Shown here one piece after another: positions 1 to 59,179 of a DNA stretch of 59,179 nucleotides. The notes beneath the pieces were generated by a model. That model saw only the letters and a list, made by a program, of their open reading frames with translations. It did not search any database and had not been told where the DNA came from. The position numbers and the translations under genes were made by a program. The DNA is from Holosporaceae bacterium (lineage in GTDB: Bacteria; Pseudomonadota; Alphaproteobacteria; UBA3830), in the NCBI GenBank assembly GCA_031282425.1, contig JAITDT010000024.1, positions 1 to 59,179 on the forward strand. Direction: 5' to 3'. Positions within the stretch are counted from its first letter, which is position 1. Every line of letters begins with the position of its first letter.

Positions 1-108
1 AATCCAATAGAACATTTTTGGGATTGGATGAAAAATAAAGTCAGATATACTGCCCATTTATATGAAACACTAGAACTTGCCGTTATGGCTGCGGTGAATT
101 CTAAGTGA
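1..108 (+). mobile_element. IS630/Tc1-mariner-family transposase, C-terminal end (5' part lies outside the window)
   Basis: Frame 1 reads NPIEHFWDWMKNKVRYTAHLYETLELAVMAAVNSK*. The NPIE-x-x-W-x-x-x-K motif is typical of the C-terminal catalytic region of IS630-family DDE transposases. Confidence 0.6.
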
Positions 109-326
109 AAATGATATAACATATTGTATATTGATGGAGAAAGTTTTTCACGATAAGTCGGATTTTCGTCTGTGAGTAATATTTTCAAATCATTCTCGTC
201 CAATTTATCCAATCAACTTCCTTAAAGTCTTTGTCTTGTCAGTCTCTACTTCAAATGTATTAAAAATGCTATCCTAAATAGGCACTCTACTCATCAAAAT
301 CTGAAAGCGCAGTTTCAAAAAAAAGT

Positions 327-854
327 CTAATGTCTGATTGGCATGTAGTCCGAAGTATTATTGACTTGCGCAAACGACTCTTCCGGAACTTTAGTACCCT
401 GCGGGAGATGTACTAGCGTAAGATTAGGACACCCATCATGAATATGCCCAAGCAAACGAAGTGTAATCTCCCTTTTTTTGCAATGGATATCTAAGTTGGT
501 AATGAGCTCAGCTATCGAAGGGATTTTAATAGCATCTTCCAGCTCATCTACTGTTACAACAAATATGCCATCGTAGTCATTTAATTTTCTGATATAAAAT
601 ACGGCTTCAAAGATTTGATCTTGTCTAACGCGTTCTACGGCACCATTTGAAAGAATGGCATTTACATCCTGCCGTGATAACATTGAAAAAAAATTATCCC
701 AATCATCTGGTGGCAACGCTTCTAGTTTCTGTGACAATGCTGATAATCTGACACGATGTTTACTTGACGGGTTCTGCGGCATCATACAATTTCCCTCCGC
801 GAAAAAACACAGAAATAGCGCTGCGGCAGTATAACTATAGTTTTTAAGTTTCAT
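327..854 (-). CDS. hypothetical small secreted protein (175 aa)
   Basis: GGGAGG lies 6 nt upstream of ATG 854. The N-terminus MKLKNYSYTAAALFLCFFAEG looks like a signal peptide. No family recognised. Confidence 0.5.
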   Translation of the reverse strand: MKLKNYSYTAAALFLCFFAEGNCMMPQNPSSKHRVRLSALSQKLEALPPDDWDNFFSMLSRQDVNAILSNGAVERVRQDQIFEAVFYIRKLNDYDGIFVVTVDELEDAIKIPSIAELITNLDIHCKKREITLRLLGHIHDGCPNLTLVHLPQGTKVPEESFAQVNNTSDYMPIRH

Positions 855-937
855 TTTTACCTCCCATTGTTAAGAACTTGCATAAATATCAACTTTTTCT
901 TAAAATAAAGTAAATTTTTTGCAAAAAGCAGACTTAA

Positions 938-951
938 GGGGGGGGGGGGGG
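938..951. repeat. G14 homopolymer (C14 on the minus strand)
   Basis: Counted directly: 14 consecutive G, between the stop of the PPTase gene (961) and the start of the 175-aa gene (854). Confidence 0.95.
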
Positions 952-960
952 ACGAGACAG

Positions 961-1644
961 TTAAAATTTCCAAATATCAATATTTGTCGGATAGGCGATA
1001 GCACAGGATTTGTCATGGTAAATCCGTGCTTTCCCCAGGAATTGTGGGTGCTTTGTATAGACGCAGGAAAAAATATTAGCACTTTGGGGAATAAGAATTA
1101 ATTCCAGCTCCTCTCGCGGTAGTCGAAATCCGAATTTTAGCGCCTTAGACAATGCTTCCTTCAGAGTCCAAGCGACCGTAAGACAATTCAAGTCGTCTGG
1201 AACATGGTCGCCGACGGTAATTACAGACCTTAGAGCGTTGATCGCGTTTTTTCTAATGTTTTCAATATCTATCCCAAAGGAAAATTCTATTTTAAAAACG
1301 AGGCTTGCGACGATTTCGTTTGTGTGCGTTATGGATGTCGCGTAATAGGAATTTTGAATGACGGGATGACCGGATGCTTCATTTATCACGCTAACATCCC
1401 GAAATATCAGCCCATTTGTAAAAAAACTCAGAGCCTTTTTAGTGACCATCCTTCCGCAGTAATACTGTTTTTTTCTTTTCTCCGAGCCGATGGAATATAT
1501 TTTTTTCAACTCGTCCTGAGACAAATTTTCCCAGTTGTTATTTGAACAAAAATATGATGGGCGTGCAATGGATAGCACACATTTTTCTTCATTTTTCCCA
1601 GCGTAAAACGATAATTGAAGACTTTTTATGGAATTCAGGGGCAT
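961..1644 (-). CDS. 4'-phosphopantetheinyl transferase, Sfp/EntD type
   Basis: 227 aa with FGIDIE (Mg-binding motif) and WTLKEALSKA (W-x-x-KEA-x-x-K motif), which are characteristic of PPTases. Confidence 0.75.
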   Translation of the reverse strand: MPLNSIKSLQLSFYAGKNEEKCVLSIARPSYFCSNNNWENLSQDELKKIYSIGSEKRKKQYYCGRMVTKKALSFFTNGLIFRDVSVINEASGHPVIQNSYYATSITHTNEIVASLVFKIEFSFGIDIENIRKNAINALRSVITVGDHVPDDLNCLTVAWTLKEALSKALKFGFRLPREELELILIPQSANIFSCVYTKHPQFLGKARIYHDKSCAIAYPTNIDIWKF

Positions 1645-1648
1645 TACA

Positions 1649-2386
1649 TCATATCATGGCCATACCACCATTAACGTGCAGCACATGACCGGTAATATAG
1701 GAAGCCTCATGACTTGCTAGAAATCCAACGGCAGCAGCAACTTCATCCGGGCGACCAACTCGCGACATTGGGATACTTTTCTCTAGATATTCCCTATGAG
1801 ACACCGAGATTTTTTCAACCATTGGCGATTGAATAAATCCCGGAGCCACGCAGTTTACGGTAATATTTCGCGCCGCTAATTCAGCTGCCGCTGATTTCGT
1901 CAATCCAAACAAGCCAGACTTAGAAGCGGCGTAGTTGGCTTGGCCCGGATTTCCCACGGCTCCCACAATGGACGATATGTTTATTATGCGTCCCCACTTC
2001 TCCTTAATCATCAGCTTAGAAGCGGCGCGCATCAATCGGAACGGTACTGCCAAGTTAATGCTCAGCACGTTTTGCCAATCTTCATCTGTCATTCTTACTA
2101 GTAGACCGTCTTTGGTTATGCCGGCGTTGTTCACTAGAATATCAACTCGGCCGCACACGCGTTCTATCTCCGCCATAAGATTGCTGACGGCATTTCCCAA
2201 ATCCAGATCGCAAGCAAAATGATAAATTCTTTCAGATAATTCGATTACGAGATTCTCCAAATCCTCAATTCTTGTACCGGTAACAACCAGCGTTGCACCC
2301 ATACGATGTAGCATGCGAACAATCGCACTTCCGATAGCGCCAGTCGCTCCGGTAACAAGAGCAATTTTCCCCGTTAAATCAAACAA
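1649..2386 (-). CDS. fabG: 3-oxoacyl-ACP reductase
   Basis: SDR motifs VTGATGAIG, NNAGIT and Y-x-x-x-K (YAASK). Length 245 aa and the GRIINISS and VNCVAPGFI blocks are typical of FabG. Confidence 0.9.
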   Translation of the reverse strand: MFDLTGKIALVTGATGAIGSAIVRMLHRMGATLVVTGTRIEDLENLVIELSERIYHFACDLDLGNAVSNLMAEIERVCGRVDILVNNAGITKDGLLVRMTDEDWQNVLSINLAVPFRLMRAASKLMIKEKWGRIINISSIVGAVGNPGQANYAASKSGLFGLTKSAAAELAARNITVNCVAPGFIQSPMVEKISVSHREYLEKSIPMSRVGRPDEVAAAVGFLASHEASYITGHVLHVNGGMAMI

Positions 2387-2401
2387 TAATTGCCTCCGGA
2401 T

Positions 2402-2875
2402 TTACACATATTCTATTTTTATGATTTCATATTTTTTCTTGCCGGAAGGAGTTTCTAATTTAACTTCGTCGCCAACGATTTTCCCAATTAGCGCTCTGGC
2501 CAATGGCGCTTCGACGGAGAGTAGCCTCTTCTTTATGTCCGCTTCGTCTATGCCAACTATTCGGTAGACGATTTCTTCTTCCGCCGCTTCGTCAAATATG
2601 GTCACGGTGGTTCCAAATTTTACGCTTGTTCCCTCGAGTTTTTTGACGTCTATTACTTCCGCTCTTGATAATTTTGATTCCAATTCCCGGATTCTACCCT
2701 CAATAAAGCCCTGCTTATCCTTCGCGGAATGATATTCGGCGTTTTCGGAAAGGTCACCAAGCGCTCGCGCCGCCGCGATGGCCGCCACTACGGCGGGCCT
2801 TTCGACAAATTTAAGTTTCTTTAACTCTTCTTCCAGGGTCTTAAACCCTTCCGGCGTCATATGAACTTTTTCCAT
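2402..2875 (-). CDS. greA: transcription elongation factor GreA
   Basis: MEKVHMTPEGFKTLEEELKKLK...GDLSENAEYHSAKD is the GreA signature. Start moved to ATG 2875 (157 aa) because the longer ORF overlaps gatC. Confidence 0.9.
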   Translation of the reverse strand: MEKVHMTPEGFKTLEEELKKLKFVERPAVVAAIAAARALGDLSENAEYHSAKDKQGFIEGRIRELESKLSRAEVIDVKKLEGTSVKFGTTVTIFDEAAEEEIVYRIVGIDEADIKKRLLSVEAPLARALIGKIVGDEVKLETPSGKKKYEIIKIEYV

Positions 2876-2903
2876 GATCTTTCTATAAATTTCTCGGCTA
2901 ATT

Positions 2904-3182
2904 TTATCCAACAACCTTTGGGACGACAAACATATTGCACTCCATCGCTGGCGCATTGCGCGCTAGCGCAGGATCGCCAACACCGATCACATCCTCTCGC
3001 TCCCGCAAGCCGGTGGAATATTGAAAAATATCATCCACCTGCGAGCAATCAACTTCATTGAGTTGCTCCACAAAACTGAGTATTTGATTCAAGCTATCCT
3101 GAACTTCATGGATCTTAGAATCATCAATTCGAATGCGAGCTAAATAGGATATCTTTCTCACATCGCTTTCTGTTACGGACAT
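2904..3182 (-). CDS. gatC: Asp/Glu-tRNA amidotransferase subunit C
   Basis: 92 aa; SDVRKISYLARIRIDDSKI...ILSFVEQLNEVD is the GatC pattern. Confidence 0.85.
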   Translation of the reverse strand: MSVTESDVRKISYLARIRIDDSKIHEVQDSLNQILSFVEQLNEVDCSQVDDIFQYSTGLREREDVIGVGDPALARNAPAMECNMFVVPKVVG

Positions 3183-3216
3183 ACAATCTCACCCAACAAT
3201 TATTATTACGATGCTA

Positions 3217-3831
3217 TTACAGCCTTTTTAAAAAGTCTATGGCTTGATTTAATAAATAACTGTCTATACCGTGAGCAAGATCTGGACTTATTGCAATTTC
3301 GACGGATATGCCATATTTCTTCAACGCCTCTTCCGTTAATTTTAAAGCAGTAATCGGAATAACGTTATCCTTTTCTCCATGAGTTAGTAGAATTTTCGTA
3401 TCGCAATTGTCGGCGCACACTTCCGGATCCAACAATAATCCGGAAAAAGCAATCGTTGCAGCCGCGTTATATTTTAATCCTAAGCTAAGCGATAGCATCG
3501 CTCCTTGCGAAAATCCTGAAAAAATCACATTTTTATTGGTTAGACTTTTTTCGTTTATAACGGAATCAATGTAAGACGTTATCCGCGTGCAATTTTTTTC
3601 AAACGCCAACTTCCACAAGCGTACGTCGTCGCCCTCGAGACCAAACCATTGCCGTCTGCCTTCACCGCATTTCTCAATACCGTTGGGAAGGCGGATTTCC
3701 GCCTCTGGGAGGACATCAGAAATTCTCTCGCCGATAGGCAGCAAATCATCTTTATCCGCTCCATAACCATGAAAAAGAAACACTATTTTTTCAACGTTAC
3801 CAGACCGCGCTGCTAAAACAATTTCGTCCAT
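3217..3831 (-). CDS. phospholipase/carboxylesterase-family alpha/beta hydrolase
   Basis: FLFHGYGADKDDL, nucleophile elbow GFSQGA, and THGEKDNVIP with a distal His (AHGI). Confidence 0.8.
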   Translation of the reverse strand: MDEIVLAARSGNVEKIVFLFHGYGADKDDLLPIGERISDVLPEAEIRLPNGIEKCGEGRRQWFGLEGDDVRLWKLAFEKNCTRITSYIDSVINEKSLTNKNVIFSGFSQGAMLSLSLGLKYNAAATIAFSGLLLDPEVCADNCDTKILLTHGEKDNVIPITALKLTEEALKKYGISVEIAISPDLAHGIDSYLLNQAIDFLKRL

Positions 3832-3976
3832 TTTCTCTCCATTGCTCGCTTTATATTAGCATATTTTGTGGATTTGGAATTGCTAATTTAGCGTGTTGTT
3901 CATACAAAATTAATGGATCAAATGATATGATTAAGTTGGTCGCATGCTCTAGTGTTATGAGGATTACAGTAGAAAA

Positions 3977-4987
3977 ATGAGAGTAGCCATCAATGGTTTT
4001 GGTAGAATAGGTAGGTTAACGCTGAGAGCCTTTCTAGAGTCGTCAAAAAAATATAACTTCGACATTGTCGCCATCAATGATATTCAGGATATAGATACAG
4101 CTATGTATCTTTTGAAGTACGATTCAACTCATGGACGTTTTGATGGTCGCGTTCAGAAAATATCCGCAAATGAATTTATATTGAATGATCGAAAATTAGC
4201 GTACTTTTCCCAAAAACTTCCGGATCAACTTCCCTGGAAAGAATTGAATATAGATTTGGCGATGGAATGTACTGGAATATTTAAAATGAAAAAGCTTTGC
4301 GAGTTACATCTGAAAGCCGGAGCAAAAAAGGCACTAGTTTCATATCCGCTCGATGATGCAGACAAAACCATTGTCTATGGCGTTAATCACGATGCTTTGG
4401 GCGATGACGAAGTGGTTTCCAACGCATCCTGCACCACAAATTGCCTTGCCCATATTATAAATGCAATTCACGCAGATATAAAAATACTAAATGGATTCGC
4501 CACTACTATACACTCCTACACTGGAGATCAACGATTGATAGACGCGAATCATAAAGATCTACGGCGCTCCAGGGCAGCGGCCGCCAACATAATTCCCACA
4601 TCCACCGGCGTAACTCATACGATAGAAAGAATTTTTCCAGAACTCTTTGGAAAACTGTCTGGATCTTCCATTCGAGTACCGATTTCAAATGTTTCTCTTA
4701 TGGATTTTACGTTTGCAACCGCTAGAAAAATCACCGCTGCCGATATACGGCAGGCTATTATTAAATATTCCGATGTTATTGCTGATGATATTTTTACCTA
4801 CACAAACGATCCAGTCGTATCGAGCGATTTTAATCATTGTCCGTGCAGCGCAATTGCGGATCTGTCGTTGATAAAGGTCGTTGATGAAACAATGGGGCGT
4901 GTGACAGCTTGGTACGATAATGAATGGGGATTTTCTCACCGAATGCTAGATACGGCGCATAAAATGTTGAGCCTTATAAAAGGTTAG
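3977..4987 (+). CDS. gap: glyceraldehyde-3-phosphate dehydrogenase
   Basis: INGFGRIGRL NAD-binding N-terminus and active-site SNASCTTNCLA. Confidence 0.95.
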   Translation: MRVAINGFGRIGRLTLRAFLESSKKYNFDIVAINDIQDIDTAMYLLKYDSTHGRFDGRVQKISANEFILNDRKLAYFSQKLPDQLPWKELNIDLAMECTGIFKMKKLCELHLKAGAKKALVSYPLDDADKTIVYGVNHDALGDDEVVSNASCTTNCLAHIINAIHADIKILNGFATTIHSYTGDQRLIDANHKDLRRSRAAAANIIPTSTGVTHTIERIFPELFGKLSGSSIRVPISNVSLMDFTFATARKITAADIRQAIIKYSDVIADDIFTYTNDPVVSSDFNHCPCSAIADLSLIKVVDETMGRVTAWYDNEWGFSHRMLDTAHKMLSLIKG

Positions 4988-5996
4988 ACGCTCCTTTTAG
5001 TTGTCCACAGGCGGCCAATATATCTCCTCCTTTGGATTTTCTCGCAGTAACGCGAATACCGTTAGATGCTATGCGAACGAATTCGTTCCGTCTACCTTCG
5101 GTGCTACTGGCAAACTTCGTTCCTGGCCAGTTATTGAATGCAATCAGATTCACTTTGCATGGTACTGATTTTAGTAGGCAAGCTAATGCTAAAGCGTCTG
5201 AATCGGCGTCATTTACATCTTTTAATAGCAAATATTCGAATGTTACGCAGTCGGTATTACTGTTTTGGGGATATGTGCGAGCGGTTTCTAACAGCATCTT
5301 TATGTTGTACTTTTTATTTATGGGCATTAGGAAAGAGCGCTTCTCGTCGGTGGGCGCATGGAGAGAAATCGCAAGTTTCACACCGAATTTTGCGAGACTT
5401 TTAATTGTGTCGTCAGTGATTCCAGACGTTGATACTGTGATCTTATTGCGTGAAAAATTATGAGCCTTTTCATCCAATAATAATTCCAAAACGCTCGATA
5501 GATTTTCAAAATTTAAAAGAGGCTCTCCCATTCCCATGAACACAACATTTGTTACTGCTCTTTCAGCTTTCCAAAAAAATATCTGAGATATCATTTCCGA
5601 CGACGTTAGATTTCGCACAAAGCTCTGCGTACCTGTATGACAAAATTTACACCCCATTGCACATCCAATCTGTGTGGAAACACAAACTGTCGTTCGACGT
5701 TCCTCAGGTATCAACACTGTCTCAATGAGATTTCCATCCACCATTTCCAAGAGCGCTTTGGAAGTTCCATCGCGGGATTTTTGTAGCGTTAAGCATCGTG
5801 GCCTAGCTAGCGAATAAGCGTGTTCCAAAATTTTTCTGATTTCCAAAGGAATGTCAGTCATGACACTAAACGAAGCGGCTAATTTTGTATGTATCCATGG
5901 AAAAACACGCTTTGCATCAAGAATGCTCAGCCCGTTTTTTAAAAATTCAAATTTCAATTGCTCCAGAGTAAAACCAAGTAGATTTATTTTTTGCAT
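4974..5996 (-). CDS. rlmN: 23S rRNA/tRNA adenine-C2 methyltransferase RlmN (radical SAM)
   Basis: [18 protein letters not shown] (CxxxCxxC cluster), [10 protein letters not shown] and ITVSTSG. Confidence 0.9.
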
Positions 5997-6412
5997 TGCG
6001 ATCTGGCGAGTTTGTCGACTCGTTCGTTATATTCACTTCCGGAATGGCCAGCTACCCACTTCCATGAAATCTGGTGCCGTTTAGATAATTCCTGCAATTT
6101 AATCCACAAATCCTTATTTTTTACGGCTTTTTTATCCGAAGTCGTCCAATTATTTTTTTCCCAGCCACTTATCCACTTGGTTATACCGTTTATTAGATAT
6201 TGACTGTCTGTGTATAATTCGACGATATGAATCTCCTTCAGCTCTTCCAGCGCCTTTATGGCCGATATCATTTCCATGCGATTATTGGTAGTGTCAGGTT
6301 CGCTGCCACAAAGTTCTTTTTCAATCGAATCTTGCAAAATTATCGCCCCCCATCCGCCCGGACCAGGATTGCCGCTGCAGGCTCCATCCGTATAAATTAC
6401 GACGCGCTTCAT
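5984..6412 (-). CDS. rnhA: ribonuclease HI
   Basis: [21 protein letters not shown] and TNNRMEM motifs; 142 aa. Confidence 0.95.
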
Positions 6413-7242
6413 ATTTCTATTTCTCCCGAAAATACCAAGAACGCTGGTCCCGACTGAAAAATGTTTCCGTCACTATCGCGGGAAATTATTAACGTCCCTC
6501 CCTTCTGTTTTACCAAAACATTCCTTGATAAAACAATATTATGAGCAAATGCAGCCGCGGCAGTCGCACAAGCGCCGCTGCCGCAGGCTTTCGTTAAACC
6601 AACCCCCCGTTCGTAGACTATCGTAGTAATTTCACTTTCGGATACGACATGTGCAAACGAAACATTTATTCTATTTTCGAATAAAGAATGATTTCCCAGT
6701 AAATCTCCTAAAGCGATTACCTCTTTTTCCTCCGGAAGACATTTGCAAAATAAAACCAAGTGCGGATTTCCAACAGAAATACATACCGCATGATAAACAC
6801 CAATGTCGGCAGGCAAACTTAATTCATCCATTAGCGCAGACGAACTTGCGACAGATTTTGATACTCCAGCATCTTGCAGTTTAAAACTTGGCCGCCCCAT
6901 TTTAATGCAAATTGTGCCATTTACAGAAATTGGATAATCTTTTTTTGCTGTTTTCAGCGTGCATTTTGAAAATCTATTACGTTTTTTCATTAATACTCCC
7001 AGACATCGTGCGGCATTTCCGCAGATTTCTGCTCCGCTTCCGTCGGAATTAAAAAACTCCGCATAAATATCATCATGTCGTAATTTGTACAAAACCGTCA
7101 GATCACAACCAACGCCATAATTTCTATTGCTGATATTAGAGAAAAAAAAATCATCGAAAAGCGGCTCTTTCGAAAATTGATTCATATCGATCATTATAAA
7201 ATCGTTGCCCAATGCCTGCATTTTATCGAATTTTATCAGCAT
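6409..7242 (-). CDS. dapF: diaminopimelate epimerase
   Basis: [13 protein letters not shown], both catalytic Cys motifs (CGNAARC and ACGSGACA), and VGNPH. Confidence 0.9.
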
Positions 7243-8437
7243 CTTCGCTCAGGATTTTTTTTGTGAGAATTTTTCCACGATCTACAGCTGGCTGATCAAA
7301 GGGATTGACTTCCATTAATTTACAAACGCAAACTGTTTCTAACATAAAATGCATAAATAACGCGCCCAAAATTTCGGGGGAAATTTCTTGAATTTCTATT
7401 TTCCGAACACTGCATTTTTTTTCTAAGAGTGACGTCATCGTCGCTGCATATTGGGCTTTAAAAATATCGGCTGTCGTTTTACCTTTTAGATAGGGAAACG
7501 TTGGAGGTAGATATTTGTTGGAAGGTACCCGCCCAGATTCTTGATTTTCGAAAAGAAATGTAAAGCATTTATCTCCATTTCCATCCAGATACAGTTGCAA
7601 TTGGCTATGCTGATCCGTCGAGCCGCGGGCTGTTAATTGCGTTATTCCACGACCATATTTCCCAGTACTCTCGGCGTATAATTGCGCGAGCCACGCTCCA
7701 AATGGCGCAAGTTTATCCGAATAAATAAATGACACCTGCTGGGTTATTTTTTTTTGCAAGCTTTCTCCAATAAAACGCGCCCCTTTTCCCACTTCCCCAA
7801 GGTAATTTTCTAGAACTTGCTTGCCACCGAATCTAATTTTCAATGGATCAATACCGCAAAGCGCAGCTGGTAGCATTCCAACAATTGTAAACACAGAAAA
7901 TCTTCCGCCAACAGCGGTAGGGTGATCTAGACAAAGAATGTCCAGCTCCTGAGCCATTTTCTTCATAGTAGACGGCTTGTTTTCTGTGATAAAGACGAAC
8001 ATATCCTTTTTCTTTTCTACAAAATCCAGCGCTAACGCCACTTGATGGATTGTTTCTAGAGTTTCTCCGGATTTGGATATGCATAAAAACCCAGTTTCTT
8101 CTGAATTAATTTCTGAAAACGTTTTTTGCAACGCTGCCGGATCGATATTATCAATAAACTTTACATTATCACTTTTGGATATGGCCTGTATACATTGCCC
8201 GCCTAGACTTGACCCGCCGACGCCAAATATGACGAACTTACTGTGACGTCGCCATTCTTGAAGTCGAGGATTCTCTAATACATCTAAATCTTTCGCAGCG
8301 CTGGCGTAAGAAAAACAATCCAGCTTCATCAACTCATCAATACCAGAAATTTCACGCTTTTGTAATTCCTTCGGATATAGAATCGTTTGCTTAATCAGCA
8401 CTCTGTTTCGCCATAGGTTTGATGACAGATATAACAC
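7223..8437 (-). CDS. pgi: glucose-6-phosphate isomerase (short form)
   Basis: FGVGGSSLGG and ISKSGETLET motifs. The start is uncertain: 8437 overlaps the upstream gene by 47 nt, and ATG 8329 is an alternative. Confidence 0.8.
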   Translation of the reverse strand: MLYLSSNLWRNRVLIKQTILYPKELQKREISGIDELMKLDCFSYASAAKDLDVLENPRLQEWRRHSKFVIFGVGGSSLGGQCIQAISKSDNVKFIDNIDPAALQKTFSEINSEETGFLCISKSGETLETIHQVALALDFVEKKKDMFVFITENKPSTMKKMAQELDILCLDHPTAVGGRFSVFTIVGMLPAALCGIDPLKIRFGGKQVLENYLGEVGKGARFIGESLQKKITQQVSFIYSDKLAPFGAWLAQLYAESTGKYGRGITQLTARGSTDQHSQLQLYLDGNGDKCFTFLFENQESGRVPSNKYLPPTFPYLKGKTTADIFKAQYAATMTSLLEKKCSVRKIEIQEISPEILGALFMHFMLETVCVCKLMEVNPFDQPAVDRGKILTKKILSEDADKIR

Positions 8438-9713
8438 ACGGATCCTTTCTAAAGATTTCTTTTCCTTGCTCGTTTACCTCTTTCAAATCGAATTTACTTA
8501 CGAACTCGTCGTGAGATTTTAAAAAGTCAAAATCATAACCTGCTCCGACCTTTTTGGATATCCACTCAACAGTATCTGCAACCTCAACGTCCTTTTTAAA
8601 CACGTCCGCCGCATTTCGTACTTCATAAGCAGCTTTTTTCGCTTGTTCCTCCGTAATATCATTTGACGCGATGTATTTTACTTCTGCGATAATACTTCTG
8701 ATTTGTTCTTCCACGTCCTGTATACCGCCTTCATTGTGTAATGTGACCGTCATACAAATATCTCCGTAATCGTAGTTCCAAAACGAATCGCAAAACGATA
8801 TAGAACTGACGATTTCTTTCCCTATCAGGCTCTCCTGGATAGCCTCCTTCAGATATTGCACATAGATTTCCGCCGCACGCGCTTCGTTTCTTTGTTTCCT
8901 GTAATTTGGCGCTCGCCAGTACATCTCCACCACCGGAGCGCTTACCTGCGCGCTATATTTCGTGATTCGCGCGATAGACCCATGATGCGGTGGCTCCTGC
9001 ACTCGATCCGCTGGGACTCCACCTTTGGATACAAAATATCTCGAAATTTCCTCTAAAGTTTGCTCTTTGTCGACATTTCCGACGACAATTACCGTAGTGC
9101 GCTCATTCGTATAGTTTCTGTTCTTAAAATTCTGCACATCCTCTTCAGTAATTGCTCGGATATCGTCTGGTTCGCCAGTTATTCTGGTTCCATAATTGGA
9201 GTGCCAATACACCGATTTTCTTGCTTCGTAGTGCATAATGTTTTGGTCCGACCGGAGTTCCTCGATGGAATGCTGCTCCGTCGCCTTTTTCCCATCTTTT
9301 AGATCTTCCGCAGAAAATGTAACGCTCGAATGTATTGTACCTAGATTCTTTATGAACCCTTTCAGATTTCCAATTTTACCATAAAGATAGTAAATACTCT
9401 GATCATGGCCGGTATAGGAATTACTTTCTGATCCATACTGAACGAAATCCTCTGCAGCGCTCTCTTTTAATTTTTTATCAAACATGTAGCGTAGTAAATT
9501 TGCAACTCCATGCTTATCAACTTCATCAGTATTGCCGGAAGAAATGCATAACACAACCAATAGCGTATCAGTCTCCGTTGTATCAACAAAAACAACCGAC
9601 ACTCCATTGTCCAGCTTTCGAAAGGATGATCCAATATACCTACATGAGCTAGATCCTCCAAAAATCAAAAGCGAAAATATTATGGCTAACATTCTAAACA
9701 TGTCATACCTCAT
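8391..9713 (-). CDS. M16 (pitrilysin/insulinase)-family protein, probably non-catalytic, exported
   Basis: Hydrophobic N-terminal signal, and M16-like layout and length. The position of the HxxEH zinc motif reads HGVANLLRYMF, so there is no His-x-x-Glu-His. Confidence 0.65.
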   Translation of the reverse strand: MRYDMFRMLAIIFSLLIFGGSSSCRYIGSSFRKLDNGVSVVFVDTTETDTLLVVLCISSGNTDEVDKHGVANLLRYMFDKKLKESAAEDFVQYGSESNSYTGHDQSIYYLYGKIGNLKGFIKNLGTIHSSVTFSAEDLKDGKKATEQHSIEELRSDQNIMHYEARKSVYWHSNYGTRITGEPDDIRAITEEDVQNFKNRNYTNERTTVIVVGNVDKEQTLEEISRYFVSKGGVPADRVQEPPHHGSIARITKYSAQVSAPVVEMYWRAPNYRKQRNEARAAEIYVQYLKEAIQESLIGKEIVSSISFCDSFWNYDYGDICMTVTLHNEGGIQDVEEQIRSIIAEVKYIASNDITEEQAKKAAYEVRNAADVFKKDVEVADTVEWISKKVGAGYDFDFLKSHDEFVSKFDLKEVNEQGKEIFRKDPCVISVIKPMAKQSAD

Positions 9714-9844
9714 TTAATACAGGGAGGTACCAGCAGCGCATTATTCTTTTTTGCGTCGTCATCCAATAACTTGATTTTTTCATTTTCAGAGCCTCCACAA
9801 CTTGCTAGAAATACTAAAGACACCGTAAAAAATAAAGTTTTCAT
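9710..9844 (-). CDS. small lipoprotein (44 aa), below the ORF-track cutoff
   Basis: Minus strand reads MKTLFFTVSLVFLASCGGSENEKIKLLDDDAKKNNALLVPPCIK* with a perfect lipobox L-A-S-C. Its ATG overlaps the lspA stop (ATGA) and its stop overlaps the M16 start (ATGA). Confidence 0.5.
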   Translation of the reverse strand: MKTLFFTVSLVFLASCGGSENEKIKLLDDDAKKNNALLVPPCIK

Positions 9845-10311
9845 CTTTTTTCTTCCCCATATGAAATAAAAAACAGAATACCACCGCCTATCACTATCGC
9901 ACTATCCGCTATATTAAAAGCAGGCCAGTGGTAAGTTAACAAATGAAAGTCTAAGAAATCAATAACCGCTTTATGAATAATTCTGTCGATTAAATTTCCG
10001 ATAGCGCCGCCGATTATCAAGCTGCCTGGAAGGCGATATGATCTATTATTTTTCATCCACACTCCAATGAACACTATTATAATCAATGAGATGGCAATAA
10101 AAACAATCGGCTGAAACATACCATTCAGCAATCCAAACGTAACGCCGCTGTTCTTTACATTTACCAAATTAAAAAATGACCAAACGTATGTACACTCTCC
10201 TGCATACAAAAACTTTACGACCAAAAACTTAGATATTTGATCGCTCAGCGCCACCCAAAAAACGATTAGAACGACTATGCCTGAGCTAATACCAGCCGAC
10301 ACCTTTCGCAT
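9841..10311 (-). CDS. lspA: lipoprotein signal peptidase II
   Basis: NSGVTFGLL, GGAIGNLIDR and FNIADSAI motifs with 4 TM segments. Start placed at ATG 10311; the ORF is open to 10359. Confidence 0.9.
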   Translation of the reverse strand: MRKVSAGISSGIVVLIVFWVALSDQISKFLVVKFLYAGECTYVWSFFNLVNVKNSGVTFGLLNGMFQPIVFIAISLIIIVFIGVWMKNNRSYRLPGSLIIGGAIGNLIDRIIHKAVIDFLDFHLLTYHWPAFNIADSAIVIGGGILFFISYGEEKR

Positions 10312-13031
10312 ATTTTGTCCTCGTTTAACGCAGTCGAAATCTTCCAGCACCTTTCGCACTTTTCACCTTCGGCAATGGAAACCATGACTCCAATATTTTT
10401 TAAATCATCATCCACAAATGCATCATGCGGTATCGGATCGTTTTTGATTTTCAACGATGATACGATAGCTATCTCCCCCCAAAAAGATTCATCCTGAATA
10501 GGAATAATCCCGTCTGGATCGAAAATGACAATATGCGCCTGTAAGCTGGAACCAATAATCTTGTTTTTGCGAGCTATTTCTAGAGCAGTTGTCACAGATT
10601 TTCTGATTTCTTTTACCTTGCCAATTTCTGCGCGCAATTTTTGATTGCGCCATCTGTTATCCGGCTCTAAAAAATTCTCCAGATGCACGCTAGATACGCC
10701 GTAAAAACTAAGCCAAGCTTCTTCTGCCGTAAAGACCATGATAGGCGCAAGCCAACGAATGACATATTGAAATAACGTATTCAATACGCTTCGGTATGCT
10801 CGGCGTTTAATATCATTTCTGTGATCGCAATAAAGACAATCCTTCCGAATATCGAAAAAAAACGCAGATAAATCCCCAGAGCAAAAAGTATATAACGTCG
10901 AAAAATACTTGTTAATATCATAGGACGCTATATGAACAGTCAATTCATCATGCACTTCAGTCAATCTATGCAGCGCCCATTTTTCCAGATTCGGAAGATC
11001 TTCATAGGAAATAGTTTCCGTGGCCGCATCATATTTAACCAGCGCTCCCAACATGTACTTTAAGGTGTTTCGTAATTTTCTATAAACGTCCTCCAGCTGT
11101 TTAAGAATATTCATTCCAAGTTTTAAATCTTGAGTAAAATCACTGCAGGAAACCCACATCCTAAAAATATCGGCTCCGAAATTCTTCACCACATCTTCTA
11201 GCGTGACGACATTCCCCAATGATTTGGACATCTTTCGTCCCTTCTCATCCACAATGAATCCATGCGTCATAACGGCCTTAAACGGCGAGTTCCCTTGGGC
11301 TCCGCAAGAATTCAGCAGCGAGTGCTGAAACCAGCCGCGATGCTGATCCGAGCCTTCGACATACATATCCGCCTGAAAATTAACGTCGTCTTTTCTTAGA
11401 ACGTAAGCATGTGTGGAGGCGCTCTCAAACCAAACGTCCAGCGTATCAAAAACCTGCTTGTAATCTTTGCTATTATACTTATCTCCAAGAAAAACCTGCG
11501 GATCTTTGAGGAACCAAGCATTTGCCCCCTCCCGTTCGATAACGTCGGCTACGCGGTGGATTACATCCATATCTCGCAGTGGCTCTCCGGTCTTTTTTTT
11601 GATAAACAGCGGTAGAGGAACACCCCAGACACGTTGTCGCGAAACACACCAGTCTCCGCGATTCTCCACAAATGATTTTATGCGATTGTATCCCTGCTTC
11701 GGAATCCATCTGGTTTTTTTAATTTCCGCCAGAGCCTTTTGGCGCAGGCCAGTGTTATCCATTCCAATGAACCATTGAGCGGTTGTCCTAAAAATCAGAG
11801 GCGCCTTTGATCTCCAAGAATGCGGGTAACTGTGTGTTATTGTAGTTTTAAATAGTAGAGAATCAGCATCATCCAATGCCTGTAACATTGTCCCATCAAT
11901 TTTGAAGATATGCTTTCCGGCAAACATTGGAACGTCATCGCAATAAATTCCCGCTTCATTTACGATTACTGGAACTTTGATTCCATATTTTTTGCAAACG
12001 TTGAAATCTTCGACTCCATGTCCTGGAGCCGTATGAACCAGGCCGGTGCCTGCGTTGGCTTCCACATGATCTCCGAAAATTAGTGGAACGTCAAAATCAT
12101 ATCCAGACCCGTGAAATGGATGATAACAAACCGTTCCCTTTAAAATCTCTCCCGAGAATTCTTGCAAAATCTCATGAGAAATACCGGTCGTTTGGGAAAA
12201 ATCTTCCACAAGATCCTTCGCCACAATAATTTTCTTTTCATTGGTCATTAAAAGGCAATAAATAATGCTATTTGAATAGCAGATGGCCCTATTTCCGGGA
12301 ATTGTCCATGGAGTAGTCGTCCAGATAGTACAGTAAGAATCCTTCAAAAAATCGACGGGAGAATATTTTATTCGAAATACCACATAGATACTCGACGATT
12401 TCTTATCTTTGTACTCAATCTCCGCGTCCGCGAGAGCTGTTTGCTCCATAATGGACCAAAAAACCGGCCTCTCCCCCCTATACAAAGTTCCGTCTGCGAT
12501 GAACTTCCCTATCTGGCGAACAACGCAAGCTTCGGATTCTTTGTTCATGGTGAGATAGGGATTTTCCCAATCACCATTAATTCCAAGCCGTTTAAATCCT
12601 TCCCGCTGTATATTTATCCAGTGCCATGCAAAATCTTTGCACATATCTCTAAATTCAACGATTGGAATATCTTCCTTTTTTTGCCCTTTTTCGCGAAGTT
12701 GTTCCTCTATTTTCCATTCTATTGGGAGGCCGTGGCAATCCCAACCGGGAACAAACGGAGTGTCAAATCCTTGCATACCCTTCAGGTGAATTATGATATC
12801 TTTAATGATCTTGTTCATGGCAGTTCCAGCGTGAGGAGCCCCGTTCGCAAACGGCGGACCATCGTGTAGAATGAATTTCTCACAGCCTTTTCGCCGATCT
12901 CTGGATTTGCCGTACAACTCAATCTTATTCCAGTATTCCATAATTTCAGGTTCTTTCTGGGAAAGATTTCCACGCATCGGAAAATCGGTTTCTGGAAGAA
13001 ATATCGTATCTTTAAAATTCATAATTACCAA
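10275..13031 (-). CDS. ileS: isoleucyl-tRNA synthetase
   Basis: HIGH-type motif (PFANGAPHAGTA), KMSKSLGN, and a C-terminal Cys cluster (CERCWKI...CERC); 918 aa. Confidence 0.97.
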   Translation of the reverse strand: MVIMNFKDTIFLPETDFPMRGNLSQKEPEIMEYWNKIELYGKSRDRRKGCEKFILHDGPPFANGAPHAGTAMNKIIKDIIIHLKGMQGFDTPFVPGWDCHGLPIEWKIEEQLREKGQKKEDIPIVEFRDMCKDFAWHWINIQREGFKRLGINGDWENPYLTMNKESEACVVRQIGKFIADGTLYRGERPVFWSIMEQTALADAEIEYKDKKSSSIYVVFRIKYSPVDFLKDSYCTIWTTTPWTIPGNRAICYSNSIIYCLLMTNEKKIIVAKDLVEDFSQTTGISHEILQEFSGEILKGTVCYHPFHGSGYDFDVPLIFGDHVEANAGTGLVHTAPGHGVEDFNVCKKYGIKVPVIVNEAGIYCDDVPMFAGKHIFKIDGTMLQALDDADSLLFKTTITHSYPHSWRSKAPLIFRTTAQWFIGMDNTGLRQKALAEIKKTRWIPKQGYNRIKSFVENRGDWCVSRQRVWGVPLPLFIKKKTGEPLRDMDVIHRVADVIEREGANAWFLKDPQVFLGDKYNSKDYKQVFDTLDVWFESASTHAYVLRKDDVNFQADMYVEGSDQHRGWFQHSLLNSCGAQGNSPFKAVMTHGFIVDEKGRKMSKSLGNVVTLEDVVKNFGADIFRMWVSCSDFTQDLKLGMNILKQLEDVYRKLRNTLKYMLGALVKYDAATETISYEDLPNLEKWALHRLTEVHDELTVHIASYDINKYFSTLYTFCSGDLSAFFFDIRKDCLYCDHRNDIKRRAYRSVLNTLFQYVIRWLAPIMVFTAEEAWLSFYGVSSVHLENFLEPDNRWRNQKLRAEIGKVKEIRKSVTTALEIARKNKIIGSSLQAHIVIFDPDGIIPIQDESFWGEIAIVSSLKIKNDPIPHDAFVDDDLKNIGVMVSIAEGEKCERCWKISTALNEDKICERCRLVLAQA

Positions 13032-13235
13032 TTACACCACACTCCATTAAAGGATAAGAACCCTTCCAGCAAAAGTCAACGAAATTCAGTGGATAGATTG
13101 CCCGACAAACAATTCTAAACCGAATTTTTAGGTGATAGTGGTTGATTTTTCCCCATTAGCATTAGACTATGGATAATCAGCTGTATTTTAGATGGGATTT
13201 TGCGAAATTTTTAACCGTACGATGTTGGACCTGAG

Positions 13236-14468
13236 ATGAAAAAAGCTTCAACAAATGAAAAGCAGTTGAAACAACGCATAAGGTTTTCCTCCCTACCCAG
13301 TATTGCTTTTGTTTTGTCGCTGTGGGTCGATCTTGAAGGAAGCCTATGGGGGCAGGGAAAAACGCTGCCACTGCAAAACATTCAATCCATGGACGAGGTA
13401 AAACCTGCATTTGAGCAGCGCAATGTCGTCATTGTCTTTGGCTGCGACGATAACTATGCCCTTTATCTGGGAGTATGTTTACTATCGTTAATAAGCAATT
13501 CCAGTGAAGATCGCAACTACGATGTCTGGATTTTAGATGGAGGGATATCAGAAGATAAAAGAAAGAATCTCTTTTCTTTGATCCAAAATCGAAAGAATTT
13601 TTCCCTACGCTTTTTTGATATCAGTCGTCTTGTAAGCGATAATAAAGAAAAATTACGCATATATTCTCGCCATGTCTCCTTAACAATTGCTACCTATTTC
13701 CGTTTGTTTATTCCTCAAATATTTTCCGCCTATGACCGGGTCATATATCTTGATTGCGACATGATTATTAACGCCGATGTAGGAAAACTCTTTTCCGTCG
13801 ATTTGGAGGGCAAGACTATCGGTGCTGTAGGCTGTGCAGCGCAGTGCTCGCAGTCTTTCCAGCAGAATGCGAAATCCATAAGAGGAGACAAGTGGCAGAG
13901 CTATTTCTATCCAGGAGTAATGGTGTTTGATATAAAAAAGGCCATAGATAAAAATATCACGGGCCGAAGTCTAAAATTTTTAGCGACTATACAAAATAGC
14001 AAAGAGAGATTTTTCGAAGACCAGGATGCGCTAAATTCCGCTTGCATCGACGTAAAATTACTAGATAAAAGGTGGCTTCTTCTTGTTGGAAGAGCAAAGT
14101 GCTCTTCCAAGCGACTTGAGGATAACTACATCGTCCACTATTGCAGAAAGCCATGGCGCGAACACACTCATCTGGATGATGTTTGGTGGAGTTATGCGGC
14201 CAAAACGTCCTTCTACCTGGATATTCTCGCACATAATTGGAAGTTAATTATTAAGAAGATGGCGATCATTCAAATTTCATACTTTCTTGTATCGTTCGAA
14301 TACCGGTGGTTTCATAAGTTTTTGCCGGAATATGAGAGGGAACTTTCAATAACATCCAAGAAAAAGATTCTTCTGGACCTCCGAAAGATGGCAGCCTATG
14401 GGCACCTTAAGAATTTCTGCTTTAATTATCTCCGAAAATACATGAAATGGTTTAAATTCGGCAAATAA
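13236..14468 (+). CDS. family-8 glycosyltransferase (LPS glycosyltransferase-like)
   Basis: VVIVFGCDDNYA, YFRLFIPQIF and a DxD motif in VIYLDCDMII. The start could instead be the internal Met at codon 53. Confidence 0.8.
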   Translation: MKKASTNEKQLKQRIRFSSLPSIAFVLSLWVDLEGSLWGQGKTLPLQNIQSMDEVKPAFEQRNVVIVFGCDDNYALYLGVCLLSLISNSSEDRNYDVWILDGGISEDKRKNLFSLIQNRKNFSLRFFDISRLVSDNKEKLRIYSRHVSLTIATYFRLFIPQIFSAYDRVIYLDCDMIINADVGKLFSVDLEGKTIGAVGCAAQCSQSFQQNAKSIRGDKWQSYFYPGVMVFDIKKAIDKNITGRSLKFLATIQNSKERFFEDQDALNSACIDVKLLDKRWLLLVGRAKCSSKRLEDNYIVHYCRKPWREHTHLDDVWWSYAAKTSFYLDILAHNWKLIIKKMAIIQISYFLVSFEYRWFHKFLPEYERELSITSKKKILLDLRKMAAYGHLKNFCFNYLRKYMKWFKFGK

Positions 14469-14470
14469 AA

Positions 14471-14503
14471 AAGCCGAAATACAAGACTAGTCGGCTTCTT
14501 TTT
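14471..14503 (+). terminator. rho-independent terminator candidate
   Basis: AAGCCGA (14471-14477) pairs with TCGGCTT (14491-14497) and is followed by CTTTTT, directly after the GT8 stop. The 13-nt loop is rather large. Confidence 0.55.
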
Positions 14504-14756
14504 CAGTCAAACAGGCGTTTCCACATTCAATTCATCGCAAAAGTTTCAGAGAATATCCTTATTGAGTCTAACTGTAGTATCCAGTGGAATCTCTATAACT
14601 CATAGACAAGTAAGGCACTAGTTTGACTAGTGAGAGGTTAAAGGCTTGGCGTAGAGAGGTTCAGTTATAGTGAAAACTCCTTTCGGGCTTGTCGGTCTGA
14701 AAAGGGTTTTACGCATGAATAATGTTACAACAATCGCTTAGTCATTCGAAATTGGA

Positions 14757-15129
14757 TTGCAAGACATAGTTTTTGTACCGAAATACAGAAAGAAGAAGTT
14801 GCACAAGGCAATTCTGAAGTTTTTAGGACCTGTGTTTCACGAGCTTGCTTCGCAAAGAGGAGCAACCGTTAGGGAACATGGTTCACATGTCCGCTAATAT
14901 CAATTCCTCCGAAATATTCTGTTGCTGAAGTGATAGGATCAAAGGGAAAAGCGCCATAGCTGTTGTCCGGCAATTTGGAAACAAAAAGAAAGATTTTAAT
15001 GGATAGCCGCTGTAGACTAGAGGTTACGCTGTTTCTACAATAGGATTTGAAGAGCAAATAATCCGGAAATACATTGAAAATCAAGAACGTTTAGACGGAC
15101 TTGGTTCAAATGAAATTGGTGAACTTTAG
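14757..15129 (+). pseudogene. IS200/IS605-family tnpA (Y1 transposase) relic with frameshifts and stops
   Basis: Reads LQDIVFVPKYRKKKLHKAILKFLGPVFHELASQRG, then after frameshifts HVHM..., GKSAIAV.RQFG, TRGYAVSTIGFEEQIIRKYIENQE. This is the IS200 TnpA pattern broken by several stops. Hairpins CACTAGT/ACTAGTG and CAGTCT/AGACTG flank it. Confidence 0.8.
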
Positions 15130-15253
15130 GTTGTGAATATTGACAGTCTTTGAGACTGCTCACATCCTCCAGGCTCTAGCCGGGACGCTATGACTAAAAA
15201 ACCACACAGTTGTATTAAAATGAGGAATGTTTGCAAAGATATGAAAAGAATTC

Positions 15254-15282
15254 TTGAAGAGGTAACTATTAGTTAATATAAT
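15254..15282 (+). promoter_or_regulatory. sigma70-type promoter candidate for pal
   Basis: TTGAAG (15254-15259), an exact 17-nt spacer, then TATAAT (15277-15282), about 40 nt upstream of the pal start. Confidence 0.6.
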
Positions 15283-15321
15283 CATGCTATAGTTGTTCAT
15301 GGTAGGTTAGGAGAGTGTGAA

Positions 15322-15795
15322 GTGAATAAAATTAGGAATTCTATTTTAGTGGCGGGGTTGGCTTTTTTGGTCGGCTGCGAATGCGAGAAAGCCAAAGAGA
15401 AGGATATTGAAATTGTAGATGATGGCGCTCTACGGGGGACGGCTGCGGATTTTATCGCTAATGCTGGCGATCGCGTTTTTTATGCGTTTGATAAATCGAA
15501 TCTATCACCGGAAGCAGAGGCTACGTTGCAGCGGCAAGTGGAGTGGCTGAAGCAACATGAGGCTCGAAAGTTGCTTATTGAGGGACATTGTGATGAGCGA
15601 GGGACGCGGGAATATAACCTGGGGTTAGGTGAACGTCGCGCAGATGCTGCCGCTCGATTCTTGGTGGACCATGGTATAAGTGGAGATCGCATACGCACAG
15701 TTTCCTATGGCAAAGATCGTCCAATCGCTGCTCAAGGTTCTCCGGAGGAGATTCATAGGATGAATCGTGTGTCGATTGCCGTCATCGAAGAGTAG
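15322..15795 (+). CDS. pal: peptidoglycan-associated lipoprotein Pal (OmpA family)
   Basis: Lipobox LVGC. FAFDKSNLSPEA...LIEGHCDERGTREYNLGLGERRA...VSYGKDRP is the Pal/OmpA-C signature. GTG start preceded by AGGAGAG. Confidence 0.9.
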   Translation: MNKIRNSILVAGLAFLVGCECEKAKEKDIEIVDDGALRGTAADFIANAGDRVFYAFDKSNLSPEAEATLQRQVEWLKQHEARKLLIEGHCDERGTREYNLGLGERRADAAARFLVDHGISGDRIRTVSYGKDRPIAAQGSPEEIHRMNRVSIAVIEE

Positions 15796-16017
15796 ATTTG
15801 CTTTCATGCCTTTTTCTTCTCTGCTAGATGGAGGCATGATTCGTGGGAAAGAGTTACAGCAAGCCGTATTGTCATGTGGTTTTATGAAGGGTGTTGTGTG
15901 TCTGCAGGTAGTTATGTGTTAAGAAGGGTTTTTCGAGGTGTTTTATTTTTCATTTGTCTGTGACGAACCCATCGCTTTGTGAATTGCTTCAGCGTGATAG
16001 GAGTTATAAGACGAGGG

Positions 16018-16182
16018 ATGAATGTTAAAGAACGAAAAGGCGCCCGCACGACATTGGATTTGCAATATCGTTTTGTATGGAAACAAAGTATTCCTATAAA
16101 GGTACTGTGCGGAGATGTTGCTCTGCGGTTGAGAGATCAGATAAGGGAACTGCCTTTAATCGTTGTTTCACAAAACTCTTAA
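16018..16182 (+). pseudogene. IS200/IS605-family tnpA N-terminal fragment
   Basis: LDLQYRFVWKQSIPIKVLCGDVALRLRDQIREL resembles the L-x-YH-x-VW-x-x-KYR-x-x-VL N-terminus of IS200 TnpA. It is truncated after about 54 codons. Confidence 0.5.
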
Positions 16183-16371
16183 GCGTCTCAATACCATATT
16201 AAATTAAAAATAATTTAATCTATAAAATATTATATCTCCAATACTATGAAAAAATTTATACCATTTTTCCTAAACACTGTTGCTTGGAGACAACAGAGGA
16301 GGAATACACAAATACCTATAGAATTTTGATTAATTTTTTTATAGAATTTTAAATTAGTTTTTGGCATTCTA

Positions 16372-18006
16372 ATGGAGAATTGCTTGATACATAATGGATT
16401 AATCATGTCATTGTTTTTAGCTGGATGTATTTCACAAGAGGAGGCAAGAACTCCGCAGCAAAAAAATCTCAATTCCAAAGCTTTCGACGTCATGTCGTCT
16501 CCTCTGGAAGATTTTATTTCAGATTTGGATATAGACGAGTTTCTGGAAGATGAAATAGATAAAGAATCGCAGATAAATGAAAACTTTTATAAACCAATTT
16601 CAATTTCCGTCGCCGAAAATATGAAAATGCGGGAAGTTTTAACGCAAATGGCAGATTTGGCCGGAGTAAATATTTTTATCGTTCAGGAAGTGGAAGGAAG
16701 TATCTCTTTTTCGGCAAAAAATCGTCCATTTTTAGATATTTTGAAGGATATCTGCGCAGGCGCGGGTTTGAAGTATTCTATTAACGGAAACTCCGTAAAA
16801 ATCGAAATAGATACGCCCATGCTGAGAGTTTACAACGTACAATTCTTGAATATACAGAGAGACTCTGTAAGCGCCGTATCCGTTTCGACGGATATTTTTT
16901 CCAATCAATCTCTAGGAATTAAAGGAGACGTATCGACATCGTCTGGGCAGGCGAATGGGTCTAGCAGCACGGTTTCCGGAGTGACGAAAAATAATTTTTG
17001 GACCGAGTTGGAAGCTTCTTTGAAGACTATCATAGGCGAAGAAACCGATGGATCCTATCTTTCAATTCATCGTCAGGGAGGACTTGTGACAATTTACACG
17101 ACGCAAACCAAACACAACGAAGTGCAGAAATATTTGCGTCTACTGAAAGACACTACGGAATCGCAGGTACTAATCGAAGCAAAAATTCTGGAAGTTAATC
17201 TGAAGGACGAATACCGAAGCGGCGTTAATTGGAATATCGTTCGCAGCGGCGGCGCTAGGCTGGAGAAGAAATTTTCCAATGCCGAGGGTTTATTTTCTTT
17301 TGGAGTAGACAGAGCCAACTTAAGCGCTGTCGCCGGATTAATTGAAAGATTTGGCGCTGTGAAAACCCTATCCAGTCCTAGAATTACGGTTCTGAATAAT
17401 CAATCGGCTATATTGAAAGTTGCCCAAAACGAAGTTATCTACGTTCCTGAATTGCAGCGGCAATATGCGACAGTTTCGGATAATCGAAGTACGGATTTTC
17501 TTTCCACGACAATTCATACAATTCCAATTGGGCTAATAATATCGGTTTTACCGTCGGTGGATAAAAAAAACAATACGATTTTGCTCAATTTACGTCCGAC
17601 AATTTCTCGGATTGCCAGTTACAAGGAGGTCCCTTTTTTCTACCAAACCACGACTGCGAACGGTACTGCAACCAATGCGTTAGGCCAAAGCGCTCAATAT
17701 CACAGAATACCAATTGTCGATGTCCGAGAACTGGATTCCGTATTAAAACTAAATTCTGGACAGATAGTGGTTATGGGAGGACTAATGCAGGAATCATCCC
17801 TAAACAGTCGAGACGGATTGCCGGGTTTCAGCGCTGTCGACTTTTTGGCGGGAAGTAATGATAAATCGACGCATATCACGGAGCTGGTAATATTTTTAAA
17901 AGCTACAATTTTACGAAAAAAAAGTACAGCACATCATGCAGCGGACAAAAGAATGTATGATGCCTTCGCCAATGACCCAAGACCATTGAAGTTCAAAAAA
18001 TTATGA
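16372..18006 (+). CDS. secretin (type II secretion/type IV pilus family, MshL/PilQ-like), lipobox-containing
   Basis: ESQVLIEAKILEVNL, LSSPRITVLNNQSAILKV and IPIVDVRELDSVLKLNSGQIVVMGGL are secretin C-domain motifs. The N-terminus carries LAGC. Confidence 0.85.
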   Translation: MENCLIHNGLIMSLFLAGCISQEEARTPQQKNLNSKAFDVMSSPLEDFISDLDIDEFLEDEIDKESQINENFYKPISISVAENMKMREVLTQMADLAGVNIFIVQEVEGSISFSAKNRPFLDILKDICAGAGLKYSINGNSVKIEIDTPMLRVYNVQFLNIQRDSVSAVSVSTDIFSNQSLGIKGDVSTSSGQANGSSSTVSGVTKNNFWTELEASLKTIIGEETDGSYLSIHRQGGLVTIYTTQTKHNEVQKYLRLLKDTTESQVLIEAKILEVNLKDEYRSGVNWNIVRSGGARLEKKFSNAEGLFSFGVDRANLSAVAGLIERFGAVKTLSSPRITVLNNQSAILKVAQNEVIYVPELQRQYATVSDNRSTDFLSTTIHTIPIGLIISVLPSVDKKNNTILLNLRPTISRIASYKEVPFFYQTTTANGTATNALGQSAQYHRIPIVDVRELDSVLKLNSGQIVVMGGLMQESSLNSRDGLPGFSAVDFLAGSNDKSTHITELVIFLKATILRKKSTAHHAADKRMYDAFANDPRPLKFKKL

Positions 18007-18638
18007 AATTCTCCAATACAGACAAGGGATTTTCTCTGATAGAAGTGGCCATCGCTGTTGTGGTCATTAGCATAATCGCCAGCTTCGCACTGAAGGGAAG
18101 GGAACTGATCAATTCTACTAAACTGAAATCCGTCGCTCATCAGGTAAACGCTTTTAAGGTAGCGATTCAAGGTTTTGTTGATAAGTATGGAGCACTGCCG
18201 GGAGATTTTAGCGTAGCTCGAGAAATGATCAATAACTCTTTGCAAAATGGTTCTGGCAATGGCGTTATTGCGTCTGAGGAGGATGCAAAACGATTTTGGC
18301 AACATTTAGTGGCGGCGGACTCTTTAAATTTAGAACTTGTTAATGGATATCCACTAAGTAAAGTCGGCGGACATTATACAGTTTCTTCCAATATTCCAGA
18401 CCGATCTGGAACATGGATCATACTATGTAGCGGAGCGACCAACAATGAAAATTTTACGGGAATTTTAACGCCGGAGGAAGCTTATTTAATCGATAAAGAC
18501 AATGATAATGGCAATCCGTTAACGGGCGAAATTCAAGCTATAAAATCTTCAACGGCGAAGGAGGAATGTTTTATTGATTCCAGATATAATTTTAAAAATA
18601 AGAATAAAGATTGCGTACTTTTATTCAAAATTTGGTGA
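18003..18638 (+). CDS. prepilin-type N-terminal cleavage/methylation domain protein (pilin or pseudopilin)
   Basis: MKFSNTDKG|FSLIEVAIAVVVISIIA gives G-F-x-L-I-E with Glu at +5, followed by a hydrophobic helix. Confidence 0.85.
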   Translation: MKFSNTDKGFSLIEVAIAVVVISIIASFALKGRELINSTKLKSVAHQVNAFKVAIQGFVDKYGALPGDFSVAREMINNSLQNGSGNGVIASEEDAKRFWQHLVAADSLNLELVNGYPLSKVGGHYTVSSNIPDRSGTWIILCSGATNNENFTGILTPEEAYLIDKDNDNGNPLTGEIQAIKSSTAKEECFIDSRYNFKNKNKDCVLLFKIW

Positions 18639-19275
18639 GCGTGGATCGATTCTATTGGAAGTCGCCATCGCCATAGCTGTTTTGGGAGTAATCAGCGGGT
18701 TTTTTCTCACAAAAACAACCGTTCTCAATAAATCTATGCGACAACAAATCACTAAAAACAACATTGCTACCGTTTCTTTGGCGCTAGCGTCTTTTGTAGC
18801 AAATAACAACAGGCTACCACGCCCCTCATTGAATAACGACGGCATTGAATGTCAGGAATCCGAATCTTCTCTGGCAAATGCCATTGGACGAGTTCCGTTT
18901 TACACCATAGGAGTCACGGCGAAAACAGCGCTGGACGGCAGTGGAAAGCCATTGATTTACATAGTAGAGCCCACTCTTACCGGGAATTTCCCAAGTATCT
19001 ATGGTAATAGCATGAGCAGCTGTTTTTGCGATGGAAATTCCGCTTGCAATATTCTCATTGATAAAGTGGCACCATTAAAGTGGAATCCTATTGCGTTTGT
19101 TCTCGATACGGCAATGCCAACGATATCTGACGCGATTCATGTTACCATTTCTGCAGATACCCATTTGGTTTCGCGGGATATGCTCTTAATGTTATATTTA
19201 AAAAGCCAACCGTGTAGGGGAGGGGCAAACACTCCCCCAGAAATAAAACCTTCCGATCCACTCGATAGTATTTGA
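18574..19275 (+). CDS. second prepilin-like protein (divergent)
   Basis: ...FGERG|SILLEVAIAIAVLGVISGFF has Gly then Glu at +5 and a hydrophobic helix. The long leader and the 65-nt overlap with the upstream gene make the start uncertain. Confidence 0.55.
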   Translation: MIPDIILKIRIKIAYFYSKFGERGSILLEVAIAIAVLGVISGFFLTKTTVLNKSMRQQITKNNIATVSLALASFVANNNRLPRPSLNNDGIECQESESSLANAIGRVPFYTIGVTAKTALDGSGKPLIYIVEPTLTGNFPSIYGNSMSSCFCDGNSACNILIDKVAPLKWNPIAFVLDTAMPTISDAIHVTISADTHLVSRDMLLMLYLKSQPCRGGANTPPEIKPSDPLDSI

Positions 19276-19311
19276 AAAAAGTTTTAAGAGCTTTATTAAA
19301 CCACGACGCAA

Positions 19312-20457
19312 TTACAACTCCTGCCAAAATTCCTTAACTTTTGCAAAAAAACCTTCGGATTTTGGACTACTTTTGCTGCCCTTATCGAACTCCCGTAGTA
19401 ATTCTTTCTGACGATCCGTTAAATTTACCGGCGTTTCCACTATCGCATGCACCATCATATCACCCCGCATGGAGCTGCGAATGACGGACATTCCCTTGCC
19501 GCGCAGCTTCAACACTTGACCCGATTGAGTACCGGCAGGAATTTTAATAGCGGCTTTTTTCCCATCGATAGTAGGAACATCGACCTCTCCGCCCAGCGCT
19601 GCCACTACAAATGATATGGGAACATCACAGTGAATGGAACTGCCTTCACGTATAAATAGCTTGTGCGGCTTGACGGACACAAAAATATATAGATCCCCGG
19701 ATTTGCCGCCACGAATTCCAGCTTCGCCTTCACCAGCGAGTCGGATTTTAGCGCCATCTTCAATGCCGGCGGGAATAGATACGCTTATGTTTCTAGGTTT
19801 GCTAACCCTTCCGGCTCCATTGCATGTTTTGCATGAATTTTCGATAATATGCCCGGTGCCATTGCAGGCTGTACAGGTTTTTTCCACCATAAAAAAACCT
19901 TGGGAAAACCTCATCTTTCCGGTACCTCGGCAGGACGGACAGGTTCGTGGAATTGCTCCCCCCTCTGAGCCAGTGCCATTGCAGGCCTCACATTTCACGT
20001 TTGTTCGCAGTTTTAATTCGATTTCTTTACCGCGAAACGCTTCCTCCAATCCAATGGACGTGTCATAGCGCAGATCATTTCCACGCATTTCCGCTCGTCC
20101 ACTGCTTGCGCCATCGTTCATTCCTCCAAAAATTCCTTCAAATATATCAGAAAATGACGATCCGCCTCCGAAATCAAAATGAAATTCTTGCGATGAGAAT
20201 CCGCCCTGATTGTAATTACCGCCACCACCGGCGGCGGCATTCTTATAGGCTTCATGACCAAAACGATCGTAGGCAGCCTTCTTCTGCAAATCCTTTAAAG
20301 TTTCGTAGGCTTCATTAACATATTTGAACTTCGATTCGGCTTCCTTATCTCCTTTATTTCTGTCGGGATGATATTTCATCGCCATTTTTCTATAGGCTTT
20401 CTTTATTTCATCATCGCTGGCGGATTTAGAGATGCCCAACGCTTCGTAATAATCCAT
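19312..20457 (-). CDS. dnaJ: chaperone DnaJ
   Basis: J-domain with KYHPDRN, a Gly-rich region, and four CxxCxGxG zinc-finger repeats. Confidence 0.97.
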
Positions 20458-20481
20458 GATTAATCCCTATATTTCAAAGAA

Positions 20482-20500
20482 CTGGCGCGCCATGCGCCAG
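20482..20500 (-). promoter_or_regulatory. intercistronic hairpin between dnaK and dnaJ
   Basis: CTGGCGC-GCCAT-GCGCCAG forms a perfect 7-bp GC-rich stem in the 50-nt dnaK-dnaJ spacer. On the minus strand it is followed by TTCTTT. Confidence 0.5.
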
Positions 20501-20507
20501 AATTGAA

Positions 20508-22397
20508 TTACTTGTTATCTTCAACTTTATATTCTGCGTCGACGACATTATCATCTTTCGGCGGTTGATCGGCGGTAGATTGCTGCTGCGGAGAATCCTG
20601 CGCTGCTTTATGAATAGCTTCGCCGGCCTTTGACATGACCGTCATCAGTTTCTGCACGGCCTGTTTGATCTCGTCGACATTTTCGCTCTCCAGTATCTTT
20701 TGAGTATCTTCTATATTGGTTTTTATCTCGGATTTTACTTCATCAGCGATCTTATCGGCATTTTCCTCCAGTAATTTATTGGCGCCATTTATTGTTTCCT
20801 GCGCAATATTTCTCTCTTGGATTAGGTCTTTCCGCTTTTTATCTTCCTCCGCGTGCAATTCTGCATCTTTAACCATCTGATTAATCTCGTCGTCGCTTAG
20901 GCCGCCGGAAGCTTTAATACTGATAGCTTGCTCGCGGTTCGTCGCTTTGTCTTTGGCGGATACATGCACAATACCGTTGGCGTCGATGTCGAAGGTCACT
21001 TCAATCTGAGGCATTCCTCGTGGCGCCGGCGGTATGCCGGTGAGGTCGAATTGTCCCAATAATTTGTTGTGCTCGGCGATGTCTCTCTCTCCTTGGAATA
21101 CCCTGATTGTGACGGCGCTTTGATTATCCTGAGCTGTAGAGAATACTTGACTTTTTTTGGTGGGAATCGTCGTATTTCTATCAATCAGGCGCGCAAACAC
21201 ACCGCCTAGCGTTTCGATACCTAGAGATAGCGGCGTTACGTCCAGCAACAGCACATCTTTCACGTCGCCTTTCAGAACGCCACCTTGAATGGCAGCTCCA
21301 ACAGCGACGACTTCATCCGGATTAACTCCCTTGTGCGGCTCTTTCCCGAAGAAATTTTTCACATACTCCACAACTTTCGGCATGCGGGTCATACCGCCGA
21401 CCAACACTACCTCGTCAATTTTATCGGCCGAAACTCCAGCGTCCTTCAGAGCAGCTTTGCAAGGTTCGATGGTTTTTCTAATGATATCGTCTACTAACGC
21501 CTCCAAGCGCGCTCTGGTAAGCTTCAACGTTAGATGCTTCGGACCGGAAGCATCCGCTGTGATAAATGGTAGATTAATCTCGGTCTCAATGGCGCTGGAT
21601 AGTTCTATCTTTGCTTTTTCCGCTGCCTCTTTTAGCCGCTGTAACGCCATACTGTCGTTTCTCAGATCAACGCCGTTTTCTTTTTTAAATTCGTCCGCTA
21701 GAAAGTCAATAATCTTCTTATCGAAGTCTTCACCTCCCAGGAACGTATCGCCGTTAGTTGCTTTTACCTCAAAAACACCATCTCCAATCTCTAGAATCGA
21801 CACGTCGAACGTCCCACCGCCAAGGTCGTAAACGGCGATTAATCCTGAACTTTTTTTATCCAAACCATAAGCCAGCGCCGCCGCCGTTGGTTCATTAATA
21901 ATACGCAATACCTCTAAACCAGCGATCTTTCCGGCATCGCGCGTTGCTTGTCGCTGAGCGTCGTTAAAGTAAGCTGGCACTGTAATAACAGCTTCCGTCA
22001 CCTTCTCGCCGAGGTAATTTTCCGCAGACTCCTTCATCTTTTGAAGTATAAATGCGCTAATTTGACTTGGGCTATAGATCGTTCCACGAGAGTTAACCCA
22101 CGCATCCCCATTGTTTGCGGCAACTATGTCATAGGCCGCCTGATATTTTTTCAAATACTCGTCGTTATATTTTCTACCGATTAACCTTTTGATGGCGTAA
22201 AACGTATTCTTATGGTTCGTAACAGCCTGACGCTTCGCCGCCTGTCCAACTAGCTTTTCTCCGTTTTCTGCAAACGCTACGATTGAAGGAGTTGTCCTAA
22301 TACCTTCTGCATTCTCAATAACCCGCGGAGTTCCCCCGTCCATGATGGATACGCAAGAATTTGTCGTACCCAAATCGATACCAATAACTTTACTCAT
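20508..22397 (-). CDS. dnaK: chaperone DnaK (Hsp70)
   Basis: [21 protein letters not shown] and [10 protein letters not shown] are Hsp70 signatures; 629 aa. Confidence 0.98.
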
Positions 22398-22601
22398 AAT
22401 AATCCCCTTTCATAGGCAAACTAAAAAACCGCGAAACCCTCAAAGGCATCTCGCCACAACAGTTAAGCAGCTCAAGAGCACTACTATAACTATCGGAAAT
22501 ATGTTAACGCAAAAAATAAAAATGTCAAGCAAGAAATCTCTAAGAGGATTGTCAACTAAAGGCGAGAGACTTTCGCTAATGCAGCATTAAGAACTTTTTC
22601 T

Positions 22602-23609
22602 CTAACTATCGTTCTTTTTACGCCTAGAGACTTCCAGTCCCAGGAATTTTTCCACAATGAATTTGGGACGCATTTTAACTTCGTCATATATGCGCGATAT
22701 GTATGCTCCCATAATTCCTAGCGCCAAAAACAGCATACCGAATAGCAGTAAAACCATTACCAGCATAGTGGCAACTCCGGTTACTCCCTCCCACCAACCA
22801 AATAATTTGGCGCATACCATAAATGCAGCTCCCGATATGGACAAAGCGGAAAAGGTCAATCCCAGTACTGTTATCATGTTTAGCAGAAAATCAGAAAATG
22901 CCACAATTCCATTGAATCCTATTCTTAGATTGCCGGTGATGCGGTTGTATTTTCCCTTCCCTCCGGCTCTTGAAAGTCGGTTAAACGGTAGCAAATAAGT
23001 TTTAAAACCAACCAAACTAGTTAAACCACGCAGGAATCCGTGACTTTCCCGCAGACGCATCAATTCATCAACAACCTTACGATCAAGAAGACGAAAATCT
23101 CCGGTATTGCGAGGAATATCTACGGAAGCTATTTTGTTTATGAACCAATATCCCATATAGGATATTATTTTCTTCAAAAAATTCTCACCCTTTCGCGATT
23201 TACGCTGTGGAATAACAACCTTATAACCTTCATCCTTCCATAAACGTACCATTTCGCTAATTAATTCCGGCGGATCCTGCATATCACAATCGATTGGTAT
23301 GACCGCATCGCCGGTGGCATAATAGAGTCCCGCCCAGGTAGCTGCCGGTTGTCCATAACGTCGCGAAAATTGCAGGAGTTTAATACGATTGTCGATTTTG
23401 TTGGCAACTTCAATAAGTTCTTGAGTATGATCCTGACTTGGATCCAAGGCAAAAATTATTTCGTAGTTTTCAGTGATATTTTTTAAAACATTTTGTATGG
23501 TCTTCAAAAAAATTGAAATGGTTTTTTCTTCATTATAGACCGGAACTACAATGGAAAGCTTGAAATTATAACTAGACGCGATATAATTTTGTTTTTTTAT
23601 CATTGGCAC
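22602..23609 (-). CDS. family-2 glycosyltransferase, polyprenyl-phosphate sugar synthase type (ArnC/GtrB-like)
   Basis: LSIVVPVYNEE and DCDMQDP (DxD), plus two C-terminal TM helices, which is the typical ArnC/GtrB/DPM1-like architecture. Confidence 0.8.
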   Translation of the reverse strand: MPMIKKQNYIASSYNFKLSIVVPVYNEEKTISIFLKTIQNVLKNITENYEIIFALDPSQDHTQELIEVANKIDNRIKLLQFSRRYGQPAATWAGLYYATGDAVIPIDCDMQDPPELISEMVRLWKDEGYKVVIPQRKSRKGENFLKKIISYMGYWFINKIASVDIPRNTGDFRLLDRKVVDELMRLRESHGFLRGLTSLVGFKTYLLPFNRLSRAGGKGKYNRITGNLRIGFNGIVAFSDFLLNMITVLGLTFSALSISGAAFMVCAKLFGWWEGVTGVATMLVMVLLLFGMLFLALGIMGAYISRIYDEVKMRPKFIVEKFLGLEVSRRKKNDS

Positions 23610-23672
23610 TCTATCAAATAACCGAAATATGCTGCATAATTAAATCTCTTGCAAATATTATTAGTGAGATAG

Positions 23673-24290
23673 GTGGAATTTGAAAGCATGTTCGTTAAAA
23701 ATTTTTTGAGCGAGTCTTTGGAAATAATAAACAAGTTAGATCATGCGGCTATTGAAAAATTGGCCGATACGTTAGTGTGTGTGCGAGAAAATGGCGGACG
23801 ACTTTTTATTTTAGGCGTTGGCGGATCTGCAGGTTCGGCTTCCCATGCAGTGAATGATTTTCGTAAATTGACTGGGTTTGAAGCTTATGCTCCTACTGAT
23901 AACGTGTCAGAATTAACCGCTCGCATTAATGACGAAGGATGGGAGACGGTGTTTGTCAATTGGCTTCTAGGATCGAATTTCAATGAAAAGGATGGTTTGC
24001 TAATTTTCTCCGTAGGTGGTGGAAATGCGGAGCGCAGCGTTAGCGTAAATTTGGTACGCGCCATTGACCTTGCCAAACAAAAAGGTGCGAAAATTATGGG
24101 GATTGTTGGTCGTGACGGCGGCTATACAGCCCAAATGGCCGATGCAGCAGTTATTGTGCCGACTGTGAATCTTGCCCATGTTACGCCTCACACGGAAACT
24201 TTTCATGGAGTGATTGGGCATCTATTAGTGTCTCATCCGAAACTAAAGGTATCGCTAACGAAATGGGAATCAATTAGCAGTAACTCGTAA
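23673..24290 (+). CDS. gmhA: SIS-domain sedoheptulose-7-phosphate isomerase-like
   Basis: GGRLFILGVGGSAGSASHAVNDF is the GmhA-type SIS motif. ATG 23688 is an alternative to the GTG start. Confidence 0.7.
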   Translation: MEFESMFVKNFLSESLEIINKLDHAAIEKLADTLVCVRENGGRLFILGVGGSAGSASHAVNDFRKLTGFEAYAPTDNVSELTARINDEGWETVFVNWLLGSNFNEKDGLLIFSVGGGNAERSVSVNLVRAIDLAKQKGAKIMGIVGRDGGYTAQMADAAVIVPTVNLAHVTPHTETFHGVIGHLLVSHPKLKVSLTKWESISSNS

Positions 24291-24306
24291 GCTATAGGAA
24301 AAAATC

Positions 24307-25020
24307 ATGGATATTGGCAATATTAAGATCAAAATTTTTGCGGACGGGGCGGATAAGGACAGAATGCTGGAAATGTATCGCAGGTCGTGGATAAGGGGCT
24401 TTACCACCAATCCAACATTGATGAAAAAAGCCGGCGTAAAAGATTATGAAGCATTCGCAAGAGAAATAATTGGAGCGATTCCCGATCGTCCTATCTCTTT
24501 TGAAGTGTTTTCCGATGACTTTGCAGAAATGGAAAGGCAGGCTCTAAAGATAACCGGATGGGGAGATAACGTTTATGTTAAGATTCCAGTAACAAATACT
24601 CTAGGTCAGTCGTCCTATCCATTAATTAAGCGTTTAGCTGGCGCCGGAGTAAAACAAAATGTGACGGCTATTATGACTCTGGAACAAGTAAAAGCAGTCA
24701 GTCAGGCTTTAGCCAACGGTCCTTCATCTTATATATCAGTTTTTGCCGGGCGGATTGCCGACACGGGACGCGATCCTATTCCGCTCATGACCGAGGCGGT
24801 AGAACTATTGAGGCAATACCCTAGGCAGGAGCTTATTTGGGCCAGCCCGCGCGAACTTTTGAATATAATCCAAGCGGAATCAATTGGATGTCATATAATC
24901 ACCATGACAAATGATATTTTGAACAAATTAGGCAATCTCCATAAAGATTTAAATGAGTTTTCTCTAGAAACTGTAAAAATGTTTTATGACGACGCGGTAA
25001 AAGCAGAGTTTATTCTGTAG
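24307..25020 (+). CDS. tal: transaldolase / fructose-6-phosphate aldolase family protein
   Basis: FADGAD...GFTTNPTL...YVKIPVT...NVTAI pattern of the short transaldolases (Schiff-base Lys in VKIP). Confidence 0.75.
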   Translation: MDIGNIKIKIFADGADKDRMLEMYRRSWIRGFTTNPTLMKKAGVKDYEAFAREIIGAIPDRPISFEVFSDDFAEMERQALKITGWGDNVYVKIPVTNTLGQSSYPLIKRLAGAGVKQNVTAIMTLEQVKAVSQALANGPSSYISVFAGRIADTGRDPIPLMTEAVELLRQYPRQELIWASPRELLNIIQAESIGCHIITMTNDILNKLGNLHKDLNEFSLETVKMFYDDAVKAEFIL

Positions 25021-25022
25021 TT

Positions 25023-27017
25023 ATGACCGATAAAATTACTAAATATTTCAATTTTGCTTTATTGATATTACTCACTGCTCTGGTCGCGCAGTATGGCTAC
25101 TATTTGATTAATGATGCATGCTTTACTTTTGGTGATGAGTTTTATTTCATAGATTTTTTTAGATATAAGAAAATCCCCATACAAAATGTAGGAGGTGAAT
25201 GTCGTTTTTGTCCATTGGGATTTCAGGAATATTGGCCGTATGTATTAATCAACGCAACTATCGATACAAAAATCATTCTTCTGAAAATTCATACCTTTAT
25301 TAAGCTTATTTTATTGCTTATATGCATTTGGTTAGCAGTACGAAAGTTGTCCAATAAGATTTGTGCTACCTCTGCTTGCTTGTTTGTCTTGGTAGCAACA
25401 CATGCTTTACTTTATTCGTATTCGCAGTCTCAATCCCAAGAGTCAAGCGTTATGACTTTATGGGCTTTGTGGTTTTATTGCTTTGTTTCCGCTCAAAAAA
25501 GCGACAATAGTGGCTTTTTTATTTTTGCAGTAATATTTGCCACACTCGCTATCTATATGAAAGAGACGGCTTTTATCCTATTTTTTCCGATTAGTGTAGT
25601 TTTTTTTGTATTCAATTTTAATAAAGCGACGACAAAAGAAAAAGTCTACCATTTGACAATAGTATTGCAAGTAATGTTGTTTTTTCTATTGTATTTTTAT
25701 TATTTGGGATGTAATTCATCCTATAATGAAGGTAGATACCTTTTAAGTATATCAGATATGGCTCTATTTTATGCAAATGAAACAGCAGTTAAAATATCAA
25801 CTGTTATAGCGTTAGTTAGACTTACTTATTGGGCAATCAGGCGACGAATTGATATCTCCGTTGCTGATACATTGCTTTTTAGCTCCATTCTGTTCGTTTG
25901 CGCATATATTATTTTAAAACTAGCATGGACTCACTATATTTTGCCAGCCATTGTGATACAACACACCACAATATTCTTATATTTGTATCAGCTTTGGGAA
26001 TCCAAAATGCTAGAAAAAATAAAAACTCGTTTCCAAAAATTAACAATGATCGCCTTAGGGATTATTATTTCATTAATATCTTGTCATGTTTTACAAGAAT
26101 ATAAAAATATGATTCTCCCCGAAATGCATAACATAGCGATACGGTATCAAACAATGAAAAATTTGCTAAATAAAATGAATATTCTAAAAAAAGAGCGATA
26201 TATTACAATCGGTTATTTACCGAAAATAGAATATTTCGATAGGCCTTTATACTTTTACGAAAATGCCTTTGCACTGATGATATTGCATAAATATGTCGGT
26301 TGTTTTGTTGAAAATCATTATCTGTCGCTGAGTTTTATAGATAACAAATCAGAGTATGATATAAACGACAATGGTTATTTTTTCGTATTTACTGAGCTTA
26401 AGGCGTTAAAAACTGCACTAATGAAGTATCAAAAATCTGGCAGCAAAATTGCCATTGTGATACCAGCAAGTGATGAAAATTACGCTGGTGGAAATTACGC
26501 TAGCCATCTATCAACATTGGGGTGGTTTCAGACAAAAATCCCTCATTTTTATATATATACTTCGAAAGCAATTGATTGTTGGTCAGATTTTTCGAAAAAC
26601 GGAATCATCGATGTAACGAATCCTCCACTTAGTGTGTCTATCATGGGTTTAGCCCAGAGTGAGATATGGGGCCGCTGGTCGGATGGCAAACAAGTGTTAA
26701 TGACATTTGAATTGCCGAAGCATTTAAGAGGCAGGAAACTCACGCTAAAAATACCGCTAATACATGTAATTAATGGTAAGCAACGTATACTACCAATACT
26801 AAATGGAGAAGCGTTATCTGAAATTAACGTTTCGGAACCGAGAACTATCGATATAAACATTGGCGCTAAATTTTCATCCAGTGGAAAGATAAGTTTAACG
26901 CTCAATTTACCAGATGCAGTGGCATCAAAGGATATTTCGAATAACCCAGATACGCGTATTTTGGGGATAGGTTTTAAAGAAATTATGATTGCCGAAAGTA
27001 ATCCCGATGACATTTAG
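25023..27017 (+). CDS. GT-C fold membrane glycosyltransferase (ArnT/PMT-like) with a C-terminal soluble domain
   Basis: About 10 or more TM helices in the first ~350 aa. FTFGDEFYFIDF directly after TM1 resembles the loop-1 Asp-Glu motif of ArnT/PMT enzymes. A ~300-aa hydrophilic tail follows. Confidence 0.55.
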   Translation: MTDKITKYFNFALLILLTALVAQYGYYLINDACFTFGDEFYFIDFFRYKKIPIQNVGGECRFCPLGFQEYWPYVLINATIDTKIILLKIHTFIKLILLLICIWLAVRKLSNKICATSACLFVLVATHALLYSYSQSQSQESSVMTLWALWFYCFVSAQKSDNSGFFIFAVIFATLAIYMKETAFILFFPISVVFFVFNFNKATTKEKVYHLTIVLQVMLFFLLYFYYLGCNSSYNEGRYLLSISDMALFYANETAVKISTVIALVRLTYWAIRRRIDISVADTLLFSSILFVCAYIILKLAWTHYILPAIVIQHTTIFLYLYQLWESKMLEKIKTRFQKLTMIALGIIISLISCHVLQEYKNMILPEMHNIAIRYQTMKNLLNKMNILKKERYITIGYLPKIEYFDRPLYFYENAFALMILHKYVGCFVENHYLSLSFIDNKSEYDINDNGYFFVFTELKALKTALMKYQKSGSKIAIVIPASDENYAGGNYASHLSTLGWFQTKIPHFYIYTSKAIDCWSDFSKNGIIDVTNPPLSVSIMGLAQSEIWGRWSDGKQVLMTFELPKHLRGRKLTLKIPLIHVINGKQRILPILNGEALSEINVSEPRTIDINIGAKFSSSGKISLTLNLPDAVASKDISNNPDTRILGIGFKEIMIAESNPDDI

Positions 27018-27996
27018 CAGCGCTCAGGATACACATCTAGTAACAGGTGGAGCTGGGTTTATAGGATCCAATCTTGTGGATAGATTGTTGCAAGGGGGAT
27101 GTCGTGTTATTACATTTGACAATTTCTCCACAGGTAAGCGTTGTTTTTTAGAGCAAGCTTTAACAAATCAAAATTTTTCTCTGTTAGATGGCAATCTATC
27201 GGATTTAAACGCGCTTATTCAAACAATGAAAGAAACTCATATTGATATGGTTTGGCACATGGCCGCCAATGCTGATGTGCGCTTCGGCTTGAATCATCCG
27301 AGAAAGGATTTGGAACAAAATACCATCGCAACGCACAATGTTTTAGAAGCCATGCGCATTAATAATATAAAAAAAATAGCTTTTTCCTCTACCGGCTCTA
27401 TTTATGGCGAGCCTTCTGTGCATCCTACTCCGGAAAATACTCCTTTCCCTGTACAAACGTCGCTCTATGGAGCTTCTAAATTAGCTTGCGAAGCGTTAAT
27501 TCAGGCTTACTGCGAAGGATTCGGCTTTAGTGGATATATTTTTCGTTTCGTTTCTGTGTTGGGCGAACGGTATACTCATGGCCATGTATTTGATTTTTGT
27601 CGCAAATTAATTGATAATCCTCATGAACTACAAGTATTAGGCGATGGTCGTCAACGTAAGTCATATATGTATGTGCAAGATTGCCTAGATGCAATGCTAT
27701 TGGCCGTAGAAAAGTGCCAAGGCAAAGTGAATATTTTCAATCTTGGAGTAAATGATTACGTGGAGATAAATGATTCAATCAAAGTTATAACAAAACGCTT
27801 AGGAGTTAATCCGAAGGTAAAATATTCTGGCGGAGAACGCGGATGGATAGGGGATAATCCATTTATTTGGCTGGATACTTCTCGTATTCAAGCTATTGGG
27901 TGGCAGCCTAAAGTCAGCATCTTAGATGGAGTACTAAAAACTTTAGAATGGCTGTTGTCCAATCGATGGGTTCTTACGGAAAGAAGCGAGGAATAA
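26989..27996 (+). CDS. NAD-dependent sugar-nucleotide epimerase/dehydratase (extended SDR)
   Basis: VTGGAGFIGSNLVDRL Rossmann motif and YGASK catalytic Y-x-x-x-K. The start may be ATG 27007. Confidence 0.85.
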   Translation: MPKVIPMTFSSAQDTHLVTGGAGFIGSNLVDRLLQGGCRVITFDNFSTGKRCFLEQALTNQNFSLLDGNLSDLNALIQTMKETHIDMVWHMAANADVRFGLNHPRKDLEQNTIATHNVLEAMRINNIKKIAFSSTGSIYGEPSVHPTPENTPFPVQTSLYGASKLACEALIQAYCEGFGFSGYIFRFVSVLGERYTHGHVFDFCRKLIDNPHELQVLGDGRQRKSYMYVQDCLDAMLLAVEKCQGKVNIFNLGVNDYVEINDSIKVITKRLGVNPKVKYSGGERGWIGDNPFIWLDTSRIQAIGWQPKVSILDGVLKTLEWLLSNRWVLTERSEE

Positions 27997-28706
27997 TGAA
28001 TAAATGGCCTAAAAAACTGCCGCCTCTCACGGAAGAGCAGAAAAGAATCAGTAGTGATTTTATGAATAGACATTTGCATGCATTGCAAAACAAATGGTAT
28101 GGCTTTGTGGAAATTTTTAATCACAAATATCCAATTTATTCCCTCAAATTGCAGGGGAGGGAGGGGAGACTTCTCAGGACTTTGGAAATTGGAGCTGGTA
28201 TTGGTCAACATCTCAATTATGAAAATTATAGTCAGCAAGAATATTACTGTAATGAGTTATTGCCGGAACTGTGCATGGAAATAAAAAAGCGATATCCGAA
28301 GGTTAACGTTGTACCAGGCGATTGTCAAAAGCGTCTGCCGTATGAAGATGCGTATTTTGATAGAATTATAGCTATTCATGTTTTTGAGCACTTGCCTAAT
28401 CTTCCAGCCACTATACGCGAATCCAGACGACTGATAAAACCTACCGGAGTATTGTCTGTGATAATACCTTGTGAAGGCGGAATGATGACAAAAATAGCGC
28501 GTAATTTATCTGCCAAACCGCATTTCGAAAAATTATATAAGCAAAACTATGATTGGTTCATAAAATCTCAGCACATTAACATGCCGGACGAAATATTATA
28601 TGAACTAAAACAATGTTTCCAAGTGATTCACAGCATGTGGTTTCCGCTACTAGTCCCATCTGTGAACTTTAACCTTTTTATAGGGTTGACATTGAAGCCT
28701 AGATGA
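27996..28706 (+). CDS. class I SAM-dependent methyltransferase
   Basis: LEIGAGIGQHL (motif I) and FDRIIAIHVFEHL. Start placed at ATG 27996, which overlaps the upstream stop (TAATG). Confidence 0.75.
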   Translation: MNKWPKKLPPLTEEQKRISSDFMNRHLHALQNKWYGFVEIFNHKYPIYSLKLQGREGRLLRTLEIGAGIGQHLNYENYSQQEYYCNELLPELCMEIKKRYPKVNVVPGDCQKRLPYEDAYFDRIIAIHVFEHLPNLPATIRESRRLIKPTGVLSVIIPCEGGMMTKIARNLSAKPHFEKLYKQNYDWFIKSQHINMPDEILYELKQCFQVIHSMWFPLLVPSVNFNLFIGLTLKPR

Positions 28707-28713
28707 TTGGAGT

Positions 28714-29625
28714 TTGTATATGCTTTGCCATATTTGTAATTCAGATACCGAAGCTATTGGAACAAAAAAAGGTCAATACTGTGTTGTTGAGTTTGAGTTT
28801 AGAAAGTGTTTGCAATGTGGATTTATTTTCGTTGCTAATCCTCTAACAGATTATGCAACTTTATATAATGAAAATTATTATTGCGGCAAAGGAGCTGATC
28901 CAACGCTGGATTATATAGGAGAGTTGTATGATTCCGGTAAAACTATACGTCAGTTTGAGTGGTATGGCATATTCAGAGTTATAGCTTCGATTGTTGTAGG
29001 AGGGGGGGAGGGGCTGACTAGCAAAAGTTGGCTGGATATAGGTTGTGGGAATGGTGGATTGGTACGTTATTTGACTAATAGACATATAAAATGTTTAGGA
29101 GCAGAAGACGGGTGGATAGCGGATAAAGCAAGAGATGATTTTTCAATCCCTATCGTATCATTGGACAACATTCAGGGCAGGTACGATATAGTCACTGCAA
29201 TTGAAGTATTAGAACATATTCAATACCCAATGGACTTCTTGTTAAAAGTTAAAAATCTTTTAAATCCTGGTGGTATATTTTGGTATACGACTGGCAATTC
29301 CGCTCCTTTCCTAAAAGATATTCCCTCACGATGGGCTTATGTTGTTCCGGAAGTGCACATTAGCTACTTTAGCCCGAATTGCATGAAAGTTGCCTTTAAG
29401 AAAGCGGGATTAAAGCCTGTTCACTTTAATGGTCTCCCTTCAGGTATGGAGTACATTATTTTATTTAAGATACTAAAAACACTTGGCATGAAACGATTGC
29501 CAATTTATGATCGTTTTGTGGAAAAAATGTTACAAACGATCTGCTCTCCTTTAATCAGATGCATTGCTAATTTAGTTAACGCGAGGTATCGTATTTCCGA
29601 TATGCCATTCGGGATATACAAATGA
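28714..29625 (+). CDS. class I SAM-dependent methyltransferase with N-terminal Cys4 zinc-ribbon
   Basis: CHICNS...CLQCG followed by WLDIGCGNGGL and YDIVTAIEVLEHI. Confidence 0.75.
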   Translation: MYMLCHICNSDTEAIGTKKGQYCVVEFEFRKCLQCGFIFVANPLTDYATLYNENYYCGKGADPTLDYIGELYDSGKTIRQFEWYGIFRVIASIVVGGGEGLTSKSWLDIGCGNGGLVRYLTNRHIKCLGAEDGWIADKARDDFSIPIVSLDNIQGRYDIVTAIEVLEHIQYPMDFLLKVKNLLNPGGIFWYTTGNSAPFLKDIPSRWAYVVPEVHISYFSPNCMKVAFKKAGLKPVHFNGLPSGMEYIILFKILKTLGMKRLPIYDRFVEKMLQTICSPLIRCIANLVNARYRISDMPFGIYK

Positions 29626-30476
29626 GTTTTGCCAATAAGACTGTATTGATAACTGGAGCTACGGGCACATTAGGTAGGGCATTGAGTTTCGCATTTCGTA
29701 AATCTGATGCTAATCTAGTCGTGTTAGCTAAAAACGAAAGTCAATTAAAAATATTATACAATGAGCTTAACAAGTGTGCTGGCAATGGTTCTATAAATCA
29801 AATAGTTGCTGATCTTTCCAATCCTGATTTTCTAGATAAAACAAACACCAATATGTTCATCACAGATATACTAATCAATAATGCGGCCACTCAAAGTCCA
29901 ATAGGTCTGTTGGAAAGCAATAGTTGCTCTGCTTGGTTAGATATAGTTAACATTAACCTGGTAGCGCCGGTCTTTTTATGTCGTACAGCTATTCCGCGTA
30001 TGAAATCTAATAAATTCGGTCGCATTATTAACATATCCGGCGGAGGCGCGGCAGGGCCTAGAGCATTTTTTTCTGCCTATAGTTCAACTAAAGCGGCACT
30101 GGTACGTTTGACAGAAACATTGGCTTGTGAATTGCAAAATACTGGCGTTACTGTAAATGCAATTGCTCCAGGAGCCATGCTCAGCGCGATGACAAAGGAA
30201 GTATTAAACGCAGAAAATATAATTGAAAACGAAGAACTACAGCGTGCTCAATGGCTTTATTTAAATAAAGAAGATAATACTGCTGCTGAGGCAGTTGATT
30301 TATGTTTATGGTTAGCCTCAGACGCTAGCAATGGAATTACCGGTCGTTTAATTAGCGCAAAATGGGACAATTGGAAAGAATGGCCGAAGCATCTGGCAGA
30401 ATTACAAAATTCCGACCTTTATACATTACGTCGCATTACCGGCAGAGATCGCGGACAAACTTGGGGAGACAAATGA
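29622..30476 (+). CDS. short-chain dehydrogenase/reductase
   Basis: LITGATGTLGRAL, NNAA and YSSTK (Y-x-x-x-K). Confidence 0.85.
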   Translation: MSFANKTVLITGATGTLGRALSFAFRKSDANLVVLAKNESQLKILYNELNKCAGNGSINQIVADLSNPDFLDKTNTNMFITDILINNAATQSPIGLLESNSCSAWLDIVNINLVAPVFLCRTAIPRMKSNKFGRIINISGGGAAGPRAFFSAYSSTKAALVRLTETLACELQNTGVTVNAIAPGAMLSAMTKEVLNAENIIENEELQRAQWLYLNKEDNTAAEAVDLCLWLASDASNGITGRLISAKWDNWKEWPKHLAELQNSDLYTLRRITGRDRGQTWGDK

Positions 30477-31459
30477 ACTTTGGAATAATTGGCTGCGGGC
30501 TTATCGGTAGAAAAAGAGCCTCTAGCATAACTAATAGGAGCGGACTTAAATTAGTGGCTGCCGCTGATCTCGACCTCAGAAGAGCGGAAATGTTATGCGT
30601 CGAGTTTGGAGGTAGAGCGACATCCAATGCCAATGAAGTAATAGATTCAGAAGCGGAGGTAATAATCGTCTCCACTACCCATGATCAACTTGCCCCCATC
30701 GCCTTGATGGCTCTCAGAGCTGGGAAGCATGTTCTATTGGAAAAACCAGGTGCCAAGAGTGCAAAAGAACTCGAACCAGTGGCAACTGAAGCAGCAAAAC
30801 GTGGATTAATAGTAAAAGTTGGTTTTAATCATCGTTTTCATTCGGCAATATTGCAGGCGAAAGAGTTGGTCAAACAAGGAGCTATAGATCGCCTCATGTT
30901 CGTGCGTGGCCGTTACGGACACGGAGGGCGCGTGGGCTATGAAAAAGAATGGCGTTTTCGGAAAGAAATGTCCGGTGGCGGTGAATTATTGGATCAAGGG
31001 AGTCACTTAATAGATTTATCGCGATGGTTTCTTGGAGAATTTACGACGGTTTATGGAATATTGCCTCGCTACTATTGGCCCGGAGAAGTCGAGGATAATT
31101 GCTTTTTAACGCTACAAACTGATGATGGGAAAATTGCTCAGCTGCATGCTACGTGGACAGAATGGAAGAATACCTTCTGCCTTGAAATTTACGGACAGTC
31201 TGGGAAATTGCAAATCGATGGTCTTGGTGGAAGCTACGGCCCAGAGCAATTGAGTTTTTATAAAATGTTGCCACAAATGGGGCCGCCGCAGACCACAATT
31301 TGGCAATACCCGTTTCCAGATGCTTCATGGGATCGTGAAATGGAAGAGCTACTATGCGCTATTTCCGAAAAGCGTTCTCCGCTTAGCGATGTTAACGACG
31401 CTATGGAGAATTTGCGCTTGGTGGATAAGTTATATCGACAACAGGAGAAAGTATCATGA
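30473..31459 (+). CDS. Gfo/Idh/MocA-family sugar oxidoreductase
   Basis: MNFGIIGCGLIGRKRA Rossmann N-terminus and an EKP motif (LLEKPGA). ATG 30473 overlaps the SDR stop (ATGA). Confidence 0.8.
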   Translation: MNFGIIGCGLIGRKRASSITNRSGLKLVAAADLDLRRAEMLCVEFGGRATSNANEVIDSEAEVIIVSTTHDQLAPIALMALRAGKHVLLEKPGAKSAKELEPVATEAAKRGLIVKVGFNHRFHSAILQAKELVKQGAIDRLMFVRGRYGHGGRVGYEKEWRFRKEMSGGGELLDQGSHLIDLSRWFLGEFTTVYGILPRYYWPGEVEDNCFLTLQTDDGKIAQLHATWTEWKNTFCLEIYGQSGKLQIDGLGGSYGPEQLSFYKMLPQMGPPQTTIWQYPFPDASWDREMEELLCAISEKRSPLSDVNDAMENLRLVDKLYRQQEKVS

Positions 31460-32436
31460 TTATTGCTCGTAGTCCTTTGCGTATTACGTTAGGAGGAGGC
31501 GGAACTGACATGCCTTCCTACTACCATGATTACGATGGATTTTCGATTGCTGGAGCAATTGATAAATATGTGTATGTCACGATAATGCGACCATTTACGC
31601 CAGGAATCTATTTGAAATACTCGCAGCTTGAACATGTGGAACAGGTTGATCAGGTGCAGCATAAAATCATTCGCGAAGCTCTTTATATGCAGAATTTACG
31701 TACTCCCCAGATAGAAATAACCTCTTTGGCGGATATTCCTTCCGGAACAGGTCTTGGTTCTTCTGGCAGCTTTACCACTGCGTTACTGAAGGCTTTGTAT
31801 GCACATCGATGCAAGATGATTATGCCGCACGAACTTGCGGAATTAGCATGTCACATCGAGATAGATCGTCTGAGCGAACCCATTGGCAAGCAGGATCAAT
31901 ATATCGCTGCCTATGGTGGTCTACAATATTTTACCTTTCATAAGGCAGGTACAGTTTCTGCCGAACCGCTTAATATATCAATGCAAACAGTTTTCGATTT
32001 AGAGGATAAACTGCTTTTATTTTTTACTGGATTCTCCCGCAGCGCCGGAAGCGTTTTGAAAGATCAATATTTACGTACTATGCAGCATGACGACGAGATG
32101 CTGAACAGTTTGCATTATGTGAAAAAGTTGGCTTATCAATCTAAAGAAGCGTTAGAAGCAGGCGACCTGACAAAATTTGGCCAACTCATGCACGAACATT
32201 GGGAACATAAGCGAAAACGTTCCCACAATATGAGCAATTCCCAGATAGACGAATGGTATAAGCTTGCTATAGCCAATGGAGCGGTGGGAGGCAAGCTTGT
32301 GGGAGCTGGCGGCGGCGGTTTTTTGATGTTTCTTGTCGACGATGGCGTAAAACTGCGTCATACCATGAATAATATCGGTCTCGAAGAAGTCCGATTTCGT
32401 TTTGATTTTCATGGAACTAAGATATTAATTGGTTGA
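31456..32436 (+). CDS. hddA: GHMP kinase, D-glycero-D-manno-heptose 7-phosphate kinase-like
   Basis: MIIARSPLRITLGGGGTDMPSYY N-terminus and the GHMP motif PSGTGLGSSGSF. Confidence 0.8.
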   Translation: MIIARSPLRITLGGGGTDMPSYYHDYDGFSIAGAIDKYVYVTIMRPFTPGIYLKYSQLEHVEQVDQVQHKIIREALYMQNLRTPQIEITSLADIPSGTGLGSSGSFTTALLKALYAHRCKMIMPHELAELACHIEIDRLSEPIGKQDQYIAAYGGLQYFTFHKAGTVSAEPLNISMQTVFDLEDKLLLFFTGFSRSAGSVLKDQYLRTMQHDDEMLNSLHYVKKLAYQSKEALEAGDLTKFGQLMHEHWEHKRKRSHNMSNSQIDEWYKLAIANGAVGGKLVGAGGGGFLMFLVDDGVKLRHTMNNIGLEEVRFRFDFHGTKILIG

Positions 32437-32454
32437 TCAGACAGAGTTTGGTAA

Positions 32455-33192
32455 ATGATTGATAGAGGTGCAGAGCGCATGCTTCCAGTAGCAATGTTAG
32501 CAGGTGGACTGGCCAAGCGTATGAGACCGATCACTGAAAAAATTCCCAAAGCGTTACTGCCTGTTGCAGAAGAACCTTTTATATTTCATCAATTGCGCCT
32601 ATTGAAAAAACAAGGGATAACTAGGATTGTATTGTGTGTTGGCCATTTGGGCGAGCTAATCGAAGAACAAGTAGGCGACGGTTCAAAATTCGGCCTGGAA
32701 ATAGCTTATTCCTTCGATGGTCCCAAATTGCTTGGAACGGCCGGCGCTCTAAAGAAAGCTTTGCCTTTATTGGGGGATGTTTTTTTTGTGATGTACGGAG
32801 ATTCTTATCTTACTTGCAATTACAGCGAAGTATATAGACACTATAAAAAATGCGAACGACCTGCTCTCATAGCGATCTATTGTAATCAAAATTTATATGA
32901 TATCAGTAATATCGTTTTCGAAAATGAAGAGATTGTCAGTTACGATAAGAAGGATTTTATTCCTCAGATGCATTATATAGATTATGGGCTTAGTATTCTA
33001 TGTGGACATCTGCTGAACAATTTAAAATTAAATGAATTTTATGATTTAGCAGATGTTTACATGGATTTGGTTAAAAAGAAAAAAGTAGCTGGATTTGTTG
33101 CTCGCGAGAGATTCTACGAAATTGGTTCGCCTGAAGGGCTAAACGAGCTGTCCGAGTTATGTAGTATTCTACCCTCTCCATTGAGCGCTTAA
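32455..33192 (+). CDS. hddC: sugar-1-phosphate nucleotidyltransferase, heptose-1-phosphate guanylyltransferase-like
   Basis: AMLAGGLAKRMRPITEKIPKALLPV is the G-x-G-x-R-L nucleotidyltransferase loop; 245 aa. Confidence 0.75.
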   Translation: MIDRGAERMLPVAMLAGGLAKRMRPITEKIPKALLPVAEEPFIFHQLRLLKKQGITRIVLCVGHLGELIEEQVGDGSKFGLEIAYSFDGPKLLGTAGALKKALPLLGDVFFVMYGDSYLTCNYSEVYRHYKKCERPALIAIYCNQNLYDISNIVFENEEIVSYDKKDFIPQMHYIDYGLSILCGHLLNNLKLNEFYDLADVYMDLVKKKKVAGFVARERFYEIGSPEGLNELSELCSILPSPLSA

Positions 33193-33199
33193 TCTACTC

Positions 33200-34195
33200 T
33201 TAAACCTCTGGTTTTTTGAATACCCCGATACAACGAATGCCGAATGGATACGATAATACCTTGCCAAGCATTAATTCAATTTTAAGTATCATACGTACAA
33301 TAAATCCACTGGTCAGGGCTATTAGAGCTATGGATAAACGAGAATTACAAATGGATTGTTGTTTTGCTGCCGTAATATGCCAACGAGCTCTCGTCTTTTT
33401 CACGCACAAAAAAAATGGATATAGAAAAAATCCCAGATGAGAAAAATAAACTCGCTCTAGTCCGGATTCGTTTAAAAGTTTCAAAATTTGCGCGTTACTG
33501 TAACGCCTGTAATGGTGTAATTGAGCATCATAGGTGTCGAACAGTTTCTCTCCGTATGGGACTTCAAAGATAAAAACCCCTCCAGGCTTTAAAATCCGGT
33601 GTATTTCTTGCACAGCGCGACTGTGATCTTTTATATGCTCAAGAACGTTTAACGCTAAAACCGCGTCGTAGCTTTTGTCCGGTAAAGGGCAATCTATTAG
33701 ATCAAAACACAACAACGGAGTCGGAATATTTTCTTTTTTTAATTCTTTTGATAATTTACGCAGCGTTTTATTAATGATATCAGCCCCTACAATTTGTGCA
33801 TTAGGGAATAACCGTCGCATGCGACGCAATAAAACGCCACTAGAGCAGCCTATTTCTATAAGTCTCCCCCCCCCCCCTTGCTTAAAATTTGGACAATACT
33901 TCTTTATATTTGCAATTCCAGTAATAAAAGAAGCTTCATCGATGGGATGTCGACCGTTACTTATTTCTTCATGAAAATCCGTTAAATTGTCGTCCCATCC
34001 TGTTGGCGCATTAGGCATAGAATACGCTAAGACGCCTTCAAAAGACGGCTTCCCAACAAACTCTTTCCCATTCCATATTACATCTTCATGTTTGGTAGGA
34101 TGTGGAAATATTTGCTTGCTAGGTGAACACATCTTCATCTTCCACGACCTTATGCTATGCCTCCGACAGGCAATAATACTATATAATACAGGCAT
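33200..34195 (-). CDS. class I SAM-dependent methyltransferase containing an in-frame G12 tract
   Basis: GGGGRLIEIGCSSGVLL (motif I) and YDAVLALNVLEHI. The four Gly codons are a single G12 run. Start codon uncertain. Confidence 0.75.
   Translation of the reverse strand: MPVLYSIIACRRHSIRSWKMKMCSPSKQIFPHPTKHEDVIWNGKEFVGKPSFEGVLAYSMPNAPTGWDDNLTDFHEEISNGRHPIDEASFITGIANIKKYCPNFKQGGGGRLIEIGCSSGVLLRRMRRLFPNAQIVGADIINKTLRKLSKELKKENIPTPLLCFDLIDCPLPDKSYDAVLALNVLEHIKDHSRAVQEIHRILKPGGVFIFEVPYGEKLFDTYDAQLHHYRRYSNAQILKLLNESGLERVYFSHLGFFLYPFFLCVKKTRARWHITAAKQQSICNSRLSIALIALTSGFIVRMILKIELMLGKVLSYPFGIRCIGVFKKPEV
33866..33877. repeat. C12 homopolymer (G12 on the coding minus strand)
   Basis: Counted directly. 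It encodes GGGG immediately before SAM-binding motif I. Confidence 0.95.
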
Positions 34196-34446
34196 CTAAA
34201 TACAAGTCAAATGCGTACGAGATTGTCATATAAACATATATTAAATTTTTGATGAATGAGTAAACGAATAGAAAACTCGAGCATTTTCTCTGATTTAGAG
34301 AAACATTTAATGGCGTTCGCCAATCGATGCAGTCTTGCAAGATTGTTAGTAAAAATGTAACCATCAAAAGTTAAGTCCTAACTAACAATCCCCATAAGAC
34401 GAAATGCCCTAGTAAAATAAATTTACCTGATTTAATGTAGACTACT

Positions 34447-37071
34447 ATGGAAGATAGCAGTTTATTCTACAGCTCTGTCAAAGATGCAACTCCGGCAATG
34501 TCGCAGTATCTGACATTTAAGTCGCAGTATCCGGGATGTCTGTTACTATTTCGCATGGGGGATTTCTTTGAACTTTTTTTCGAAGACGCTAAGATTGCTT
34601 CCTCTATATTAAACATTGCCCTTACGCATCGAGGGAAACACATGAATGAAGATGTTCCCATGTGCGGAATTCCGGTCGTAACTTTAGACGCTTATGTGGG
34701 ACGACTCGTGAAATATGGGCAAAAAGTGGCCATCTGTGATCAGGTCGAAGATCCGCAAGAGGCGAAAAAGCGCGGCTATAAAGCTATCGTAAGGCGAGAA
34801 ATCACGAGAATCTTAACCGCCGGCACTATAATTGAAGAAAATTTATTAAACTCAAACAGAAATAATTTTCTGGTATCGATTGTGCCTGATATTTGTCGGA
34901 AAACAGAAAAAATCAAGACGGTGAGTTTTGCCGCCATAGATATATCAACCGGTGAGTTCTTCGTAAATACATGTTTGGCAGATGAATTTCCATCGTTTTT
35001 GAAAATGTACAATCCACGAGAAATATTGATTTCATCGAGTATAGAAAGAAGTGATTTTGCAAAATCTTTTTCTTCCGTCTGCGACGCCTCCATTACGGCG
35101 TTACCAGAGTCAAAATTCAATCCCATCGTCGAAAAAGAAAGGCTGGAAAGATATTTCAAGGTCAGTACATTGGATAGCTTCGGCATAAAATTAAGCAATG
35201 AATTGTCCTCTTGTGGCGCTGTTTTGGAATACTTACTCATAACGCAGCGCGATAATGTTTCCAACTTGCCTATCCCTAAAAGAACGTCATTTTGTAATTA
35301 TCTGATCATTGATCCCGCTACGAGCAAAAGTCTAGAGATAACGACCTCTAATCGCGGCGAGCATGAATACAGTCTATTGGGTGTCATTGACAAGACAAAA
35401 ACCGCGTTTGGATCCAGAGCTCTTGCCGCTAGGGTATCAATGCCTCTGATAAATAAAGATCTGTTAGAAAAACGCCTAAATTGCGTCGAATTCTTCATCA
35501 AAAATGAAAAACTATTGAAGTTGATTCGCGATACCATTTCGGGATGTCCAGATTTTGAAAGGGCTATTAATCGCATAAAATTTAACAAATTCTCTCCCCG
35601 AGATCTTGGAGATATTCGAGAATCTTTGCGTATGGTTTGCTCCATAAAAACGCTTTTCAAAAATGTCAATATGCCCAGCGAGGGAGAATATTATGTTGAA
35701 AAATTAAAAGACTTCTCAGAATTATATGATTTGCTGGCAACGGCCTTGATAGAAAAATTGCCGGCATCTAATAACATGCATGGAATAATTTCAGATGGAT
35801 ACTCTAGAGAATTGGATGAGCTAAAGTATTTAAAAAATCACAGTGAGGAGTTAATTCTTGATTTACAGCACAAATACATCGATGAAACCGGAGTTGGCGC
35901 TCTAAAAATCAAAAATAATGCCATTATAGGCTGGTATGTGGAAGTTCCTTTATCTCAAAGAGGTAAGATGAACGATCGGTTCATACATCGTCAAACGCTT
36001 ATAAATGCCATGAGATATACGACCCGAGAACTAATTTCTGTACAGGGCAAATTGATGAACATTCTGGACGAATGGGAGCAGTTGGAGAAGGAGCTATACG
36101 AAAAAATTGTGGATAAAATGCTAAAATTTCAAGAAGAAATTTTTCATGCCATAAAAGTACTGTCTCTCCTCGACGTTTATACGAATCTGGCTTATGTGGC
36201 CCTGGAAAGAAATTATGTTCGTCCTGAAATTTCCGCCGATCCGATTTTAAAAATAGAAAATGGTCGACATCCTATGTTGGATTTGCACGGGCAAGATTTT
36301 ACAAGCAATAATTGTGATCTCGATGATTCCAAAATTTGTCTACTCACGGGACCTAACATGGCCGGAAAGAGCACTTACTTACGCCAAAATGCGTTGATTA
36401 TGATTCTAGCTCAAATCGGAAGTTATGTCCCCGCTTCTGTGGCTATTATCGGAATCGCCGACAGGTTGTTTTCTCGCATCGGGGCGTCTGACGACATAGC
36501 TCGCGGACGTTCCACTTTTATGGTAGAGATGATAGAAACGGCGACTATTTTAAATCAAGCGACCGCGAAATCATTTGTTATATTGGACGAGGTTGGACGC
36601 GGAACATCCACCTATGATGGGCTCTCCATCGCCTGGGCTGCCATAGAAAATCTTTATAAAGTCAACAAATGTCGCGTTTTATTTGCGACTCACTATCGGG
36701 AGTTAGCAGCTCTCCAAAACACGCTAAAGAATATAACGTGTAAAACATTGAAAGTTCAAGAATGGAACGGAGACGTAATATTTTACCATAAAATTATAGA
36801 TGGAATTGCGGATAAATCCTATGGCATTCATGTGGCCAGTATCGCTGGAGTTCCAAAAACCGTAATAAAGAGAGCGATGGAACTCTTGAAAAATTTCGAA
36901 TCACAAAGTGGCAAAAGTTCCGACGAATTCTTGATGGAAGCATCAGATCAGATGGAATTTTTCTACGCGCAAAATTCCAAACTAAAACAAAAACTTGACG
37001 CTATCGATCCCAATAACATCTCTCCCAAGCATGCGCTGGAGATACTGTATGAGTTAAAAGAGTTAGTTTAG
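34447..37071 (+). CDS. mutS: DNA mismatch repair protein MutS
   Basis: TPAMSQYLTFKSQYPGCLLLFRMGDFFELF N-terminus, Walker A GPNMAGKSTYLRQ, and DEVGRGTSTYDG. Confidence 0.97.
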   Translation: MEDSSLFYSSVKDATPAMSQYLTFKSQYPGCLLLFRMGDFFELFFEDAKIASSILNIALTHRGKHMNEDVPMCGIPVVTLDAYVGRLVKYGQKVAICDQVEDPQEAKKRGYKAIVRREITRILTAGTIIEENLLNSNRNNFLVSIVPDICRKTEKIKTVSFAAIDISTGEFFVNTCLADEFPSFLKMYNPREILISSSIERSDFAKSFSSVCDASITALPESKFNPIVEKERLERYFKVSTLDSFGIKLSNELSSCGAVLEYLLITQRDNVSNLPIPKRTSFCNYLIIDPATSKSLEITTSNRGEHEYSLLGVIDKTKTAFGSRALAARVSMPLINKDLLEKRLNCVEFFIKNEKLLKLIRDTISGCPDFERAINRIKFNKFSPRDLGDIRESLRMVCSIKTLFKNVNMPSEGEYYVEKLKDFSELYDLLATALIEKLPASNNMHGIISDGYSRELDELKYLKNHSEELILDLQHKYIDETGVGALKIKNNAIIGWYVEVPLSQRGKMNDRFIHRQTLINAMRYTTRELISVQGKLMNILDEWEQLEKELYEKIVDKMLKFQEEIFHAIKVLSLLDVYTNLAYVALERNYVRPEISADPILKIENGRHPMLDLHGQDFTSNNCDLDDSKICLLTGPNMAGKSTYLRQNALIMILAQIGSYVPASVAIIGIADRLFSRIGASDDIARGRSTFMVEMIETATILNQATAKSFVILDEVGRGTSTYDGLSIAWAAIENLYKVNKCRVLFATHYRELAALQNTLKNITCKTLKVQEWNGDVIFYHKIIDGIADKSYGIHVASIAGVPKTVIKRAMELLKNFESQSGKSSDEFLMEASDQMEFFYAQNSKLKQKLDAIDPNNISPKHALEILYELKELV

Positions 37072-37165
37072 TTTTTGAGTCAGGCAATTCTTAGGGTTGT
37101 ATTTAGAGATTGTTTTTTGCCGGAAAGTATGCTCTATAGTCTACGTTTGATTTTGGATTTTTTTT

Positions 37166-38431
37166 ATGCCTAAAAAGATGAAATTCGGCGCGGTATTGGC
37201 CATTGTGTTTGGAAGTCAGATTGGTTCTGGGATATTTGTATTGCCAGCCACTCTTGCGCCATTTGGGATATTTGGAGTTTTTGGATGGGGATTGGCAAGT
37301 TTGGGTGCTATGCTGTTGGCGTTTGTTTTTGCAGATTTATGCTCAAAATTTCCACAAACTGGAGGACCGCACGTCTATATACAAGAAGTTTTCGGAAGAA
37401 AAGTCGGGTTCTTCGTCGGATGGATCTATTGGCTAGTATCTTGGACCAGTACTTCCGTTGTGGTGATTGCTGCTATTGCCAGTTTAAGTACATTCATTGG
37501 AAACGACGTATCTTCTCATGTGTATTTATGTGGAGAAATTGTGCTGCTCTGCATAATTGCCGCCATCAATTGCAAAAGTGTTAATCTAGCCGGGAATGTG
37601 GGAATTCTTCTGACACTCCTTAAGTTCATTCCATTTATTCTCGTTCCCGCGGTGCTTTTTTGTAGTTTCGATGGAAGAAACATAGTTACGGCTCCGCAAT
37701 ACTCAAATTTTTCTGCCATGAAATTAGCCATGATTGCGGCAGTGGAATCGTTTTGGGGATTTATTGGAGTGGAATGTGCGACAGCTCCGGCCGGTGCAGT
37801 GGAAAATCCAGCCAAAACCATACCGCGAGCCATAATTATTGGAACATTGGGAGTAGCTGTGGTTTATTTTCTCAATAATCTATCTATTATGGGCGTAATT
37901 CCCGGCGACGCGTTAGCCTCTAGTAACGCTCCCTATGTGGATGCTATTAATAGCGTATTGGGAAAAAATATATCGATGATCATATCTGTTATGGCGTTTT
38001 TTTTGATGGCAGGCACCGCCAATACCTGGACGTTAGCGTCGGCGCAAATATCTTTTGGGTTGGCTCAGGACGGCTTACTTCCACCTCTTTTTGCAAAAAA
38101 GAACAGAAATCTAGCGCCGTATGCGAGCGTATTGATTAGTAGTTTAGGAATTATACCAATACTATTGCTTTCAAAAGATCAAAATTTGTCTGAACAAATA
38201 AATAATATCATTAATTTTTCGGTGGAAATTTTCCTGATAGTTTACGTCATATCCTGTTTAGCCTTTATAAAAATCAATAGGAACTCTGGCAAAATCTGGA
38301 AAACTGTTTTGGGAGTGGCGGCACTCTCGTTCTGTGCCGTTATGATGGTGAACTCATCGGTCCAATCAATGCTGGTGGCGCTATTATTCGCGGCTAGCGG
38401 TATTTGCGTGAGACCTTTCGTAAAACGGTGA
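37166..38431 (+). CDS. APC-superfamily amino acid/polyamine permease
   Basis: FGSQIGSGIFVLPATLA motif and about 12 TM helices; 421 aa. Confidence 0.85.
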   Translation: MPKKMKFGAVLAIVFGSQIGSGIFVLPATLAPFGIFGVFGWGLASLGAMLLAFVFADLCSKFPQTGGPHVYIQEVFGRKVGFFVGWIYWLVSWTSTSVVVIAAIASLSTFIGNDVSSHVYLCGEIVLLCIIAAINCKSVNLAGNVGILLTLLKFIPFILVPAVLFCSFDGRNIVTAPQYSNFSAMKLAMIAAVESFWGFIGVECATAPAGAVENPAKTIPRAIIIGTLGVAVVYFLNNLSIMGVIPGDALASSNAPYVDAINSVLGKNISMIISVMAFFLMAGTANTWTLASAQISFGLAQDGLLPPLFAKKNRNLAPYASVLISSLGIIPILLLSKDQNLSEQINNIINFSVEIFLIVYVISCLAFIKINRNSGKIWKTVLGVAALSFCAVMMVNSSVQSMLVALLFAASGICVRPFVKR

Positions 38432-38593
38432 TCGCAGTCATTAGAATCGTAGAATAACTGCATCCTGATTTGAAAATCATTAACTCTCTGTCAATATTTT
38501 TCTGAAATAATAGGAGGATGATTTTACATTGCAATATAAGGATTTGGTTTAATGCAATTTTCGATAGTAATTAATAACTTGATTGCAATAGGC

Positions 38594-38605
38594 GGGGGGG
38601 GGGGG
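38594..38605. repeat. G12 homopolymer
   Basis: Counted directly. It lies inside a short ATG-initiated leader (ATG 38552) upstream of the Flp-like gene. Confidence 0.95.
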
Positions 38606-38838
38606 TAAACCTTCTAGAAGAGAGGCGTCTTTCATGTTCTGATTATTTGTCAATTTATCAAAATAGTTTCAATTATTACTTATTTCGCAGTCTCCAAAGT
38701 TTTTTTGATTTTTTCTCAAAAGTAATTTTCTTTTGGCATTGCTTTCAAATTTATTCTCCGATGTTTTCCTCTTCTTCAAAAAGTATTTCTTTTGCGACAA
38801 CATCTGGAAAAAAATCTTTTTTCAATGAGGTATCTCTG

Positions 38839-39837
38839 ATGTCACCGGAGAAAAATCACCATTCCCGCCGTTTGTTGACAAAAAAGGGGTCTAGAGGGGC
38901 GATATCGGAGTATATTCTTCTGGCAAGCCTGGTTGTGATGGCAGCCATTTATGGACTAGGATCTGTGGGCTCATCGATTCAAAAACAATTTCAGACGCTG
39001 CTCGATGATTTCGGAAAATCTGCGTCTTCTTCTATAGAATCATTGTCGCCGGAAAAACAGAAACAGATGTACGAGACGATGCGAACGGCCGTAATGAATG
39101 CAGGAATAGAGAATGAAGAAGATGCAGATCAAATTGCTTCGGTCGCTGCGAATACAGCTACAGAATCCTATTTGGAAGCTATAAATTCAGAATATGCTAA
39201 ATCTCTAAGTCCCGAAGAAGCCGAAATTTATGCTACAAGAATTGCCGCTTGGGAGGCTTATAAATCTGTGTATGAGCAAAATGGAACTGCCGAACAGAGA
39301 GCAATGGCGCACGCCTCAGCGAGAGCTGCATATAAAGCGATGATAGAAACCATGATTGGTAGAGAATCGACGGAGGCGGAATTAGTAGGCAACATAGCCT
39401 ATGCTTCTGCGCTGGAGACGGCATCCACAGTTCTAGCAGCGCTGAAAGACTCTCAGAGGAACACAACGCTGGATGTAAAGGCTGCTGCTGCCACCGTAGC
39501 GGAGCAGTTTACAAGAGAGGCAAATATTATGTATGAGGAAATAAATAAAGATAGAATGGGCTCGTCACCTTGGATTATGACTTATTCTTCAGGGCCATTT
39601 TCATCACTGTATAGTTTACTTCAGTCCATAGTCGCAGACGCAAACATGGACTGGGAAAAAATGCCACCCAATCCTGAACTACTGAGAAAAATAGACCGGG
39701 CGGCGGCAGCATCGGTGCTCTATGAAAATAGCTATTATGCATATGATGTAGCATATGATGCTTACGGCTTCCGAAGTGAGCTAGCCAAATGGGCTGAACA
39801 GGTGCGGAACGGCACGCTAATAAGCGATGAACGCTAG
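38839..39837 (+). CDS. large protein with Flp-type (type IVc) prepilin-like N-terminus; minimal CDS
   Basis: ATG 38839 is preceded by GAGG. MSPEKNHHSRRLLTKKGSRG|AISEYILLASLVVMAAIYGLG resembles the Flp leader-G|xxxxEY-hydrophobic helix. A ~310-aa Ala-rich, apparently helical domain follows. The same frame is open upstream to 38578, so the ORF-track start of 38647 is possible. Confidence 0.6.
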   Translation: MSPEKNHHSRRLLTKKGSRGAISEYILLASLVVMAAIYGLGSVGSSIQKQFQTLLDDFGKSASSSIESLSPEKQKQMYETMRTAVMNAGIENEEDADQIASVAANTATESYLEAINSEYAKSLSPEEAEIYATRIAAWEAYKSVYEQNGTAEQRAMAHASARAAYKAMIETMIGRESTEAELVGNIAYASALETASTVLAALKDSQRNTTLDVKAAAATVAEQFTREANIMYEEINKDRMGSSPWIMTYSSGPFSSLYSLLQSIVADANMDWEKMPPNPELLRKIDRAAAASVLYENSYYAYDVAYDAYGFRSELAKWAEQVRNGTLISDER

Positions 39838-39949
39838 TTATGCTTAAAATGTAACAAACTGGATTTTCAGCACATTGTAGAAGCAAAAACTAAAATTGAT
39901 CGGCAATCCATTAGTGAATACAACTTATAATAAGATATCGTCTACTTCT

Positions 39950-40819
39950 CTATGCCAATCTTTTTATCAATGAACTAAACCCATGCGATTTTAAAAAATC
40001 TGCAGCCTTTAAGAAATTGTAGAGTATCTTCAGATCATCAACATTTATATCCAGCGGAATGTCTTTTTCAAGGGTAACTAACTTAAGAGAGATATCAAAT
40101 TGCGCCCTCTGATTTTTAAGATATTCTTTAATTCTATTGGGCTTAACGTCGTCGATATTTTGGTACAGCGCTTCTGGAGTTTTAAATTCTTTAACAAGCT
40201 TTGCCGCCGTTTTTGGACCGATACCGCCAACGCCAGGAATATTATCAGAAGCGTCGCCCATTAAAGCCTGCAGAAAAATCATCTGATGCGGTAAAACGTC
40301 ATATTTTTCCCGCACTTCGTCTGCTTTTATAAGCTTTGATTTTATCGGATCGAATAGAGAAACATTGTCTGATACTAATTGCATTAGATCTTTGTCCGAC
40401 GATATGATTTTTACATCGTATCCCTGCTCCGACAGTTTCGCCGAGTATGTGGCGATTATATCGTCGGCTTCAAATCCTTTTTTACTGATTGTTGAAATGC
40501 CGAAAGCCTCGCAAGCGTCGCGAAACATGGGTATTTGTACCTTTAATTCTTCCGGAATTGCCTGTCGGTTGCTTTTATATTCAGCATAGATTTGAGAACG
40601 GAAAGTGTCCCTGCCGCTATCCAATACTACGCAAAATGGATTGGCGATGAATGCTTCAGCTAAAATCTTATGTCTTTTCAATAGAGAAATTAGCATGGAG
40701 CAGAATCCAAATACTGCGCCAACGGGATGTCCATCTTTGTTGATCAGTGGCGGGGAAGCATAATAGGCTCTATATATAAAACCGGAGCCGTCTACTAATA
40801 TCGCGGAAGTTTTAGCCAT
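39950..40819 (-). CDS. stand-alone 5'-3' exonuclease (Pol I N-terminal domain homologue)
   Basis: MAKTSAILVDGSGFIYRAYYA, then GFEADDIIAT and MGDASDNIPGVGGIGPKTA (H3TH). Start placed at ATG 40819 (289 aa). Confidence 0.88.
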   Translation of the reverse strand: MAKTSAILVDGSGFIYRAYYASPPLINKDGHPVGAVFGFCSMLISLLKRHKILAEAFIANPFCVVLDSGRDTFRSQIYAEYKSNRQAIPEELKVQIPMFRDACEAFGISTISKKGFEADDIIATYSAKLSEQGYDVKIISSDKDLMQLVSDNVSLFDPIKSKLIKADEVREKYDVLPHQMIFLQALMGDASDNIPGVGGIGPKTAAKLVKEFKTPEALYQNIDDVKPNRIKEYLKNQRAQFDISLKLVTLEKDIPLDINVDDLKILYNFLKAADFLKSHGFSSLIKRLA

Positions 40820-40823
40820 AAAT

Positions 40824-41270
40824 TTATTGTAAAGTTTGATTCTTAGCTTCCTTTTGCTGTTGATATAGATCGGCAAAATTAACTGGGGCGAGATATAATG
40901 GTGGAAACCCACCCTCACTAACGGTACTGGCGATGATACTTCGGGCAAAAGGAAACAACAACCGCGGGCATTCGACGTATAAAATAGCATCCATGACGTC
41001 GTCGGGGAATTCTTTAACGATAAACTCTCCGACATAATTTAATTCTAATAGAAACAGCGGCTTATGGAGTTTTGCATCAATCTTCGCCATCAAGCTAACA
41101 TGAAATATATCAGACTCTTTTCCTTTCTCAATATTCACTTTTAATTGTACGTCAATCTGAGGCTGCTTATCAGAAGCTTCTGATTCTTTAGCCAAACAGA
41201 TATTTTCAAATGATAAATCCTTTATATATTGCGCTACTACTCCAAAGGTCTGACTGTTTTCTCCTGCCAT
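40824..41270 (-). CDS. secB: protein-export chaperone SecB
   Basis: FGVVAQYIKDLSFEN...ECPRLLFPFARSIIASTVSEGGFPPLYLAPVNF is the SecB signature. ATG 41270 is preceded by GGAG (148 aa). Confidence 0.88.
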   Translation of the reverse strand: MAGENSQTFGVVAQYIKDLSFENICLAKESEASDKQPQIDVQLKVNIEKGKESDIFHVSLMAKIDAKLHKPLFLLELNYVGEFIVKEFPDDVMDAILYVECPRLLFPFARSIIASTVSEGGFPPLYLAPVNFADLYQQQKEAKNQTLQ

Positions 41271-41367
41271 GAATACTCCAACTCGTTTTGACTGGTTGAT
41301 GATACAGAATACGATGCGGCATCGCAAGTTAGAAACTGCGGCTGAAGCTACCAAACGATTATAGAAG

Positions 41368-41395
41368 CACCCACCACCACCCCACCCCACCCCCC
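41368..41395. repeat. C-rich block CACCCACCACCACCCCACCCCACCCCCC (G-runs on the minus strand)
   Basis: Read directly. The minus strand is GGGGGGTGGGGTGGGGTGGTGGTGGGTG, i.e. four G-runs of at least 3 with short loops. Confidence 0.9.
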
Positions 41396-41490
41396 AATTA
41401 ACCTCTTCTTCACTTTTTTCTGTCATAATATTCCCAAACAAAATGGACTTAAGATGCGTCTTTTTGCAAAAATTAGTGACTTCCTGACGC

Positions 41491-42435
41491 ATGGGGGGGG
41501 GGGGCAATCACCTCTGGCAGAGGCGGTTCTGGTGCTTAGATTGTCAAGATAATGGCAAGAATCTCGGCAAAATTGCTTTTTTAAGAAAAACCGGTCTCGG
41601 AAATCTTGACAAATTTTTCTCTTTTGAAAAAGCCTGCAATCATTTCAAAAGGCCTCTTTTTCGTTCCATAAAGTTCTTTTTTCGGCATGGAAATTTCCAG
41701 CTGCAGAAAAAATCCTCCGGCGCGACGCTTGTTGAAAATGCGCTCGTCGTTGCCTTGGTGATTATTGCCGCTGTCGGTGGTTTGAGTTACATCGGACTAG
41801 CCGTACAGGATCGTCTTGACATATTGGCGGGAGTTACAAATTCTGGAAACGAGGCTAATCAGAAAGCAAAAACGGCATGGGACACATTCTTTGAAGGATT
41901 GCAAAGTATTTTAGATGACGGGGACGGAATAGAGAATCTTCTAAAAGAAGGGAAAGATCTAAAAAAAATACTGGGAGAGAAATTTGATGTATTATTTGAG
42001 GACTTGGCTAAAAATGTAGATCTTGATCAGGCCTGGCCAGAAGAATGGACGCGAATCTCATGTTATGAATCCGCAATCCATGTGAAATATGCCAAGGAAC
42101 CACCAAATGCGCCTCAGACACATCCATCTGAATTTCCTCCCAGCAACGAATATGATGAATACATGACACAAATAGAAGAAGCATATAATAACAACGAGAC
42201 TGCCTTTGATAAAGTAGCAGCTCTTGTAATGATAAAACTTGCTATTGAAGCAGAACCGGATGATAGTCCTTTATTTTACGAATATCACACCACTGATAGT
42301 AATGGAAATGAGTATTATATTGGCCGAGAGTTCAGCATTCTCGGATCATATTTGGATTGTTACATCTACAAAGCATATCATCCAGAGTGGGAGATATCTG
42401 ATCCAGAGCCGTATCCACCAACAACAGTTAAGTAA
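41491..42435 (+). CDS. large protein with Flp/TadE-type prepilin-like segment; start codon fused to a G12 tract
   Basis: ...QLQKKSSG|ATLVENALVVALVIIAAVGGLSYIG has Gly, then Glu at +5, then a hydrophobic helix. An acidic ~235-aa domain follows. The only in-frame ATG/GTG/TTG upstream of this segment is ATG 41491. Confidence 0.55.
   Translation: MGGGGNHLWQRRFWCLDCQDNGKNLGKIAFLRKTGLGNLDKFFSFEKACNHFKRPLFRSIKFFFRHGNFQLQKKSSGATLVENALVVALVIIAAVGGLSYIGLAVQDRLDILAGVTNSGNEANQKAKTAWDTFFEGLQSILDDGDGIENLLKEGKDLKKILGEKFDVLFEDLAKNVDLDQAWPEEWTRISCYESAIHVKYAKEPPNAPQTHPSEFPPSNEYDEYMTQIEEAYNNNETAFDKVAALVMIKLAIEAEPDDSPLFYEYHTTDSNGNEYYIGREFSILGSYLDCYIYKAYHPEWEISDPEPYPPTTVK
41493..41504. repeat. G12 homopolymer beginning at the G of ATG 41491
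   Basis: Counted directly: ATGGGGGGGGGGGGCAAT. Confidence 0.95.
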
Positions 42436-42653
42436 TTTACCGTCTAAAGTCAGAAGTGCGCTTTGAAGCGATTGAGGATGAACTCTTCTTTTCATCCCAT
42501 ATCTGGCGAGACTGCATCGAAAAAAATCAAATACTATTCAAAATCAGAAAAAACATTGCGACTTTCTGTTGCTCTCGTCGTTCGTAAAAAATTACTCCCC
42601 TTATAGAACGATTCTCCAAAATTTTATATTACCCGATGAAAATTAAAAAATGC

Positions 42654-43085
42654 CTAGGATAGAATTCTCTGCAATATCCAGGATGAGGAATTGGCCTTAA
42701 AATTGCCTCCCACGCCAAATTCTAACGTTATATTACACTCTTGGCATACTGGCGCTTCCGGAATATTTTCACTGGTGCGGTCTCCGCCATTGGCAAAAAC
42801 GAGCTCATCTTGAGGATATTTTTCTCGAACTTTACGAATTCCGCAGCAAGCCGAATTGTCGGAATCATCGAAGCTCAATACGTCTATTATACCTTTAATG
42901 TTAGAACAAATAACCTCTCGAGTGTGGTAGCTCATGAAATTCTTGCCTTTTTTCCGACACAACCATTCATCGGAGTTCAGCAGCAGTATTACACCGTCGG
43001 ATTGGCAAGCAGCGGAACGAATCATTTCAATGTGCCCTTCGTGAAGAGGATCAAATCCGCCACTCACTATATAGTACTTATTCAT
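42654..43085 (-). CDS. cytidylyltransferase-family nucleotidyltransferase (RfaE domain II / TagD-like)
   Basis: YIVSGGFDPLHEGHIEMI is the (H/T)xGH nucleotidyltransferase motif; 143 aa. Confidence 0.7.
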   Translation of the reverse strand: MNKYYIVSGGFDPLHEGHIEMIRSAACQSDGVILLLNSDEWLCRKKGKNFMSYHTREVICSNIKGIIDVLSFDDSDNSACCGIRKVREKYPQDELVFANGGDRTSENIPEAPVCQECNITLEFGVGGNFKANSSSWILQRILS

Positions 43086-44250
43086 ATCTTTCTTTCAGAA
43101 TTCTCATAACCTCATCCGGACCGGTTACGGCGATAACTTCGGCATTCTCTAAATCATGCAGTCGCCGCGCCAGCGTGTAATCGTTGCCTCCTCGCTCTGT
43201 GCGGTCTCCAAAAAAGACTATTTTTTCCGTTTTATACGTACGGCGCAAGTGATCGGCAACTTGCTCTTTTCCCAAACCGCGCTGAACGATATCTATGCTG
43301 ATATTTCCTCCGACGGAAATATCATATTGCGGATAATCTGTGGATAATTCCAAAGCAATTTTTTCGCGCTCTCGATTGTCATTATCCCAATCATTATATT
43401 TTATCCGGGCTTCATGGGGACAATCGCGCCCAAGCACGCTGAAATTAATCATACCCCGCCTTCTTTCCAGATAATTTGGGTAAAGTTCCCCTTGATAGGC
43501 GGTGCTGTTGCGATAATGTTCCAACTTTTCCAATAACTTCTGTTCGGGATTAAAGTCATTCTTATATATTAAATTTCCCCTTTCATAAAATTCATTTCCC
43601 ATAGATGCATAAATACCCGCGACGCCACTGATTATCGCCTTTGGAAGTTGCTCTAATATTTTCTTATAATCAGATCCAGATACTATATAAAAAACTCTGT
43701 TCGATATGAATTTTTCCAAAAAAGCCGAAAAATCTTCACTCATTGGAAGACGAGCCGGCGTTAATGTGCCGTCCATATCCGCTAGAAATATGATCGATGC
43801 GCTGTCACGGCAGCATCGGCCATATAAATCCTCATAGCGAACAATATCATCCTCGTCCAAAATTTCTCCATATTGAGTCTCCTGAACAGTTAAGGATTCG
43901 CTGCCGGCGTTTTTTAATCGATGACGTGCACGCGCCGGAATCTCCGCAAACTCCGACGGTCTCAAAACACTAATAGAATCGCCGACTTCCACTTCCGCGA
44001 TTCCGGAAATAACCTCCCAACGTTCGGAGCGATGTTCATGAGATTGTAGCGACAAACTTGCGCTTTCTTCAACAACTATCGTCTTTTTTATAAAACCGTC
44101 GCCTACTTCGTTAACATGCCAGTAGCCCCAAGGTCTTTTCCCTACATCTCCTTTTTTATATATCATAAAATCGTCTTTTATATGATTAATTATATCTTGG
44201 CGCTGCATAGAAAGACAAGTGCAAAAGCTTAATCTTGAATATTCGAGCAT
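43078..44250 (-). CDS. fusion protein: cupin (type II mannose-6-phosphate isomerase-like) plus HAD-IIB eukaryotic-type phosphomannomutase-like domain
   Basis: N-terminal half: RPWGYW...SLQSHEHRSERWEVISGIAEVEVGD (cupin). C-terminal half: FLADMDGTLTPAR (DxDxT), YIVSGSDYKKILEQL and FFGDRTERGGNDYTL. Start uncertain. Confidence 0.65.
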   Translation of the reverse strand: MLEYSRLSFCTCLSMQRQDIINHIKDDFMIYKKGDVGKRPWGYWHVNEVGDGFIKKTIVVEESASLSLQSHEHRSERWEVISGIAEVEVGDSISVLRPSEFAEIPARARHRLKNAGSESLTVQETQYGEILDEDDIVRYEDLYGRCCRDSASIIFLADMDGTLTPARLPMSEDFSAFLEKFISNRVFYIVSGSDYKKILEQLPKAIISGVAGIYASMGNEFYERGNLIYKNDFNPEQKLLEKLEHYRNSTAYQGELYPNYLERRRGMINFSVLGRDCPHEARIKYNDWDNDNREREKIALELSTDYPQYDISVGGNISIDIVQRGLGKEQVADHLRRTYKTEKIVFFGDRTERGGNDYTLARRLHDLENAEVIAVTGPDEVMRILKERYE

Positions 44251-44396
44251 GAATTTAATGATTGTCTATCAAATGTAGAAATATTCATTGGTATTGCTTT
44301 ATATGAATAACGGGCGTTATAGAATAAACGGGAATATGAAATAAGAAATTCTCGGCAATATGATATGCTTCCATTATCTATTACCGAGATATAATT

Positions 44397-46334
44397 ATGG
44401 ACGCATTCTCTGTTCTTCCGATTGGGCCGTTTGAGCATGGATATCTGTATCTATCGGCGGAAAATTTGCAGGTTGGCGATGTGGTAGAAATTCCTTTGAG
44501 ACAACGCAACATCGTTGGCATTGTCACAGACGAAAATATAGAAACATCCCGAGAACTCAAGACCATATCCCGAATCTTTGGTTTTAATATTGGAAAGACA
44601 AATTATGATTTTCTAAAGTGGGTTTCGGACTATACTATGATTCCCCGTGGTCACGTGTTGAAAATGATGCTGGGAGAAAGGAGCTTATTCAATCGTCAAA
44701 AAAAAGACTGTTCAAAACCTTTCGACAGAATCGTCGCATCTTTTCAAGAAATCAATCTAAATCTGAGCCAATTAGTGGCCTATCAAAGAATTATCAAAAG
44801 CGGAGCAAGGCCTTTTCTGCTGAAAGGAGTAACTGGATCTGGAAAAACAGAGGTATATCTGGCGGCAGTAAAAGACATTTTACAACAAAATAAGCAAGCG
44901 TTAATTTTATTTCCGGAAATTGCCTTAACTCAACAGATAGTTAGGCGCATAGAGAAATATTTTGGTTTCGCTCCCATCGTTTGGAATTCCAATACAACGC
45001 CAAAAAACAAAAGAATGACGTGGCTTAGAGCGATTTCTGGAGAATCTTGCATTGTAGTTGGAGCGCGATCAGCGTTGTTTGTTCCATTTAAAAACCTCGG
45101 AATGATAGTGGTTGACGAAGAACACGACTCTTCCTATAAGCAAGAGGAGGGTGTATTTTATAATGCTCGCGATATGGCAGTTGTTCGCGGACATTTGCAA
45201 AAAATTCCGGTAATTCTGTCTTCTGCTACTCCATCTTTAGAGAGTTATGTGAATGCCCAGAAAGAAAAATATGGGCACGCATTTTTGGAAGATAGATTCG
45301 GGTCGTCAAAGATTCCTCCCATTAATTTGATAGATATGAGACAGAATAAGTTTAAGGGATTCATATCCCCCGTCCTTTTAGAGGAAATTAAATCCACTTT
45401 ATCTAGAAAGGAGCAGTCGTTAATTTATTTAAATAGACGTGGATATTCTCCGATTACTTTATGCAGATCCTGCGGAGCCAAGGTTTCCTGTCCGAATTGT
45501 TCCACCTGGCTTGTTTACCATAGAAAGCATGATAAACTAATATGTCATTATTGTAATCATCATATAAACGTTCCATCCAGCTGCCTTAGTTGCGGCTCCG
45601 CCGATTCTTATATTCCGTTTGGCCCGGGAATTGAGAGAATTTTTGAAGAACTTCATGAAAAAATTCCCCATGCACGCATTGAAATAGCATCTTCCGATAC
45701 GATTTCGTCCGACAAAGATATCGAGGGCTTGTTTGATAAAATCAACAAAAACGAAGTCGATGTGATGATAGGAACGCAAATTTTAGCTAAAGGTCATCAT
45801 TTTCCTAATATTACTCTTGTGGGTGTGGCGGATGGGGATTTAGGGTTGAACGGTGCCGACATGCGAGCATCTGAAAAAACCTATCAGCTGGTAAGTCAAG
45901 TTACCGGCCGAGCTGGACGCTCTGAAAAGCCGGGGAAAATCCTTATACAAACATTTGATCCGGAGCATCCTTTGTACGCTGCATTAAAATCCGATAATCC
46001 GGAGCATTTCATAAAGCTCGAGATAGAATCGCGAAAAAATAATGAATTACCGCCTTTTTGCAAATTTATAGCCATTATAGTTTCCGGAACAAATCGAGAA
46101 TTGACAGGACAAGTTGCCGAAAATTTGGGCAGATCATGTCCACCCAATCTGCAAATGTTTGGTCCAGCTCCGGCTCCATTTTTTTTGCTTCGTGGCAGGA
46201 CAAGATGGAGATTTTTATTGAAAACATCAAAAAAAAATTCTATAAACGAGGTCATAAAATGCTGGATATCTTCAGTAAGAATACCAAAAAACATTAAAAT
46301 ACAAATAGATATCGATCCTATTAGTTTTTTTTGA
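44397..46334 (+). CDS. priA: primosomal replication-restart helicase PriA
   Basis: Walker A GVTGSGKTEVY, VVDEEHDSSYKQ (DExH), and Cys-rich zinc fingers CRSCGAKVSCPNC...CHYC...CLSCGS. Confidence 0.95.
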   Translation: MDAFSVLPIGPFEHGYLYLSAENLQVGDVVEIPLRQRNIVGIVTDENIETSRELKTISRIFGFNIGKTNYDFLKWVSDYTMIPRGHVLKMMLGERSLFNRQKKDCSKPFDRIVASFQEINLNLSQLVAYQRIIKSGARPFLLKGVTGSGKTEVYLAAVKDILQQNKQALILFPEIALTQQIVRRIEKYFGFAPIVWNSNTTPKNKRMTWLRAISGESCIVVGARSALFVPFKNLGMIVVDEEHDSSYKQEEGVFYNARDMAVVRGHLQKIPVILSSATPSLESYVNAQKEKYGHAFLEDRFGSSKIPPINLIDMRQNKFKGFISPVLLEEIKSTLSRKEQSLIYLNRRGYSPITLCRSCGAKVSCPNCSTWLVYHRKHDKLICHYCNHHINVPSSCLSCGSADSYIPFGPGIERIFEELHEKIPHARIEIASSDTISSDKDIEGLFDKINKNEVDVMIGTQILAKGHHFPNITLVGVADGDLGLNGADMRASEKTYQLVSQVTGRAGRSEKPGKILIQTFDPEHPLYAALKSDNPEHFIKLEIESRKNNELPPFCKFIAIIVSGTNRELTGQVAENLGRSCPPNLQMFGPAPAPFFLLRGRTRWRFLLKTSKKNSINEVIKCWISSVRIPKNIKIQIDIDPISFF

Positions 46335-46434
46335 AATTAACCCATTATAAATAAATTTATTATACTCTTTAGTGGTGCAAAGTATTAGAGCTGCGATTCC
46401 ATCGTAGCTCCAGTTTAGATTTGAAGGTATCGTA

Positions 46435-48495
46435 ATGGTAGAAAGCACGCAGCATGTATTAGATAGAGTCCGTTCTCCTCGAGTACAAATCACCTATGAC
46501 GTGGAGATAGGGAATGCTATAGTTATGAAGGAGTTACCCTTTGTTATAGGAGCGCTAATCGATTTATCAGGCATGCCGGTGGATCCGTTGCCTCCCATTA
46601 AACTTAGAAAATTTGTGGAAGTGGATAGGGACAATCTTCCGGACTTCATGATATCAATCAATCCACGCTTAGCTATACAGGTAAAAGACACGCTGGAAGA
46701 TGGATCAGAGGATCTGAATGCAGAGTTGTTTTTCAAGCATATGGATGACTTCGGTCCCATTAGTATTGCTCGGCAGGTGCCCAAATTAAATAAAATATAT
46801 TCTTCACGCATAAAATTAAACGATTTGGTGGTAAAGCTGGAAGGGAATGATCCTCTTCAGCAGTGCGTAAAAGATATCGTTGCAGATGCCGGATTAAAAG
46901 CCGCTTTAAAAGCCCAAATTGACGCTGTTTTAAAGGCTAACAAACAGTCAATTACGGCGGACTTCGCCACTGCCCAAACGCCGAATGGCGTCGCCCCTCC
47001 GCCGTCAGGAGGCGGAGCTACCGCTGCCGGCGCGCCTCCTGCCGCTGACGCTCCAAAAATGAATCGAGAAATCCTGAAAGAAATGTTTGTGGGCGGTAAA
47101 CTTGCGCGAGATCCATCGGCGGAAGTATATGCGTGCAGCATACTACTGGAGCTACTTCTTAAAATTGAGGAAACGAAGGTAACTGTGATGAAAAATCCTC
47201 TTGCCTTTGTGGAAAAGGCGGTGGCAGACATCGACGCTATACTGAGCGCTCAAATTAACGAGATCCTACATAATCAGGCGTTTCAGGAACTCGAGGGTAC
47301 ATGGCGGGCGTTGCACTATTTAATAATGAATACAGAAACCAGCACTCAATTAAAAATAAGAGTGATGAACGCGACGAAAAAAGATTTGCTGGACGATCTG
47401 GAAAACGCCGTCGAGTTTGATCAAAGTCAGCTATTTAAAAAAGTATATGAAGAAGAGTACGGTACTTTTGGTGGCCATCCTTATTCCTGCCTCATTGGCG
47501 GATACGAATTTACGCGTCATCCGCAAGATATATTACTACTGGAGAAAATTTCCAATGTTGCTGCTGCTGCGCACGCTCCATTTATCGCCGCGGCTCATCC
47601 GCGCATGTTCGATATGGAAAGTTTCACGCATCTTGCCGGACCGCGTGATATATCAAAAATCTTTGAAAGTACGGAAATGATCAAGTGGAGGTCTTTCCGG
47701 GATAGCGAAGATTCCAGATACGCAGCGCTGGTGCTGCCGCGGGTACTTATGAGATTGCCCTATGGGCCGGATACATTACCCGTCGATGGTATGAGTTATG
47801 TGGAATCCATAGATGGCAATGATAATTCGCAATTTTGCTGGGGAAATGCAGCCTTTGTTTTGGCTCAACGAATTGGTTATGCGGTTTCGCTGTATAAATG
47901 GCCCGCCGCCATTCGCGGCGTTGAGGGTGGTGGACTGGTGGAGGAACTGCCGGCTTACACATTTAAAACCACCGACGGCGATATCGCGCTAAAATGTCCA
48001 ACAGAAATAGCCATTACCGATCGTCGGGAAAAAGAATTGACAGATATGGGGTTTTTGGCAATTTGCCATAGTAAAGGAACTGACTTCGCCGCCTTTTTCG
48101 GCGGGCAAACTACCCAGAAACCCAAGGTCTATAATACAGATGATGCCAATGCGAACGCTGCACTGAGCGCACGGCTACCGTACTTGCTAGCAGCGTCCAG
48201 ATTTGCTCATTACATAAAGGCGATCATGCGCGATAAAATTGGGGCTTTTCTGACGAAGGACAATGTCTCTTCCTATCTTAATAATTGGATAGCCAATTAT
48301 GTTCTATTAAACGATTCTGCCAGCCAGGATCTCAAGGCTAAATTTCCGCTACGGGAAGCTCGAATAGACGTATTCGATATTCCGGGTAAGCCGGGATCCT
48401 ATAAGGCGACTATATTTTTGAGGCCGCACTTCCAATTGGAAGAGCTGACGGCGTCCATAAGATTGGTGGCCAGTTTGCCGCCACCGGCCAAGTAA
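46435..48495 (+). CDS. tssBC: type VI secretion contractile sheath, TssB (VipA) and TssC (VipB) fused in one polypeptide
   Basis: aa 1-~170 carry TssB blocks: RVQITYDVE, ELPFVIGALIDLSG, RKFVEVDRDNLPDF, ELFFKHMDDFGPISIARQVPKL. Then a P/A/G linker GVAPPPSGGGATAAGAPPAADAP. Then TssC blocks: ILHNQAFQELEGTWRALHYL, YGTFGGHPYSCLIGGYEF, AAAAHAPFIAAAHP, LVLPRVLMRLPYG, LRPHFQLEELTASIRLV. Confidence 0.85.
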   Translation: MVESTQHVLDRVRSPRVQITYDVEIGNAIVMKELPFVIGALIDLSGMPVDPLPPIKLRKFVEVDRDNLPDFMISINPRLAIQVKDTLEDGSEDLNAELFFKHMDDFGPISIARQVPKLNKIYSSRIKLNDLVVKLEGNDPLQQCVKDIVADAGLKAALKAQIDAVLKANKQSITADFATAQTPNGVAPPPSGGGATAAGAPPAADAPKMNREILKEMFVGGKLARDPSAEVYACSILLELLLKIEETKVTVMKNPLAFVEKAVADIDAILSAQINEILHNQAFQELEGTWRALHYLIMNTETSTQLKIRVMNATKKDLLDDLENAVEFDQSQLFKKVYEEEYGTFGGHPYSCLIGGYEFTRHPQDILLLEKISNVAAAAHAPFIAAAHPRMFDMESFTHLAGPRDISKIFESTEMIKWRSFRDSEDSRYAALVLPRVLMRLPYGPDTLPVDGMSYVESIDGNDNSQFCWGNAAFVLAQRIGYAVSLYKWPAAIRGVEGGGLVEELPAYTFKTTDGDIALKCPTEIAITDRREKELTDMGFLAICHSKGTDFAAFFGGQTTQKPKVYNTDDANANAALSARLPYLLAASRFAHYIKAIMRDKIGAFLTKDNVSSYLNNWIANYVLLNDSASQDLKAKFPLREARIDVFDIPGKPGSYKATIFLRPHFQLEELTASIRLVASLPPPAK

Positions 48496-48547
48496 TCGGC
48501 GGTCTTTGGGTGAATGTTTTAAAACGTGGTTTTGTTGGAGGTGTTAG

Positions 48548-49138
48548 ATGAGCAGCAATAATAGAGGATTTGAAATGTTTAGCCAAATTCAAAGGCCTGA
48601 CATGCTTGGCAAAAGCGATGAAAGCCTTAATGCACCGAGTGGAGCCTCAAAAACTCCCCAATGGGTTATTGGAACGGATGATGATACCGGTATTTTTGAT
48701 AGCGATATGGACGGCGATTTTGCCAAAATGGCTGTGGTCCTCTGGATAGTATTCGGAGGCGCTCGATTAGCAACATACGACTCCTCAGGACAGCAATCCG
48801 GAGACGGAAAAATAGTCAATCGCGACGTTGTCGTATGTATGAAATTTGGAGACTACGGTCCGCCTCTTCAGCAATGGATGTTTTCTGGGAAAAAAATTAC
48901 CACTATTACCATAAAAAGGGTAATTAGCGTAAACGGCACGCTCGTGGTGATCCAGGAATTAACCTACGGAACGTGCGTCATAAAGACCTACGAGCAAAAT
49001 GGCGACATTATTACGTTTACATTTACTTTTGTCACCTATACCGACATGAGTCTAGCCTACGATCATGACGGAACGCTAGTCGGACGTGTTGGAATGTCAT
49101 ATGACGCTGCTAAAATTACGGTAGCCGCTGTATCTTAA
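48548..49138 (+). CDS. hcp: divergent Hcp (TssD)-like tube protein with N-terminal extension
   Basis: GGAGG lies 9 nt upstream. The C-terminal ~130 aa (VVVCMKFGDYGPPLQQWMFSGKKITTITIKRV...LTYGTCVIKTYEQNGD..ITFTFTFVTYTDMSLAYDHDGTLVG) follow the Hcp pattern: K-x-x-D-x-x-SP-x-L-like block, then G-x-x-(I/L) and alternating beta-strands. It sits directly downstream of the sheath gene. Confidence 0.55.
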   Translation: MSSNNRGFEMFSQIQRPDMLGKSDESLNAPSGASKTPQWVIGTDDDTGIFDSDMDGDFAKMAVVLWIVFGGARLATYDSSGQQSGDGKIVNRDVVVCMKFGDYGPPLQQWMFSGKKITTITIKRVISVNGTLVVIQELTYGTCVIKTYEQNGDIITFTFTFVTYTDMSLAYDHDGTLVGRVGMSYDAAKITVAAVS

Positions 49139-49140
49139 TT

Positions 49141-49443
49141 TTGCAGCAGCTACATATATCCACACCTATTTTCACATCGGAGCCGGCTACGAAATTAGCG
49201 AAAGTTCAGCCTATAAAACGATCAAATGGGTTGAGGACACGCTGGCGTCCGAGTTTTGCATTGCCAGGAAAGAAAGCTCCCATTCTTGAGGAGAGCTTTA
49301 TTAATGAGAGCTTTCTTCCTGCGACCTTCATGCTTGTTTGATGCCTCCAAAATCACAACCATTTCCCGGAACGTTTATGGCTTCACTCCTGTTAAACGAC
49401 GAAATTCTTCCTCTGATAAATTCTTAAGATACTCATACCTCAT
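49141..49443. mobile_element. relics of an IS5-like (HTH_Tnp_4/DDE_Tnp_4-type) transposase gene in two orientations
   Basis: Plus strand: TYFHIGAGYEISESSAYKTIKWVEDTLAS, then after a frameshift FALPGKKA. Minus strand from 49443: MRYEYLKNLSEEEFRRLTGVKP*TFREMVVILEA. These match the N-terminal HTH part of this transposase type. Confidence 0.6.
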
Positions 49444-49595
49444 CGACTCCCTCCAAAACTACACTTCTCATTAGGCTTATAACATTAACTCCGTTTCGAA
49501 AGAAGTCTATTTCAAGAATCTTCGTGTAAAAGTATTAATGATTGAAGAAAAACCGCTTCAACAAAAAATATTGCAATTTTTTTTGACTTTTTCTC

Positions 49596-49623
49596 TTGAC
49601 AATTTTTTTTTTTTTGATACATT
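49596..49623 (+). promoter_or_regulatory. sigma70-type promoter candidate whose spacer is a T13 tract
   Basis: TTGACA (49596-49601), a 16-nt spacer A-T13-GA (T13 = 49603-49615), then TACATT (49618-49623), 35 nt upstream of ATG 49659. Confidence 0.55.
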
Positions 49624-49658
49624 GAAAATAGTTTTTATCATCAAATATGGAGGTTAAT

Positions 49659-50186
49659 ATGAAAAAAACTATTGGAACCGTTAGAGCAATTGTGTTCGGC
49701 AGTATGTTGACAGCGGCGGTTAGCTGCGAGGGAATGCAGATAGAGAATGTTGCAGGCTTGATTTATGATGGAAATGAGCATGACCTAACCCCTCTTTGGA
49801 AAGATTACTTGTCGCAACATTTTGATGCTACACACCGAGCTTATCTTATGCATAATGGTAAGGATTGCTCCCTGTTGTCTCATGCGGCATGTGCTGGAAA
49901 ACCACTGCTGCTCGCAACTATGGGACATCTCGATACTCTTACGCTAGAAGATTTGGGAAATTTATTTTCTGCACTTAAACCAACGGCGTATGCTTCTCAT
50001 GATCAATATACAGCATTGGAGCAAATAGTGCAGGCTATGATTGGGACTTTTGGTATAGATCGAGTACGTCAATATCGTGATGCTCGAGGGCGCTCTTTTG
50101 ACCAAATCGTTGCGGAAGGAACGGCTGGTGATTTTAATGCGCAAAGGAGCATATTTCCTAAGTTGCGTGAGTGGGGTCTTTATTAA
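49659..50186 (+). CDS. hypothetical exported protein (possible lipoprotein; weakly ankyrin-like)
   Basis: GGAGG lies 6 nt upstream of ATG 49659. MKKTIGTVRAIVFGSMLTAAVSC is signal-like. NGKDCSLLSHAACAGKPLLLATMG loosely resembles an ankyrin repeat. Confidence 0.5.
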   Translation: MKKTIGTVRAIVFGSMLTAAVSCEGMQIENVAGLIYDGNEHDLTPLWKDYLSQHFDATHRAYLMHNGKDCSLLSHAACAGKPLLLATMGHLDTLTLEDLGNLFSALKPTAYASHDQYTALEQIVQAMIGTFGIDRVRQYRDARGRSFDQIVAEGTAGDFNAQRSIFPKLREWGLY

Positions 50187-50209
50187 CGCTTAGTGAAAGG
50201 CTTCGGCTT

Positions 50210-50413
50210 CTACAAGCAGATAATTTTGGTCCTACGGAAATATATTTCCTCAGGAGAATGGGTTGCGGCGCGTAAGGCGGAATATGGCTTTAAGATTTCC
50301 TCGCAGTGCGCCGTATTTCTTATGGATAGGAGCGCGTACTCTGAACAAGTGGGATAAAACTTGCATCGGGATTTTAAATAACAGGATAATGTTTTTTGAT
50401 AAATGCGAATCAA
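50210..50413 (-). pseudogene. yidD: yidD-like (membrane protein insertion efficiency factor), N-terminally truncated and C-terminally divergent
   Basis: IRIYQKTLS...CKFYPTCSEYAL matches the YidD core. Only a TTG start is available, the usual N-terminal residues are missing, an IS200 relic abuts it, and the usual C-terminal Cys/His/Pro motif reads ALRAATHSPEE. Confidence 0.45.
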
Positions 50414-50439
50414 TTACTACCGTCTGAGTATCTGAAGAT

Positions 50440-50640
50440 AGGCCGATTAAGGATGAATCCTTCTTTTCGTTCCATGTTTTGAAAGCAGAATCCTCATCAT
50501 TTTGATCATCAATGTATTGTTTAACTACATCCTCTGTAACTGCTCCAACCGTACTGCAAAAGTAGCCTTTAGCCCAAAGATGATATCCCCAATATTTTTA
50601 TAAGTTCGGAAAATTCTCACAGCATCGCGCTGTACGTCCT
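50440..50640 (-). pseudogene. IS200/IS605-family tnpA C-terminal relic
   Basis: Minus strand reads ...ENFPNL*KYWGYHLWAKGYFCSTVGAVTEDVVKQYIDDQ, the conserved C-terminal block of IS200 TnpA, interrupted by a stop. Confidence 0.7.
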
Positions 50641-50898
50641 TTTAAGTACTAAGCAATTTTTGCAGACGATAGGTAACTGTGAGCTTTTAGGACGCTAAAG
50701 CGTAAGGTTTATGCCCGACATATGGAAAATAAACGCACAACCATTTTATTAAAAGTCTTCGCGCTAGTACCATGTCGTAAAAAATGCCTGAAAGTAGAAA
50801 AAACATAATAAAAACAATCATATATTGACATGCCCAAAAAGAAAGCAAACAAATATAACTATATGAAAACTTGCGCTTTTTGTATTAGTCAGAAATAG

Positions 50899-51150
50899 TT
50901 ATCCACAAAGATATCCACAATTTTTGTTGATAACTCTTTCAACGATAGTTACGATTGCCATCGTAGTTAATAAAACAACGAGGCAATTGTCGTGTTTTGG
51001 CAGTACAGCCAATGATAGAAAGCATGATACAATATCGTTATGATAATACGTTCTAACATTTAGCAAAGAATCGAGTTTTAGCTTTAACGACCTAATTTTT
51101 CTTTTCAAGCAACTCCAGAAATATTCGATTGGATTTAATTCAGCAAATAG
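50899..51150 (-). pseudogene. IS630-family transposase C-terminal relic
   Basis: Minus strand reads LFAELNPIEYFWSCLKRKIRSLK..., the same NPIE-x-x-W-x-x-x-K motif as at 1-108. The upstream part of the gene is absent. Confidence 0.6.
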
Positions 51151-51273
51151 GGAGGCTGATCAGATGGCATTCGGTTTTGGCTTCCCAGAGTTCTTTTCTT
51201 TCGTGGATCTACTCTTTTTTTGCATTGTCATATTTTTAACGCTAATTTGGTTGCTAATCCTGAAGTAGGGGAT

Positions 51274-51287
51274 GGGGGGGGGGGGGG
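51274..51287. repeat. G14 homopolymer beginning at the G of an ATG (51272)
   Basis: Counted directly: GATGGGGGGGGGGGGGGACT. All three plus-strand frames stop within 20 codons. Confidence 0.95.
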
Positions 51288-51313
51288 ACTGTTAGTTGAT
51301 GTACTGTCGTCCG

Positions 51314-51730
51314 CTAATACTTGATTTTTCTGAGAATAGTCGATGAGATTTTATCATCTTTGTCTTTACTACCGCGGGATGACCCGAACTCGAAGCTGTA
51401 AGCGTCCTTGAGACAAGCTCCGAAAATCCCGGAAACTGTGGAGATGATGCCCACAACTTCGCCGGGAAGATTGCCGCTATAGGAGGTTAGCGTTAATATG
51501 CAGAAAATTAATCCCAGCGCCGCTCCAACCACCATGATATTCAACCTTCTGTTGCGACCGCAGGCGTTTATTACGGTCACCTTGTTGTCGTCATTTCCGC
51601 TATTTGCATTTTCGAGATCTGGAGTTTTTGGGTTCACTGGCGTCGCAGCGTCGATATGATTGTCGATGGAACGTTGAGTTTCGTTTTTCATTGTTTTTAC
51701 TGGATCTAAAATTATTTTTTCTATGGTCAT
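51314..51730 (-). CDS. small 2-TM membrane protein (holin-like or immunity-like by position)
   Basis: 138 aa with a hydrophilic N-terminus, two hydrophobic helices (IMVVGAALGLIFCILTL and VVGIISTVSGIFGACL) and a charged tail. Its ATG overlaps the upstream stop (ATGA). Confidence 0.6.
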   Translation of the reverse strand: MTIEKIILDPVKTMKNETQRSIDNHIDAATPVNPKTPDLENANSGNDDNKVTVINACGRNRRLNIMVVGAALGLIFCILTLTSYSGNLPGEVVGIISTVSGIFGACLKDAYSFEFGSSRGSKDKDDKISSTILRKIKY

Positions 51731-52146
51731 TTTTTTCTCCTTAATTCATAAAAATAATGTGAGCCGAAAATTCGCTTCGGCTCCAGATAAGCTGCCCAAA
51801 ATGGTCGAATGGTTCGCTCATGATAATGATCGCATCCGTCCGTTAGATCCGGCCATTTTTCCAGTAGCACATTTTGAGCTACGTCAAGACAAATTCTAAA
51901 AATAGAGTGTTCATCGGTGATATTTTTTACCTTTTCATAATTCGCATCCTCGCTGTTCCAGCAGGAAAATTGATATGGAGCAAAGCATACGTCGGCTATC
52001 GTCTTGGCGAAATTTTTATTTTTTCTGTTTACGATGACGTTGGCGATTGCTATAAGAGAAGCTATTCCAAATTTGTATAATTCTCCGCGTCCCTCCCCAT
52101 ATATGGTTTTGGCTAAGGTATTCAGATCGTTTTCCGAGAAGTTCAC
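51727..52146 (-). CDS. SleB-type cell wall hydrolase (Hydrolase_2 family), no signal peptide
   Basis: LAKTIYGEGRGE...IAIANVIVNR...YQFSCWN is the SleB/Hydrolase_2 pattern. Its GTG start overlaps the upstream stop (GTGA). Confidence 0.75.
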   Translation of the reverse strand: MNFSENDLNTLAKTIYGEGRGELYKFGIASLIAIANVIVNRKNKNFAKTIADVCFAPYQFSCWNSEDANYEKVKNITDEHSIFRICLDVAQNVLLEKWPDLTDGCDHYHERTIRPFWAAYLEPKRIFGSHYFYELRRKK

Positions 52147-53030
52147 GATTCCTCCTTTATAAAGTTAATCAAAATTAGATTGGTTTTAGGAGTGCACAGG
52201 ACGGCGTTGCTCCTATAGATGGATTCTTCACTTGTGTTTTTGTTGATTATGCTTATTCGGCAAGCGCCATTTTTCAACTCGTCGTAGAGGTTGGTTCTTT
52301 GGGATGCAGAGAAATTTTTTACGCCGACGAATTGATAACCAGATTCGCTTTTTTGATCCACAGTTGGATCGACACCCAAATTTCGCATTACGCTTAGGGG
52401 AGATATTCGTAGGTATAGCTGCTTTCCATCCGATACGGTCCGAAAAACGCATGATTCTATCAATTGCGGATGCATCCCGTATTCGCATATTCCTCCGTAG
52501 GGATAAATTATGCATTTCGCAAACGTATTTTCGTGCCTCAATAAACCTCTTTGATTTGCGACTTCAGATATTGCTTCGGAACAGACAAGAAATTCCTTTT
52601 CGAAAAGGCAATCTGTCGAAAGATTTATTCGATAATCGCCAAAATCTTTTCCGACGAACGTATTGAGCTCGTTCTCCTGTAAATATCTTCCGGTATTTTC
52701 AAAGGTTACGATAATTTTTGAGCAACAGGATTTTGGATTTTGGATCTGCGATTGCGAATCTACCGGCGGCGAATCATAGAGCGCCGCTCGACCTAAAAGT
52801 TTTGAGTCTTCGAGACGCACTATGGTTGCGCCGCTCGTTATGTGGATCGGCGTAATACCAGCGTTCAATTGAATTGAATCCGGCCAAGAATTCGCTATTG
52901 TTGCGTAGCTATCGTCGCTATGCGATTCAACGACGATACAAGCCGATATGTTTTCGTCCGTATCTGGAATATCCGCGAAATCGCGATGATAGCCGGCAGA
53001 GAGAGCTCTTATTCCTCTCGTAATTGTCAT
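52143..53030 (-). CDS. hypothetical protein (295 aa), operon member
   Basis: Long ORF translationally coupled on both sides. No motif recognised. Confidence 0.6.
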   Translation of the reverse strand: MTITRGIRALSAGYHRDFADIPDTDENISACIVVESHSDDSYATIANSWPDSIQLNAGITPIHITSGATIVRLEDSKLLGRAALYDSPPVDSQSQIQNPKSCCSKIIVTFENTGRYLQENELNTFVGKDFGDYRINLSTDCLFEKEFLVCSEAISEVANQRGLLRHENTFAKCIIYPYGGICEYGMHPQLIESCVFRTVSDGKQLYLRISPLSVMRNLGVDPTVDQKSESGYQFVGVKNFSASQRTNLYDELKNGACRISIINKNTSEESIYRSNAVLCTPKTNLILINFIKEES

Positions 53031-54769
53031 GATTGCTCCATTTCAAAATCCGGCAGAGTTATTTCGCGCGTAATTACTCTCGCCGTATTCAGGGGGTGAA
53101 GATGTAATTTGATTTTCGTCTCGTGTTTTTTTAATTCCGCTGTCAGCTCTGCGCTAGAGCTCGCAACTGTTTGCGCTAGAATGGCAATTTGCTCTTCCGG
53201 AGTATTTTCCACTTCAATTTTTTGTACGATATCCGCAGGATTAACATTGCCGGTATCGGCAGGCACGATTATCATATGGGAATTTAATTTGTCGAAGCTT
53301 TGCGATAAGTCTGCGCCGCTATGACCGATAGTAAATTTGATTATCTTTCGATCGGCGTTGCCCAAGAATCTCATTCTTACAATTTTTCCGGAGATGCGCC
53401 CGCCGCTGAAGCGATCGTCATGAAGGGTGATTTGATCATTTACGCTGGCGTTCATGAATTTCTTTGCTTCGACGCAAAAATCTATCTCGATATTGCGGGA
53501 TGAATAATTAACAAGCGCGATTGCCTTTTGCATCGCGTATTTTATGGCGTTCGCCCCGCGAGTTGTTGCAAAAAACGACGAACTCATATCGTCTTTCAGG
53601 GCGCCGGGAATTTTTTCCACAAAATTCCATTTATCTTGCTCAAAAATTTCGCCAGAAACATGCGCAAATGCGCAGGCGAAAACACTGTCGCCGTATCGAA
53701 CTTTTTCACTGCGCCCATAATAAGTAAAATGACTCCAGATTGGATATTCCTTTGGCAGCTGAAGCGCATTTAATCGCAGATAGACATTTTTCTCCCTCCC
53801 GTACAGAGACGATGGATTAACAATCCGAACTGTTACGGTCTCAACGCGCTTTTGTTTATAAATCCAGCTGAGAATTAATTTTCCGGCGAAATAAAATCGC
53901 CGAAACAGAACCTTTTTCCGATCGGAAGATTTCTGCACGTAGAAATCCGGAGATAAAAGGAGATATTCATTTCCAAATCCGCGATTGTTCGGATTTATTT
54001 CTTTGATATCGCAGTGAATTACCTCATATCCGCCTCTATTGGAAGATATTTTCTTGATTCCAGATTTTATATTTGTAAAGGAATTAATTATACGCTGCGC
54101 AAATTTTGCGGCAATCATTGGCATAACATCGATAATTCCGCGTTCATGCTGAACCCAACTGGCGGATATTTTTAGATTAACAACTCGATATGGTTCTCGC
54201 GCAACTCTCACTCTAATAGAGTCTTGTAAAATTTCGGCGCCATTTATATCGAAATTTTTTTGTCCGTGCTTTATATCAGACAGCGACAATTGTCCGTTTC
54301 GCATATCCCAGCAGAAAATTTTGCCGCATCCTTCCAGGAAAATTGTTGGGTTTTTCAAATCTCTAGAGGAAAAAAACAAATCGTCGAACAGAATGCTATC
54401 TTTTAGTGGCAAATGATTATCAACGGAATGATACCGTTCAAAATTTGCATCGGAAAATTCAGATAATTTGGTCTGAAAATCGTCCGGCTCGGCGATAAAT
54501 TCCAATTCCATTGTCGAACCGCCAAATCCTACGGGGAAGGCAACGAGTCGCCCAGAAAAGATCAACTCCACAGCGCCGTCGGTTTGCATACCTATTTTCA
54601 TATATTTCTTATTTTGTAATTTATCTGCGTCTCGAGTGCCAATTGTTACTTTGGCGATGGCGAATCCACATTCCTTTTGGAAGATTTCCAAAGAAATTAT
54701 CTCTTCGTCGCCACGCCAATTACTTTTGTCTTCATAAAATGAAGAGCTCCAATCGAATATTAATTTCAT
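53027..54769 (-). CDS. hypothetical protein (580 aa), first gene of the operon; possibly phage-tail or baseplate-like
   Basis: Long ORF with the purine-rich AGGAAAGAAGAAA before its ATG. It appears beta-rich. No catalytic motif recognised, so the function assignment is speculative. Confidence 0.6.
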   Translation of the reverse strand: MKLIFDWSSSFYEDKSNWRGDEEIISLEIFQKECGFAIAKVTIGTRDADKLQNKKYMKIGMQTDGAVELIFSGRLVAFPVGFGGSTMELEFIAEPDDFQTKLSEFSDANFERYHSVDNHLPLKDSILFDDLFFSSRDLKNPTIFLEGCGKIFCWDMRNGQLSLSDIKHGQKNFDINGAEILQDSIRVRVAREPYRVVNLKISASWVQHERGIIDVMPMIAAKFAQRIINSFTNIKSGIKKISSNRGGYEVIHCDIKEINPNNRGFGNEYLLLSPDFYVQKSSDRKKVLFRRFYFAGKLILSWIYKQKRVETVTVRIVNPSSLYGREKNVYLRLNALQLPKEYPIWSHFTYYGRSEKVRYGDSVFACAFAHVSGEIFEQDKWNFVEKIPGALKDDMSSSFFATTRGANAIKYAMQKAIALVNYSSRNIEIDFCVEAKKFMNASVNDQITLHDDRFSGGRISGKIVRMRFLGNADRKIIKFTIGHSGADLSQSFDKLNSHMIIVPADTGNVNPADIVQKIEVENTPEEQIAILAQTVASSSAELTAELKKHETKIKLHLHPLNTARVITREITLPDFEMEQS

Positions 54770-54825
54770 CTTTCTTCTTTCCTATAAACGTTGTAAACTA
54801 ATGCTTTTATGATATCGGGGAAGTT

Positions 54826-55710
54826 ATGAATTTAAGCCAAAAGGGATACTATCAGGGGCTGTTTTTTTTAATGATGACGATGACTGTTAGCTGCGCTAAC
54901 GATATCGTAGTAAAATTTATGGGAGAAAGACTAGACGCTCTAGAGGTAATCTTTTTTCGCTTTTTTTTCGGATTGCTCACTTTACTCCCATTTGCGGCTC
55001 TTGAAGGAAGGCGGGTTTTCAAGACGAAGCGACTTGGATTTAACGTGATGAGAGGAATACTTGGAGCGGTGGGTTTCTTTCTCTACACCTACTCGGTAAT
55101 CTATCTTCCGCTTGTGGAAGTCGTGACGATTCTGTGGACGATACCGCTTTTTGTGATAGTTTTATCGATTTTTTTTCTTGGTGAAAAAATTTCCGCCATC
55201 AGGTGGGCGGCCACCTTAATTGGATTTCTCGGATTATCGTTTATTACGCTGTACAACAGTGACGCGTCATTTTCGCTACGGCTTCTGTACGTCGCTCCGA
55301 TCGCGTCAGCGTTTTTATTTGCAGTGCAGGACGTCATGATAAAGAAAGTTGTAGATAACGAGAGCAAAACAACTATGTTGCTTTATTTCGCTATGGTTGC
55401 CGGCGCACTTTCGTTCTTCCCTGCACTTCTTGTATGGAAAACTCCAACGACGCGCGAATACTTCATGCTATTTTTATTGGGCGCTAGTGGAAACTTGATG
55501 CAATATTTTATCTTCAAAGCGTTTAGCGCTACAGACTTGTCTGCGTTAGCTCCGTTTCGTTACATAGAATTTTTACTGAGCGCCATTTTTGCATTTATTT
55601 TCTTCGCTGAAGTTCCCGGCGTAAATGTTCTGATGGGCGCATTGATTCTAATACCCAGCACTTTGTACCTCACTGTCAGTGAAAAGCGTCGTGATCGTTG
55701 TTTTGCTTAG
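54826..55710 (+). CDS. EamA/DMT-family transporter
   Basis: About 10 TM helices in two EamA-like halves; 294 aa. Confidence 0.85.
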   Translation: MNLSQKGYYQGLFFLMMTMTVSCANDIVVKFMGERLDALEVIFFRFFFGLLTLLPFAALEGRRVFKTKRLGFNVMRGILGAVGFFLYTYSVIYLPLVEVVTILWTIPLFVIVLSIFFLGEKISAIRWAATLIGFLGLSFITLYNSDASFSLRLLYVAPIASAFLFAVQDVMIKKVVDNESKTTMLLYFAMVAGALSFFPALLVWKTPTTREYFMLFLLGASGNLMQYFIFKAFSATDLSALAPFRYIEFLLSAIFAFIFFAEVPGVNVLMGALILIPSTLYLTVSEKRRDRCFA

Positions 55711-55759
55711 GCGGCTAACAACTGCCACCTCTTTGTTGCTTCACTGCGTTTGCAGCGAA

Positions 55760-56212
55760 TTATCCGTCGTCATATCCTTTATTTCGCCAACCCAAATTGG
55801 CTGATTGTTGAATGAAAGTTCCCAATTCATCGCGGCAAGAGTAATTAATGCCACCAGGACTAGTTCCTTTTTTAGACATAACAACAACTGCAGGAGGTGG
55901 ATTGAATGGATTTCCTATGCCGGCGATCTTCGCTTCATAGTCCAATCCGTCAAATAAAAGACCAAAAGGACATAATAGTTCAATGAACGTCAGGCCAATA
56001 TGGTCGCCTCGTTTATTAATGGGGAATGCAACGTTTATTACGACAAAGCGGGGATTAAGTCTGTTGATCATTTCTATTTCGAGCTCACCTGCATGACGGT
56101 CGTAAGGCAGGTTGGAAACGAATATAGTACAAAATGTACCATTGGCTGCTAGCGCCTCCTCTTTCATGCTCTCGACACTCAATCTACATAGGACGCAACA
56201 ATACAAAATCAA
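55760..56212 (-). CDS. hypothetical protein
   Basis: 150-aa ORF (ATG 56167 is an alternative start). No family recognised. Confidence 0.4.
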   Translation of the reverse strand: MILYCCVLCRLSVESMKEEALAANGTFCTIFVSNLPYDRHAGELEIEMINRLNPRFVVINVAFPINKRGDHIGLTFIELLCPFGLLFDGLDYEAKIAGIGNPFNPPPAVVVMSKKGTSPGGINYSCRDELGTFIQQSANLGWRNKGYDDG

Positions 56213-56375
56213 TTTATATATCTTTTTATTTCATCATATTTATCAGTAAACAATATAAAATATTTTATCTTTTTTTAAATACGTTTTATGTATAAAACGA
56301 TATCAAAATCTCTTCACAAAGAATTACGGATCCAGTATGGATATGCTATAATCCCCGGAAGATTAGAGTGTGGCG

Positions 56376-57275
56376 ATGACAGATTTACTAGACCCGAAGC
56401 AGGATTATATCTTCAAGAACATATTTGGCGTGAAGCAAAACAAAGTGCTTCTGATTTCATTTTTAAACGCCTTATTCAAAGGAGCTCCTCATATTGTGGA
56501 TCTGACTTTTGATAATCCAAATATAGAAAAGATTCTTGAAAAAGATAAGGCCAGTCGTCTCGATATCAAAGCTACTACGGACAATAAAACAAAAATCGAC
56601 ATTGAAATTCAGATCAAAAATACCGGAGAAATTCCACAGCGAGCATTTCATTATCTTGCAAACATGATGCCGCGAGTTGTGAAGAAGGGAAAATCCTATA
56701 AGGGACCTAACGTTATTGGCATTTGGATTCTGGGAGAGAACGTCACCAATCGTCAGAACGCCATTAGCGAGGCGTATATGACATTTCAGCCGCAGGATCC
56801 GGACCCATATCAGATACTGACCGATAGCGCAAGGATCATTTTTATTGAATTACCAAAGTTCAACCCGAAGAAGGCAGATCGCCGCGATTTACTTACAGCT
56901 TGGCTTTCATTTCTGAAGGATCCGATTTTCATGGACGAATCGTTTCTGCAGGTAGAGGAAGTTCACGAAGCGATGGAAACGCTGAAATACATCAGTGCAG
57001 ATGATGAAATTCGCGCCGTCTCCGACCTGCGGCAAAAGACCATCAACGACCGCAATAGCGAAATGACGGTCGCTAGAGAGGAGGGATTAGCAGAAGGACG
57101 AGAAGAAGGTAGAGAGGAGGGGAGAGAAGAAGGTATCGCCATCGGTGAAGAAAGAGGGAAAGCTGAAGGCAAAAGAGAGGCAGCATTGTCGATGCTGATG
57201 AATAATTTGCCCCTGGATATTATAAGTAAATGCACCGGATTATCGATTGAAAGTATAAAGAATTTGCAAAAGTAG
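56376..57275 (+). CDS. Rpn-family recombination-promoting nuclease / putative transposase (PD-(D/E)XK)
   Basis: MTDLLDPKQDYIFKNIFG N-terminus, RLDIKATT...IDIEIQI (D...E-x-K nuclease core), and a charged EGREEGREEGREEG region near the C-terminus. Confidence 0.8.
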   Translation: MTDLLDPKQDYIFKNIFGVKQNKVLLISFLNALFKGAPHIVDLTFDNPNIEKILEKDKASRLDIKATTDNKTKIDIEIQIKNTGEIPQRAFHYLANMMPRVVKKGKSYKGPNVIGIWILGENVTNRQNAISEAYMTFQPQDPDPYQILTDSARIIFIELPKFNPKKADRRDLLTAWLSFLKDPIFMDESFLQVEEVHEAMETLKYISADDEIRAVSDLRQKTINDRNSEMTVAREEGLAEGREEGREEGREEGIAIGEERGKAEGKREAALSMLMNNLPLDIISKCTGLSIESIKNLQK

Positions 57276-57454
57276 TCTGTTCGCCTAAAGAGTCTGACAA
57301 TCCCCAAAAGCTAATTTTTCATCAAAAAGTGAATTATTTTGAAAATGCCAAAAAGCATGCTTTAGATGCTGTTCGGTCTTAACCGTTAAAACCGCGGCAA
57401 AGAAGCTGAATCTTTAGGATATAGTCAGGGGCGACTTCTCTCCATTTGCAAATA

Positions 57455-58939
57455 CTACCGATGCAGTTGAATTAGCCTGCTCCAAGCCTGCTCTGTTGGA
57501 AAATTCAATATACGCGCGAAAGATGTAAATTGTTCAAACCAATGTTCGATTTCTACTGTACTGGGAATTGCTCCGACGCTGTTTAACTGTGGCTCTTCCG
57601 TAGATATGGGCCCCCAAATAACCGTATAGGGCCAACGAGTGACTTGATTCCCCAGTTCAAGTGATGCATCCATATCGCTAAGGGTATTTACGAATAATAT
57701 ACCATTGATGAACTGTATACCGACAACATTGTTTATTTCTTCTGGACACTTATGCCATAGATCGAAAATCGTGACTAAGGCGAGTTTGTATGATAACTCT
57801 TCAATGAATTTATCTTTATTTTCGGCTATTTTTATAGACAGTGCTCCTAGCGCCCAATTATCATTATCTGTCAGAAAAAATCTCAAATATGTTCCCATAA
57901 TGTTTTTCTCGAATTGCTCCAGTGAGACAACATCATTTATCGATTTCAACTTTTCAGATAAAAGCATCCGAATATGCGTCTCAATGTTTTCCAATCCATT
58001 GAAGAACAACTCTTTCAAAAAAGGATTTTGCATATACTCGTGAACAAATTGGCGCGAATACTCTCCCAAACCGAGCATAGTATGCGTTCCATGGTTCAAT
58101 TCATGACATAATGTGTCACCGTATATTAAATCTCTTACTTTTATCTCGCCGTATTCAGTTGGAGGAGACGCAACTAGCAAAGACGAAAAACATGGATATT
58201 CTTCATCATATGTCTCCTGTCCGCTTATGTCCAAGACCGGATACTCCATCTCCGGTTCTCCATCGTCAGAAAATACTACTACAATCTTACGCTTTTCCTG
58301 AGTTAGGCGTGAATGATTGACAGTCAGAGCCGCCAAAAAAATTATAAGCGACTGCCACTCAACATTTGATATGGACAAGATTGATTTTGCAACCATCTGC
58401 CTAAGCCTACTTTTTGCATGACCTAATTCAGGATCTGCAAGTTCATAAAATTCTCCATAAGATTCATCCGTTCTTCTTACAAAATATGCATTATTTATAA
58501 GTTCTGTGAATTTCTTTTCTACCTCAGTAGCATTTTGTGGATTTTTTTTAAGTAATCCTCTAAAGTATTCCACTAATCCCTCGCTGAGATGCCACTGCAT
58601 TTTTAATCCATTTAATATACTGTTCGCCGTTATTACCCTTGTCTCTCCGATGTAAGGATCTATCTCGCCAGGCTCCGAAAAATTAATCAAATTCTCTTTA
58701 CTATATGGAATTTGGCAACTCCTTGCTTGACTAATTAATTGTCGAATCGATGGATTTGCTGCTGTCGCTACGGCGTTCTGCTGCATACCTACCAAATGAA
58801 ATCCAAGAGCAATCAGAATACTTGCTATGACGTTCAGCGTCGATTTTATTGAGTTTTCTTTAATGTATGCATACACTTCATCAAGTTCAAGCACTGAATG
58901 CCAGCATATTAGCGCTGTTCTTACTAAAAACCTTCTCAT
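57455..58939 (-). CDS. hypothetical membrane-anchored or secreted protein with an HExxH zinc-metalloprotease motif
   Basis: 494 aa with an N-terminal hydrophobic helix (LNVIASILIALGFHLVG) and the single motif LCHELNHGTH. Confidence 0.45.
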   Translation of the reverse strand: MRRFLVRTALICWHSVLELDEVYAYIKENSIKSTLNVIASILIALGFHLVGMQQNAVATAANPSIRQLISQARSCQIPYSKENLINFSEPGEIDPYIGETRVITANSILNGLKMQWHLSEGLVEYFRGLLKKNPQNATEVEKKFTELINNAYFVRRTDESYGEFYELADPELGHAKSRLRQMVAKSILSISNVEWQSLIIFLAALTVNHSRLTQEKRKIVVVFSDDGEPEMEYPVLDISGQETYDEEYPCFSSLLVASPPTEYGEIKVRDLIYGDTLCHELNHGTHTMLGLGEYSRQFVHEYMQNPFLKELFFNGLENIETHIRMLLSEKLKSINDVVSLEQFEKNIMGTYLRFFLTDNDNWALGALSIKIAENKDKFIEELSYKLALVTIFDLWHKCPEEINNVVGIQFINGILFVNTLSDMDASLELGNQVTRWPYTVIWGPISTEEPQLNSVGAIPSTVEIEHWFEQFTSFARILNFPTEQAWSRLIQLHR

Positions 58940-59123
58940 GCTATATCTCCATTTTTTGTTCTAAAAAATAATTTCTCATCGCTAGTTTTCTTAAACTGCA
59001 TGTTTAAATCCCATGATATTGTTTCATAATGATTTTAATACCGGGTTAATGGTAGGATTTAATGGCATAATTTTAGAAATATGGTACAATCAAAAATATG
59101 CAGCAAGAGAAAGAGTAGAAAAT

Positions 59124-59179
59124 ATGTATCGGTTTCTTGATCCTAAAAATGATTTTGCATTTAAGCGTGTATTCGGAAC
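59124..59179 (+). CDS. second Rpn-family nuclease gene, 5' end only (runs off the window)
   Basis: MYRFLDPKNDFAFKRVFG is the same N-terminal signature as the gene at 56376. Confidence 0.6.
   Translation, partial: MYRFLDPKNDFAFKRVFG

Follow-up and report, generated by a model that had tools for sequence, protein, structure and literature searches.

A run of twelve guanines ahead of a large, Flp-like gene in a Holosporaceae bacterium is, on our reading of the sequence, probably a slipped-strand translational ON/OFF switch set within a translated leader, and one that at present holds the long form of the protein OFF. The gene, hereafter the target, is a 332-aa open reading frame (ORF) on the forward strand at 38839-39837 of a 59,179-nt contig, the whole of which was analysed and is called the window. 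The Holosporales live in obligate association with eukaryotes, protists among them, and most of their dealings with these hosts are poorly understood. To our knowledge, phase variation is unreported from the Holosporaceae. Literature searches found no phase-variable Flp pilins, and a 2025 review of the Holosporales (PMC11909080), which describes a near-universal T6SS, is silent on pili, phase variation and homopolymers. The indications are that the target protein was previously undescribed and that a poly-G ON/OFF switch is new for the Holosporaceae.

The layout of the locus is compact. On the forward strand, a Shine-Dalgarno-like AAGGA (38538-38542), read directly from the sequence, is separated by a 9-nt spacer from an upstream start, ATG 38552, and the leader that opens there reads MQFSIVINNLIAIGGGGG. 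The G12 homopolymer (38594..38605) is followed at once by a TAA stop (38606-38608), giving a leader ORF of 38552..38608 in the G12 state. The frame of the target ORF, meanwhile, runs open through the tract, with 87 stop-free codons of long-form leader (38578..38838) before ATG 38839. That ATG has its own GAGG (38827-38830) at a spacing of 8 nt (38827..38841) and is a possible tract-independent start, giving a short form (38839..39837, 332 aa) with a 20-aa Flp-style leader that ends ...KKGSRG, followed by AISEYILLASLVVMAAIYGLG; the long form, available at G13 or G10, would span 38552-39837. The initial annotation had already placed AAGGA, ATG 38552, the G12 tract, the TAA, the open frame, GAGG and ATG 38839 where we find them, and all of its coordinates check out. 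When the products are recomputed, ATG 38552 is fused to the ORF at G10, G13 or G16 (427-429 aa), an 18-aa product results at G12 and products of 29-30 aa at G11 or G14. A start codon precedes the tract and the main part of the ORF follows it, so that a gain or loss of one G toggles between full-length and truncated product (ATG 38839 could bypass this). Three gene callers called the start in three ways, with products of 332, 396 and 321 aa, and the start of the target is therefore ambiguous. The same annotation had thought the roughly 87 stop-free codons before ATG 38839 unusual; in dinucleotide shuffles, P is ~0.018 for the stretch from the tract to ATG 38839 and ~0.007-0.011 for that up to the Flp motif, and the leader region has 0 stops in the ORF frame vs 3-5 in each other frame.

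In the mechanism that we propose, the tract would be a hypermutable contingency repeat in a family of genes that each join an Flp/TadE-like, class III signal-like N-terminal segment to a large body that varies between members. Translation would start at a Shine-Dalgarno-equipped codon just before or abutting the tract (ATG 38552 in the target), the Gs would be read as glycines, and the ribosome would pass along a stop-free if poorly constrained leader to reach first the Flp-like segment and then the helical body. Slippage in replication by +1 or -2 G (G13/G10) would yield a precursor of 427-428 aa, the ON state; with the assembled G12 the leader would stop at TAA 38606 after 18 codons, and the long form would be OFF. 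We infer that the hydrophobic segment would insert N-in into the inner membrane, that the leader may be cut at G20/A21 by a prepilin-type peptidase, and that the helical body may be displayed in the envelope or in a pilus-like fibre, leading to stochastic surface variation. ATG 38839 may also permit a tract-independent short form of the target.

The target tract does not stand alone. The window holds five G/C runs of 12-14 nt vs ~5e-4 expected, none of 8-11 nt, and as many of 4-7 nt as composition predicts; the tract of the target is thus not there by chance, and this excess is one reason for favouring a translational switch. At 12 nt it is also slip-capable, being longer than about 8 nt and far above the composition expectation. 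Another G12 (33866..33877, reverse strand) lies in frame, as GGGG, within the SAM-methyltransferase ORF (34195..33200) that closes a glycan-synthesis cluster. The product of this ORF is 331 aa at G12 and 112-118 aa at G10, G11, G13 and G14, and its tract suggests the context of a wider set of contingency tracts. Exact-protein look-ups for this methyltransferase, and for the related proteins P0012 and P0013, found no contigs. On the reverse strand, a C14 (938..951) lies upstream of a signal-peptide ORF (854..327), 84 nt from its ATG and with intervening stops, and may be of promoter type if it is functional. A forward-strand G14 (51274..51287) adjoins an IS630-like transposase remnant, and an intact mutS occupies 34447..37071.

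An independent Logan assembly of SRR14710905, with identical flanks, allowed the tracts of the same strain to be compared. In it, contig L087 carries the target flank and ends, at a contig break, in 14 Gs (at least G14, vs G12 in the window), L001 begins at 38607, and the tract at 938-951 reads C13TCCC rather than C14 between otherwise identical flanks; these are differences of assembly consensus, not read counts, and both may partly be Illumina homopolymer error. An ACCCC repeat (41370-41393) is, again by consensus, one unit shorter in Logan than in the window. The tract at 51274-51287 is identical in the two assemblies and was traversed in Logan, so homopolymers alone are not the cause of the contig breaks.

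A second Flp-like cassette lies close by on the forward strand (41491..42435), where the G of the ATG itself opens a G12 run (41493-41504; that is, ATG+G11). It is in frame (ON), with a 71-codon open leader, a KKSSG followed by ATLVENALVVALVIIAAVGG, and a C-terminal body unlike that of the target; the AGAGGCG that comes after the target tract follows the tract at this locus as well. No in-frame ATG, GTG or TTG occurs between its tract and its motif, and ATA (Ile) is conserved at the expected Met position in the four available DNA copies of paralogue type. Its homologues are P0013, P0014, L085 and L086, and FEKACNHFKRPLF in the leader is identical between the window paralogue and P0014. Substitutions between the leaders of the paralogue and L086 show no significant third-position bias (7, 11 and 13 by codon position), so that we do not argue for purifying selection on the leader at the protein level, and the case for translation through it is weakened. 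It is weakened also by the want of a recognisable Shine-Dalgarno sequence upstream of ATG 41491. A zinc finger considered for leaders of this type (CLDC...ACNH) was dropped, since its cysteines are not conserved in P0013 and P0014.

Relatives of the target itself are few: an indexed homologue search found the target only, and an exhaustive HMMER scan gave four distant homologues, leaving the protein a near-orphan. Relatives across the wider family range over 197-519 aa, some of these lengths coming from gene calls that are partial. A metagenome collection, scanned once with the alignment of the family and once with the DNA motif that follows the tract, came back empty even for the window, which means that the collection does not hold these contigs. 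Two of the distant homologues, L082 and L083 (32-36% identity), can be followed at the DNA level. L082 reads ATG-GCA-CAA-G9, in frame. L083 has AAGGAG-8 nt-ATT-G12 at the position homologous to AAGGA-ATG 38552 of the target, with an ORF frame open through the tract and a TAG directly 3' of it, in the same place as the TAA of the target; that its leader would start with ATT counts against the switch, as do the in-frame TTG codons close to the motif in both L082 and L083. The block after the target tract (38606..38627, TAAACCTTCTAGAAGAGAGGCG) is conserved as DNA in L083 (TAGACCTTCTAGGAGAGAG-CG), and its 20 nt are read in different frames in the two genes, which suggests a constraint at the level of DNA rather than protein and weakens the translational reading further.

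The layout of start, tract, open leader and Flp motif nevertheless recurs, both ON and OFF, in the window paralogue and in other Holosporaceae data. In another Holosporaceae MAG (L005), two loci share a ~97% identical cassette that takes in ~90 nt upstream, GAGGG, the ATG, 24 codons, the G tract and ~17 nt beyond; the tract is G13 and in frame with a 374-aa ORF at locus 1, and G9 and out of frame at locus 2. In L005 and L086 a GAGGG or GGAG precedes the leader ATG by 6-8 nt. In L086, behind GGAG-8 nt-ATG, the run has been recoded as GGT GGT GGT GGG GGC, so that the interruptions are confined to third codon positions and five glycines are kept in frame, and the P0014 protein begins M-GGGGGG. 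The loci in frame are window 41491, L005 locus 1, L082, L083 (if ATT initiates), P0014 and the recoded L086; those out of frame are the target, L005 locus 2 and L085. From tract to motif, the ORF frame has 0 stops at 7/7 loci vs 0-6 (mostly 2-6) in the other frames, with a Fisher combined P of ~2e-4 over loci that are not fully independent. Of the seven, the target alone has, next to the motif, an ATG that is both in frame and preceded by an SD-like sequence.

A translational switch is therefore favoured, because its layout recurs ON and OFF in paralogue and homologues, because the L086 tract is recoded at third codon positions only, because the leader is stop-free at every locus and because the consensus sequences of two assemblies of the same strain differ in tract length. 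The slipped-strand switch suggested by the initial annotation has been strengthened on these same grounds; it is unproven for the target, which alone keeps a Shine-Dalgarno sequence and an ATG (38839) beside the motif, the alternative that the annotation had itself offered. Were ATG 38839 the sole start, the tract would lie in the promoter or upstream region or in an untranslated leader, and its length would tune transcription or the stability of the mRNA, much like the tracts at or close to the promoters of Bordetella fim, Neisseria porA/opc and Helicobacter sabA. In favour of this, GAGG-8 nt-ATG 38839 makes a good site for initiation, a sigma-70-like TTGTCA-18-AATTAT lies at 38647-38676, ~42 nt downstream of the tract, the conservation of the post-tract 20 nt in different frames would suit such a role, and the intervening stops behind the 938-951 tract hint that promoter-type tracts may exist in this genome. 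Promoter-like matches are, however, not commoner than in shuffles (14 vs 10 +/- 3.3), there is no acceptable -35/-10 pair around the tract, and a transcriptional effect would explain neither the stop-free leaders nor the Shine-Dalgarno sequences and starts placed just before the tracts. Neither does it account for the third-position recoding in L086, for paralogue-type genes that have no canonical start after the tract, or for an L005 cassette whose conservation takes in the ~90 nt upstream of the pre-tract SD-ATG, and we regard it as unlikely. Two further ideas were rejected: a promoter spacer with the tract between -35 and -10, for which the tract flanks offer no acceptable hexamers, and a structured RNA leader or riboswitch, since the 5' region has no Rfam match and a folding z-score of +0.8.

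The target might instead carry a switch in decay, either bypassed, with ATG 38839 making the gene constitutive, or stranded in an inactive pseudogene, the tract and leader being relics. The target's unique ATG and Shine-Dalgarno beside the motif would fit, as would a protein that is nearly an orphan, the additional frameshifts of L085 and L086, and the absence of the gene from the closest relative (L002), where permease and exonuclease lie ~100 nt apart. A relic leader of 87 codons should, on the other hand, gain stops (P ~0.01-0.02); the G12 is still perfect and long, the SD-ATG-leader and the body ORF are intact, and the family alignment supports a confident helical model, all of which makes decay quite improbable. 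An artefact of sequencing or assembly, such as poly-G from two-colour chemistry or a chimeric join, would account for Logan contigs breaking at the target tract. We consider it extremely improbable: tracts occur at homologous positions in independent assemblies from four sources (NCBI/JGI MAG, Logan, ENA and other JGI samples) and in homologues only ~35% identical, the L086 tract is recoded as Gly codons, and both flanks are unique and collinear with the gene.

The protein under this control resembles Flp/Fap pilins (PF04964; Aggregatibacter Flp1, Caulobacter PilA) at its N-terminus, which has a basic leader ending in G, a small +1 residue, an invariant Glu, a hydrophobic helix and then ..LG..(I/L)...F. 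In the target this module (38881..38991, forward strand) comprises KKGSRG, a putative cleavage site at G20/A21, the adjacent E24-Y25, the hydrophobic helix and then GLGSVGSSIQKQF; across the family E24, G39, G44, S46 and I47 are invariant. Set against the G/XXXXEY motif, with Glu at +5 and Tyr at +6, the family is mixed: the target (G|AISEY) and P0007 (G|ATVEH) have Glu at +4, and P0008, P0009, P0010 and the window paralogue have it at +5 but without the Tyr. The JGI pipeline labels P0009, P0011, P0013 and P0014, plus P0012, which shares a cluster with P0010, as 'Flp pilus assembly pilin Flp'. Profile searches were less generous. With Flp_Fap (cut-off 32.2 bits) the target has no match even at E<=1, the window paralogue reaches E=0.89 (9.8 bits) and the best family members (2/5) E=3.4e-4, below the cut-off; with TadE (PF07811; cut-off 22.9 bits) neither the target nor the paralogue matches, and the 374-aa L005 member, in which G is followed by SVLIEFAICVPIL, falls just under at 20.7 bits (E=4.7e-4). 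These two profiles had been proposed as a check in the initial annotation, and the target matches neither. It does not match N_methyl (PF07963; N-methylation motif G|F/M-T-L-I-E); the +1 residue is Ala or Leu. Pfam, NCBIfam, PADLOC and PHROGs return nothing significant for it; weak Pfam matches to DUF3818, HrpE and TED, all below cut-off, were disregarded.

Size and setting also set the target apart. Flp/Fap precursors are small, at ~50-80 aa, against 332 aa here and 427-428 aa for the long form, and unlike them the target extends at its C-terminus into a large body of helices, probably begins with a leader of great length, and does not head a tad locus: the genes around it encode an amino-acid permease, a 5'-3' exonuclease and SecB, and none of the ~50 window ORFs scanned against Pfam is a tad/cpa gene (TadV/CpaA peptidase, CpaF/TadA ATPase, TadB/C, RcpA/CpaC). 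The initial annotation's norm of 50-80 aa leaves aside the TadE/F/G pseudopilins, which are larger proteins sharing this type of N-terminus; the target family nonetheless matches none of those. Like TadE, TadF and TadG (PF07811, PF13400) it is large with an Flp-type N-terminus, as the near-threshold L005 member illustrates, but the target is unmatched by TadE models, its body is all-helical, and the genes of its family are scattered among housekeeping genes outside any tad operon. The Ala-rich, all-helical body of ~255 aa (39046..39813, forward strand) is predicted by AF2 and was searched with Foldseek. An AF2 model from a 5-sequence alignment has a pLDDT of 70 overall and ~80-86 in the helical body, the single-sequence model (pLDDT 47.7) being too poor to use; Foldseek against the PDB found no relative for it (best E 0.19, to de novo helical repeats), and a sequence-profile search of the PDB gave no match for the target. 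As modelled, then, the target family joins an Flp-like N-terminus to an all-helical body for which no relative is known outside the family, by fold or by sequence.

Whether the Flp-like segment is processed as in a prepilin bears on where the protein would end up. It could instead act as a signal-anchor; the product would then be bitopic in the inner membrane, its N-terminal extension in the cytoplasm and its helical domain in the periplasm, and would never be cleaved by a prepilin peptidase or built into a fibre. We know of no precedent for a 45-135-aa leader on a prepilin, which weakens the switch as drawn above and favours an anchor, as do the recognisable conservation of paralogue-type leaders (FEKACNHFKRPLF in the window ORF and P0014), the sub-threshold Flp_Fap and TadE scores, the Glu at +4 and the lack of tad genes in the window. 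The invariant Glu, the [KR]-x-x-G/A context and GLG..G.SI...F, however, fit Flp design beyond a generic transmembrane helix, and the JGI pilin names point the same way. Also encoded in the window are a secretin (16372..18006) and, at 18003..18638, a pilin that matches N_methyl (PF07963, E=1.5e-6), which imply a prepilin peptidase somewhere in the genome, so that class III processing machinery is probably present. We hold the uncleaved anchor to be possible, if somewhat doubtful. The 'Flp-type prepilin' of the initial annotation stands as a resemblance, and goes beyond the evidence as an assignment given the unmatched profiles, the displaced Glu and 59 kb free of tad genes. More speculatively, and in our view fairly unlikely in this full form, an Flp-type pilin gene may have been rebuilt as a modular contingency cassette: it would have lost its short-leader start and come to be expressed through an upstream unit of Shine-Dalgarno, start and poly-G, giving a product whose disposable 45-135-aa leader is removed by peptidase. 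Recombined onto several unrelated large bodies, such a cassette would make a phase-variable 'giant Flp' surface family that forms or decorates a fibre without a canonical tad locus.

Neisseria pilC and other Neisseria and Haemophilus genes with poly-G in their 5' coding part are contingency loci, and the target resembles the pilC type in having a G tract within the 5' leader-coding portion of a gene linked to pili or the cell surface, in a switch between full-length protein and short peptide at +/-1 G, and in paralogues of one genome that stand in different ON/OFF states while mutS is intact. It differs in that the tract lies in a 45-135-aa extension before an Flp-type segment rather than in a Sec signal-peptide region, and in an unrelated protein family. 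Campylobacter is not known to have MutS/MutL-type mismatch repair, whereas this Holosporaceae genome encodes MutS, and Campylobacter offers nothing that corresponds to the Flp-like cassette family. The likeness to Campylobacter jejuni lies in long G/C tracts that form a distinct class within an AT-rich genome, are intragenic and intergenic, and are concentrated in genes for surface structures and glycan modification, among them here the methyltransferase with its in-frame G12. For poly-G contingency genes in general, PMC5084427 and PMC2831843 give background, as PMC8355987 does for the C. jejuni 'phasome' and PMC3068675 for a tract-containing glycan-modification gene. Chlamydia, which is obligately intracellular, is reported in PMC4514472 to have homopolymer-mediated variation; it is a precedent for host-restricted bacteria slipping homopolymers on surface-protein genes, and it differs in phylum, gene families and tract positions.

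For annotation, genes of this kind are treated unreliably in MAGs, as three pipelines with three starts and contigs broken at tracts attest. If the proposed reading is true, it would add a new protein family, with an Flp-like N-terminus and a helical body without known fold, and a new location for slip-strand switching, namely a lengthened leader that precedes a class III signal. The candidate contingency set takes in two Flp-like surface-protein genes, a glycan methyltransferase and the promoter region of a secreted protein. Holosporaceae would then run stochastic surface variation, as mucosal pathogens do, which would point to a selection that fluctuates within the termite gut and is imposed by hosts, phages or predators.

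The geometry that the initial annotation described ahead of the 332-aa target ORF (38839-39837) was recovered in every element. An SD-like AAGGA (38538-38542, plus strand) lies 9 nt 5' of ATG 38552, and the leader opened there, MQFSIVINNLIAIGGGGG, passes through a G12 tract (38594-38605, plus strand) and ends at TAA 38606; the frame of the target ORF is open from 38578, 87 codons ahead of ATG 38839, and the sequence reads GAGG 8 nt 5' of that second start, on the same strand. When the products are recomputed, G10, G13 or G16 fuses ATG 38552 to the target ORF (427-429 aa), G12 gives 18 aa and G11 or G14 gives 29-30 aa. A stop-free stretch of this kind has a probability of ~0.01-0.02 in dinucleotide shuffles, and each of the remaining frames has 3-5 stops over the same interval. 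Three annotation pipelines gave three answers for the start (396, 332 and 321 aa), and the 332-aa product begins MSPEKNHHSRRLLTKKGSRG followed by AISEYILLASLVVMAAIYGLG.

The G12 tract is far outside chance: G/C runs of 4-7 nt are about as numerous in the window as expected and runs of 8-11 nt are absent, yet there are five of 12-14 nt against ~5e-4 expected. One is a G12 (41493-41504, plus strand) whose first G is the G of ATG 41491, the start of a 314-aa ORF, the window paralogue, in which a 71-codon leader runs in frame into KKSSG and ATLVENALVVALVIIAAVGG; no other ATG, GTG or TTG stands in frame ahead of the hydrophobic segment. Only its first 47 aa resemble the target (34% identity, E=4e-6). 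Another G12 (33866-33877, minus strand) lies in frame (GGGG) just before motif I of a SAM-dependent methyltransferase (33200-34195) that ends a glycan-synthesis cluster (22602-34195); length changes that are not multiples of three (+/-1 or +/-2) shorten the recomputed product to 112-118 aa, and this is likely a second phase-variable gene in the Campylobacter style. A C14 (938-951, minus strand) sits 84 nt upstream of ORF 854..327 (minus strand), which encodes a 175-aa signal-peptide protein of unassigned function; with stops between the two, the tract may be variable in the manner of a promoter element. The fifth, a G14 (51274-51287), is flanked by the 3' end of ORF 51730..51314 and a remnant of an IS630-like transposase (minus strand, ...AELNPIEYFWSCLKRKIR...) and has no obvious tie to a gene start.

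Two assemblies of the same strain, the window and Logan contigs from SRR14710905, were compared as consensus sequences rather than read counts. They are identical outside repeats, and three repeats differ while a fourth agrees. At the target, the upstream Logan contig stops 14 Gs past the flank, and the downstream one begins at 38607; 938-951 reads C13-T-CCC in Logan against C14 in the window; and a CCCAC/ACCCC pentanucleotide repeat between the divergent secB and ORF 41491 (41370-41393) has one unit fewer in Logan contig L001, across ~2.78 kb of otherwise identical flanks. The tract at 51274-51287 is 14 nt in both assemblies and the Logan contig passes straight through it, so homopolymers per se are not what breaks the Logan assembly. 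The differences are supportive of, but not conclusive for, repeat instability.

An indexed database search with the target returned only the target itself, whereas scanning 1.84 billion representatives exhaustively with HMMER yielded four distant homologues (P0007-P0010, 32-36% identity), whose loci (L082, L083, L085) repeat the order of start, tract, open leader and Flp-like motif. L082 reads ATG-GCA-CAA-G9 in frame; apart from that ATG, the one canonical start codon in frame ahead of the motif is a TTG, which lies a few codons 5' of it. In L083, the locus of the target's closest homologue, AAGGAG-8 nt-ATT and G12 are followed by TAGACCTTCTAGGAGAGAG-CG (target counterpart TAAACCTTCTAGAAGAGAGGCG), and the ORF frame is open across the tract; within this open leader the N-terminal motif is partly duplicated in tandem (211-261 versus 334-384; LKNSSRGATVERR... 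then LKNSSRGATVEHVLLV...). L085 carries a cassette resembling the window paralogue, with GTG+G9, and is frameshifted twice, at the tract and at an A5 run. Short A runs also lie just 5' of the motif in the other genes of this type (A6 in the window, 41684-41720; A7 in L084, about 40-90; in L085 the run is at about 370-400), and the window A6 is overlapped by an out-of-frame ATG (MEISSCRKNPPARRLL...).

Translation of the tract is also suggested at L086, where GGAG-8 nt-ATG and 12 codons lead into CAG GGT GGT GGT GGG GGC, a homopolymer interrupted at third codon positions only, with Gly5 kept in frame. Further along this locus (965-1813) the body of protein P0011 carries on in another frame, the second call (283 aa) including the conserved SEAAYKSAW...LARW part; this may be a frameshift, an assembly error or a pseudogene. 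P0014 begins M-GGGGGG, and the gene call for P0013 begins just past the tract position. Another Holosporaceae MAG, L005, holds two loci that share a ~97%-identical block, from ~90 nt upstream through GAGGG, ATG, 24 codons (MFRYYKLIKTAVVRLSSVSACKTN) and a G tract to ~17 nt past it, and diverge beyond. The G13 copy reads its leader in frame into a 374-aa ORF, whose segment RG-SVLIEFAICVPIL matches TadE near threshold (E=4.7e-4); in the other copy, AAATGT-G9, the leader is out of frame. A GC-rich palindromic element (12700-12830 and 19420-19512; ...HPGGGRSPTKDPCDFHASSPSGSFASLKDDG...), reminiscent of Rickettsia palindromic elements, forms an in-frame insertion in the 374-aa ORF's leader and recurs upstream of the second locus. 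Between tract and motif the ORF frame lacks stops in all seven loci, the other frames having 0-6, mostly 2-6 (Fisher combined P ~2e-4, for loci that are not fully independent).

We therefore regard a translational slip-strand switch, as proposed in the initial annotation, as the probable arrangement at the target gene, and with greater assurance for the family as a whole. The family layout and open leaders speak for it; against it, the target is the only copy in which a canonical ATG, equipped with an SD-like GAGG, adjoins the motif, and initiation there could yield a short form with an ordinary 20-aa Flp-style leader whatever the tract length. Also to its detriment, third-position bias in the leader, compared between the window paralogue and L086, is not significant ([7,11,13]), and the 20 nt 3' of the tract are conserved between the target and L083 while being read in different frames, so that part of the constraint falls on the DNA. 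A transcriptional or UTR role for the target tract is nevertheless unlikely: no acceptable -35/-10 pair was found around it, promoter-like matches nearby are no commoner than in shuffles, an Rfam search gave no family and RNA folding is not unusual. The promoter model also gives no account of the open leaders, of SD-start modules standing 5' of the tracts, or of a recoded Gly run. That the target is a bypassed or decaying copy seems more improbable still. RNA-polymerase slippage on G12 could render the OFF state leaky.

The protein itself resembles a Flp-type prepilin in its N-terminal motif, as first annotated, and fails the formal tests of a Flp pilin or TadE protein: neither profile matches the target, and relatives reach at best E=3.4e-4 with Flp_Fap. 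In the family alignment a Glu is invariant (E24, which falls at +4 in P0007 as it does in the target), a basic segment terminates in G, and a hydrophobic helix continues into a conserved ..IYGLG..G.SI...F of the kind seen in Flp pilins. The JGI pipeline labels four relatives (P0009, P0011, P0013, P0014) 'Flp pilus assembly pilin Flp', and likewise P0012, which clusters with P0010; this is an annotation rather than a test. The target is 4-6x the size of a Flp pilin, and its body (residues ~70-325) is confidently predicted to be all-helical (pLDDT ~80-86, pTM 0.69, five-sequence alignment); it has neither a structural nor a sequence relative in the PDB, and PADLOC and PHROGs searches with the target returned nothing. 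It is plausible, though less likely than not, that the Flp-like segment serves as a signal-anchor only and is not cleaved like a prepilin.

On one side of the target is an amino-acid permease and on the other a stand-alone 5'-3' exonuclease, with secB after it; L002, the closest relative, has ~100 nt between permease and exonuclease, and the gene is thus lineage-specific. No tad/cpa genes occur among the ~50 window ORFs scanned against Pfam. A secretin (Secretin + Secretin_N_2) and, behind it, two genes for type IV pilin-like proteins (16372-19275; N_methyl E=1.5e-6; N-termini MKFSNTDKG-FSLIEVAIAVVV and ...ERG-SILLEVAIAIAV) have no adjoining ATPase or platform genes. The window also encodes a fused VipA (TssB)-VipB (TssC) T6SS sheath in a single 686-aa ORF (46435-48495), 3' of which ORFs 48548..49138 and 49647..50186 have no Pfam match, a T13 run (49603-49615) lying just upstream of the latter; near its right end is a PD-(D/E)XK nuclease-family transposase (56370-57275; PF12784, E=2e-44). 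The contig comes from a Holosporaceae bacterium, the name that NCBI gives to family member P0010 and a MutS cluster-mate, and the closest genomes found are MAGs of Holosporaceae with bin prefixes Hm464, Kf353 and Ncb351, which denote lower-termite gut samples (PMC11707648).

In design the proposed target switch would belong with the classical poly-G contingency switches whose tract is 5'-coding, as in Neisseria pilC, and the window's set of tracts in glycan-modifying and surface genes recalls the Campylobacter phasome. A 2025 review of the Holosporales mentions neither pili, phase variation nor homopolymers (PMC11909080). What is new is the lineage, the protein family, in which a Flp-like N-terminus is set on large, unrelated helical bodies, and the placing of the switch within an extended leader 5' of a class III signal-like segment. 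The switch cassette appears to be common to different bodies. The four DNA copies of the paralogue type all keep an ATA (Ile) at the expected start of a short Flp leader, a hint of a lost native start; speculatively, expression of these genes may have passed to the upstream, phase-variable one.

What the first reader, a model, noticed from the sequence alone, without database searches (positions are those of the whole stretch)
41454..42435. Second Flp/TadE-type prepilin-like large protein whose only in-frame start codon is fused to a G12 tract
The 314-aa ORF contains ...QLQKKSSG|ATLVENALVVALVIIAAVGGLSYIG (Gly, Glu at +5, hydrophobic helix), followed by an acidic ~235-aa domain unrelated to that of the 38.8-kb gene. 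In frame there is no ATG, GTG or TTG between ATG 41491 and the predicted cleavage site, and ATG 41491 is immediately followed by the tract (ATG-G12, read as GGGG). Any +1 or -1 change therefore abolishes translation of the ORF. With G11, an upstream ATG (41454, MRLFAKISDFLTH...) would become the in-frame start. A further out-of-frame ATG at 41687 would yield a canonical 12-aa leader (MEISSCRKKSSG|ATLVEN) if the A6 run at 41707-41712 gained one A. So two unrelated cargo domains share the same N-terminal module and the same kind of G12 switch, 1.7 kb apart and flanking secB and the exonuclease gene.
Basis: partly seen in the sequence, partly recalled or inferred. Interest (0 to 1): 0.75.

Follow-up and report, generated by a model that had tools for sequence, protein, structure and literature searches.

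The report
Poly-G switched pilin-like surface gene
This is a real gene for a large pilin-like membrane or surface protein of a Holosporaceae symbiont, and a run of 12 G's near its start most likely switches it on and off at random, as in Neisseria and Campylobacter but not previously described in this bacterial group.

Summary
ORF 41491-42435 exists, carries G|ATLVEN plus a hydrophobic helix, and its only canonical in-frame start overlaps a G12 tract (41493-41504). Five G/C runs of 12 or more occur in 59 kb; none is expected by chance.

The interpretation needs correcting. Relatives show the conserved start is ATG 41454 (MRLFAKISDFLTH), 13 codons before the tract. One homologue (P0054) begins MRLFAKISDFLTR-GGG in frame. 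Another (L083) has the tract replaced by GGT GGT GGT GGG GGC, which still encodes glycines. The 72 codons between tract and motif are translated: pN/pS is 0.33 in the ORF frame only, and all indels are in frame.

So the tract sits inside a roughly 89-residue leader. G11 or G14 reads from ATG 41454. The assembled G12 leaves only the overlapping ATG 41491 in frame. G10 or G13 is off.

The same design (ribosome-binding site, ATG, short peptide, poly-G, long basic leader, G|xxxxE helix) recurs in a TadE-like family of 43 proteins, with tracts in different phases. Cargo domains are swapped among relatives.

Flp membership is only sub-threshold, and cleavage by a prepilin peptidase is untested. This is a known switch type in a new lineage and protein family.

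The parts
41288..41315 (+). Promoter-like site (TTGACT-16-TACGAT) in the secB/g41 intergenic region, about 140 nt upstream of ATG 41454. It is a candidate promoter only.
   Evidence: Consensus scan; not above the shuffle background on its own. No promoter-like site was found between the tract and the motif.
41454..41492 (+). Conserved family start codon and 13-codon N-peptide MRLFAKISDFLTH, preceded by a weak GGA ribosome-binding site 6 nt upstream. It is out of frame with the body at G12.
   Evidence: P0054 starts MRLFAKISDFLTR-GGG-DPLWQRRF in frame. L084 carries the same 39 nt at 97% identity. P0003 has ..IFRLISYFLHN..G7.. in frame. The TadE-like family has MNWFAKKVFDK or MKWFAKKVFD behind a strong AAGGAG site.
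41491..41493 (+). ATG overlapping the tract (cATGg, made from His codon CAT plus the first G). It is the only canonical start in frame with the body at G12.
   Evidence: The same arrangement occurs in L084 (G20) and L004 gene B (ATG-T-G9), with a TTG equivalent in L082 and L087. It is absent where the codon is Arg or Gln (P0048, P0050, P0054).
41493..41504 (+). G12 homopolymer: a hypermutable tract inside the 5' coding region, read as poly-Gly.
   Evidence: At the homologous position: G20 in L084, G10 in L086, about 7 Gly codons in P0003, 3 Gly in P0054, and GGT GGT GGT GGG GGC in L083.
41505..41721 (+). Leader-coding region (72 codons, NHLWQRRFWCLDCQDN...FQLQKKSSG). It is basic and Phe-rich, is translated, and ends at the Gly that precedes the predicted cleavage site.
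   Evidence: No stop codon in the ORF frame, against 3 in each of the other two frames. Against L084 and L083, pN/pS is 0.34 and 0.33 in the ORF frame (Fisher p=0.003 and 0.0009) and not significant in the other frames. All indels are in frame. Codon-usage signal is absent.
41575..41616 (+). 14-codon (42-nt) segment of the leader (AFLRKTGLGNLDKF) that differs in copy number among homologues.
   Evidence: Absent from L083 and L084, present in P0003, present in an extra copy in P0048. TRF does not call it as a repeat within the window.
41687..41712 (+). Judged not functional.
   Evidence: The ATG is absent from P0003, L083 and L084. In L085 it is present together with A7 and is still out of frame. 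L086 has A5 at this run, together with another frameshift.
41722..42435 (+). Mature part: Flp-like N-terminal helix (ATLVENALVVALVIIAAVGGLSYIGLAV), then an acidic domain of about 205 aa of unknown fold, and the stop at 42433-42435.
   Evidence: Strong coding potential. Flp_Fap 17.3 bits. Mature Caulobacter PilA (8u1k) aligns from its residue 1 to this start, but at E=4.7. The C-terminal domain is shared with P0003, P0051, P0053, P0055 and P0056. AF2 gives pLDDT 60-80 only for residues 213-309, and no structural match was found.
38552..39837 (+). Sister gene with the same design: ATG 38552 (AGGA ribosome-binding site), MQFSIVINNLIAI, G12 at 38594-38605 followed directly by TAA at this length (in frame at G10 or G13), open leader, internal GAGG+ATG at 38839, G|AISEY helix, Ala/Glu-rich cargo.
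   Evidence: The open leader frame has P=0.02 in shuffles. The cargo is homologous to P0057, which has a g41-type N-terminus.
39950..41270 (-). Housekeeping genes between the two switch genes: 5'-3' exonuclease (39950-40822) and secB (40824-41270). They are not part of the system.
   Evidence: Pfam 5_3_exonuc_N 6e-53 and SecB 3.5e-41. secB start.

Best explanation
The region encodes a member of a Holosporaceae-specific family of large pilin-like proteins. Expression is governed by slipped-strand mispairing at a poly-G tract inside the 5' coding region.

Shown or strongly inferred:
- Translation normally starts at ATG 41454.
- It runs through 13 codons, the G tract (read as Gly codons) and a basic leader of about 72 codons.
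- It then reaches a Flp-like G|ATLVEN hydrophobic helix and an acidic domain of about 205 aa.
- Gain or loss of one G moves ATG 41454 in or out of frame. G11 or G14 is on. The assembled G12 is off for that start and leaves only the overlapping ATG 41491 in frame. G10 or G13 is fully off.

Inferred, not shown:
- The tract and leader lie upstream of the predicted prepilin-type cleavage site, so changes in tract length would not alter the mature protein. This is the logic of the Neisseria pilC poly-G tract in its signal-peptide region.
- The basic leader stays in the cytoplasm, the helix inserts N-in/C-out, and a prepilin peptidase cleaves after Gly.
- The acidic cargo is then displayed on, or delivered by, a type IV filament. 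The window encodes an MshL-like secretin and GFxxxE prepilins.
- With its sister gene at 38.6 kb and the TadE-like paralogues in relatives, this would give a repertoire of independently switching, exchangeable surface modules.
For: 1. The tract is non-random and conserved in place. There are five runs of at least 12 in the window against 0 expected. The homologous position carries G20 (L084), G10 (L086), 7 Gly codons (P0003) and 3 Gly codons (P0054).
2. The start is conserved. P0054 begins MRLFAKISDFLTR-GGG-DPLWQRRF, in frame all the way to QLRKKSSG|ATLVES. L084 shares 38 of 39 nt of the N-peptide.
3. L083 has the tract interrupted every third base (GGT GGT GGT GGG GGC), which keeps Gly codons behind a GGAG+ATG start. 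This looks like a locked-on allele and shows the tract is read as codons.
4. The leader is under purifying selection in the ORF frame only. pN/pS is 0.34 and 0.33 (p=0.003 and 0.0009), against 2.45 and 1.30 in frame +1 and 0.55 and 0.52 in frame +2. Every indel among homologues is a whole number of codons.
5. The same design recurs in a TadE-like family of 43 proteins. L081 has AAGGAG-8 nt-ATG MNWFAKKVFDK-G9 in frame. L082, L087 and L088 have MKWFAKKVFD-G9-TAA, out of frame. L004 has one paralogue in frame (G13) and one out of frame (G9).
6. Another tract in the window lies in frame inside a methyltransferase gene, which is a typical contingency gene.
7. For the pilin-like reading: Flp_Fap is the only or top Pfam hit for every member. 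The TadE-like relatives score about 20 bits against a cut-off of 22.9. The window and L002 encode type IV filament parts.
Against: - No read-level data exist, so tract-length heterogeneity within one population was not seen. Two ENA assemblies of the same TadE-like gene both show G9.
- The leader has no codon-usage signal: a 3-periodic Markov score of -1.6, where 97% of true gene pieces score above 0.
- In L084 a G16 tract with a truncated copy of the leader sits upstream of an unrelated gene that has its own ribosome-binding site and ATG. This hints that the module may also act at the DNA or transcript level.
- The sister gene has an internal GAGG+ATG that would give a normal 20-aa leader without the tract.
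- All Flp and TadE hits are below the curated cut-offs, and NCBIfam finds nothing.
- An 89-aa leader is far longer than known Flp leaders.
- No prepilin peptidase or tad gene lies in the window.
- The ribosome-binding site before ATG 41454 is only GGA.
Confidence: 0.68

Rival explanations
1. The tract acts on transcription rather than on reading frame. It lies in or next to a promoter (the -35-like TTGACA/TTGACG/CTGACG hexamer just 5' of the tract), and the protein starts close to the motif at a non-canonical codon (ATA 41668 would give MKFFFRHGNFQLQKKSSG, a typical Flp-like leader).
For: - A -35-like hexamer abuts the tract in several members.
- The leader lacks codon-usage signal.
- In L084 a G16 tract plus a truncated leader precedes an unrelated gene with its own start.
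- g38 has an internal ribosome-binding site and ATG.
- Ile-Lys-Phe is conserved at 41668 in homologues.
- Elsewhere in the window a T13 run does sit in a promoter spacer.
Against: - No -10 element follows the tract at a workable distance, and no promoter-like site lies between tract and motif.
- The leader shows frame-specific purifying selection and only in-frame indels.
- In L083 the tract is interrupted with codon periodicity, keeping Gly.
- Strong ribosome-binding sites with ATG lie 11-24 codons upstream of the tract in L081, L082, L087 and L004.
- There is no ribosome-binding site before ATA 41668.
Confidence: 0.12
2. Two starts are both used by design. ATG 41454 serves one tract phase and the tract-overlapping ATG 41491 serves the next, so the gene is expressed in two of three phases, possibly at different levels. 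It would be a three-state dimmer rather than an on/off switch.
For: In every out-of-phase allele for which DNA was obtained, the tract is exactly one G longer than the length that suits the main start, and an ATG or TTG overlapping or abutting the tract is then in frame. These are the window (G12), L084 (G20), L004 gene B (G9), L082 and L087/L088 (G9). In L082 and L087 the main frame stops at TAA directly after the tract, 12 nt from that TTG, which would allow termination-reinitiation.
Against: - The alternative start is not conserved across the family: Arg or Gln codons replace His in P0048, P0050 and P0054.
- It has no ribosome-binding site of its own.
- Database ORFs are biased towards long open frames, so the 'one longer' pattern may be an ascertainment effect.
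- In the window the main frame stops 19 codons after the tract, too far for coupling.
Confidence: 0.15
3. The hydrophobic segment is an uncleaved signal anchor. The protein would be a bitopic inner-membrane protein with an 89-aa cytoplasmic tail and a periplasmic acidic domain, not a pilin. The poly-G switch still applies.
For: - The leader is as conserved as, or more conserved than, the cargo (72% against 44% aa identity). That is odd for a peptide that is discarded.
- The leader is three or more times longer than known Flp leaders.
- Position +6 is Asn or Ser rather than Tyr.
- Flp_Fap scores are sub-threshold.
- No tad genes lie in any fetched neighbourhood.
Against: - Gly at -1 and Glu at +5 are invariant across all members, and the segment aligns in register with mature Caulobacter PilA.
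- The TadE-like relatives with the same 5' design score near the TadE cut-off.
- Type IV filament genes and classical prepilins are present in the lineage.
Confidence: 0.3
4. The gene is a decaying pseudogene, or the tract is an assembly or sequencing artefact (poly-G from two-colour chemistry), so the frame problem has no biological meaning.
For: - This is a metagenome-type assembly, and homopolymer lengths of 12 or more are error-prone.
- L086 and L084 copies carry extra frameshifts.
- g38 has no detectable homologue of its own leader.
Against: - The tract occurs at the homologous codon in independent assemblies from NCBI, JGI, ENA and Logan.
- It is internal to a 59-kb contig.
- The 237-codon mature part is intact with strong coding potential.
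- Tracts that are not maintained acquire interruptions, as seen in L083 and at 41366-41395.
Confidence: 0.05
5. One reading: the true start is the out-of-frame ATG 41687, and a slip of the A6 run to A7 gives a canonical 12-aa leader.
For: ATG 41687 exists, and A7 would join it to the body. The A run does differ in one relative (A5 in L086).
Against: - The ATG is missing in P0003 (WRG), L083 and L084 (RRR/GRR).
- In L085, which has both the ATG and A7, the frames still do not join.
- A6 is short for a slippage site.
- The frame upstream is under selection.
Confidence: 0.02

Closest known systems
Neisseria gonorrhoeae pilC (poly-G tract in the signal-peptide coding region; Jonsson et al. 1991, as summarised in PMC5354566)
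   Same: A homopolymeric G run lies inside the part of a pilus-associated gene that encodes a removable N-terminal leader. Frameshifts switch expression, and tract length does not affect the mature protein.
   Different: PilC is a Sec-dependent tip adhesin with a normal signal peptide. Here the leader is about 89 aa, precedes a class III (prepilin-type) motif, and the tract follows a conserved 13-codon peptide. The lineage is an alphaproteobacterial symbiont. Switching was not demonstrated here.
Flp/Tad (type IVc) pilins, e.g. Caulobacter PilA (PDB 8u1k) and A. actinomycetemcomitans Flp1, processed by TadV
   Same: Gly at -1, Glu at +5 and a hydrophobic helix of about 25 residues. Pfam Flp_Fap is the best hit, and the match to mature PilA is in register.
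   Different: Scores are below the Pfam cut-off. Position +6 is Asn, not Tyr. The mature protein is 237 aa instead of about 45-60. The leader is about 89 aa instead of about 10-30. No tad locus is nearby.
TadE/TadF/TadG minor pilins and the interchangeable 'Tips' of the Myxococcus Kil Tad pilus (PMC12075869)
   Same: Pilin-like N-terminal helices carry modular C-terminal domains. Several paralogous sets provide alternative functional ends for one filament. The Holosporaceae TadE-like relatives share the same 5' poly-G design.
   Different: Kil tips are not reported there as controlled by repeat tracts. Here each gene has its own hypermutable tract, and no filament or tip complex has been shown.
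Poly-G/C contingency genes of Campylobacter jejuni and Neisseria (lgt and surface-glycan modification genes; PMC8355987, PMC2192423)
   Same: Several G/C runs of 9 or more per genome region lie in or before genes for surface structures. The window also has an in-frame G12 inside a methyltransferase next to a glycan cluster.
   Different: The taxon and lifestyle differ. A 2025 review of Holosporales does not use the words pili, pilus, Tad, Flp or phase variation.
Modular type IV pilins of Streptococcus sanguinis (PilB, PilC), as cited in PMC12075869
   Same: A pilin N-terminus is fused to a large functional module.
   Different: Those are type IVa pilins with lectin or vWA modules. The cargo here has no detectable fold match.

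Membership tests
Simple-sequence-repeat contingency locus (slipped-strand phase variation) | Homopolymer long enough to be hypermutable (about 8 G/C or more) and far above chance | tested here: met
   G12 at 41493-41504. Five runs of at least 12 in 59 kb against 0.00 in shuffles.
Simple-sequence-repeat contingency locus (slipped-strand phase variation) | Tract positioned so that a change in length alters the reading frame of a gene | tested here: met
   The tract is 13 codons after the conserved ATG 41454. Simulation of G9-G15 shows the three phases. Leader translation is supported by pN/pS and by the L083 Gly-codon interruptions.
Simple-sequence-repeat contingency locus (slipped-strand phase variation) | Tract length differs among alleles, orthologues or paralogues, with both in-frame and out-of-frame states | tested here: met
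   Window G12; L084 G20; L086 G10; P0003 7 Gly codons; P0054 3 Gly codons; L004 G13 (on) and G9 (off); L081 on; L082 and L087 off.
Simple-sequence-repeat contingency locus (slipped-strand phase variation) | Length heterogeneity within one population and a matching on/off phenotype | not testable with these tools
   No reads or cultures are available. Two ENA assemblies of one TadE-like gene both give G9.
Flp/Fap pilin (Pfam PF04964; type IVc major pilin) | Match to the family profile at the curated cut-off | tested here: not met
   Best or only Pfam hit, but 9.8-17.3 bits for the window protein and 13.9-20.9 bits for homologues, against a cut-off of 32.2. No NCBIfam hit.
Flp/Fap pilin (Pfam PF04964; type IVc major pilin) | G/XXXXEY processing motif followed by a hydrophobic helix | tested here: inconclusive
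   The window gene has G|ATLVEN: Gly -1 and Glu +5 are present and invariant in the family, but +6 is Asn or Ser. The sister gene has G|AISEY.
Flp/Fap pilin (Pfam PF04964; type IVc major pilin) | Small mature pilin (about 45-80 aa) with a short leader | tested here: not met
   Mature part 237 aa; leader 89 aa from ATG 41454.
Flp/Fap pilin (Pfam PF04964; type IVc major pilin) | Encoded in or with a tad/cpa locus, including a TadV/CpaA peptidase | tested here: not met
   No tad genes lie in the window or in any fetched neighbourhood. The genome as a whole could not be examined.
Prepilin-type (class III signal peptide) substrate of an A24 peptidase | Cleavage after the conserved Gly by a prepilin peptidase | not testable with these tools
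   Indirect only: the window has a GFxxxE prepilin (TIGR02532, 30 bits) and an MshL-like secretin, and L002 has PilB/GspE- and PilC/GspF-like genes, so a peptidase is likely in the lineage.
TadE-like minor pilin (Pfam PF07811) | Match to the TadE profile | tested here: not met
   No TadE hit for the window protein. The related-by-design family (L004 gene A, P0012, P0013) scores 19.8-20.7 bits against a cut-off of 22.9.

The most novel reading that the evidence does not exclude
Holosporaceae symbionts carry a portable 5' 'switch cassette': ribosome-binding site, ATG, a peptide of about 12 codons (M-x-[WL]-F-A-K...), poly-G, and a long basic leader with a 14-codon copy-number-variable unit. This cassette is fused to Flp-like or TadE-like helices and to exchangeable cargo domains. 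Each copy flips independently, and an overlapping second start codon makes it a three-level dimmer rather than an on/off switch. The organism would then display a stochastic, combinatorial set of filament tips or surface effectors towards its protist host. The unusually long, conserved leader would have a function of its own, for example cytoplasmic sorting or regulation before cleavage.
Probability: 0.2. Interest if true: 0.75.

Novelty: new variant of a known kind. Interest (0 to 1): 0.55.

Why it matters
Phase variation by repeat tracts is a hallmark of host-adapted pathogens, but it is not part of the current picture of Holosporales, whose host-interaction biology is attributed mainly to a type VI secretion system.

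A set of independently switching, pilin-like proteins with swapped cargo domains would point to a variable surface or filament repertoire in these protist symbionts. It would give concrete candidates for host-contact factors.

The work also shows why gene callers mis-annotate the family. They produce 'MTGGGK...' or 'MGGGG...' starts, 'partial' pilins and truncated ORFs. The tract phase in an assembly decides which start is called.

The long conserved leader upstream of a prepilin-type motif is unusual. If it is cleaved, it would extend what prepilin peptidases are known to accept.

Tried and rejected
- **Orthologue DNA.** Retrieving the closest orthologue's DNA (P0002/P0003) failed by exact look-up and by pattern scans of metagenome and genome collections. 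I used more distant family members instead (L083-L086).
- **Syntenic copies.** tblastn of both window genes against 80 loci around secB/exo found nothing. The genes are not at that position in the other Holosporaceae MAGs.
- **Shared DNA upstream of the two window genes.** There is none beyond the tract itself, so they are not a recent duplication.
- **Conserved RNA element in the leader.** RNA folding gave z=+0.33, and Rfam gave no match at E up to 1. Rejected.
- **Tandem repeat in the leader.** TRF found none. The 14-codon unit is visible only in the protein alignment.
- **Structure.** AF2 gave a mean pLDDT of 43, and Foldseek against the PDB gave no match below E=1. No functional inference is possible.
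- **Zinc-finger idea for CxxC...CxH in the leader.** Rejected, because the C-x-H is not conserved in P0003.
- **Poly-G as a ribosome-binding site for a start just downstream.** No start codon lies within 12 nt after any tract.
- **Codon-usage scoring of the leader.** It looks non-coding. This conflicts with the substitution analysis and is reported as evidence against.
- **Tad machinery or A24 peptidase in about 293 kb of Holosporaceae DNA held.** Motif scans found only a PilB/GspE-type ATPase cluster in L002.
Full report
**What is in the sequence**

It contains FQLQKKSSG|ATLVENALVVALVIIAAVGGLSYIG followed by an acidic domain. The mature part has pI 4.3 and the leader pI 10.6. Between ATG 41491 and the motif there is no in-frame ATG, GTG or TTG, only ATT 41572, ATA 41668 and CTG 41701. 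The G run is 41493-41504 and includes the G of the ATG.

Simulating tract lengths gives three phases:
- G11 or G14 puts the upstream ATG 41454 (MRLFAKISDFLTH) in frame.
- G9, G12 or G15 puts ATG 41491 in frame.
- G10 or G13 puts neither in frame.

The window has 40.8% G+C and five G/C runs of at least 12, at 938, 33866, 38594, 41493 and 51274. Dinucleotide-preserving shuffles give none. One of these runs lies in frame inside a SAM-methyltransferase gene at the end of a glycan-biosynthesis cluster.

**Where the window comes from**

The neighbouring 5'-3' exonuclease is 59-75% identical to those of Holosporaceae MAGs. The only close homologue of the target protein is annotated 'Flp family type IVb pilin, partial [Holosporaceae bacterium]' (MDR2646300.1).

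**Where the gene really starts**

The closest homologue, P0003, reads ...IFRLISYFLHNLPAGAGGGGGGGDPLWQRRFWCLDCQDS.... It therefore also has a poly-G tract at the same place, and the peptide before the tract is in frame with the rest.

An exhaustive profile search of 1.84 billion representative proteins found 14 relatives:
- P0054 starts MRLFAKISDFLTRGGGDPLWQRRF and runs in frame to QLRKKSSG|ATLVES. This matches the window's ATG-41454 peptide at 12 of 13 residues.
- L084, a JGI metagenome contig, carries the same 39 nt at 97% identity, followed by G20. As in the window, its body is in frame only with the ATG that overlaps the tract.
- L083 starts at a GGAG+ATG and has the tract replaced by GGT GGT GGT GGG GGC. 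These interruptions fall at every third base and keep five glycine codons. They are what one expects if the tract is read as codons and an 'on' allele has become fixed.

ATG 41454 is therefore the conserved start. ATG 41491 arises from a His codon (CAT) that is Arg or Gln in other members, so it is not a conserved feature.

**Is the stretch between tract and motif translated?**

Evidence for translation:
- The ORF frame has no stop in 72 codons, while the other two frames have three each. The chance of this is 0.13 for this gene and 0.02 for the sister gene in shuffles.
- Against L084 and L083, substitutions give pN/pS of 0.34 and 0.33 in the ORF frame (Fisher p=0.003 and 0.0009). Frame +1 gives 2.45 and 1.30 and frame +2 gives 0.55 and 0.52, none of them significant.
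- All indels among homologues are whole codons, including a 14-codon unit present in zero to three copies.

Evidence against translation:
- A 3-periodic Markov model trained on the window's genes gives the leader a non-coding-like score of -1.6. By comparison, 97% of true gene pieces score above 0 and the mature part scores +53. I attribute this to the leader's odd composition (13 Phe and 17 Lys+Arg in 89 residues), but it remains a genuine discrepancy.

A conserved RNA structure does not explain the conservation. Folding gives z=+0.33 and Rfam finds nothing.

**The same design elsewhere**

Scanning the fetched Holosporaceae loci for G|xxxxE helices found two paralogues in L004. Gene A has GAGGG-6 nt-ATG, then MFRYYKLIKTAVVRLSSVSACKTN, then G13 in frame. 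Gene B has the same 24 codons followed by G9 out of frame, with its body beginning at ATG-T-G9.

A protein search seeded with gene A returned 43 TadE/TadG-like proteins. Many have N-termini such as MTGGGKDLKN, MNWFAKKVFDKGGGKDLKN or MKWFAKKVVDRGGGNDLKN. DNA for three of them shows strong ribosome-binding sites, an N-peptide of about 11 codons, and G9:
- in frame in L081;
- followed directly by TAA in L082 and in L087/L088, whose bodies are then in frame with a TTG abutting the tract.

The N-peptide M-x-[WL]-F-A-K is shared between this TadE-like family and the window gene. Different tract phases in different genomes and paralogues are the comparative signature of a contingency locus. Variation within a single population could not be examined.

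**Modules**

Upstream DNA, N-peptide, leader and helix are 81-97% identical between the window and L084, whereas the cargo is not alignable at the DNA level.

P0050, P0057, P0058 and P0059 combine the 41-kb-type leader and helix with a cargo homologous to that of the window's 38.6-kb gene (BLASTP E=1e-14). P0051, P0053, P0055 and P0056 share the 41-kb-type cargo.

The two window genes do not share upstream DNA. The 38.6-kb gene has no database homologue for its own leader. It does have the same layout: ATG 38552, G12, and a leader frame open through to the motif. At G12 its ATG-38552 frame stops at a TAA directly after the tract (in frame at G10 or G13), and it has an additional internal GAGG+ATG at 38839.

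**What kind of protein is it?**

Pfam Flp_Fap is the only or best hit for every member, but at 10-21 bits against a cut-off of 32.2, and NCBIfam gives nothing. A profile of the N-module aligns with mature Caulobacter PilA (8u1k) from its residue 1, exactly at the predicted cleavage point, but at E=4.7. Gly -1 and Glu +5 are invariant.

The leader (89 aa) and the mature size (237 aa) are far outside the Flp range. No tad genes lie nearby.

The lineage does have type IV filament parts. The window encodes an MshL-like secretin and a GFxxxE prepilin. L002 encodes PilB/GspE- and PilC/GspF-like proteins.

Structure prediction was poor and gave no structural match.

I therefore describe the protein as working like a prepilin-type, modular minor pilin, in the sense of the TadG/Kil 'tip' pilins (PMC12075869). 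I do not file it as an Flp family member.

**Mechanism and comparison**

The closest precedent is Neisseria pilC, where a G tract in the signal-peptide region switches a pilus-associated protein (PMC5354566). The logic is the same here: the hypermutable run sits in a part of the protein that would be removed. What differs is the class of leader, its length and conservation, and the lineage. A 2025 review of Holosporales does not use the words pili, pilus, Tad, Flp or phase variation.

**Open points**

Every out-of-phase allele seen is exactly one G longer than the 'on' length, and then has an ATG or TTG at the tract in frame. This may reflect a second start that is actually used, or it may be ascertainment bias.

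In L084 a G16 tract with a truncated leader precedes an unrelated secreted-protein gene, so a DNA-level role for the module cannot be excluded.

**Verdict**

This is a real feature. The switch is of a known kind, found here in a new lineage and a new protein family.

Noticed in passing
window 33866-33877 (minus strand), within ORF 33200-34195: A G12 run lies in frame (GGGG) inside a SAM-dependent methyltransferase gene, just before its SAM-binding motif, at the end of a glycan-biosynthesis cluster of about 10 kb (22.6-33.2 kb). It looks like a classic phase-variable surface-glycan modification gene.
   Followed up: partly
window 938-951: A G14 run lies between the 4'-phosphopantetheinyl transferase gene (961-1644, minus) and a signal-peptide protein ORF (327-854, minus). 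It is poly-C on that gene's strand, 84 nt before its ATG. The flanking genes 961-3831 are syntenic with L087, where a poly-G TadE-like gene occupies the corresponding spot.
   Followed up: partly
window 49603-49615: A T13 run lies in the spacer of a promoter-like site (TTGACA-16-TACATT, with TG) just upstream of a signal-peptide protein ORF (49647-50186). It is a possible promoter-spacer length switch.
   Followed up: partly
window 51274-51287 and 50186-51314: A G14 run preceded by ATG lies in a gene-poor stretch that contains a remnant of an IS630-type transposase (NPIEYFWS motif on the minus strand). No intact gene is linked to this tract.
   Followed up: partly
window 41366-41395: An interrupted C run (CACCCACCACCACCCCACCCCACCCCCC) lies in the secB/g41 intergenic region. 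On the minus strand it is G-quadruplex-like. L084 has an intact C14 about 90 nt from the homologous spot, so this may be a decayed tract.
   Followed up: no
window 46435-49138: A single ORF fuses the type VI secretion sheath proteins TssB (VipA) and TssC (VipB) (686 aa), followed by a weak Hcp-like ORF. This fits the non-standard T6SS reported for Holosporales.
   Followed up: partly
window 16372-19275: An MshL-like secretin gene is followed by a GFxxxE prepilin (MKFSNTDKG|FSLIEV) and a second pseudopilin-like gene. No ATPase or platform gene is adjacent. L002 has the PilB/PilC/PilM-like part in another Holosporaceae MAG.
   Followed up: partly
L084 4870-4885, 6352-6365, 6550-6569: Three long tracts (G16, C14, G20) lie within 2 kb. 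The G16 is followed by a truncated copy of the family leader and then by an unrelated secreted-protein gene with its own ribosome-binding site and ATG. The G20 gene is also split by a later frameshift (P0049 + P0055).
   Followed up: partly
window 37166-38431; L081 8499-9779; L082 303-1574; L004 13642-14835: An amino-acid permease gene lies next to a poly-G pilin-like gene in four different genomes, although the pilin-like genes belong to different families.
   Followed up: no
window 41505-41530 and 38606-38630: Both tracts are followed within a few bases by a short palindrome (CCTCTGgCAGAGG; CTTCTAGAAG). In the 41-kb family it encodes the conserved LWQRRF. Its meaning at the DNA level is unknown.
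   Followed up: no
P0030 / L082 2404-3741: The leader of one TadE-like member is about 215 aa and contains an internal repeat (LLDRCTEKNT.SS.TLVNEKLRF.AY). Leader length therefore varies about four-fold within the family.
   Followed up: no

What the first reader, a model, noticed from the sequence alone, without database searches (positions are those of the whole stretch)
46435..48495. TssB and TssC encoded as a single 686-aa polypeptide (fused T6SS sheath)
Canonical type VI systems encode the small (TssB/VipA/IglA) and large (TssC/VipB/IglB) sheath subunits as two adjacent genes. Here one uninterrupted ORF carries both. The N-terminal part has clear TssB blocks (RVQITYDVE, ELPFVIGALIDLSG, RKFVEVDRDNLPDF, FFKHMDDFGPISIARQVPKL). 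A Pro/Ala/Gly linker follows (GVAPPPSGGGATAAGAPPAADAP, about nt 46985-47055), which is conspicuously GC-rich in an AT-rich genome. Then comes a complete TssC (AFQELEGTWRALHYL, AAAAHAPFIAAAHP, LVLPRVLMRLPYG, LRPHFQLEEL). A covalent fusion would fix 1:1 stoichiometry. It would also tether the TssC N-terminus, which in canonical systems becomes the ClpV docking site after contraction, and no clpV is visible here. I am not aware of this arrangement being described, but I cannot search.
Basis: partly seen in the sequence, partly recalled or inferred. Interest (0 to 1): 0.8.

Follow-up and report, generated by a model that had tools for sequence, protein, structure and literature searches.

The report
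Fused TssB–TssC sheath gene, real
One uninterrupted gene really does encode both subunits of the type VI secretion sheath, joined by a floppy linker, but such natural fusions were noted in 2013 and have arisen repeatedly in bacteria, so this is a modest curiosity rather than a new kind of machine.

Summary
ORF 46435-48495 (+) has no internal stop. It carries a full-length TssB (aa 6-163), a 46-aa low-complexity linker, and a full-length TssC (aa 212-682).

It is not an assembly error. 117 of the 120 best-matching protein clusters carry the same fusion, with in-frame linkers of 1-121 aa. Both modules are under strong purifying selection. A divergent Hcp gene follows it, giving a tssBC-hcp operon in a Holosporaceae-type endosymbiont whose other T6SS genes lie outside the window.

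The arrangement is not new. Lossi et al. (2013) noted TssB+TssC domains combined in single proteins. In my survey, 16 of the 80 most similar species-level loci are truly fused, and these represent at least three independent origins. In the split relatives I read, tssB and tssC are mostly in the same frame, separated by a stop and a few codons, so stop loss is the likely route.

The ClpV argument is weak. A recently fused Pseudomonas aeruginosa allele sits in a complete cluster with ClpV, and a split Holosporales relative also lists no ClpV. I found no functional study of a natural single-chain sheath.

Verdict: a new member of a known kind. Interest is low to moderate.

The parts
46435..48495 (+). 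tssBC: single ORF of 686 aa encoding the fused T6SS sheath small and large subunits (stop TAA at 48493-48495)
   Evidence: The start is confirmed by the conserved N-terminus M(V/A/T)ESTQHxLDRVR in homologues.
46435..46929 (+). TssB/VipA module, aa 1-165. It includes the conserved N-terminal strand RVQITYDVE and the C-terminal helices.
   Evidence: PF05591 and TIGR03358 match full length. 9n4v_B residues 1-161 align with aa 1-160. Invariant columns R16-E24.
46930..47067 (+). Linker, aa 166-211. It comprises a clade-conserved LKANKQSITADFAT (aa 166-179), a hypervariable Pro/Ala/Gly/Thr core (aa 185-207, nt 46987-47055, 78% GC) and KMNR.
   Evidence: AF2 pLDDT is below 50 for aa 172-209. Linker length is 1-121 aa and rich in A/T/D/P/G/S across 117 fused clusters. 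dN is 0.30-0.64, against 0.09-0.20 in the two modules.
47068..48492 (+). TssC/VipB module, aa 212-686. It starts with the N-terminal helix EILKEMF, which aligns with LSLLDRII at the N-terminus of the Azotobacter TssC (9n4v_A) and with LSLLDEII in the Pa58 protein.
   Evidence: TIGR03355 3-473/473, PF05943 and PF18945. 9n4v_A residues 14-491 align with aa 208-685, E 4.5e-216. Foldseek hits to the TssC chains 9n4v, 5n8n, 5urx and 3j9g.
48548..49138 (+). Divergent hcp (inner tube) gene, 196 aa, 52 nt downstream, with GGAGG at 48537-48541
   Evidence: No Pfam hit. The AF2 model (pLDDT 71) matches Hcp structures: 4w64 E 1.4e-10 TMt 0.75; 1y12 TMt 0.76-0.81. The position after tssBC is conserved in relatives.
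46337..46366 (+). Weak sigma-70-like site (TTAACC-18-TATACT) in the 100-nt priA-tssBC spacer. A GAAGG Shine-Dalgarno-like site lies at about 46423-46427.
   Evidence: 9/12 match, and the number of sites in the region is no higher than in shuffles, so this is only a candidate. Sequence.

Best explanation
This is a genuine gene fusion. It produces a single-chain T6SS sheath protomer in a Holosporaceae-type intracellular alphaproteobacterium, expressed together with a divergent Hcp tube protein.

The TssB part and the TssC part fold together as in the canonical heterodimer. The N-terminal strand of TssB and the C-terminal strands of TssC still provide the inter-subunit links. The roughly 46-aa disordered linker loops out from the surface-exposed, T6SS-specific domain 3, which is where the C-terminal helices of TssB and the N-terminal helices of TssC lie anyway.

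The fusion most likely arose by loss of the tssB stop codon. In the split relatives I read, tssB and tssC mostly lie in the same frame, separated by a stop and a few codons. After fusion the linker drifted as low-complexity sequence. The fusion fixes 1:1 stoichiometry but is probably close to neutral.

Shown: the fusion, its conservation, purifying selection, the Hcp neighbour and recurrent origins. Inferred: that the protein stays in one piece and assembles and contracts like a normal sheath, and that stop loss was the route in this particular lineage.
For: Single ORF with complete TssB and TssC profiles. 117 of the 120 best clusters at 90% identity are fused, at 57-91% identity, from NCBI, JGI, ENA and Logan assemblies, with linkers of 1-121 aa always in frame. 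The one apparent split that I inspected (P0105) is a run of 10 N inside the linker of a scaffold.

Synonymous sites are saturated, while dN is 0.13-0.20 (TssB), 0.09-0.11 (TssC) and 0.30-0.64 (linker). There is no conserved Met in the linker: M209 is replaced in relatives.

The AF2 model has a confident helical TssB C-terminus and TssC N-terminus flanking a linker with pLDDT below 50. It matches both chains of solved sheaths. Domain 3 is built from the C-terminal helices of VipA and the N-terminal helices of VipB and lies on the sheath surface (Basler 2015, PMC4632598). TssB-sfGFP fusions still assemble sheaths.

The hcp gene is adjacent and priA-tssBC-hcp synteny is conserved. Of the 64 split relatives, 56 have tssB and tssC in frame with only stop(s) and a short spacer between them. 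The P. aeruginosa Pa58 allele shows such a junction read through...PLPGEAAMPKSS....
Against: There is no expression or protein-level data for this organism. Proteolytic processing in the linker cannot be excluded. The conserved LKANKQ[ST][IV]TADFAT segment at the start of the linker suggests that part of the linker is not a passive tether.

The other core T6SS genes are not in the window, so a complete apparatus is inferred from literature on relatives, not shown here. The monomer AF2 model is only moderate (pLDDT 69.6), and I could not measure the distance between the termini in a solved structure.
Confidence: 0.8

Rival explanations
1. Assembly or sequencing artefact: two ordinary genes, with a stop or frameshift hidden in the GC-rich, low-complexity linker.
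For: Low-complexity linkers are hard to assemble. In one relative the linker holds a 10-N scaffold gap that splits the gene call.
Against: The same fusion appears in 117 of the 120 best clusters from independent assemblies. All length differences are in frame, and relatives at 80-91% identity read through.
Confidence: 0.02
2. One gene but two proteins: TssC is made separately by internal initiation, or the precursor is cleaved in the linker, so that the working sheath is the usual heterodimer.
For: There is an ATG (M209, nt 47059-47061) just before the TssC helix. The linker is disordered and so accessible to proteases. A conserved motif at aa 166-179 could be a recognition site. In P. aeruginosa Pa58 the former tssC start and its upstream spacer are retained inside the linker.
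Against: M209 is not conserved in relatives, which have KTDR, QNTR, TTNR or GGAR at that position. I saw no Shine-Dalgarno-like sequence in front of it. No processing of sheath proteins is known (my own knowledge).
Confidence: 0.1
3. Adaptive fusion tied to loss of ClpV. Once the sheath is no longer recycled through a free TssC N-terminus, fusion becomes tolerated or useful, and the long disordered linker serves as a handle for another unfoldase such as ClpB.
For: The old fused lineages show no ClpV where related clusters have it. Woeseiaceae has tssBC-hcp-E-F-G-vgrG and Thalassomonas has tssBC-hcp-E-F-G-(183-aa ORF)-K-L. The fused Holosporales-type loci are dispersed with no ClpV nearby. The only fused allele seen with ClpV is a very recent one, found in two P. 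aeruginosa genomes.
Against: Split Holosporales relatives are equally without a listed ClpV, so ClpV absence does not track the fusion within that group. Only about 10 kb on each side was visible, so ClpV may lie elsewhere. Many fused proteins have almost no linker.
Confidence: 0.15
4. Decaying remnant: a pseudogenised T6SS locus in a reduced genome.
For: The gene stands apart from other T6SS genes. Holosporaceae T6SSs were reported as lacking tube and TssJ.
Against: Strong purifying selection and invariant structural motifs. The supposedly missing tube gene is present next door. T6SS genes are dispersed yet conserved and transcribed in a relative.
Confidence: 0.03

Closest known systems
Canonical two-gene sheath TssB/TssC (VipA/VipB); closest solved example is the Azotobacter vinelandii extended sheath-tube complex, PDB 9n4v
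   Same: Both modules match full length. 9n4v_A residues 14-491 align with aa 208-685 (E 4.5e-216), with 64% identity over the Foldseek alignment. 9n4v_B residues 1-161 align with aa 1-160. The conserved N- and C-terminal strands are retained.
   Different: Here the two chains are joined covalently. The roughly 26-residue TssB tail and roughly 13-residue TssC head of the Azotobacter proteins are replaced by one continuous linker of about 46 residues.
Natural DUF770+DUF877 (TssB+TssC) single proteins noted by Lossi et al. 2013, e.g. a 622-aa protein of gamma proteobacterium HdN1 (PMC3597794)
   Same: The same domain architecture in one polypeptide. I found a well-supported fused gammaproteobacterial clade: Thalassomonas, Algicola, Woeseiaceae, Kangiella and Psychrosphaera.
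   Different: That clade is a separate origin from this one (99% and 100% bootstrap for the two clades). In Thalassomonas and Woeseiaceae the gene sits in compact T6SS clusters and, in the junctions I read, has a short linker. Here the gene is isolated and its linker is long and hypervariable.
Dispersed T6SS of Holosporales endosymbionts, e.g. Ca. Bodocaedibacter vickermanii CPBP_00985/00986/00987
   Same: The same tssB-tssC-hcp block away from the other T6SS genes. The Hcp is divergent. No tssH is listed.
   Different: In Bodocaedibacter, TssB (513 nt) and TssC (1455 nt) are separate genes, as they are in UBA6184 and the MAGs Cd354 and Gx481. The window's clade has them fused.
Single-chain sheaths of contractile phages and pyocins (T4 gp18 type)
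   Same: One polypeptide forms the whole sheath protomer. Lossi et al. used this analogy.
   Different: No Pfam phage-sheath family matches. The T6SS-specific domain 3 is present. This is a secondary re-fusion of T6SS genes, not retention of a phage-type gene.
P. aeruginosa Pa58 (CP021775) fused 683-aa allele
   Same: 57% identical to the window protein. TssB and TssC lie in one ORF with a Pro/Ala-rich linker.
   Different: It is a recent event nested among split Pseudomonas clusters (100% bootstrap). It lies in a complete cluster with ClpV, TssA/E/F/G/K/L/M, Hcp and VgrG, and the old tssC start Met is still visible in the linker.

Membership tests
TssB/VipA small sheath subunit (PF05591, TIGR03358) | Full-length profile match above the curated cutoff | tested here: met
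   PF05591 146.3 bits (cutoff 24), profile 2-154/155. TIGR03358 146.7 bits (cutoff 97.25), 1-158/160.
TssC/VipB large sheath subunit (PF05943 + PF18945, TIGR03355) | Full-length profile match above the curated cutoff, including the C-terminal gp25-like domain | tested here: met
   TIGR03355 660 bits (cutoff 271.5), 3-473/473. PF05943 425.6 bits. PF18945 145.5 bits.
TssB/TssC sheath fold | Predicted structure matches solved sheath subunits | tested here: met
   Foldseek: 9n4v_A E 1.6e-30, 5n8n_B 2e-28, 3j9g 2e-23 (TssC chains) and 5n8n_A 9.5e-5 (TssB chain). The model is only moderate, pLDDT 69.6.
Naturally fused TssB-TssC architecture | No stop or frameshift between the two modules, and the junction is conserved in relatives | tested here: met
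Naturally fused TssB-TssC architecture | The product remains one polypeptide in the cell | not testable with these tools
   Needs protein-level data. The only indirect evidence is the lack of a conserved internal start.
Type VI secretion system (complete apparatus) | Tube protein Hcp encoded with the sheath | tested here: met
   The 196-aa ORF at 48548-49138 has an Hcp fold. No sequence-profile hit.
Type VI secretion system (complete apparatus) | Baseplate and membrane-complex genes (tssA/E/F/G/K/L/M, vgrG) in the same genome | not testable with these tools
   None found in the 59-kb window by tblastn with a full Pseudomonas cluster, nor by Pfam on the larger ORFs I scanned. Relatives keep these genes at other loci.
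ClpV-recycled T6SS | ClpV/TssH encoded in the genome | not testable with these tools
   No ClpV or ClpB in the window. Not listed for Ca. Bodocaedibacter. The rest of the genome is unavailable.
Phage-type single-chain sheath (gp18-like) | Match to phage sheath families | tested here: not met
   Pfam returns only the three T6SS sheath families.

The most novel reading that the evidence does not exclude
Long-lived sheath fusions may mark T6SSs that have given up ClpV-mediated recycling. With no need for a free TssC N-terminus the fusion persists. In the Holosporaceae clade the hypervariable disordered linker, with its conserved LKANKQxxTADFAT start, would then have acquired a role of its own on the sheath surface, for instance as an engagement loop for ClpB or a docking site for a partner.
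Probability: 0.15. Interest if true: 0.55.

Novelty: new member of a known kind. Interest (0 to 1): 0.3.

Why it matters
A natural single-chain sheath shows that the TssB C-terminus and the TssC N-terminus can be tied together without loss of function over long evolutionary times. That is useful for engineering and for structural work on sheaths, and it gives a natural test of how much sheath recycling depends on a free TssC N-terminus.

For endosymbiont biology the practical points are two. These genes should be annotated as tssBC rather than 'large subunit'. The 'missing' inner tube of Holosporaceae T6SSs is probably a divergent Hcp encoded next to the sheath gene.

Because the fusion was noted in 2013 and arises easily and repeatedly, the finding does not change the picture of how T6SSs work.

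Tried and rejected
1. A first, naive test for fusion asked whether any stop-free frame covered the tblastn match. It called 17 of 80 loci fused, including Tundrisphaera TA3. Translation showed that this case was an off-frame artefact of a high-GC genome. In the true frame tssB ends ...AEES* and tssC follows.

2. A second, frame-aware test wrongly called Thalassomonas, Algicola and Woeseiaceae split, because the HMM alignment ran past the true stop. Manual reading fixed this. The final count is 16 fused of 80.

3. The 'query residues 1-685 matched' column of the search for related loci cannot be read as fusion, because adjacent in-frame genes give the same picture.

4. The high share of in-frame tssB/tssC pairs among the split loci (56 of 64) is probably inflated by how the tool ranks matches. 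I do not claim enrichment.

5. P0105 looked like a split close relative. It is a scaffold gap of 10 N.

6. I asked whether the P. aeruginosa fused cluster is the published H4-T6SS. The H4 papers treat TssB4 and TssC4 as separate proteins and describe several tssB4 clades. Strain Pa58 is in their dataset, but I could not tell whether its cluster is counted as H4.

7. Searching the window for other T6SS genes found nothing. I used tblastn with 14 Pseudomonas T6SS proteins and Pfam on about 25 of the larger ORFs.

8. Nine literature searches found no paper on a natural fused sheath apart from the remark in Lossi et al. 2013. The Kudryashev 2015 structure paper is not held.

9. Tandem-repeat search of the linker DNA found nothing relevant.
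Full report
OBSERVATION

The window has one uninterrupted ORF at 46435..48495 on the + strand: 686 aa, ATG start, TAA stop. The quoted linker is aa 185-207, nt 46987-47055.

Pfam finds T6SS_VipA at aa 10-162 (E 8e-43, almost the whole profile), VipB at aa 261-561 (E 1e-127) and VipB_2 at aa 571-681. The NCBIfam equivalog models match end to end: TssB at aa 6-163 (1-158/160) and TssC at aa 212-682 (3-473/473). Both are far above their curated cutoffs. The ORF therefore carries two complete subunits, not a large subunit with an odd extension.

The linker core is 78% GC in a 41% GC window. Third-position GC is 52% in the linker and 45% in the rest of the gene, so the GC excess is a consequence of Ala, Pro and Gly codons.

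IS THE FUSION REAL?

A search of the 5.8-billion-protein collection returned 120 best clusters. Of these, 117 carry both modules. They share 57-91% identity with the window protein, measure 586-762 aa, and come from NCBI, JGI, ENA and Logan assemblies. Named ones are mostly 'Holosporaceae bacterium' or 'Alphaproteobacteria bacterium' MAGs.

Linker length ranges from 1 to 121 residues (median 50). The composition is dominated by A, T, D, P, G and S, and every variant stays in frame.

The three clusters without a TssB part are short (417-471 aa) and mostly on short contigs. The one I inspected, P0105, is split by a run of 10 N inside the linker of a scaffold, which is an assembly artefact.

I compared the window gene with five relatives. 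Synonymous sites are saturated. dN is 0.13-0.20 in the TssB part, 0.09-0.11 in the TssC part and 0.30-0.64 in the linker. Both modules are thus under strong purifying selection, and the linker evolves fast without ever breaking the frame.

The Met just before the TssC helix (M209) is not conserved in relatives, and I saw no ribosome-binding sequence in front of it. Separate initiation of TssC is therefore unlikely in this clade.

ANATOMY

An AlphaFold2 model built on 44 fused homologues (pLDDT 69.6) has three features:
- Confident helices at the end of the TssB part: 116-135, 139-150 and 152-168.
- A segment with pLDDT below 50 from aa 172 to 209.
- Confident helices at the start of the TssC part: 213-220, 227-247, 255-278 and 281-298.

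The N-terminal strand region (aa 13-32) and some C-terminal parts are also of low confidence. This is to be expected for a monomer model, because in the polymer these strands pair with neighbouring subunits (my own knowledge).

The model and the sequence match both chains of solved sheaths. The best match is the Azotobacter vinelandii extended sheath-tube complex, 9n4v. Its TssC residues 14-491 align with aa 208-685 (E 4.5e-216), and its TssB residues 1-161 align with aa 1-160. The Azotobacter TssB has about 26 more residues after the aligned part, and its TssC has about 13 before it. The roughly 46-residue linker here is about the sum of those two free tails.

According to Basler's 2015 review (PMC4632598), the surface-exposed part of the T6SS-specific domain 3 is built from the N-terminal helices of VipB and the C-terminal helices of VipA. 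The two ends that are joined here therefore lie in the same surface domain. C-terminal sfGFP tags on TssB are routinely tolerated (also my own knowledge of VipA-sfGFP).

The motifs that interlock subunits are invariant across the 44 aligned sequences: R16-E24 in TssB and L671-A679 in TssC.

CONTEXT

priA lies upstream (44397-46334).

A 196-aa ORF (48548-49138) lies 52 nt downstream, behind a GGAGG. It has no Pfam hit. Its 15 detectable homologues are all 'hypothetical' Holosporaceae proteins at 46-95% identity. Its AlphaFold2 model (pLDDT 71) matches Hcp structures exclusively at the top of the list: 4w64 at E 1.4e-10 and TM 0.75, and 1y12 at TM 0.76-0.81. The locus is therefore a tssBC-hcp operon.

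The priA-tssBC-hcp order is conserved in the window's clade. Some relatives carry two tandem hcp copies. Weaker homologues follow tssC in Caedibacter and other relatives.

No other T6SS gene is in the window, by tblastn with a full Pseudomonas cluster and by Pfam on the larger ORFs I scanned. This fits published accounts. In Bodocaedibacteraceae, Paracaedibacteraceae and Caedimonadaceae the T6SS genes sit at four or more loci, one of them [tssB-tssC-hcp] (Midha et al. 2021, PMC8163844). George et al. reported the tube and TssJ as missing in Holosporaceae (bioRxiv 719211), and a 2025 review repeats this. The Hcp-fold protein found here argues that the tube is present but divergent. Midha et al. 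had already suspected this for one gene.

HOW COMMON IS THE FUSION, AND HOW DID IT ARISE?

The exhaustive search of 1.84 billion cluster representatives gave 8729 hits. Among the best 150, about 115 proteins contain both modules. A fused query favours fused hits, so this is not a frequency. Some very long entries look like merged gene calls.

I scanned one genome per GTDB species and kept the 80 best loci. After two corrections to my own test, 16 of the 80 are truly fused:
- Holosporaceae and Holosporales MAGs.
- Two 'Caedibacter' MAGs.
- A Thiotrichales MAG.
- Thalassomonas, Algicola, Woeseiaceae, Kangiella and Psychrosphaera.

The other 64 are ordinary adjacent genes. Among them are Holosporales relatives at 55-69% identity (UBA6184, Cd354, Gx481) and several Pseudomonas species. 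Ca. Bodocaedibacter also has separate genes of 513 and 1455 nt.

A bootstrapped neighbour-joining tree of the TssC part gives the following support values:
- 100% for the window's clade.
- 99% for a fused gammaproteobacterial clade.
- 100% for Caedibacter + Thiotrichales.
- 100% for a third fused alphaproteobacterial group, with a split sister at 86%.
- 100% for a fused P. aeruginosa allele nested among split Pseudomonas clusters.
- 87% for a 'Holosporales-type' superclade that mixes fused and split members.

This indicates at least three independent fusions. Within the superclade there were either several more fusions or one fusion followed by fissions; the inner branching is unresolved.

The route is visible in the split relatives. 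TssB already ends in a Pro/Ala/Glu/Gly-rich tail. In most loci I hold, tssC follows in the same frame after one to a few stops and a short spacer, for example ...APAEPQA*SRASFKGDKAMPASS in Pseudomonas sp. R1-7. In P. aeruginosa Pa58 the same junction reads ...PDPLPGEAAMPKSS without a stop, and a second genome has a 99% identical allele.

Short-linker fused proteins from other endosymbiont-like contigs sit either in tssBC-hcp-like-tssE blocks or alone among housekeeping genes.

THE ClpV QUESTION

Three observations weaken this:
- The window is too small to say anything about the genome.
- The split relative Ca. Bodocaedibacter also lists no tssH.
- The fused Pa58 cluster encodes ClpV next to TssE/F/G.

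One pattern remains. In the old fused gammaproteobacterial clade the operon runs tssBC-hcp-tssE-F-G and then continues directly with vgrG (Woeseiaceae) or with a 183-aa ORF followed by tssK-L (Thalassomonas). Many split clusters have clpV at that point. With only 10 kb on each side visible, I cannot tell whether ClpV lies elsewhere in those genomes.

I keep 'fusion persists where ClpV recycling has been given up' as the most novel reading still open, at low probability. That Francisella recycles its sheath with ClpB, and that Hsp100 unfoldases can thread internal loops, is my own knowledge and was not tested here.

WHAT IS KNOWN

Lossi et al. [quoted passage not shown] They took this as support for fusion or splitting during evolution. 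Public annotation calls the Holosporaceae proteins 'contractile sheath large subunit'.

I found no paper that studies a natural fused sheath, and none that mentions the fusion in Holosporales. The H4-T6SS papers on P. aeruginosa treat TssB4 and TssC4 as separate proteins.

VERDICT

It is a lineage-specific member of an architecture that was already noted and that arises easily. The link to ClpV is unproven, and the mechanism is most likely that of an ordinary sheath whose two chains happen to be tied together at the surface. Interest is low to moderate.

Noticed in passing
window 48548-49138 (+): A 196-aa ORF with no Pfam hit and only Holosporaceae 'hypothetical' homologues has a clear Hcp fold. 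This suggests that the T6SS inner tube reported as missing in Holosporaceae is present but divergent. Relatives L002, L004 and L014 carry two tandem copies.
   Followed up: yes
window 46930-46971 (aa 166-179 of the fused protein): The segment LKANKQ[ST][IV]TADFAT at the start of the otherwise hypervariable linker is conserved throughout the window's clade (P0001 to about P0087). It is absent from split relatives and from other fused clades. Its role is unknown.
   Followed up: partly
L001 10001-12052 (P. aeruginosa Pa58, CP021775.1): A fused 683-aa tssBC allele in a complete T6SS cluster with ClpV and a sigma-54 activator. It is nested among split clusters of other Pseudomonas species. A second genome has a 99% identical allele whose differences cluster in the linker. 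I could not determine whether this cluster is one of the published H4-T6SS clades.
   Followed up: partly
L031 9992-18759 (Thalassomonas) and L064 9992-21945 (Woeseiaceae): The fused gammaproteobacterial clade has compact clusters that run tssBC-hcp-tssE-F-G and then continue directly with tssK-L or vgrG. No clpV is present at the place where many split clusters have one.
   Followed up: partly
proteins P0130, P0133, P0160, P0168, P0175, P0179, P0198, P0234, P0256 (representative library): These are TssB-TssC proteins with unusual lengths. Some have 290-800 aa N-terminal extensions without Pfam hits. P0130 has a roughly 300-aa linker. P0234 and P0256 have tandem double TssB-TssC units. P0168 is a 2151-aa protein that also holds kinase, TPR and TssK domains. 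Some are probably merged gene calls.
   Followed up: partly
window 43078-44250 (-): A 390-aa ORF combines a mannose-6-phosphate isomerase/cupin domain with a eukaryotic-type phosphomannomutase (PF03332). This is another fused enzyme, in mannose activation.
   Followed up: no
window 51314-54769 (-): A block of four co-oriented ORFs of 580, 295, 139 and 138 aa. Only the 139-aa ORF has a Pfam hit (cell wall hydrolase, PF07486). None resembles TssF, TssG or TssE. It may be a phage- or GTA-derived remnant.
   Followed up: no
L049 10001-12007 (Tundrisphaera sp. TA3): In this high-GC genome an off-frame stop-free stretch of more than 2.8 kb overlaps tssB-tssC and mimics a fusion. In the true frame tssB ends in a stop that is followed, one codon later, by the tssC start. 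This is a caution for automated fusion calls.
   Followed up: yes

Follow-up and report, generated by a model that had tools for sequence, protein, structure and literature searches.

A conserved four-gene operon of Holosporaceae as the probable distal half of an RcGTA-related head-tail cluster

The operon and its surroundings

The window analyzed here is a stretch of 59,179 nucleotides from a Holosporaceae bacterium (contig JAITDT010000024.1 of assembly GCA_031282425.1). It carries, on the minus strand, four genes encoding proteins of 580, 295, 139, and 138 aa (Table 1), which a preliminary description of this DNA had reported to be coupled by ATGA, GTGA, and ATGA start/stop overlaps. The overlaps were found as reported, all four open reading frames turned out to be intact and to lie at the coordinates given there, and a GGAG-type ribosome-binding site stands ahead of each of the four starts. 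Compared with the closest relative, the four genes showed a dN/dS of 0.06 to 0.17 at an unsaturated dS of 0.4 to 0.7, the individual values being 0.108 for the 580-aa gene, 0.167 for the 295-aa gene, and 0.062 for the 139-aa gene. Because of these ratios and of the 67 and 27 database homologues found, we regard the four genes as real and not as chance open reading frames. They are kept under purifying selection, and the term "remnant," previously applied to them, was thus too weak.

Table 1. Features of the operon and its upstream neighbor in the window
Feature	Position	Strand	Description
138-aa gene	51314..51730	minus	Membrane protein, C-terminal two-segment hairpin, phrog_1544 family
139-aa gene, GTG start	51727..52146	minus	Hydrolase_2 (SleB/CwlJ-type) muralytic enzyme
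295-aa gene	52143..53030	minus	All-beta protein (predicted) without fold match
580-aa gene	53027..54769	minus	Tail hub protein, predicted gp27/VgrG-type fold
Overlap span chaining the four genes	51727..53030	minus	ATGA 53027-53030, GTGA 52143-52146, ATGA 51727-51730; read from sequence
Divergent intergenic region, 56 bp	54770..54825	.	Between hub operon and EamA
EamA/DMT transporter gene	54826..55710	plus	Pfam EamA, E = 1.8e-29; separates putative head and tail-tip halves

The EamA gene lies directly upstream of the 580-aa (hub) gene on the opposite strand, and the same arrangement was seen at 28 of the 32 loci of other genomes and at two distant loci, L039 and L040. Within the intergenic region, TACAACGTTT (54786-54795, minus strand) is semiconserved 5' of the relatives' hub genes, where it takes the form TACAAC(A/G)TTT (upstream 100 nt, 29 loci). 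A promoter scan upstream of the hub genes gave nothing above chance, and a search of the same regions for CtrA boxes found none. About 0.7 kb beyond EamA, with one ORF in between, is a PD-(D/E)XK transposase-like gene, near the breakpoint considered below.

Downstream, a 2176-bp gap separates the operon (51314) from an hcp-like ORF (49138), in keeping with the distance of 2.2 kb to the sheath-tube genes given earlier; the sheath gene near the operon is a fused tssB-tssC. The IS debris that was said to occupy this spacer could not be confirmed, as a repeat search revealed no repeats of 40 nt or longer in the window. The spacer also holds an ORF (50210-50413, minus strand) that resembles yidD by eye.

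The four proteins

An AlphaFold model of the 580-aa protein (pLDDT, 88.5; pTM, 0.80) was compared with the PDB by Foldseek and matched dozens of hub and spike structures with a probability of 1.0. Among them were eCIS spikes (7aef_q, E = 7e-13; 7b5h_AJ; 9qgm; 6j0m), of which those of about 580 aa aligned over the full length, T6SS VgrG1 (4uhv, 6e-9), Mu gp44-type hubs (3cdd and 1wru), T4 gp27, and siphophage Tal proteins. The target-normalized TM-score was between 0.5 and 0.58 for the gp27-only hubs (Mu gp44, MuSo2, and pyocin R2), with pyocin R2 at 0.58. Judged by this predicted structure, the 580-aa protein has a gp27/VgrG-type tail-hub fold, an assignment that we make with high confidence and that bears out, for this protein, the earlier surmise of a hub- or baseplate-like function. 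TssF or TssG, considered as identities for proteins of 580 and 295 aa, were ruled out by the gp27-type hub fold and the absent T6SS synteny.

As anticipated in the preliminary description, neither the 580-aa nor the 295-aa protein could be given a family in searches of Pfam, PHROGs, NCBIfam, and PDB sequences, whether a single sequence or a profile was used; the Pfam models Phage_GPD, Phage_base_V, and T6SS_Vgr and the NCBIfam VgrG models had no match in the 580-aa protein at E ≤ 0.1. A profile search gave a weak signal for a CBM5/12-like insertion at about residues 345 to 386 of the hub, and in a tblastn search of 50,697 phage records the only overlap, of 16%, fell on this insert (Atu_ph07). 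Scanning IMG/VR with the hub profile (A1) produced no match. A profile search collected 266 representatives at E ≤ 1e-30; a word-indexed search with a broad alignment (A6) returned only the same 67 close homologues. The family, to which a hypothetical protein from Candidatus Paracaedimonas acanthamoebae belongs, is without a Pfam, NCBIfam, or PHROG model and so constitutes an annotation gap.

The 295-aa protein was modeled as all-beta (pLDDT, 86; above 90 for residues 50 to 295), with an N-terminal stretch of 45 residues that is disordered yet contains conserved residues. Compared by fold with the PDB and BFVD, the model had no significant match, and the protein had no tblastn match in the 50,697 phage records. 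Its gene follows the hub gene in 28 of the 32 genomes, directly so in nearly all, and the protein may be a peripheral tail-tip or receptor-binding component.

The 139-aa protein matched Pfam PF07486, Hydrolase_2 (E = 1.7e-15), and the PHROG endolysin family phrog_938 (E = 1.9e-18), and its hydropathy profile gave no N-terminal hydrophobic signal; it is thus the SleB-type hydrolase without a signal peptide that had been recognized before. An SAR endolysin was rejected since the hydrophobic stretch of residues 23 to 39 falls within the catalytic domain, past the conserved YGEGRGE motif. The 138-aa protein, described earlier as a small two-TM protein, does have two hydrophobic segments (residues 62 to 86 and 91 to 108 by hydropathy), followed by a lysine/aspartate-rich tail, and hardly any variation is seen in its last 75 residues, either across the family or in L040. 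The pair thus has an endolysin-type layout, with a muralytic domain free of a secretion signal beside a small membrane protein whose C terminus is charged.

The membrane protein of the window matched phrog_1544 weakly (E = 1.2e-3), and the full-length member of its family in L040 did so with E = 2.6e-20. The L040 protein also matched VP882 gp71 (E = 4e-12), with 87% of its length aligned. In the phages VP882 (gp70/gp71) and Polaromonas phage Tiera, the gene for a homologue of the membrane protein comes immediately after that for the endolysin, and VP882 gp69 to gp71 have been described as lysis genes. At locus L039, a phrog_6637 protein and a Phage_lysozyme (PF00959) together stand in for the hydrolase and the membrane protein. 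From these comparisons we infer that the 138-aa protein is the lysis-cassette partner of the hydrolase, even though the conservation of its hairpin is extreme, which is unusual for a holin and counts against a lysis role.

Gene order in relatives

The synteny of the operon was determined in 32 other Holosporaceae/alphaproteobacterial genomes and, besides these, at the distant loci L039 and L040. At 21 of the 32 loci the head side comprised, in this order, the genes for portal, S78 protease, HK97 capsid, and gp6-type adaptor and genes of 95, 126, and 170 aa, after which came EamA on the opposite strand, the hub, the 295-aa gene, the hydrolase, and the membrane protein. At four further loci, on truncated contigs, the last part of the head block was visible. 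Four other lineages (JAIRMS01, JAISZX01, JAIRZO01, and JAITRU01) had no head block next to EamA, an observation that counts against a GTA origin. The order and reading frames of the operon were conserved in 28 of the 32 genomes, with hub identity ranging from 87% down to 31%, and L040 kept the same gene order although its hub is only 31% identical.

The best PDB match of one relative's capsid was RcGTA Rcc01687 (E = 2.8e-71), and that of one relative's portal was RcGTA Rcc01684 (E = 2.6e-72). Small genes of L040 matched, below the Pfam gathering cutoffs, Phage_connect_1, Phage_HCP, and Tail_completion_gp17, which we take to be the families of RcGTA g6, g7, and g8. The flanks of the cluster consist of housekeeping genes, with no integrase, replication, or lysogeny genes seen in them. 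The cluster belongs to the host, is inherited vertically, and is under purifying selection.

Beyond the head, the likeness to RcGTA was not detectable at the level of sequence. The Pfam families of RcGTA g9 to g15 (DUF2460, DUF2163, NlpC/P60, GTA_TIM/Phage-tail_3, etc.) had no match in the four proteins or in the relatives' 126- and 170-aa genes; profiles of the latter two hit no PDB, Pfam, or PHROG family, and the tail-completion-like protein of L040 had no PDB sequence match. Profiles of the four proteins (A1 to A4) retrieved no RcGTA chain from the PDB sequences, although the library includes the RcGTA capsid and portal chains. No tube, tape-measure, chaperone, or sheath gene was recognizable in the relatives' cluster, which counts against a GTA origin, and a tblastn search found no head genes on the 59-kb contig of the window, which counts against a working particle in this organism.

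Head clusters of exactly the kind seen here are known as the "small cluster" GTAs of Holosporaceae and Rickettsiales (George et al. 2022, PMC9254644). The tail of the Holosporaceae GTA is listed there as missing or undetected, genes of unknown identity downstream of the adaptor are mentioned as possible undetected tail genes, and GTA transcripts, but no particles, have been seen in Holosporaceae (PMC9254644).

Interpretation and comparison with known systems

The four genes probably make up the distal half of an RcGTA-related head-tail cluster that has been passed down vertically in Holosporaceae and allied alphaproteobacterial endosymbionts and is conserved among them. The layout of a phage tail plus lysis genes (endolysin and holin), one of those proposed in the preliminary description, is supported by the hub fold, the synteny with head genes, and the homologues in lysis cassettes. 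The 580-aa protein would form a gp27-type hub, presumably trimeric, closing the tail end of the particle, with its CBM5/12-like insert exposed for contact with glycans; the 295-aa protein may dock on it through the conserved N-terminal arm as a peripheral or receptor-binding part. Release of particles from the producer cell would fall to the Hydrolase_2 enzyme as endolysin, with the two-segment protein as its membrane partner. In this organism, a rearrangement may have cut the module, together with EamA, from the head genes and left it by chance 2.2 kb from tssBC-hcp. The structural comparison is less favorable to a GTA origin, in that the best fold matches of the hub are spikes of contractile systems and the RcGTA baseplate chains are absent from its best 50 Foldseek matches.

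Those same matches would suit a T6SS module. As a divergent VgrG spike, the 580-aa protein would then serve the fused TssBC sheath and the Hcp-like tube, and the 295-aa protein would be an adaptor or part of the baseplate; the hydrolase would remodel peptidoglycan for assembly or be a cargo effector, and the membrane protein would be its partner or immunity protein. Along its entire length the fold is like that of VgrG and eCIS spikes, the tssBC-hcp locus is close by, and the T6SS of Holosporaceae has been described in the literature as nonstandard, with components undetected. Yet none of the 32 other genomes has a tssBC or hcp-like gene within 10 kb of the operon, so that the synteny with tssBC suggested for checking in relatives was absent in every case, and it is RcGTA-type heads that are continued at the 21 loci and 4 truncated contigs. 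The VgrG sequence families are missing from the hub, recognizable VgrG and most core T6SS genes are reported elsewhere in Holosporaceae genomes, and the only linkage is that in this window, at a junction near the transposase-like gene. The synteny being with GTA head genes and not with tssBC, the earlier proposal that tssBC-hcp has its missing partners in this operon is not supported; it is close to refuted and, in our estimation, highly improbable. Equally improbable is that the four genes are inert prophage debris, a decaying tail and lysis fragment devoid of present function. The missing head genes, the transposase-like genes nearby, and the lack of family annotations would fit decay; the intact and coupled reading frames, the low dN/dS at unsaturated dS, and an order and frame kept in 28 of the 32 genomes, down to 31% hub identity, speak against it.

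The hydrolase might, as a secondary possibility, be carried on the tail in the manner of RcGTA g14 and open peptidoglycan on entry. Taken further, all four proteins would be structural, with a virion-borne, g14-like hydrolase, a membrane protein that is ejected and inserts into membranes, and lysis encoded elsewhere. The hydrolase gene does come after the hub, in the place presumably held by the tail peptidase gene g14 in the RcGTA order; the conservation of the membrane hairpin far exceeds that of typical holins, and the translational coupling takes in the structural genes. We nevertheless consider this unlikely, since it is in lysis cassettes and not in tail modules that phages carry homologues of the membrane protein and since a membrane-protein-like gene and a classical phage lysozyme take the place of the pair in L039. 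The choice between lysis and entry for the hydrolase is one that we infer.

The distal-half assignment argues for a tail tip and lysis end, new here, for a GTA cluster that was thought to be kept in Holosporaceae as a tailless head. George et al. (2022, PMC9254644) asked whether the tails of endosymbiont GTAs have been lost, leaving storage shells or structures with another role, or are too divergent; a conserved, selected hub, wall hydrolase, and lysis-type membrane protein downstream of the head block in more than 20 genomes argue for the latter. Named candidates for the tail genes of the Holosporaceae GTA are thereby supplied, and a false lead is removed, in that the T6SS of Holosporaceae should not be completed with these four genes. 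More tentatively, and doubtful as a whole, the Holosporaceae GTA could have a minimal tail lacking a tape measure and made of the 170-aa protein, the hub, and the 295-aa protein, with a VgrG-like hub bearing a chitin/peptidoglycan-binding-type insert, a 295-aa fold not yet seen, and a tip module that has its own promoter, is split off by the transporter, and is selected after detachment from the head. Since a tip module would then be selected though detached, it may be a semiautonomous device, possibly repurposed for host interaction and not for DNA transfer.

The predicted fold of the 580-aa protein is that of the gp27/VgrG-type hubs (T4 gp27, Mu gp44, pyocin R2, Afp8/Pvc8-type, VgrG, and Tal), whereas the protein stands outside their sequence families, has the inserted CBM5/12-like domain, and is encoded without sheath, baseplate-wedge, or PAAR genes as neighbors. 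With VP882 gp69 to gp71 the operon shares the succession of a cytoplasmic muralytic enzyme and a small membrane protein of the phrog_1544 family; it differs in having no separate holin-like gene upstream, and, unlike the L040 member, the window protein no longer has the N-terminal transmembrane segment and the helical region. Compared with RcGTA, there is no detectable homologue of g9 to g15 (tube, chaperones, tape measure, distal tail, hub, peptidase, and megatron), one gp27-type protein of 580 aa makes up the hub, an opposite-strand transporter gene divides the cluster, and the operon of the window is without the head half. In common with RcGTA and the Holosporaceae GTAs, the relatives' operon continues a block of portal, protease, capsid, adaptor, head-completion, and tail-completion genes, and the cluster is set in the chromosome among housekeeping genes, away from any visible integrase or replication genes.

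Products of the four-gene operon

The four ORFs are joined by successive ATGA, GTGA and ATGA junctions, and a GGAG-type ribosome-binding site precedes every start in the window sequence. Their coordinates, junctions, Pfam assignment and hydropathy bear out the preliminary description of four overlapping ORFs encoding, among others, a signal-less SleB-type hydrolase and a protein with two transmembrane segments. A semi-conserved element, TACAAC(A/G)TTT, lies 12 to 25 nt 5' of the hub start, with an equivalent site in most related loci, and may have a promoter or regulatory role; this upstream region showed no CtrA-type box.

Features of the operon and its surroundings, in the window unless a related locus (L handle) is named. 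dN/dS was computed against the closest relative (hub 87% identical; dS 0.4 to 0.7).
Feature	Position	Strand	dN/dS	Remark
Fused tssB-tssC sheath gene	46435-48495			TIGR03358 + TIGR03355; 2.2 kb from operon
196-aa ORF	48548-49138	+		directly 3' of tssB-tssC; sub-threshold Pfam T6SS_HCP, E=0.039
yidD-like small ORF	50210-50413	-		KFYPTCSEYA motif, by eye
138-aa ORF	51314-51730	-	0.128	two hydrophobic segments
Hairpin + motif (138-aa ORF, C-terminal half)	51314-51550; L040 13311-13847			AYSFEFGSSRGSKDKD
139-aa ORF	51727-52146	-	0.062	GTG start; Hydrolase_2
295-aa ORF	52143-53030	-	0.167	all-beta predicted model
580-aa ORF	53027-54769	-	0.108	gp27-type hub by predicted fold
TACAAC(A/G)TTT	54786-54795	-		
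EamA/DMT gene	54826-55710	+		
PD-(D/E)XK transposase-like gene	56370-57275	+		PDDEXK_2, Rpn-type; about 0.7 kb past EamA, one ORF between
Its homologue	L017, about 8255	+		adjoins EamA
170-aa protein	L009 8471-8980			absent from window
Extra small protein	L040 12501-12881; L039 5148-5711			
Unrelated genes (~8 kb)	L014 (= L006) 11755-20100			between hub and 295-aa genes

Neither the 580-aa nor the 295-aa protein matched a family in Pfam, PHROGs, NCBIfam or PDB sequences, and their close homologues (67 and 27, respectively), each annotated as a "hypothetical protein," came from termite-gut and rumen MAGs of Holosporaceae or other Alphaproteobacteria. The fold search proposed in the preliminary description was informative for one of the two. 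The 580-aa model, predicted from a 59-sequence alignment, was confident (pLDDT 88.5, pTM 0.80), and its Foldseek matches were uniformly central hubs or spikes of tailed-phage-like machines: eCIS spikes (7aef_q, E=7e-13), PVC and Afp spikes, T6SS VgrG1, Mu gp44-type hubs, the pyocin R2 hub (target-normalised TM-score 0.58), T4 gp27, and siphophage Tal proteins. Residues 345 to 386, approximately, form an inserted CBM5/12-like module that recurs in distant family members. The 295-aa model, confident over residues 50 to 295, had no significant fold match in PDB or BFVD. A hub-family profile search of 1.84 billion representatives returned 1561 matches at E<=1e-3 and 266 at E<=1e-30; the best were mostly full length (560 to 650 aa), a minority being unrelated CBM5/12 repeat proteins that matched the insert only. 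The named members, hypothetical proteins too, come from Holosporales (Candidatus Paracaedimonas acanthamoebae AIL13299.1 among them) and other Alphaproteobacteria, and no curated family covers them.

For the 139-aa protein, the matches were Pfam Hydrolase_2 (E=1.7e-15) and endolysin families of PHROGs. It lacks an N-terminal signal, and its sole hydrophobic stretch (residues 23 to 39) lies inside the catalytic domain. In the 138-aa protein, hydrophobic segments at residues 62 to 86 and 91 to 108 are followed by a charged tail, and the C-terminal 75 residues are near-invariant across the family, the distant locus L040 included. Its hairpin and adjoining motif are nearly identical between lineages with 31% hub identity. 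Such constraint is far above expectation for a holin. The full-length L040 membrane protein matched phrog_1544 (E=2.6e-20), with homologues in 187 phage records. The homologue in Polaromonas phage Tiera lies immediately 3' of a gene annotated "secretion activator protein," a label frequently applied to GH108-type lysozymes. That in Vibrio phage VP882 is gp71, immediately 3' of endolysin gp70, and gp69-71 have been described as the lysis genes (10.64898/2026.07.27.740977). At L039, another distant locus, a phrog_6637 protein and a classical Phage_lysozyme stand in place of the pair, which shows that the slot needs a muralytic function and not a Hydrolase_2 enzyme in particular. In less reduced relatives (L039 and L040), one more small gene separates the 295-aa gene from the hydrolase, and its product combines a tail-fibre-like N terminus with a CBM5/12 domain; it is absent from the termite-gut Holosporaceae clade, window included.

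Synteny with GTA-type head genes

Gene transfer agent (GTA) head clusters have been described in Holosporaceae, with tail components missing or too divergent, and unknown genes 3' of the adaptor were proposed as possible tail genes (George et al. 2022, PMC9254644). On long contigs of relatives, portal, S78 prohead protease, HK97 capsid and gp6-type adaptor genes and four or five small genes are followed by an opposite-strand EamA transporter gene and then by the same four genes. Synteny was scored by tblastn in 32 loci from distinct genomes. The full collinear order was found in 21; the contig ended inside the head block in 4, and in 3 the upstream sequence was too short for scoring. In another 4 with at least 6 kb upstream (L017, L025, L026, and L035), the head block was missing beside EamA, the window, apparently an entire contig, being a fifth case, and tblastn found no GTA head gene on it. 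The EamA gene separates the head and tail-tip halves family-wide and remains with the hub operon where the head block is gone. Its position is the same in L039, L040 and 28 of the 32 loci; in the window, the divergent intergenic region measures just 56 bp. In L014, the hub and 295-aa genes are both still intact on either side of the unrelated genes.

The best PDB matches of one relative's capsid and portal were proteins of the Rhodobacter capsulatus GTA (RcGTA; E=2.8e-71 and E=2.6e-72). On the 303-kb freshwater contig of L040, the gene order is kept despite a hub identity of only 31%. Its small genes matched Phage_connect_1, Phage_HCP and Tail_completion_gp17, the last two under the Pfam gathering cut-offs; these correspond to the RcGTA families g6, g7, and g8. 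No protein in the cluster is more conserved than the 170-aa one (71% mean column identity in alignment A3 of its homologues), which matched nothing in Pfam, PHROGs, the PDB or phage records.

Origin and state of the module

The dN/dS values, 0.062 to 0.167, indicate that the four-gene module is under purifying selection in the window lineage. The PD-(D/E)XK gene may mark a rearrangement breakpoint; at the position of its L017 homologue the head block is likewise missing. What separates the operon from the hcp-like gene is not obviously the IS debris described previously, since this spacer holds the yidD-like ORF, which resembles a membrane-insertion-factor gene; a search found no repeats of at least 40 nt in the window. 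The 196-aa ORF had no PDB sequence match and may be a divergent tube protein of the Holosporaceae T6SS, because Hcp/TssD is called "missing" there in the literature.

The best-supported reading, which we consider probable, is that, within the Holosporaceae GTA-type cluster, the operon is the half that encodes tail tip and lysis. Its products would be a gp27-type hub, a beta protein with an accessory role, and an endolysin-like enzyme whose membrane partner is of the lysis type. A rearrangement would have cut the operon from the head half, its position near tssBC-hcp being accidental. Under a variant that seems unlikely to us, the hydrolase and membrane protein would travel with the virion and act in entry. 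The preliminary proposal that the operon holds the missing partners of tssBC-hcp draws on the likeness of the hub fold and on closeness in the window, but this proximity is unique to the window: none of the 32 related loci has a tssBC or hcp-like gene within 10 kb by tblastn. According to the literature, most core T6SS parts of Holosporaceae, a recognisable VgrG among them, are kept elsewhere in the genome. We regard a T6SS partner module as very improbable, and give equally little credence to inert debris, which is at odds with the conservation of and selection on the operon.

The tail-tip and lysis reading would add a previously unrecognised part to the GTA-type cluster, in which no tube, tape-measure or sheath gene can be recognised. 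The 170-aa gene of the relatives occupies the tube and tape-measure position of RcGTA, and their RcGTA-type head cluster would be joined to a non-RcGTA tail tip.
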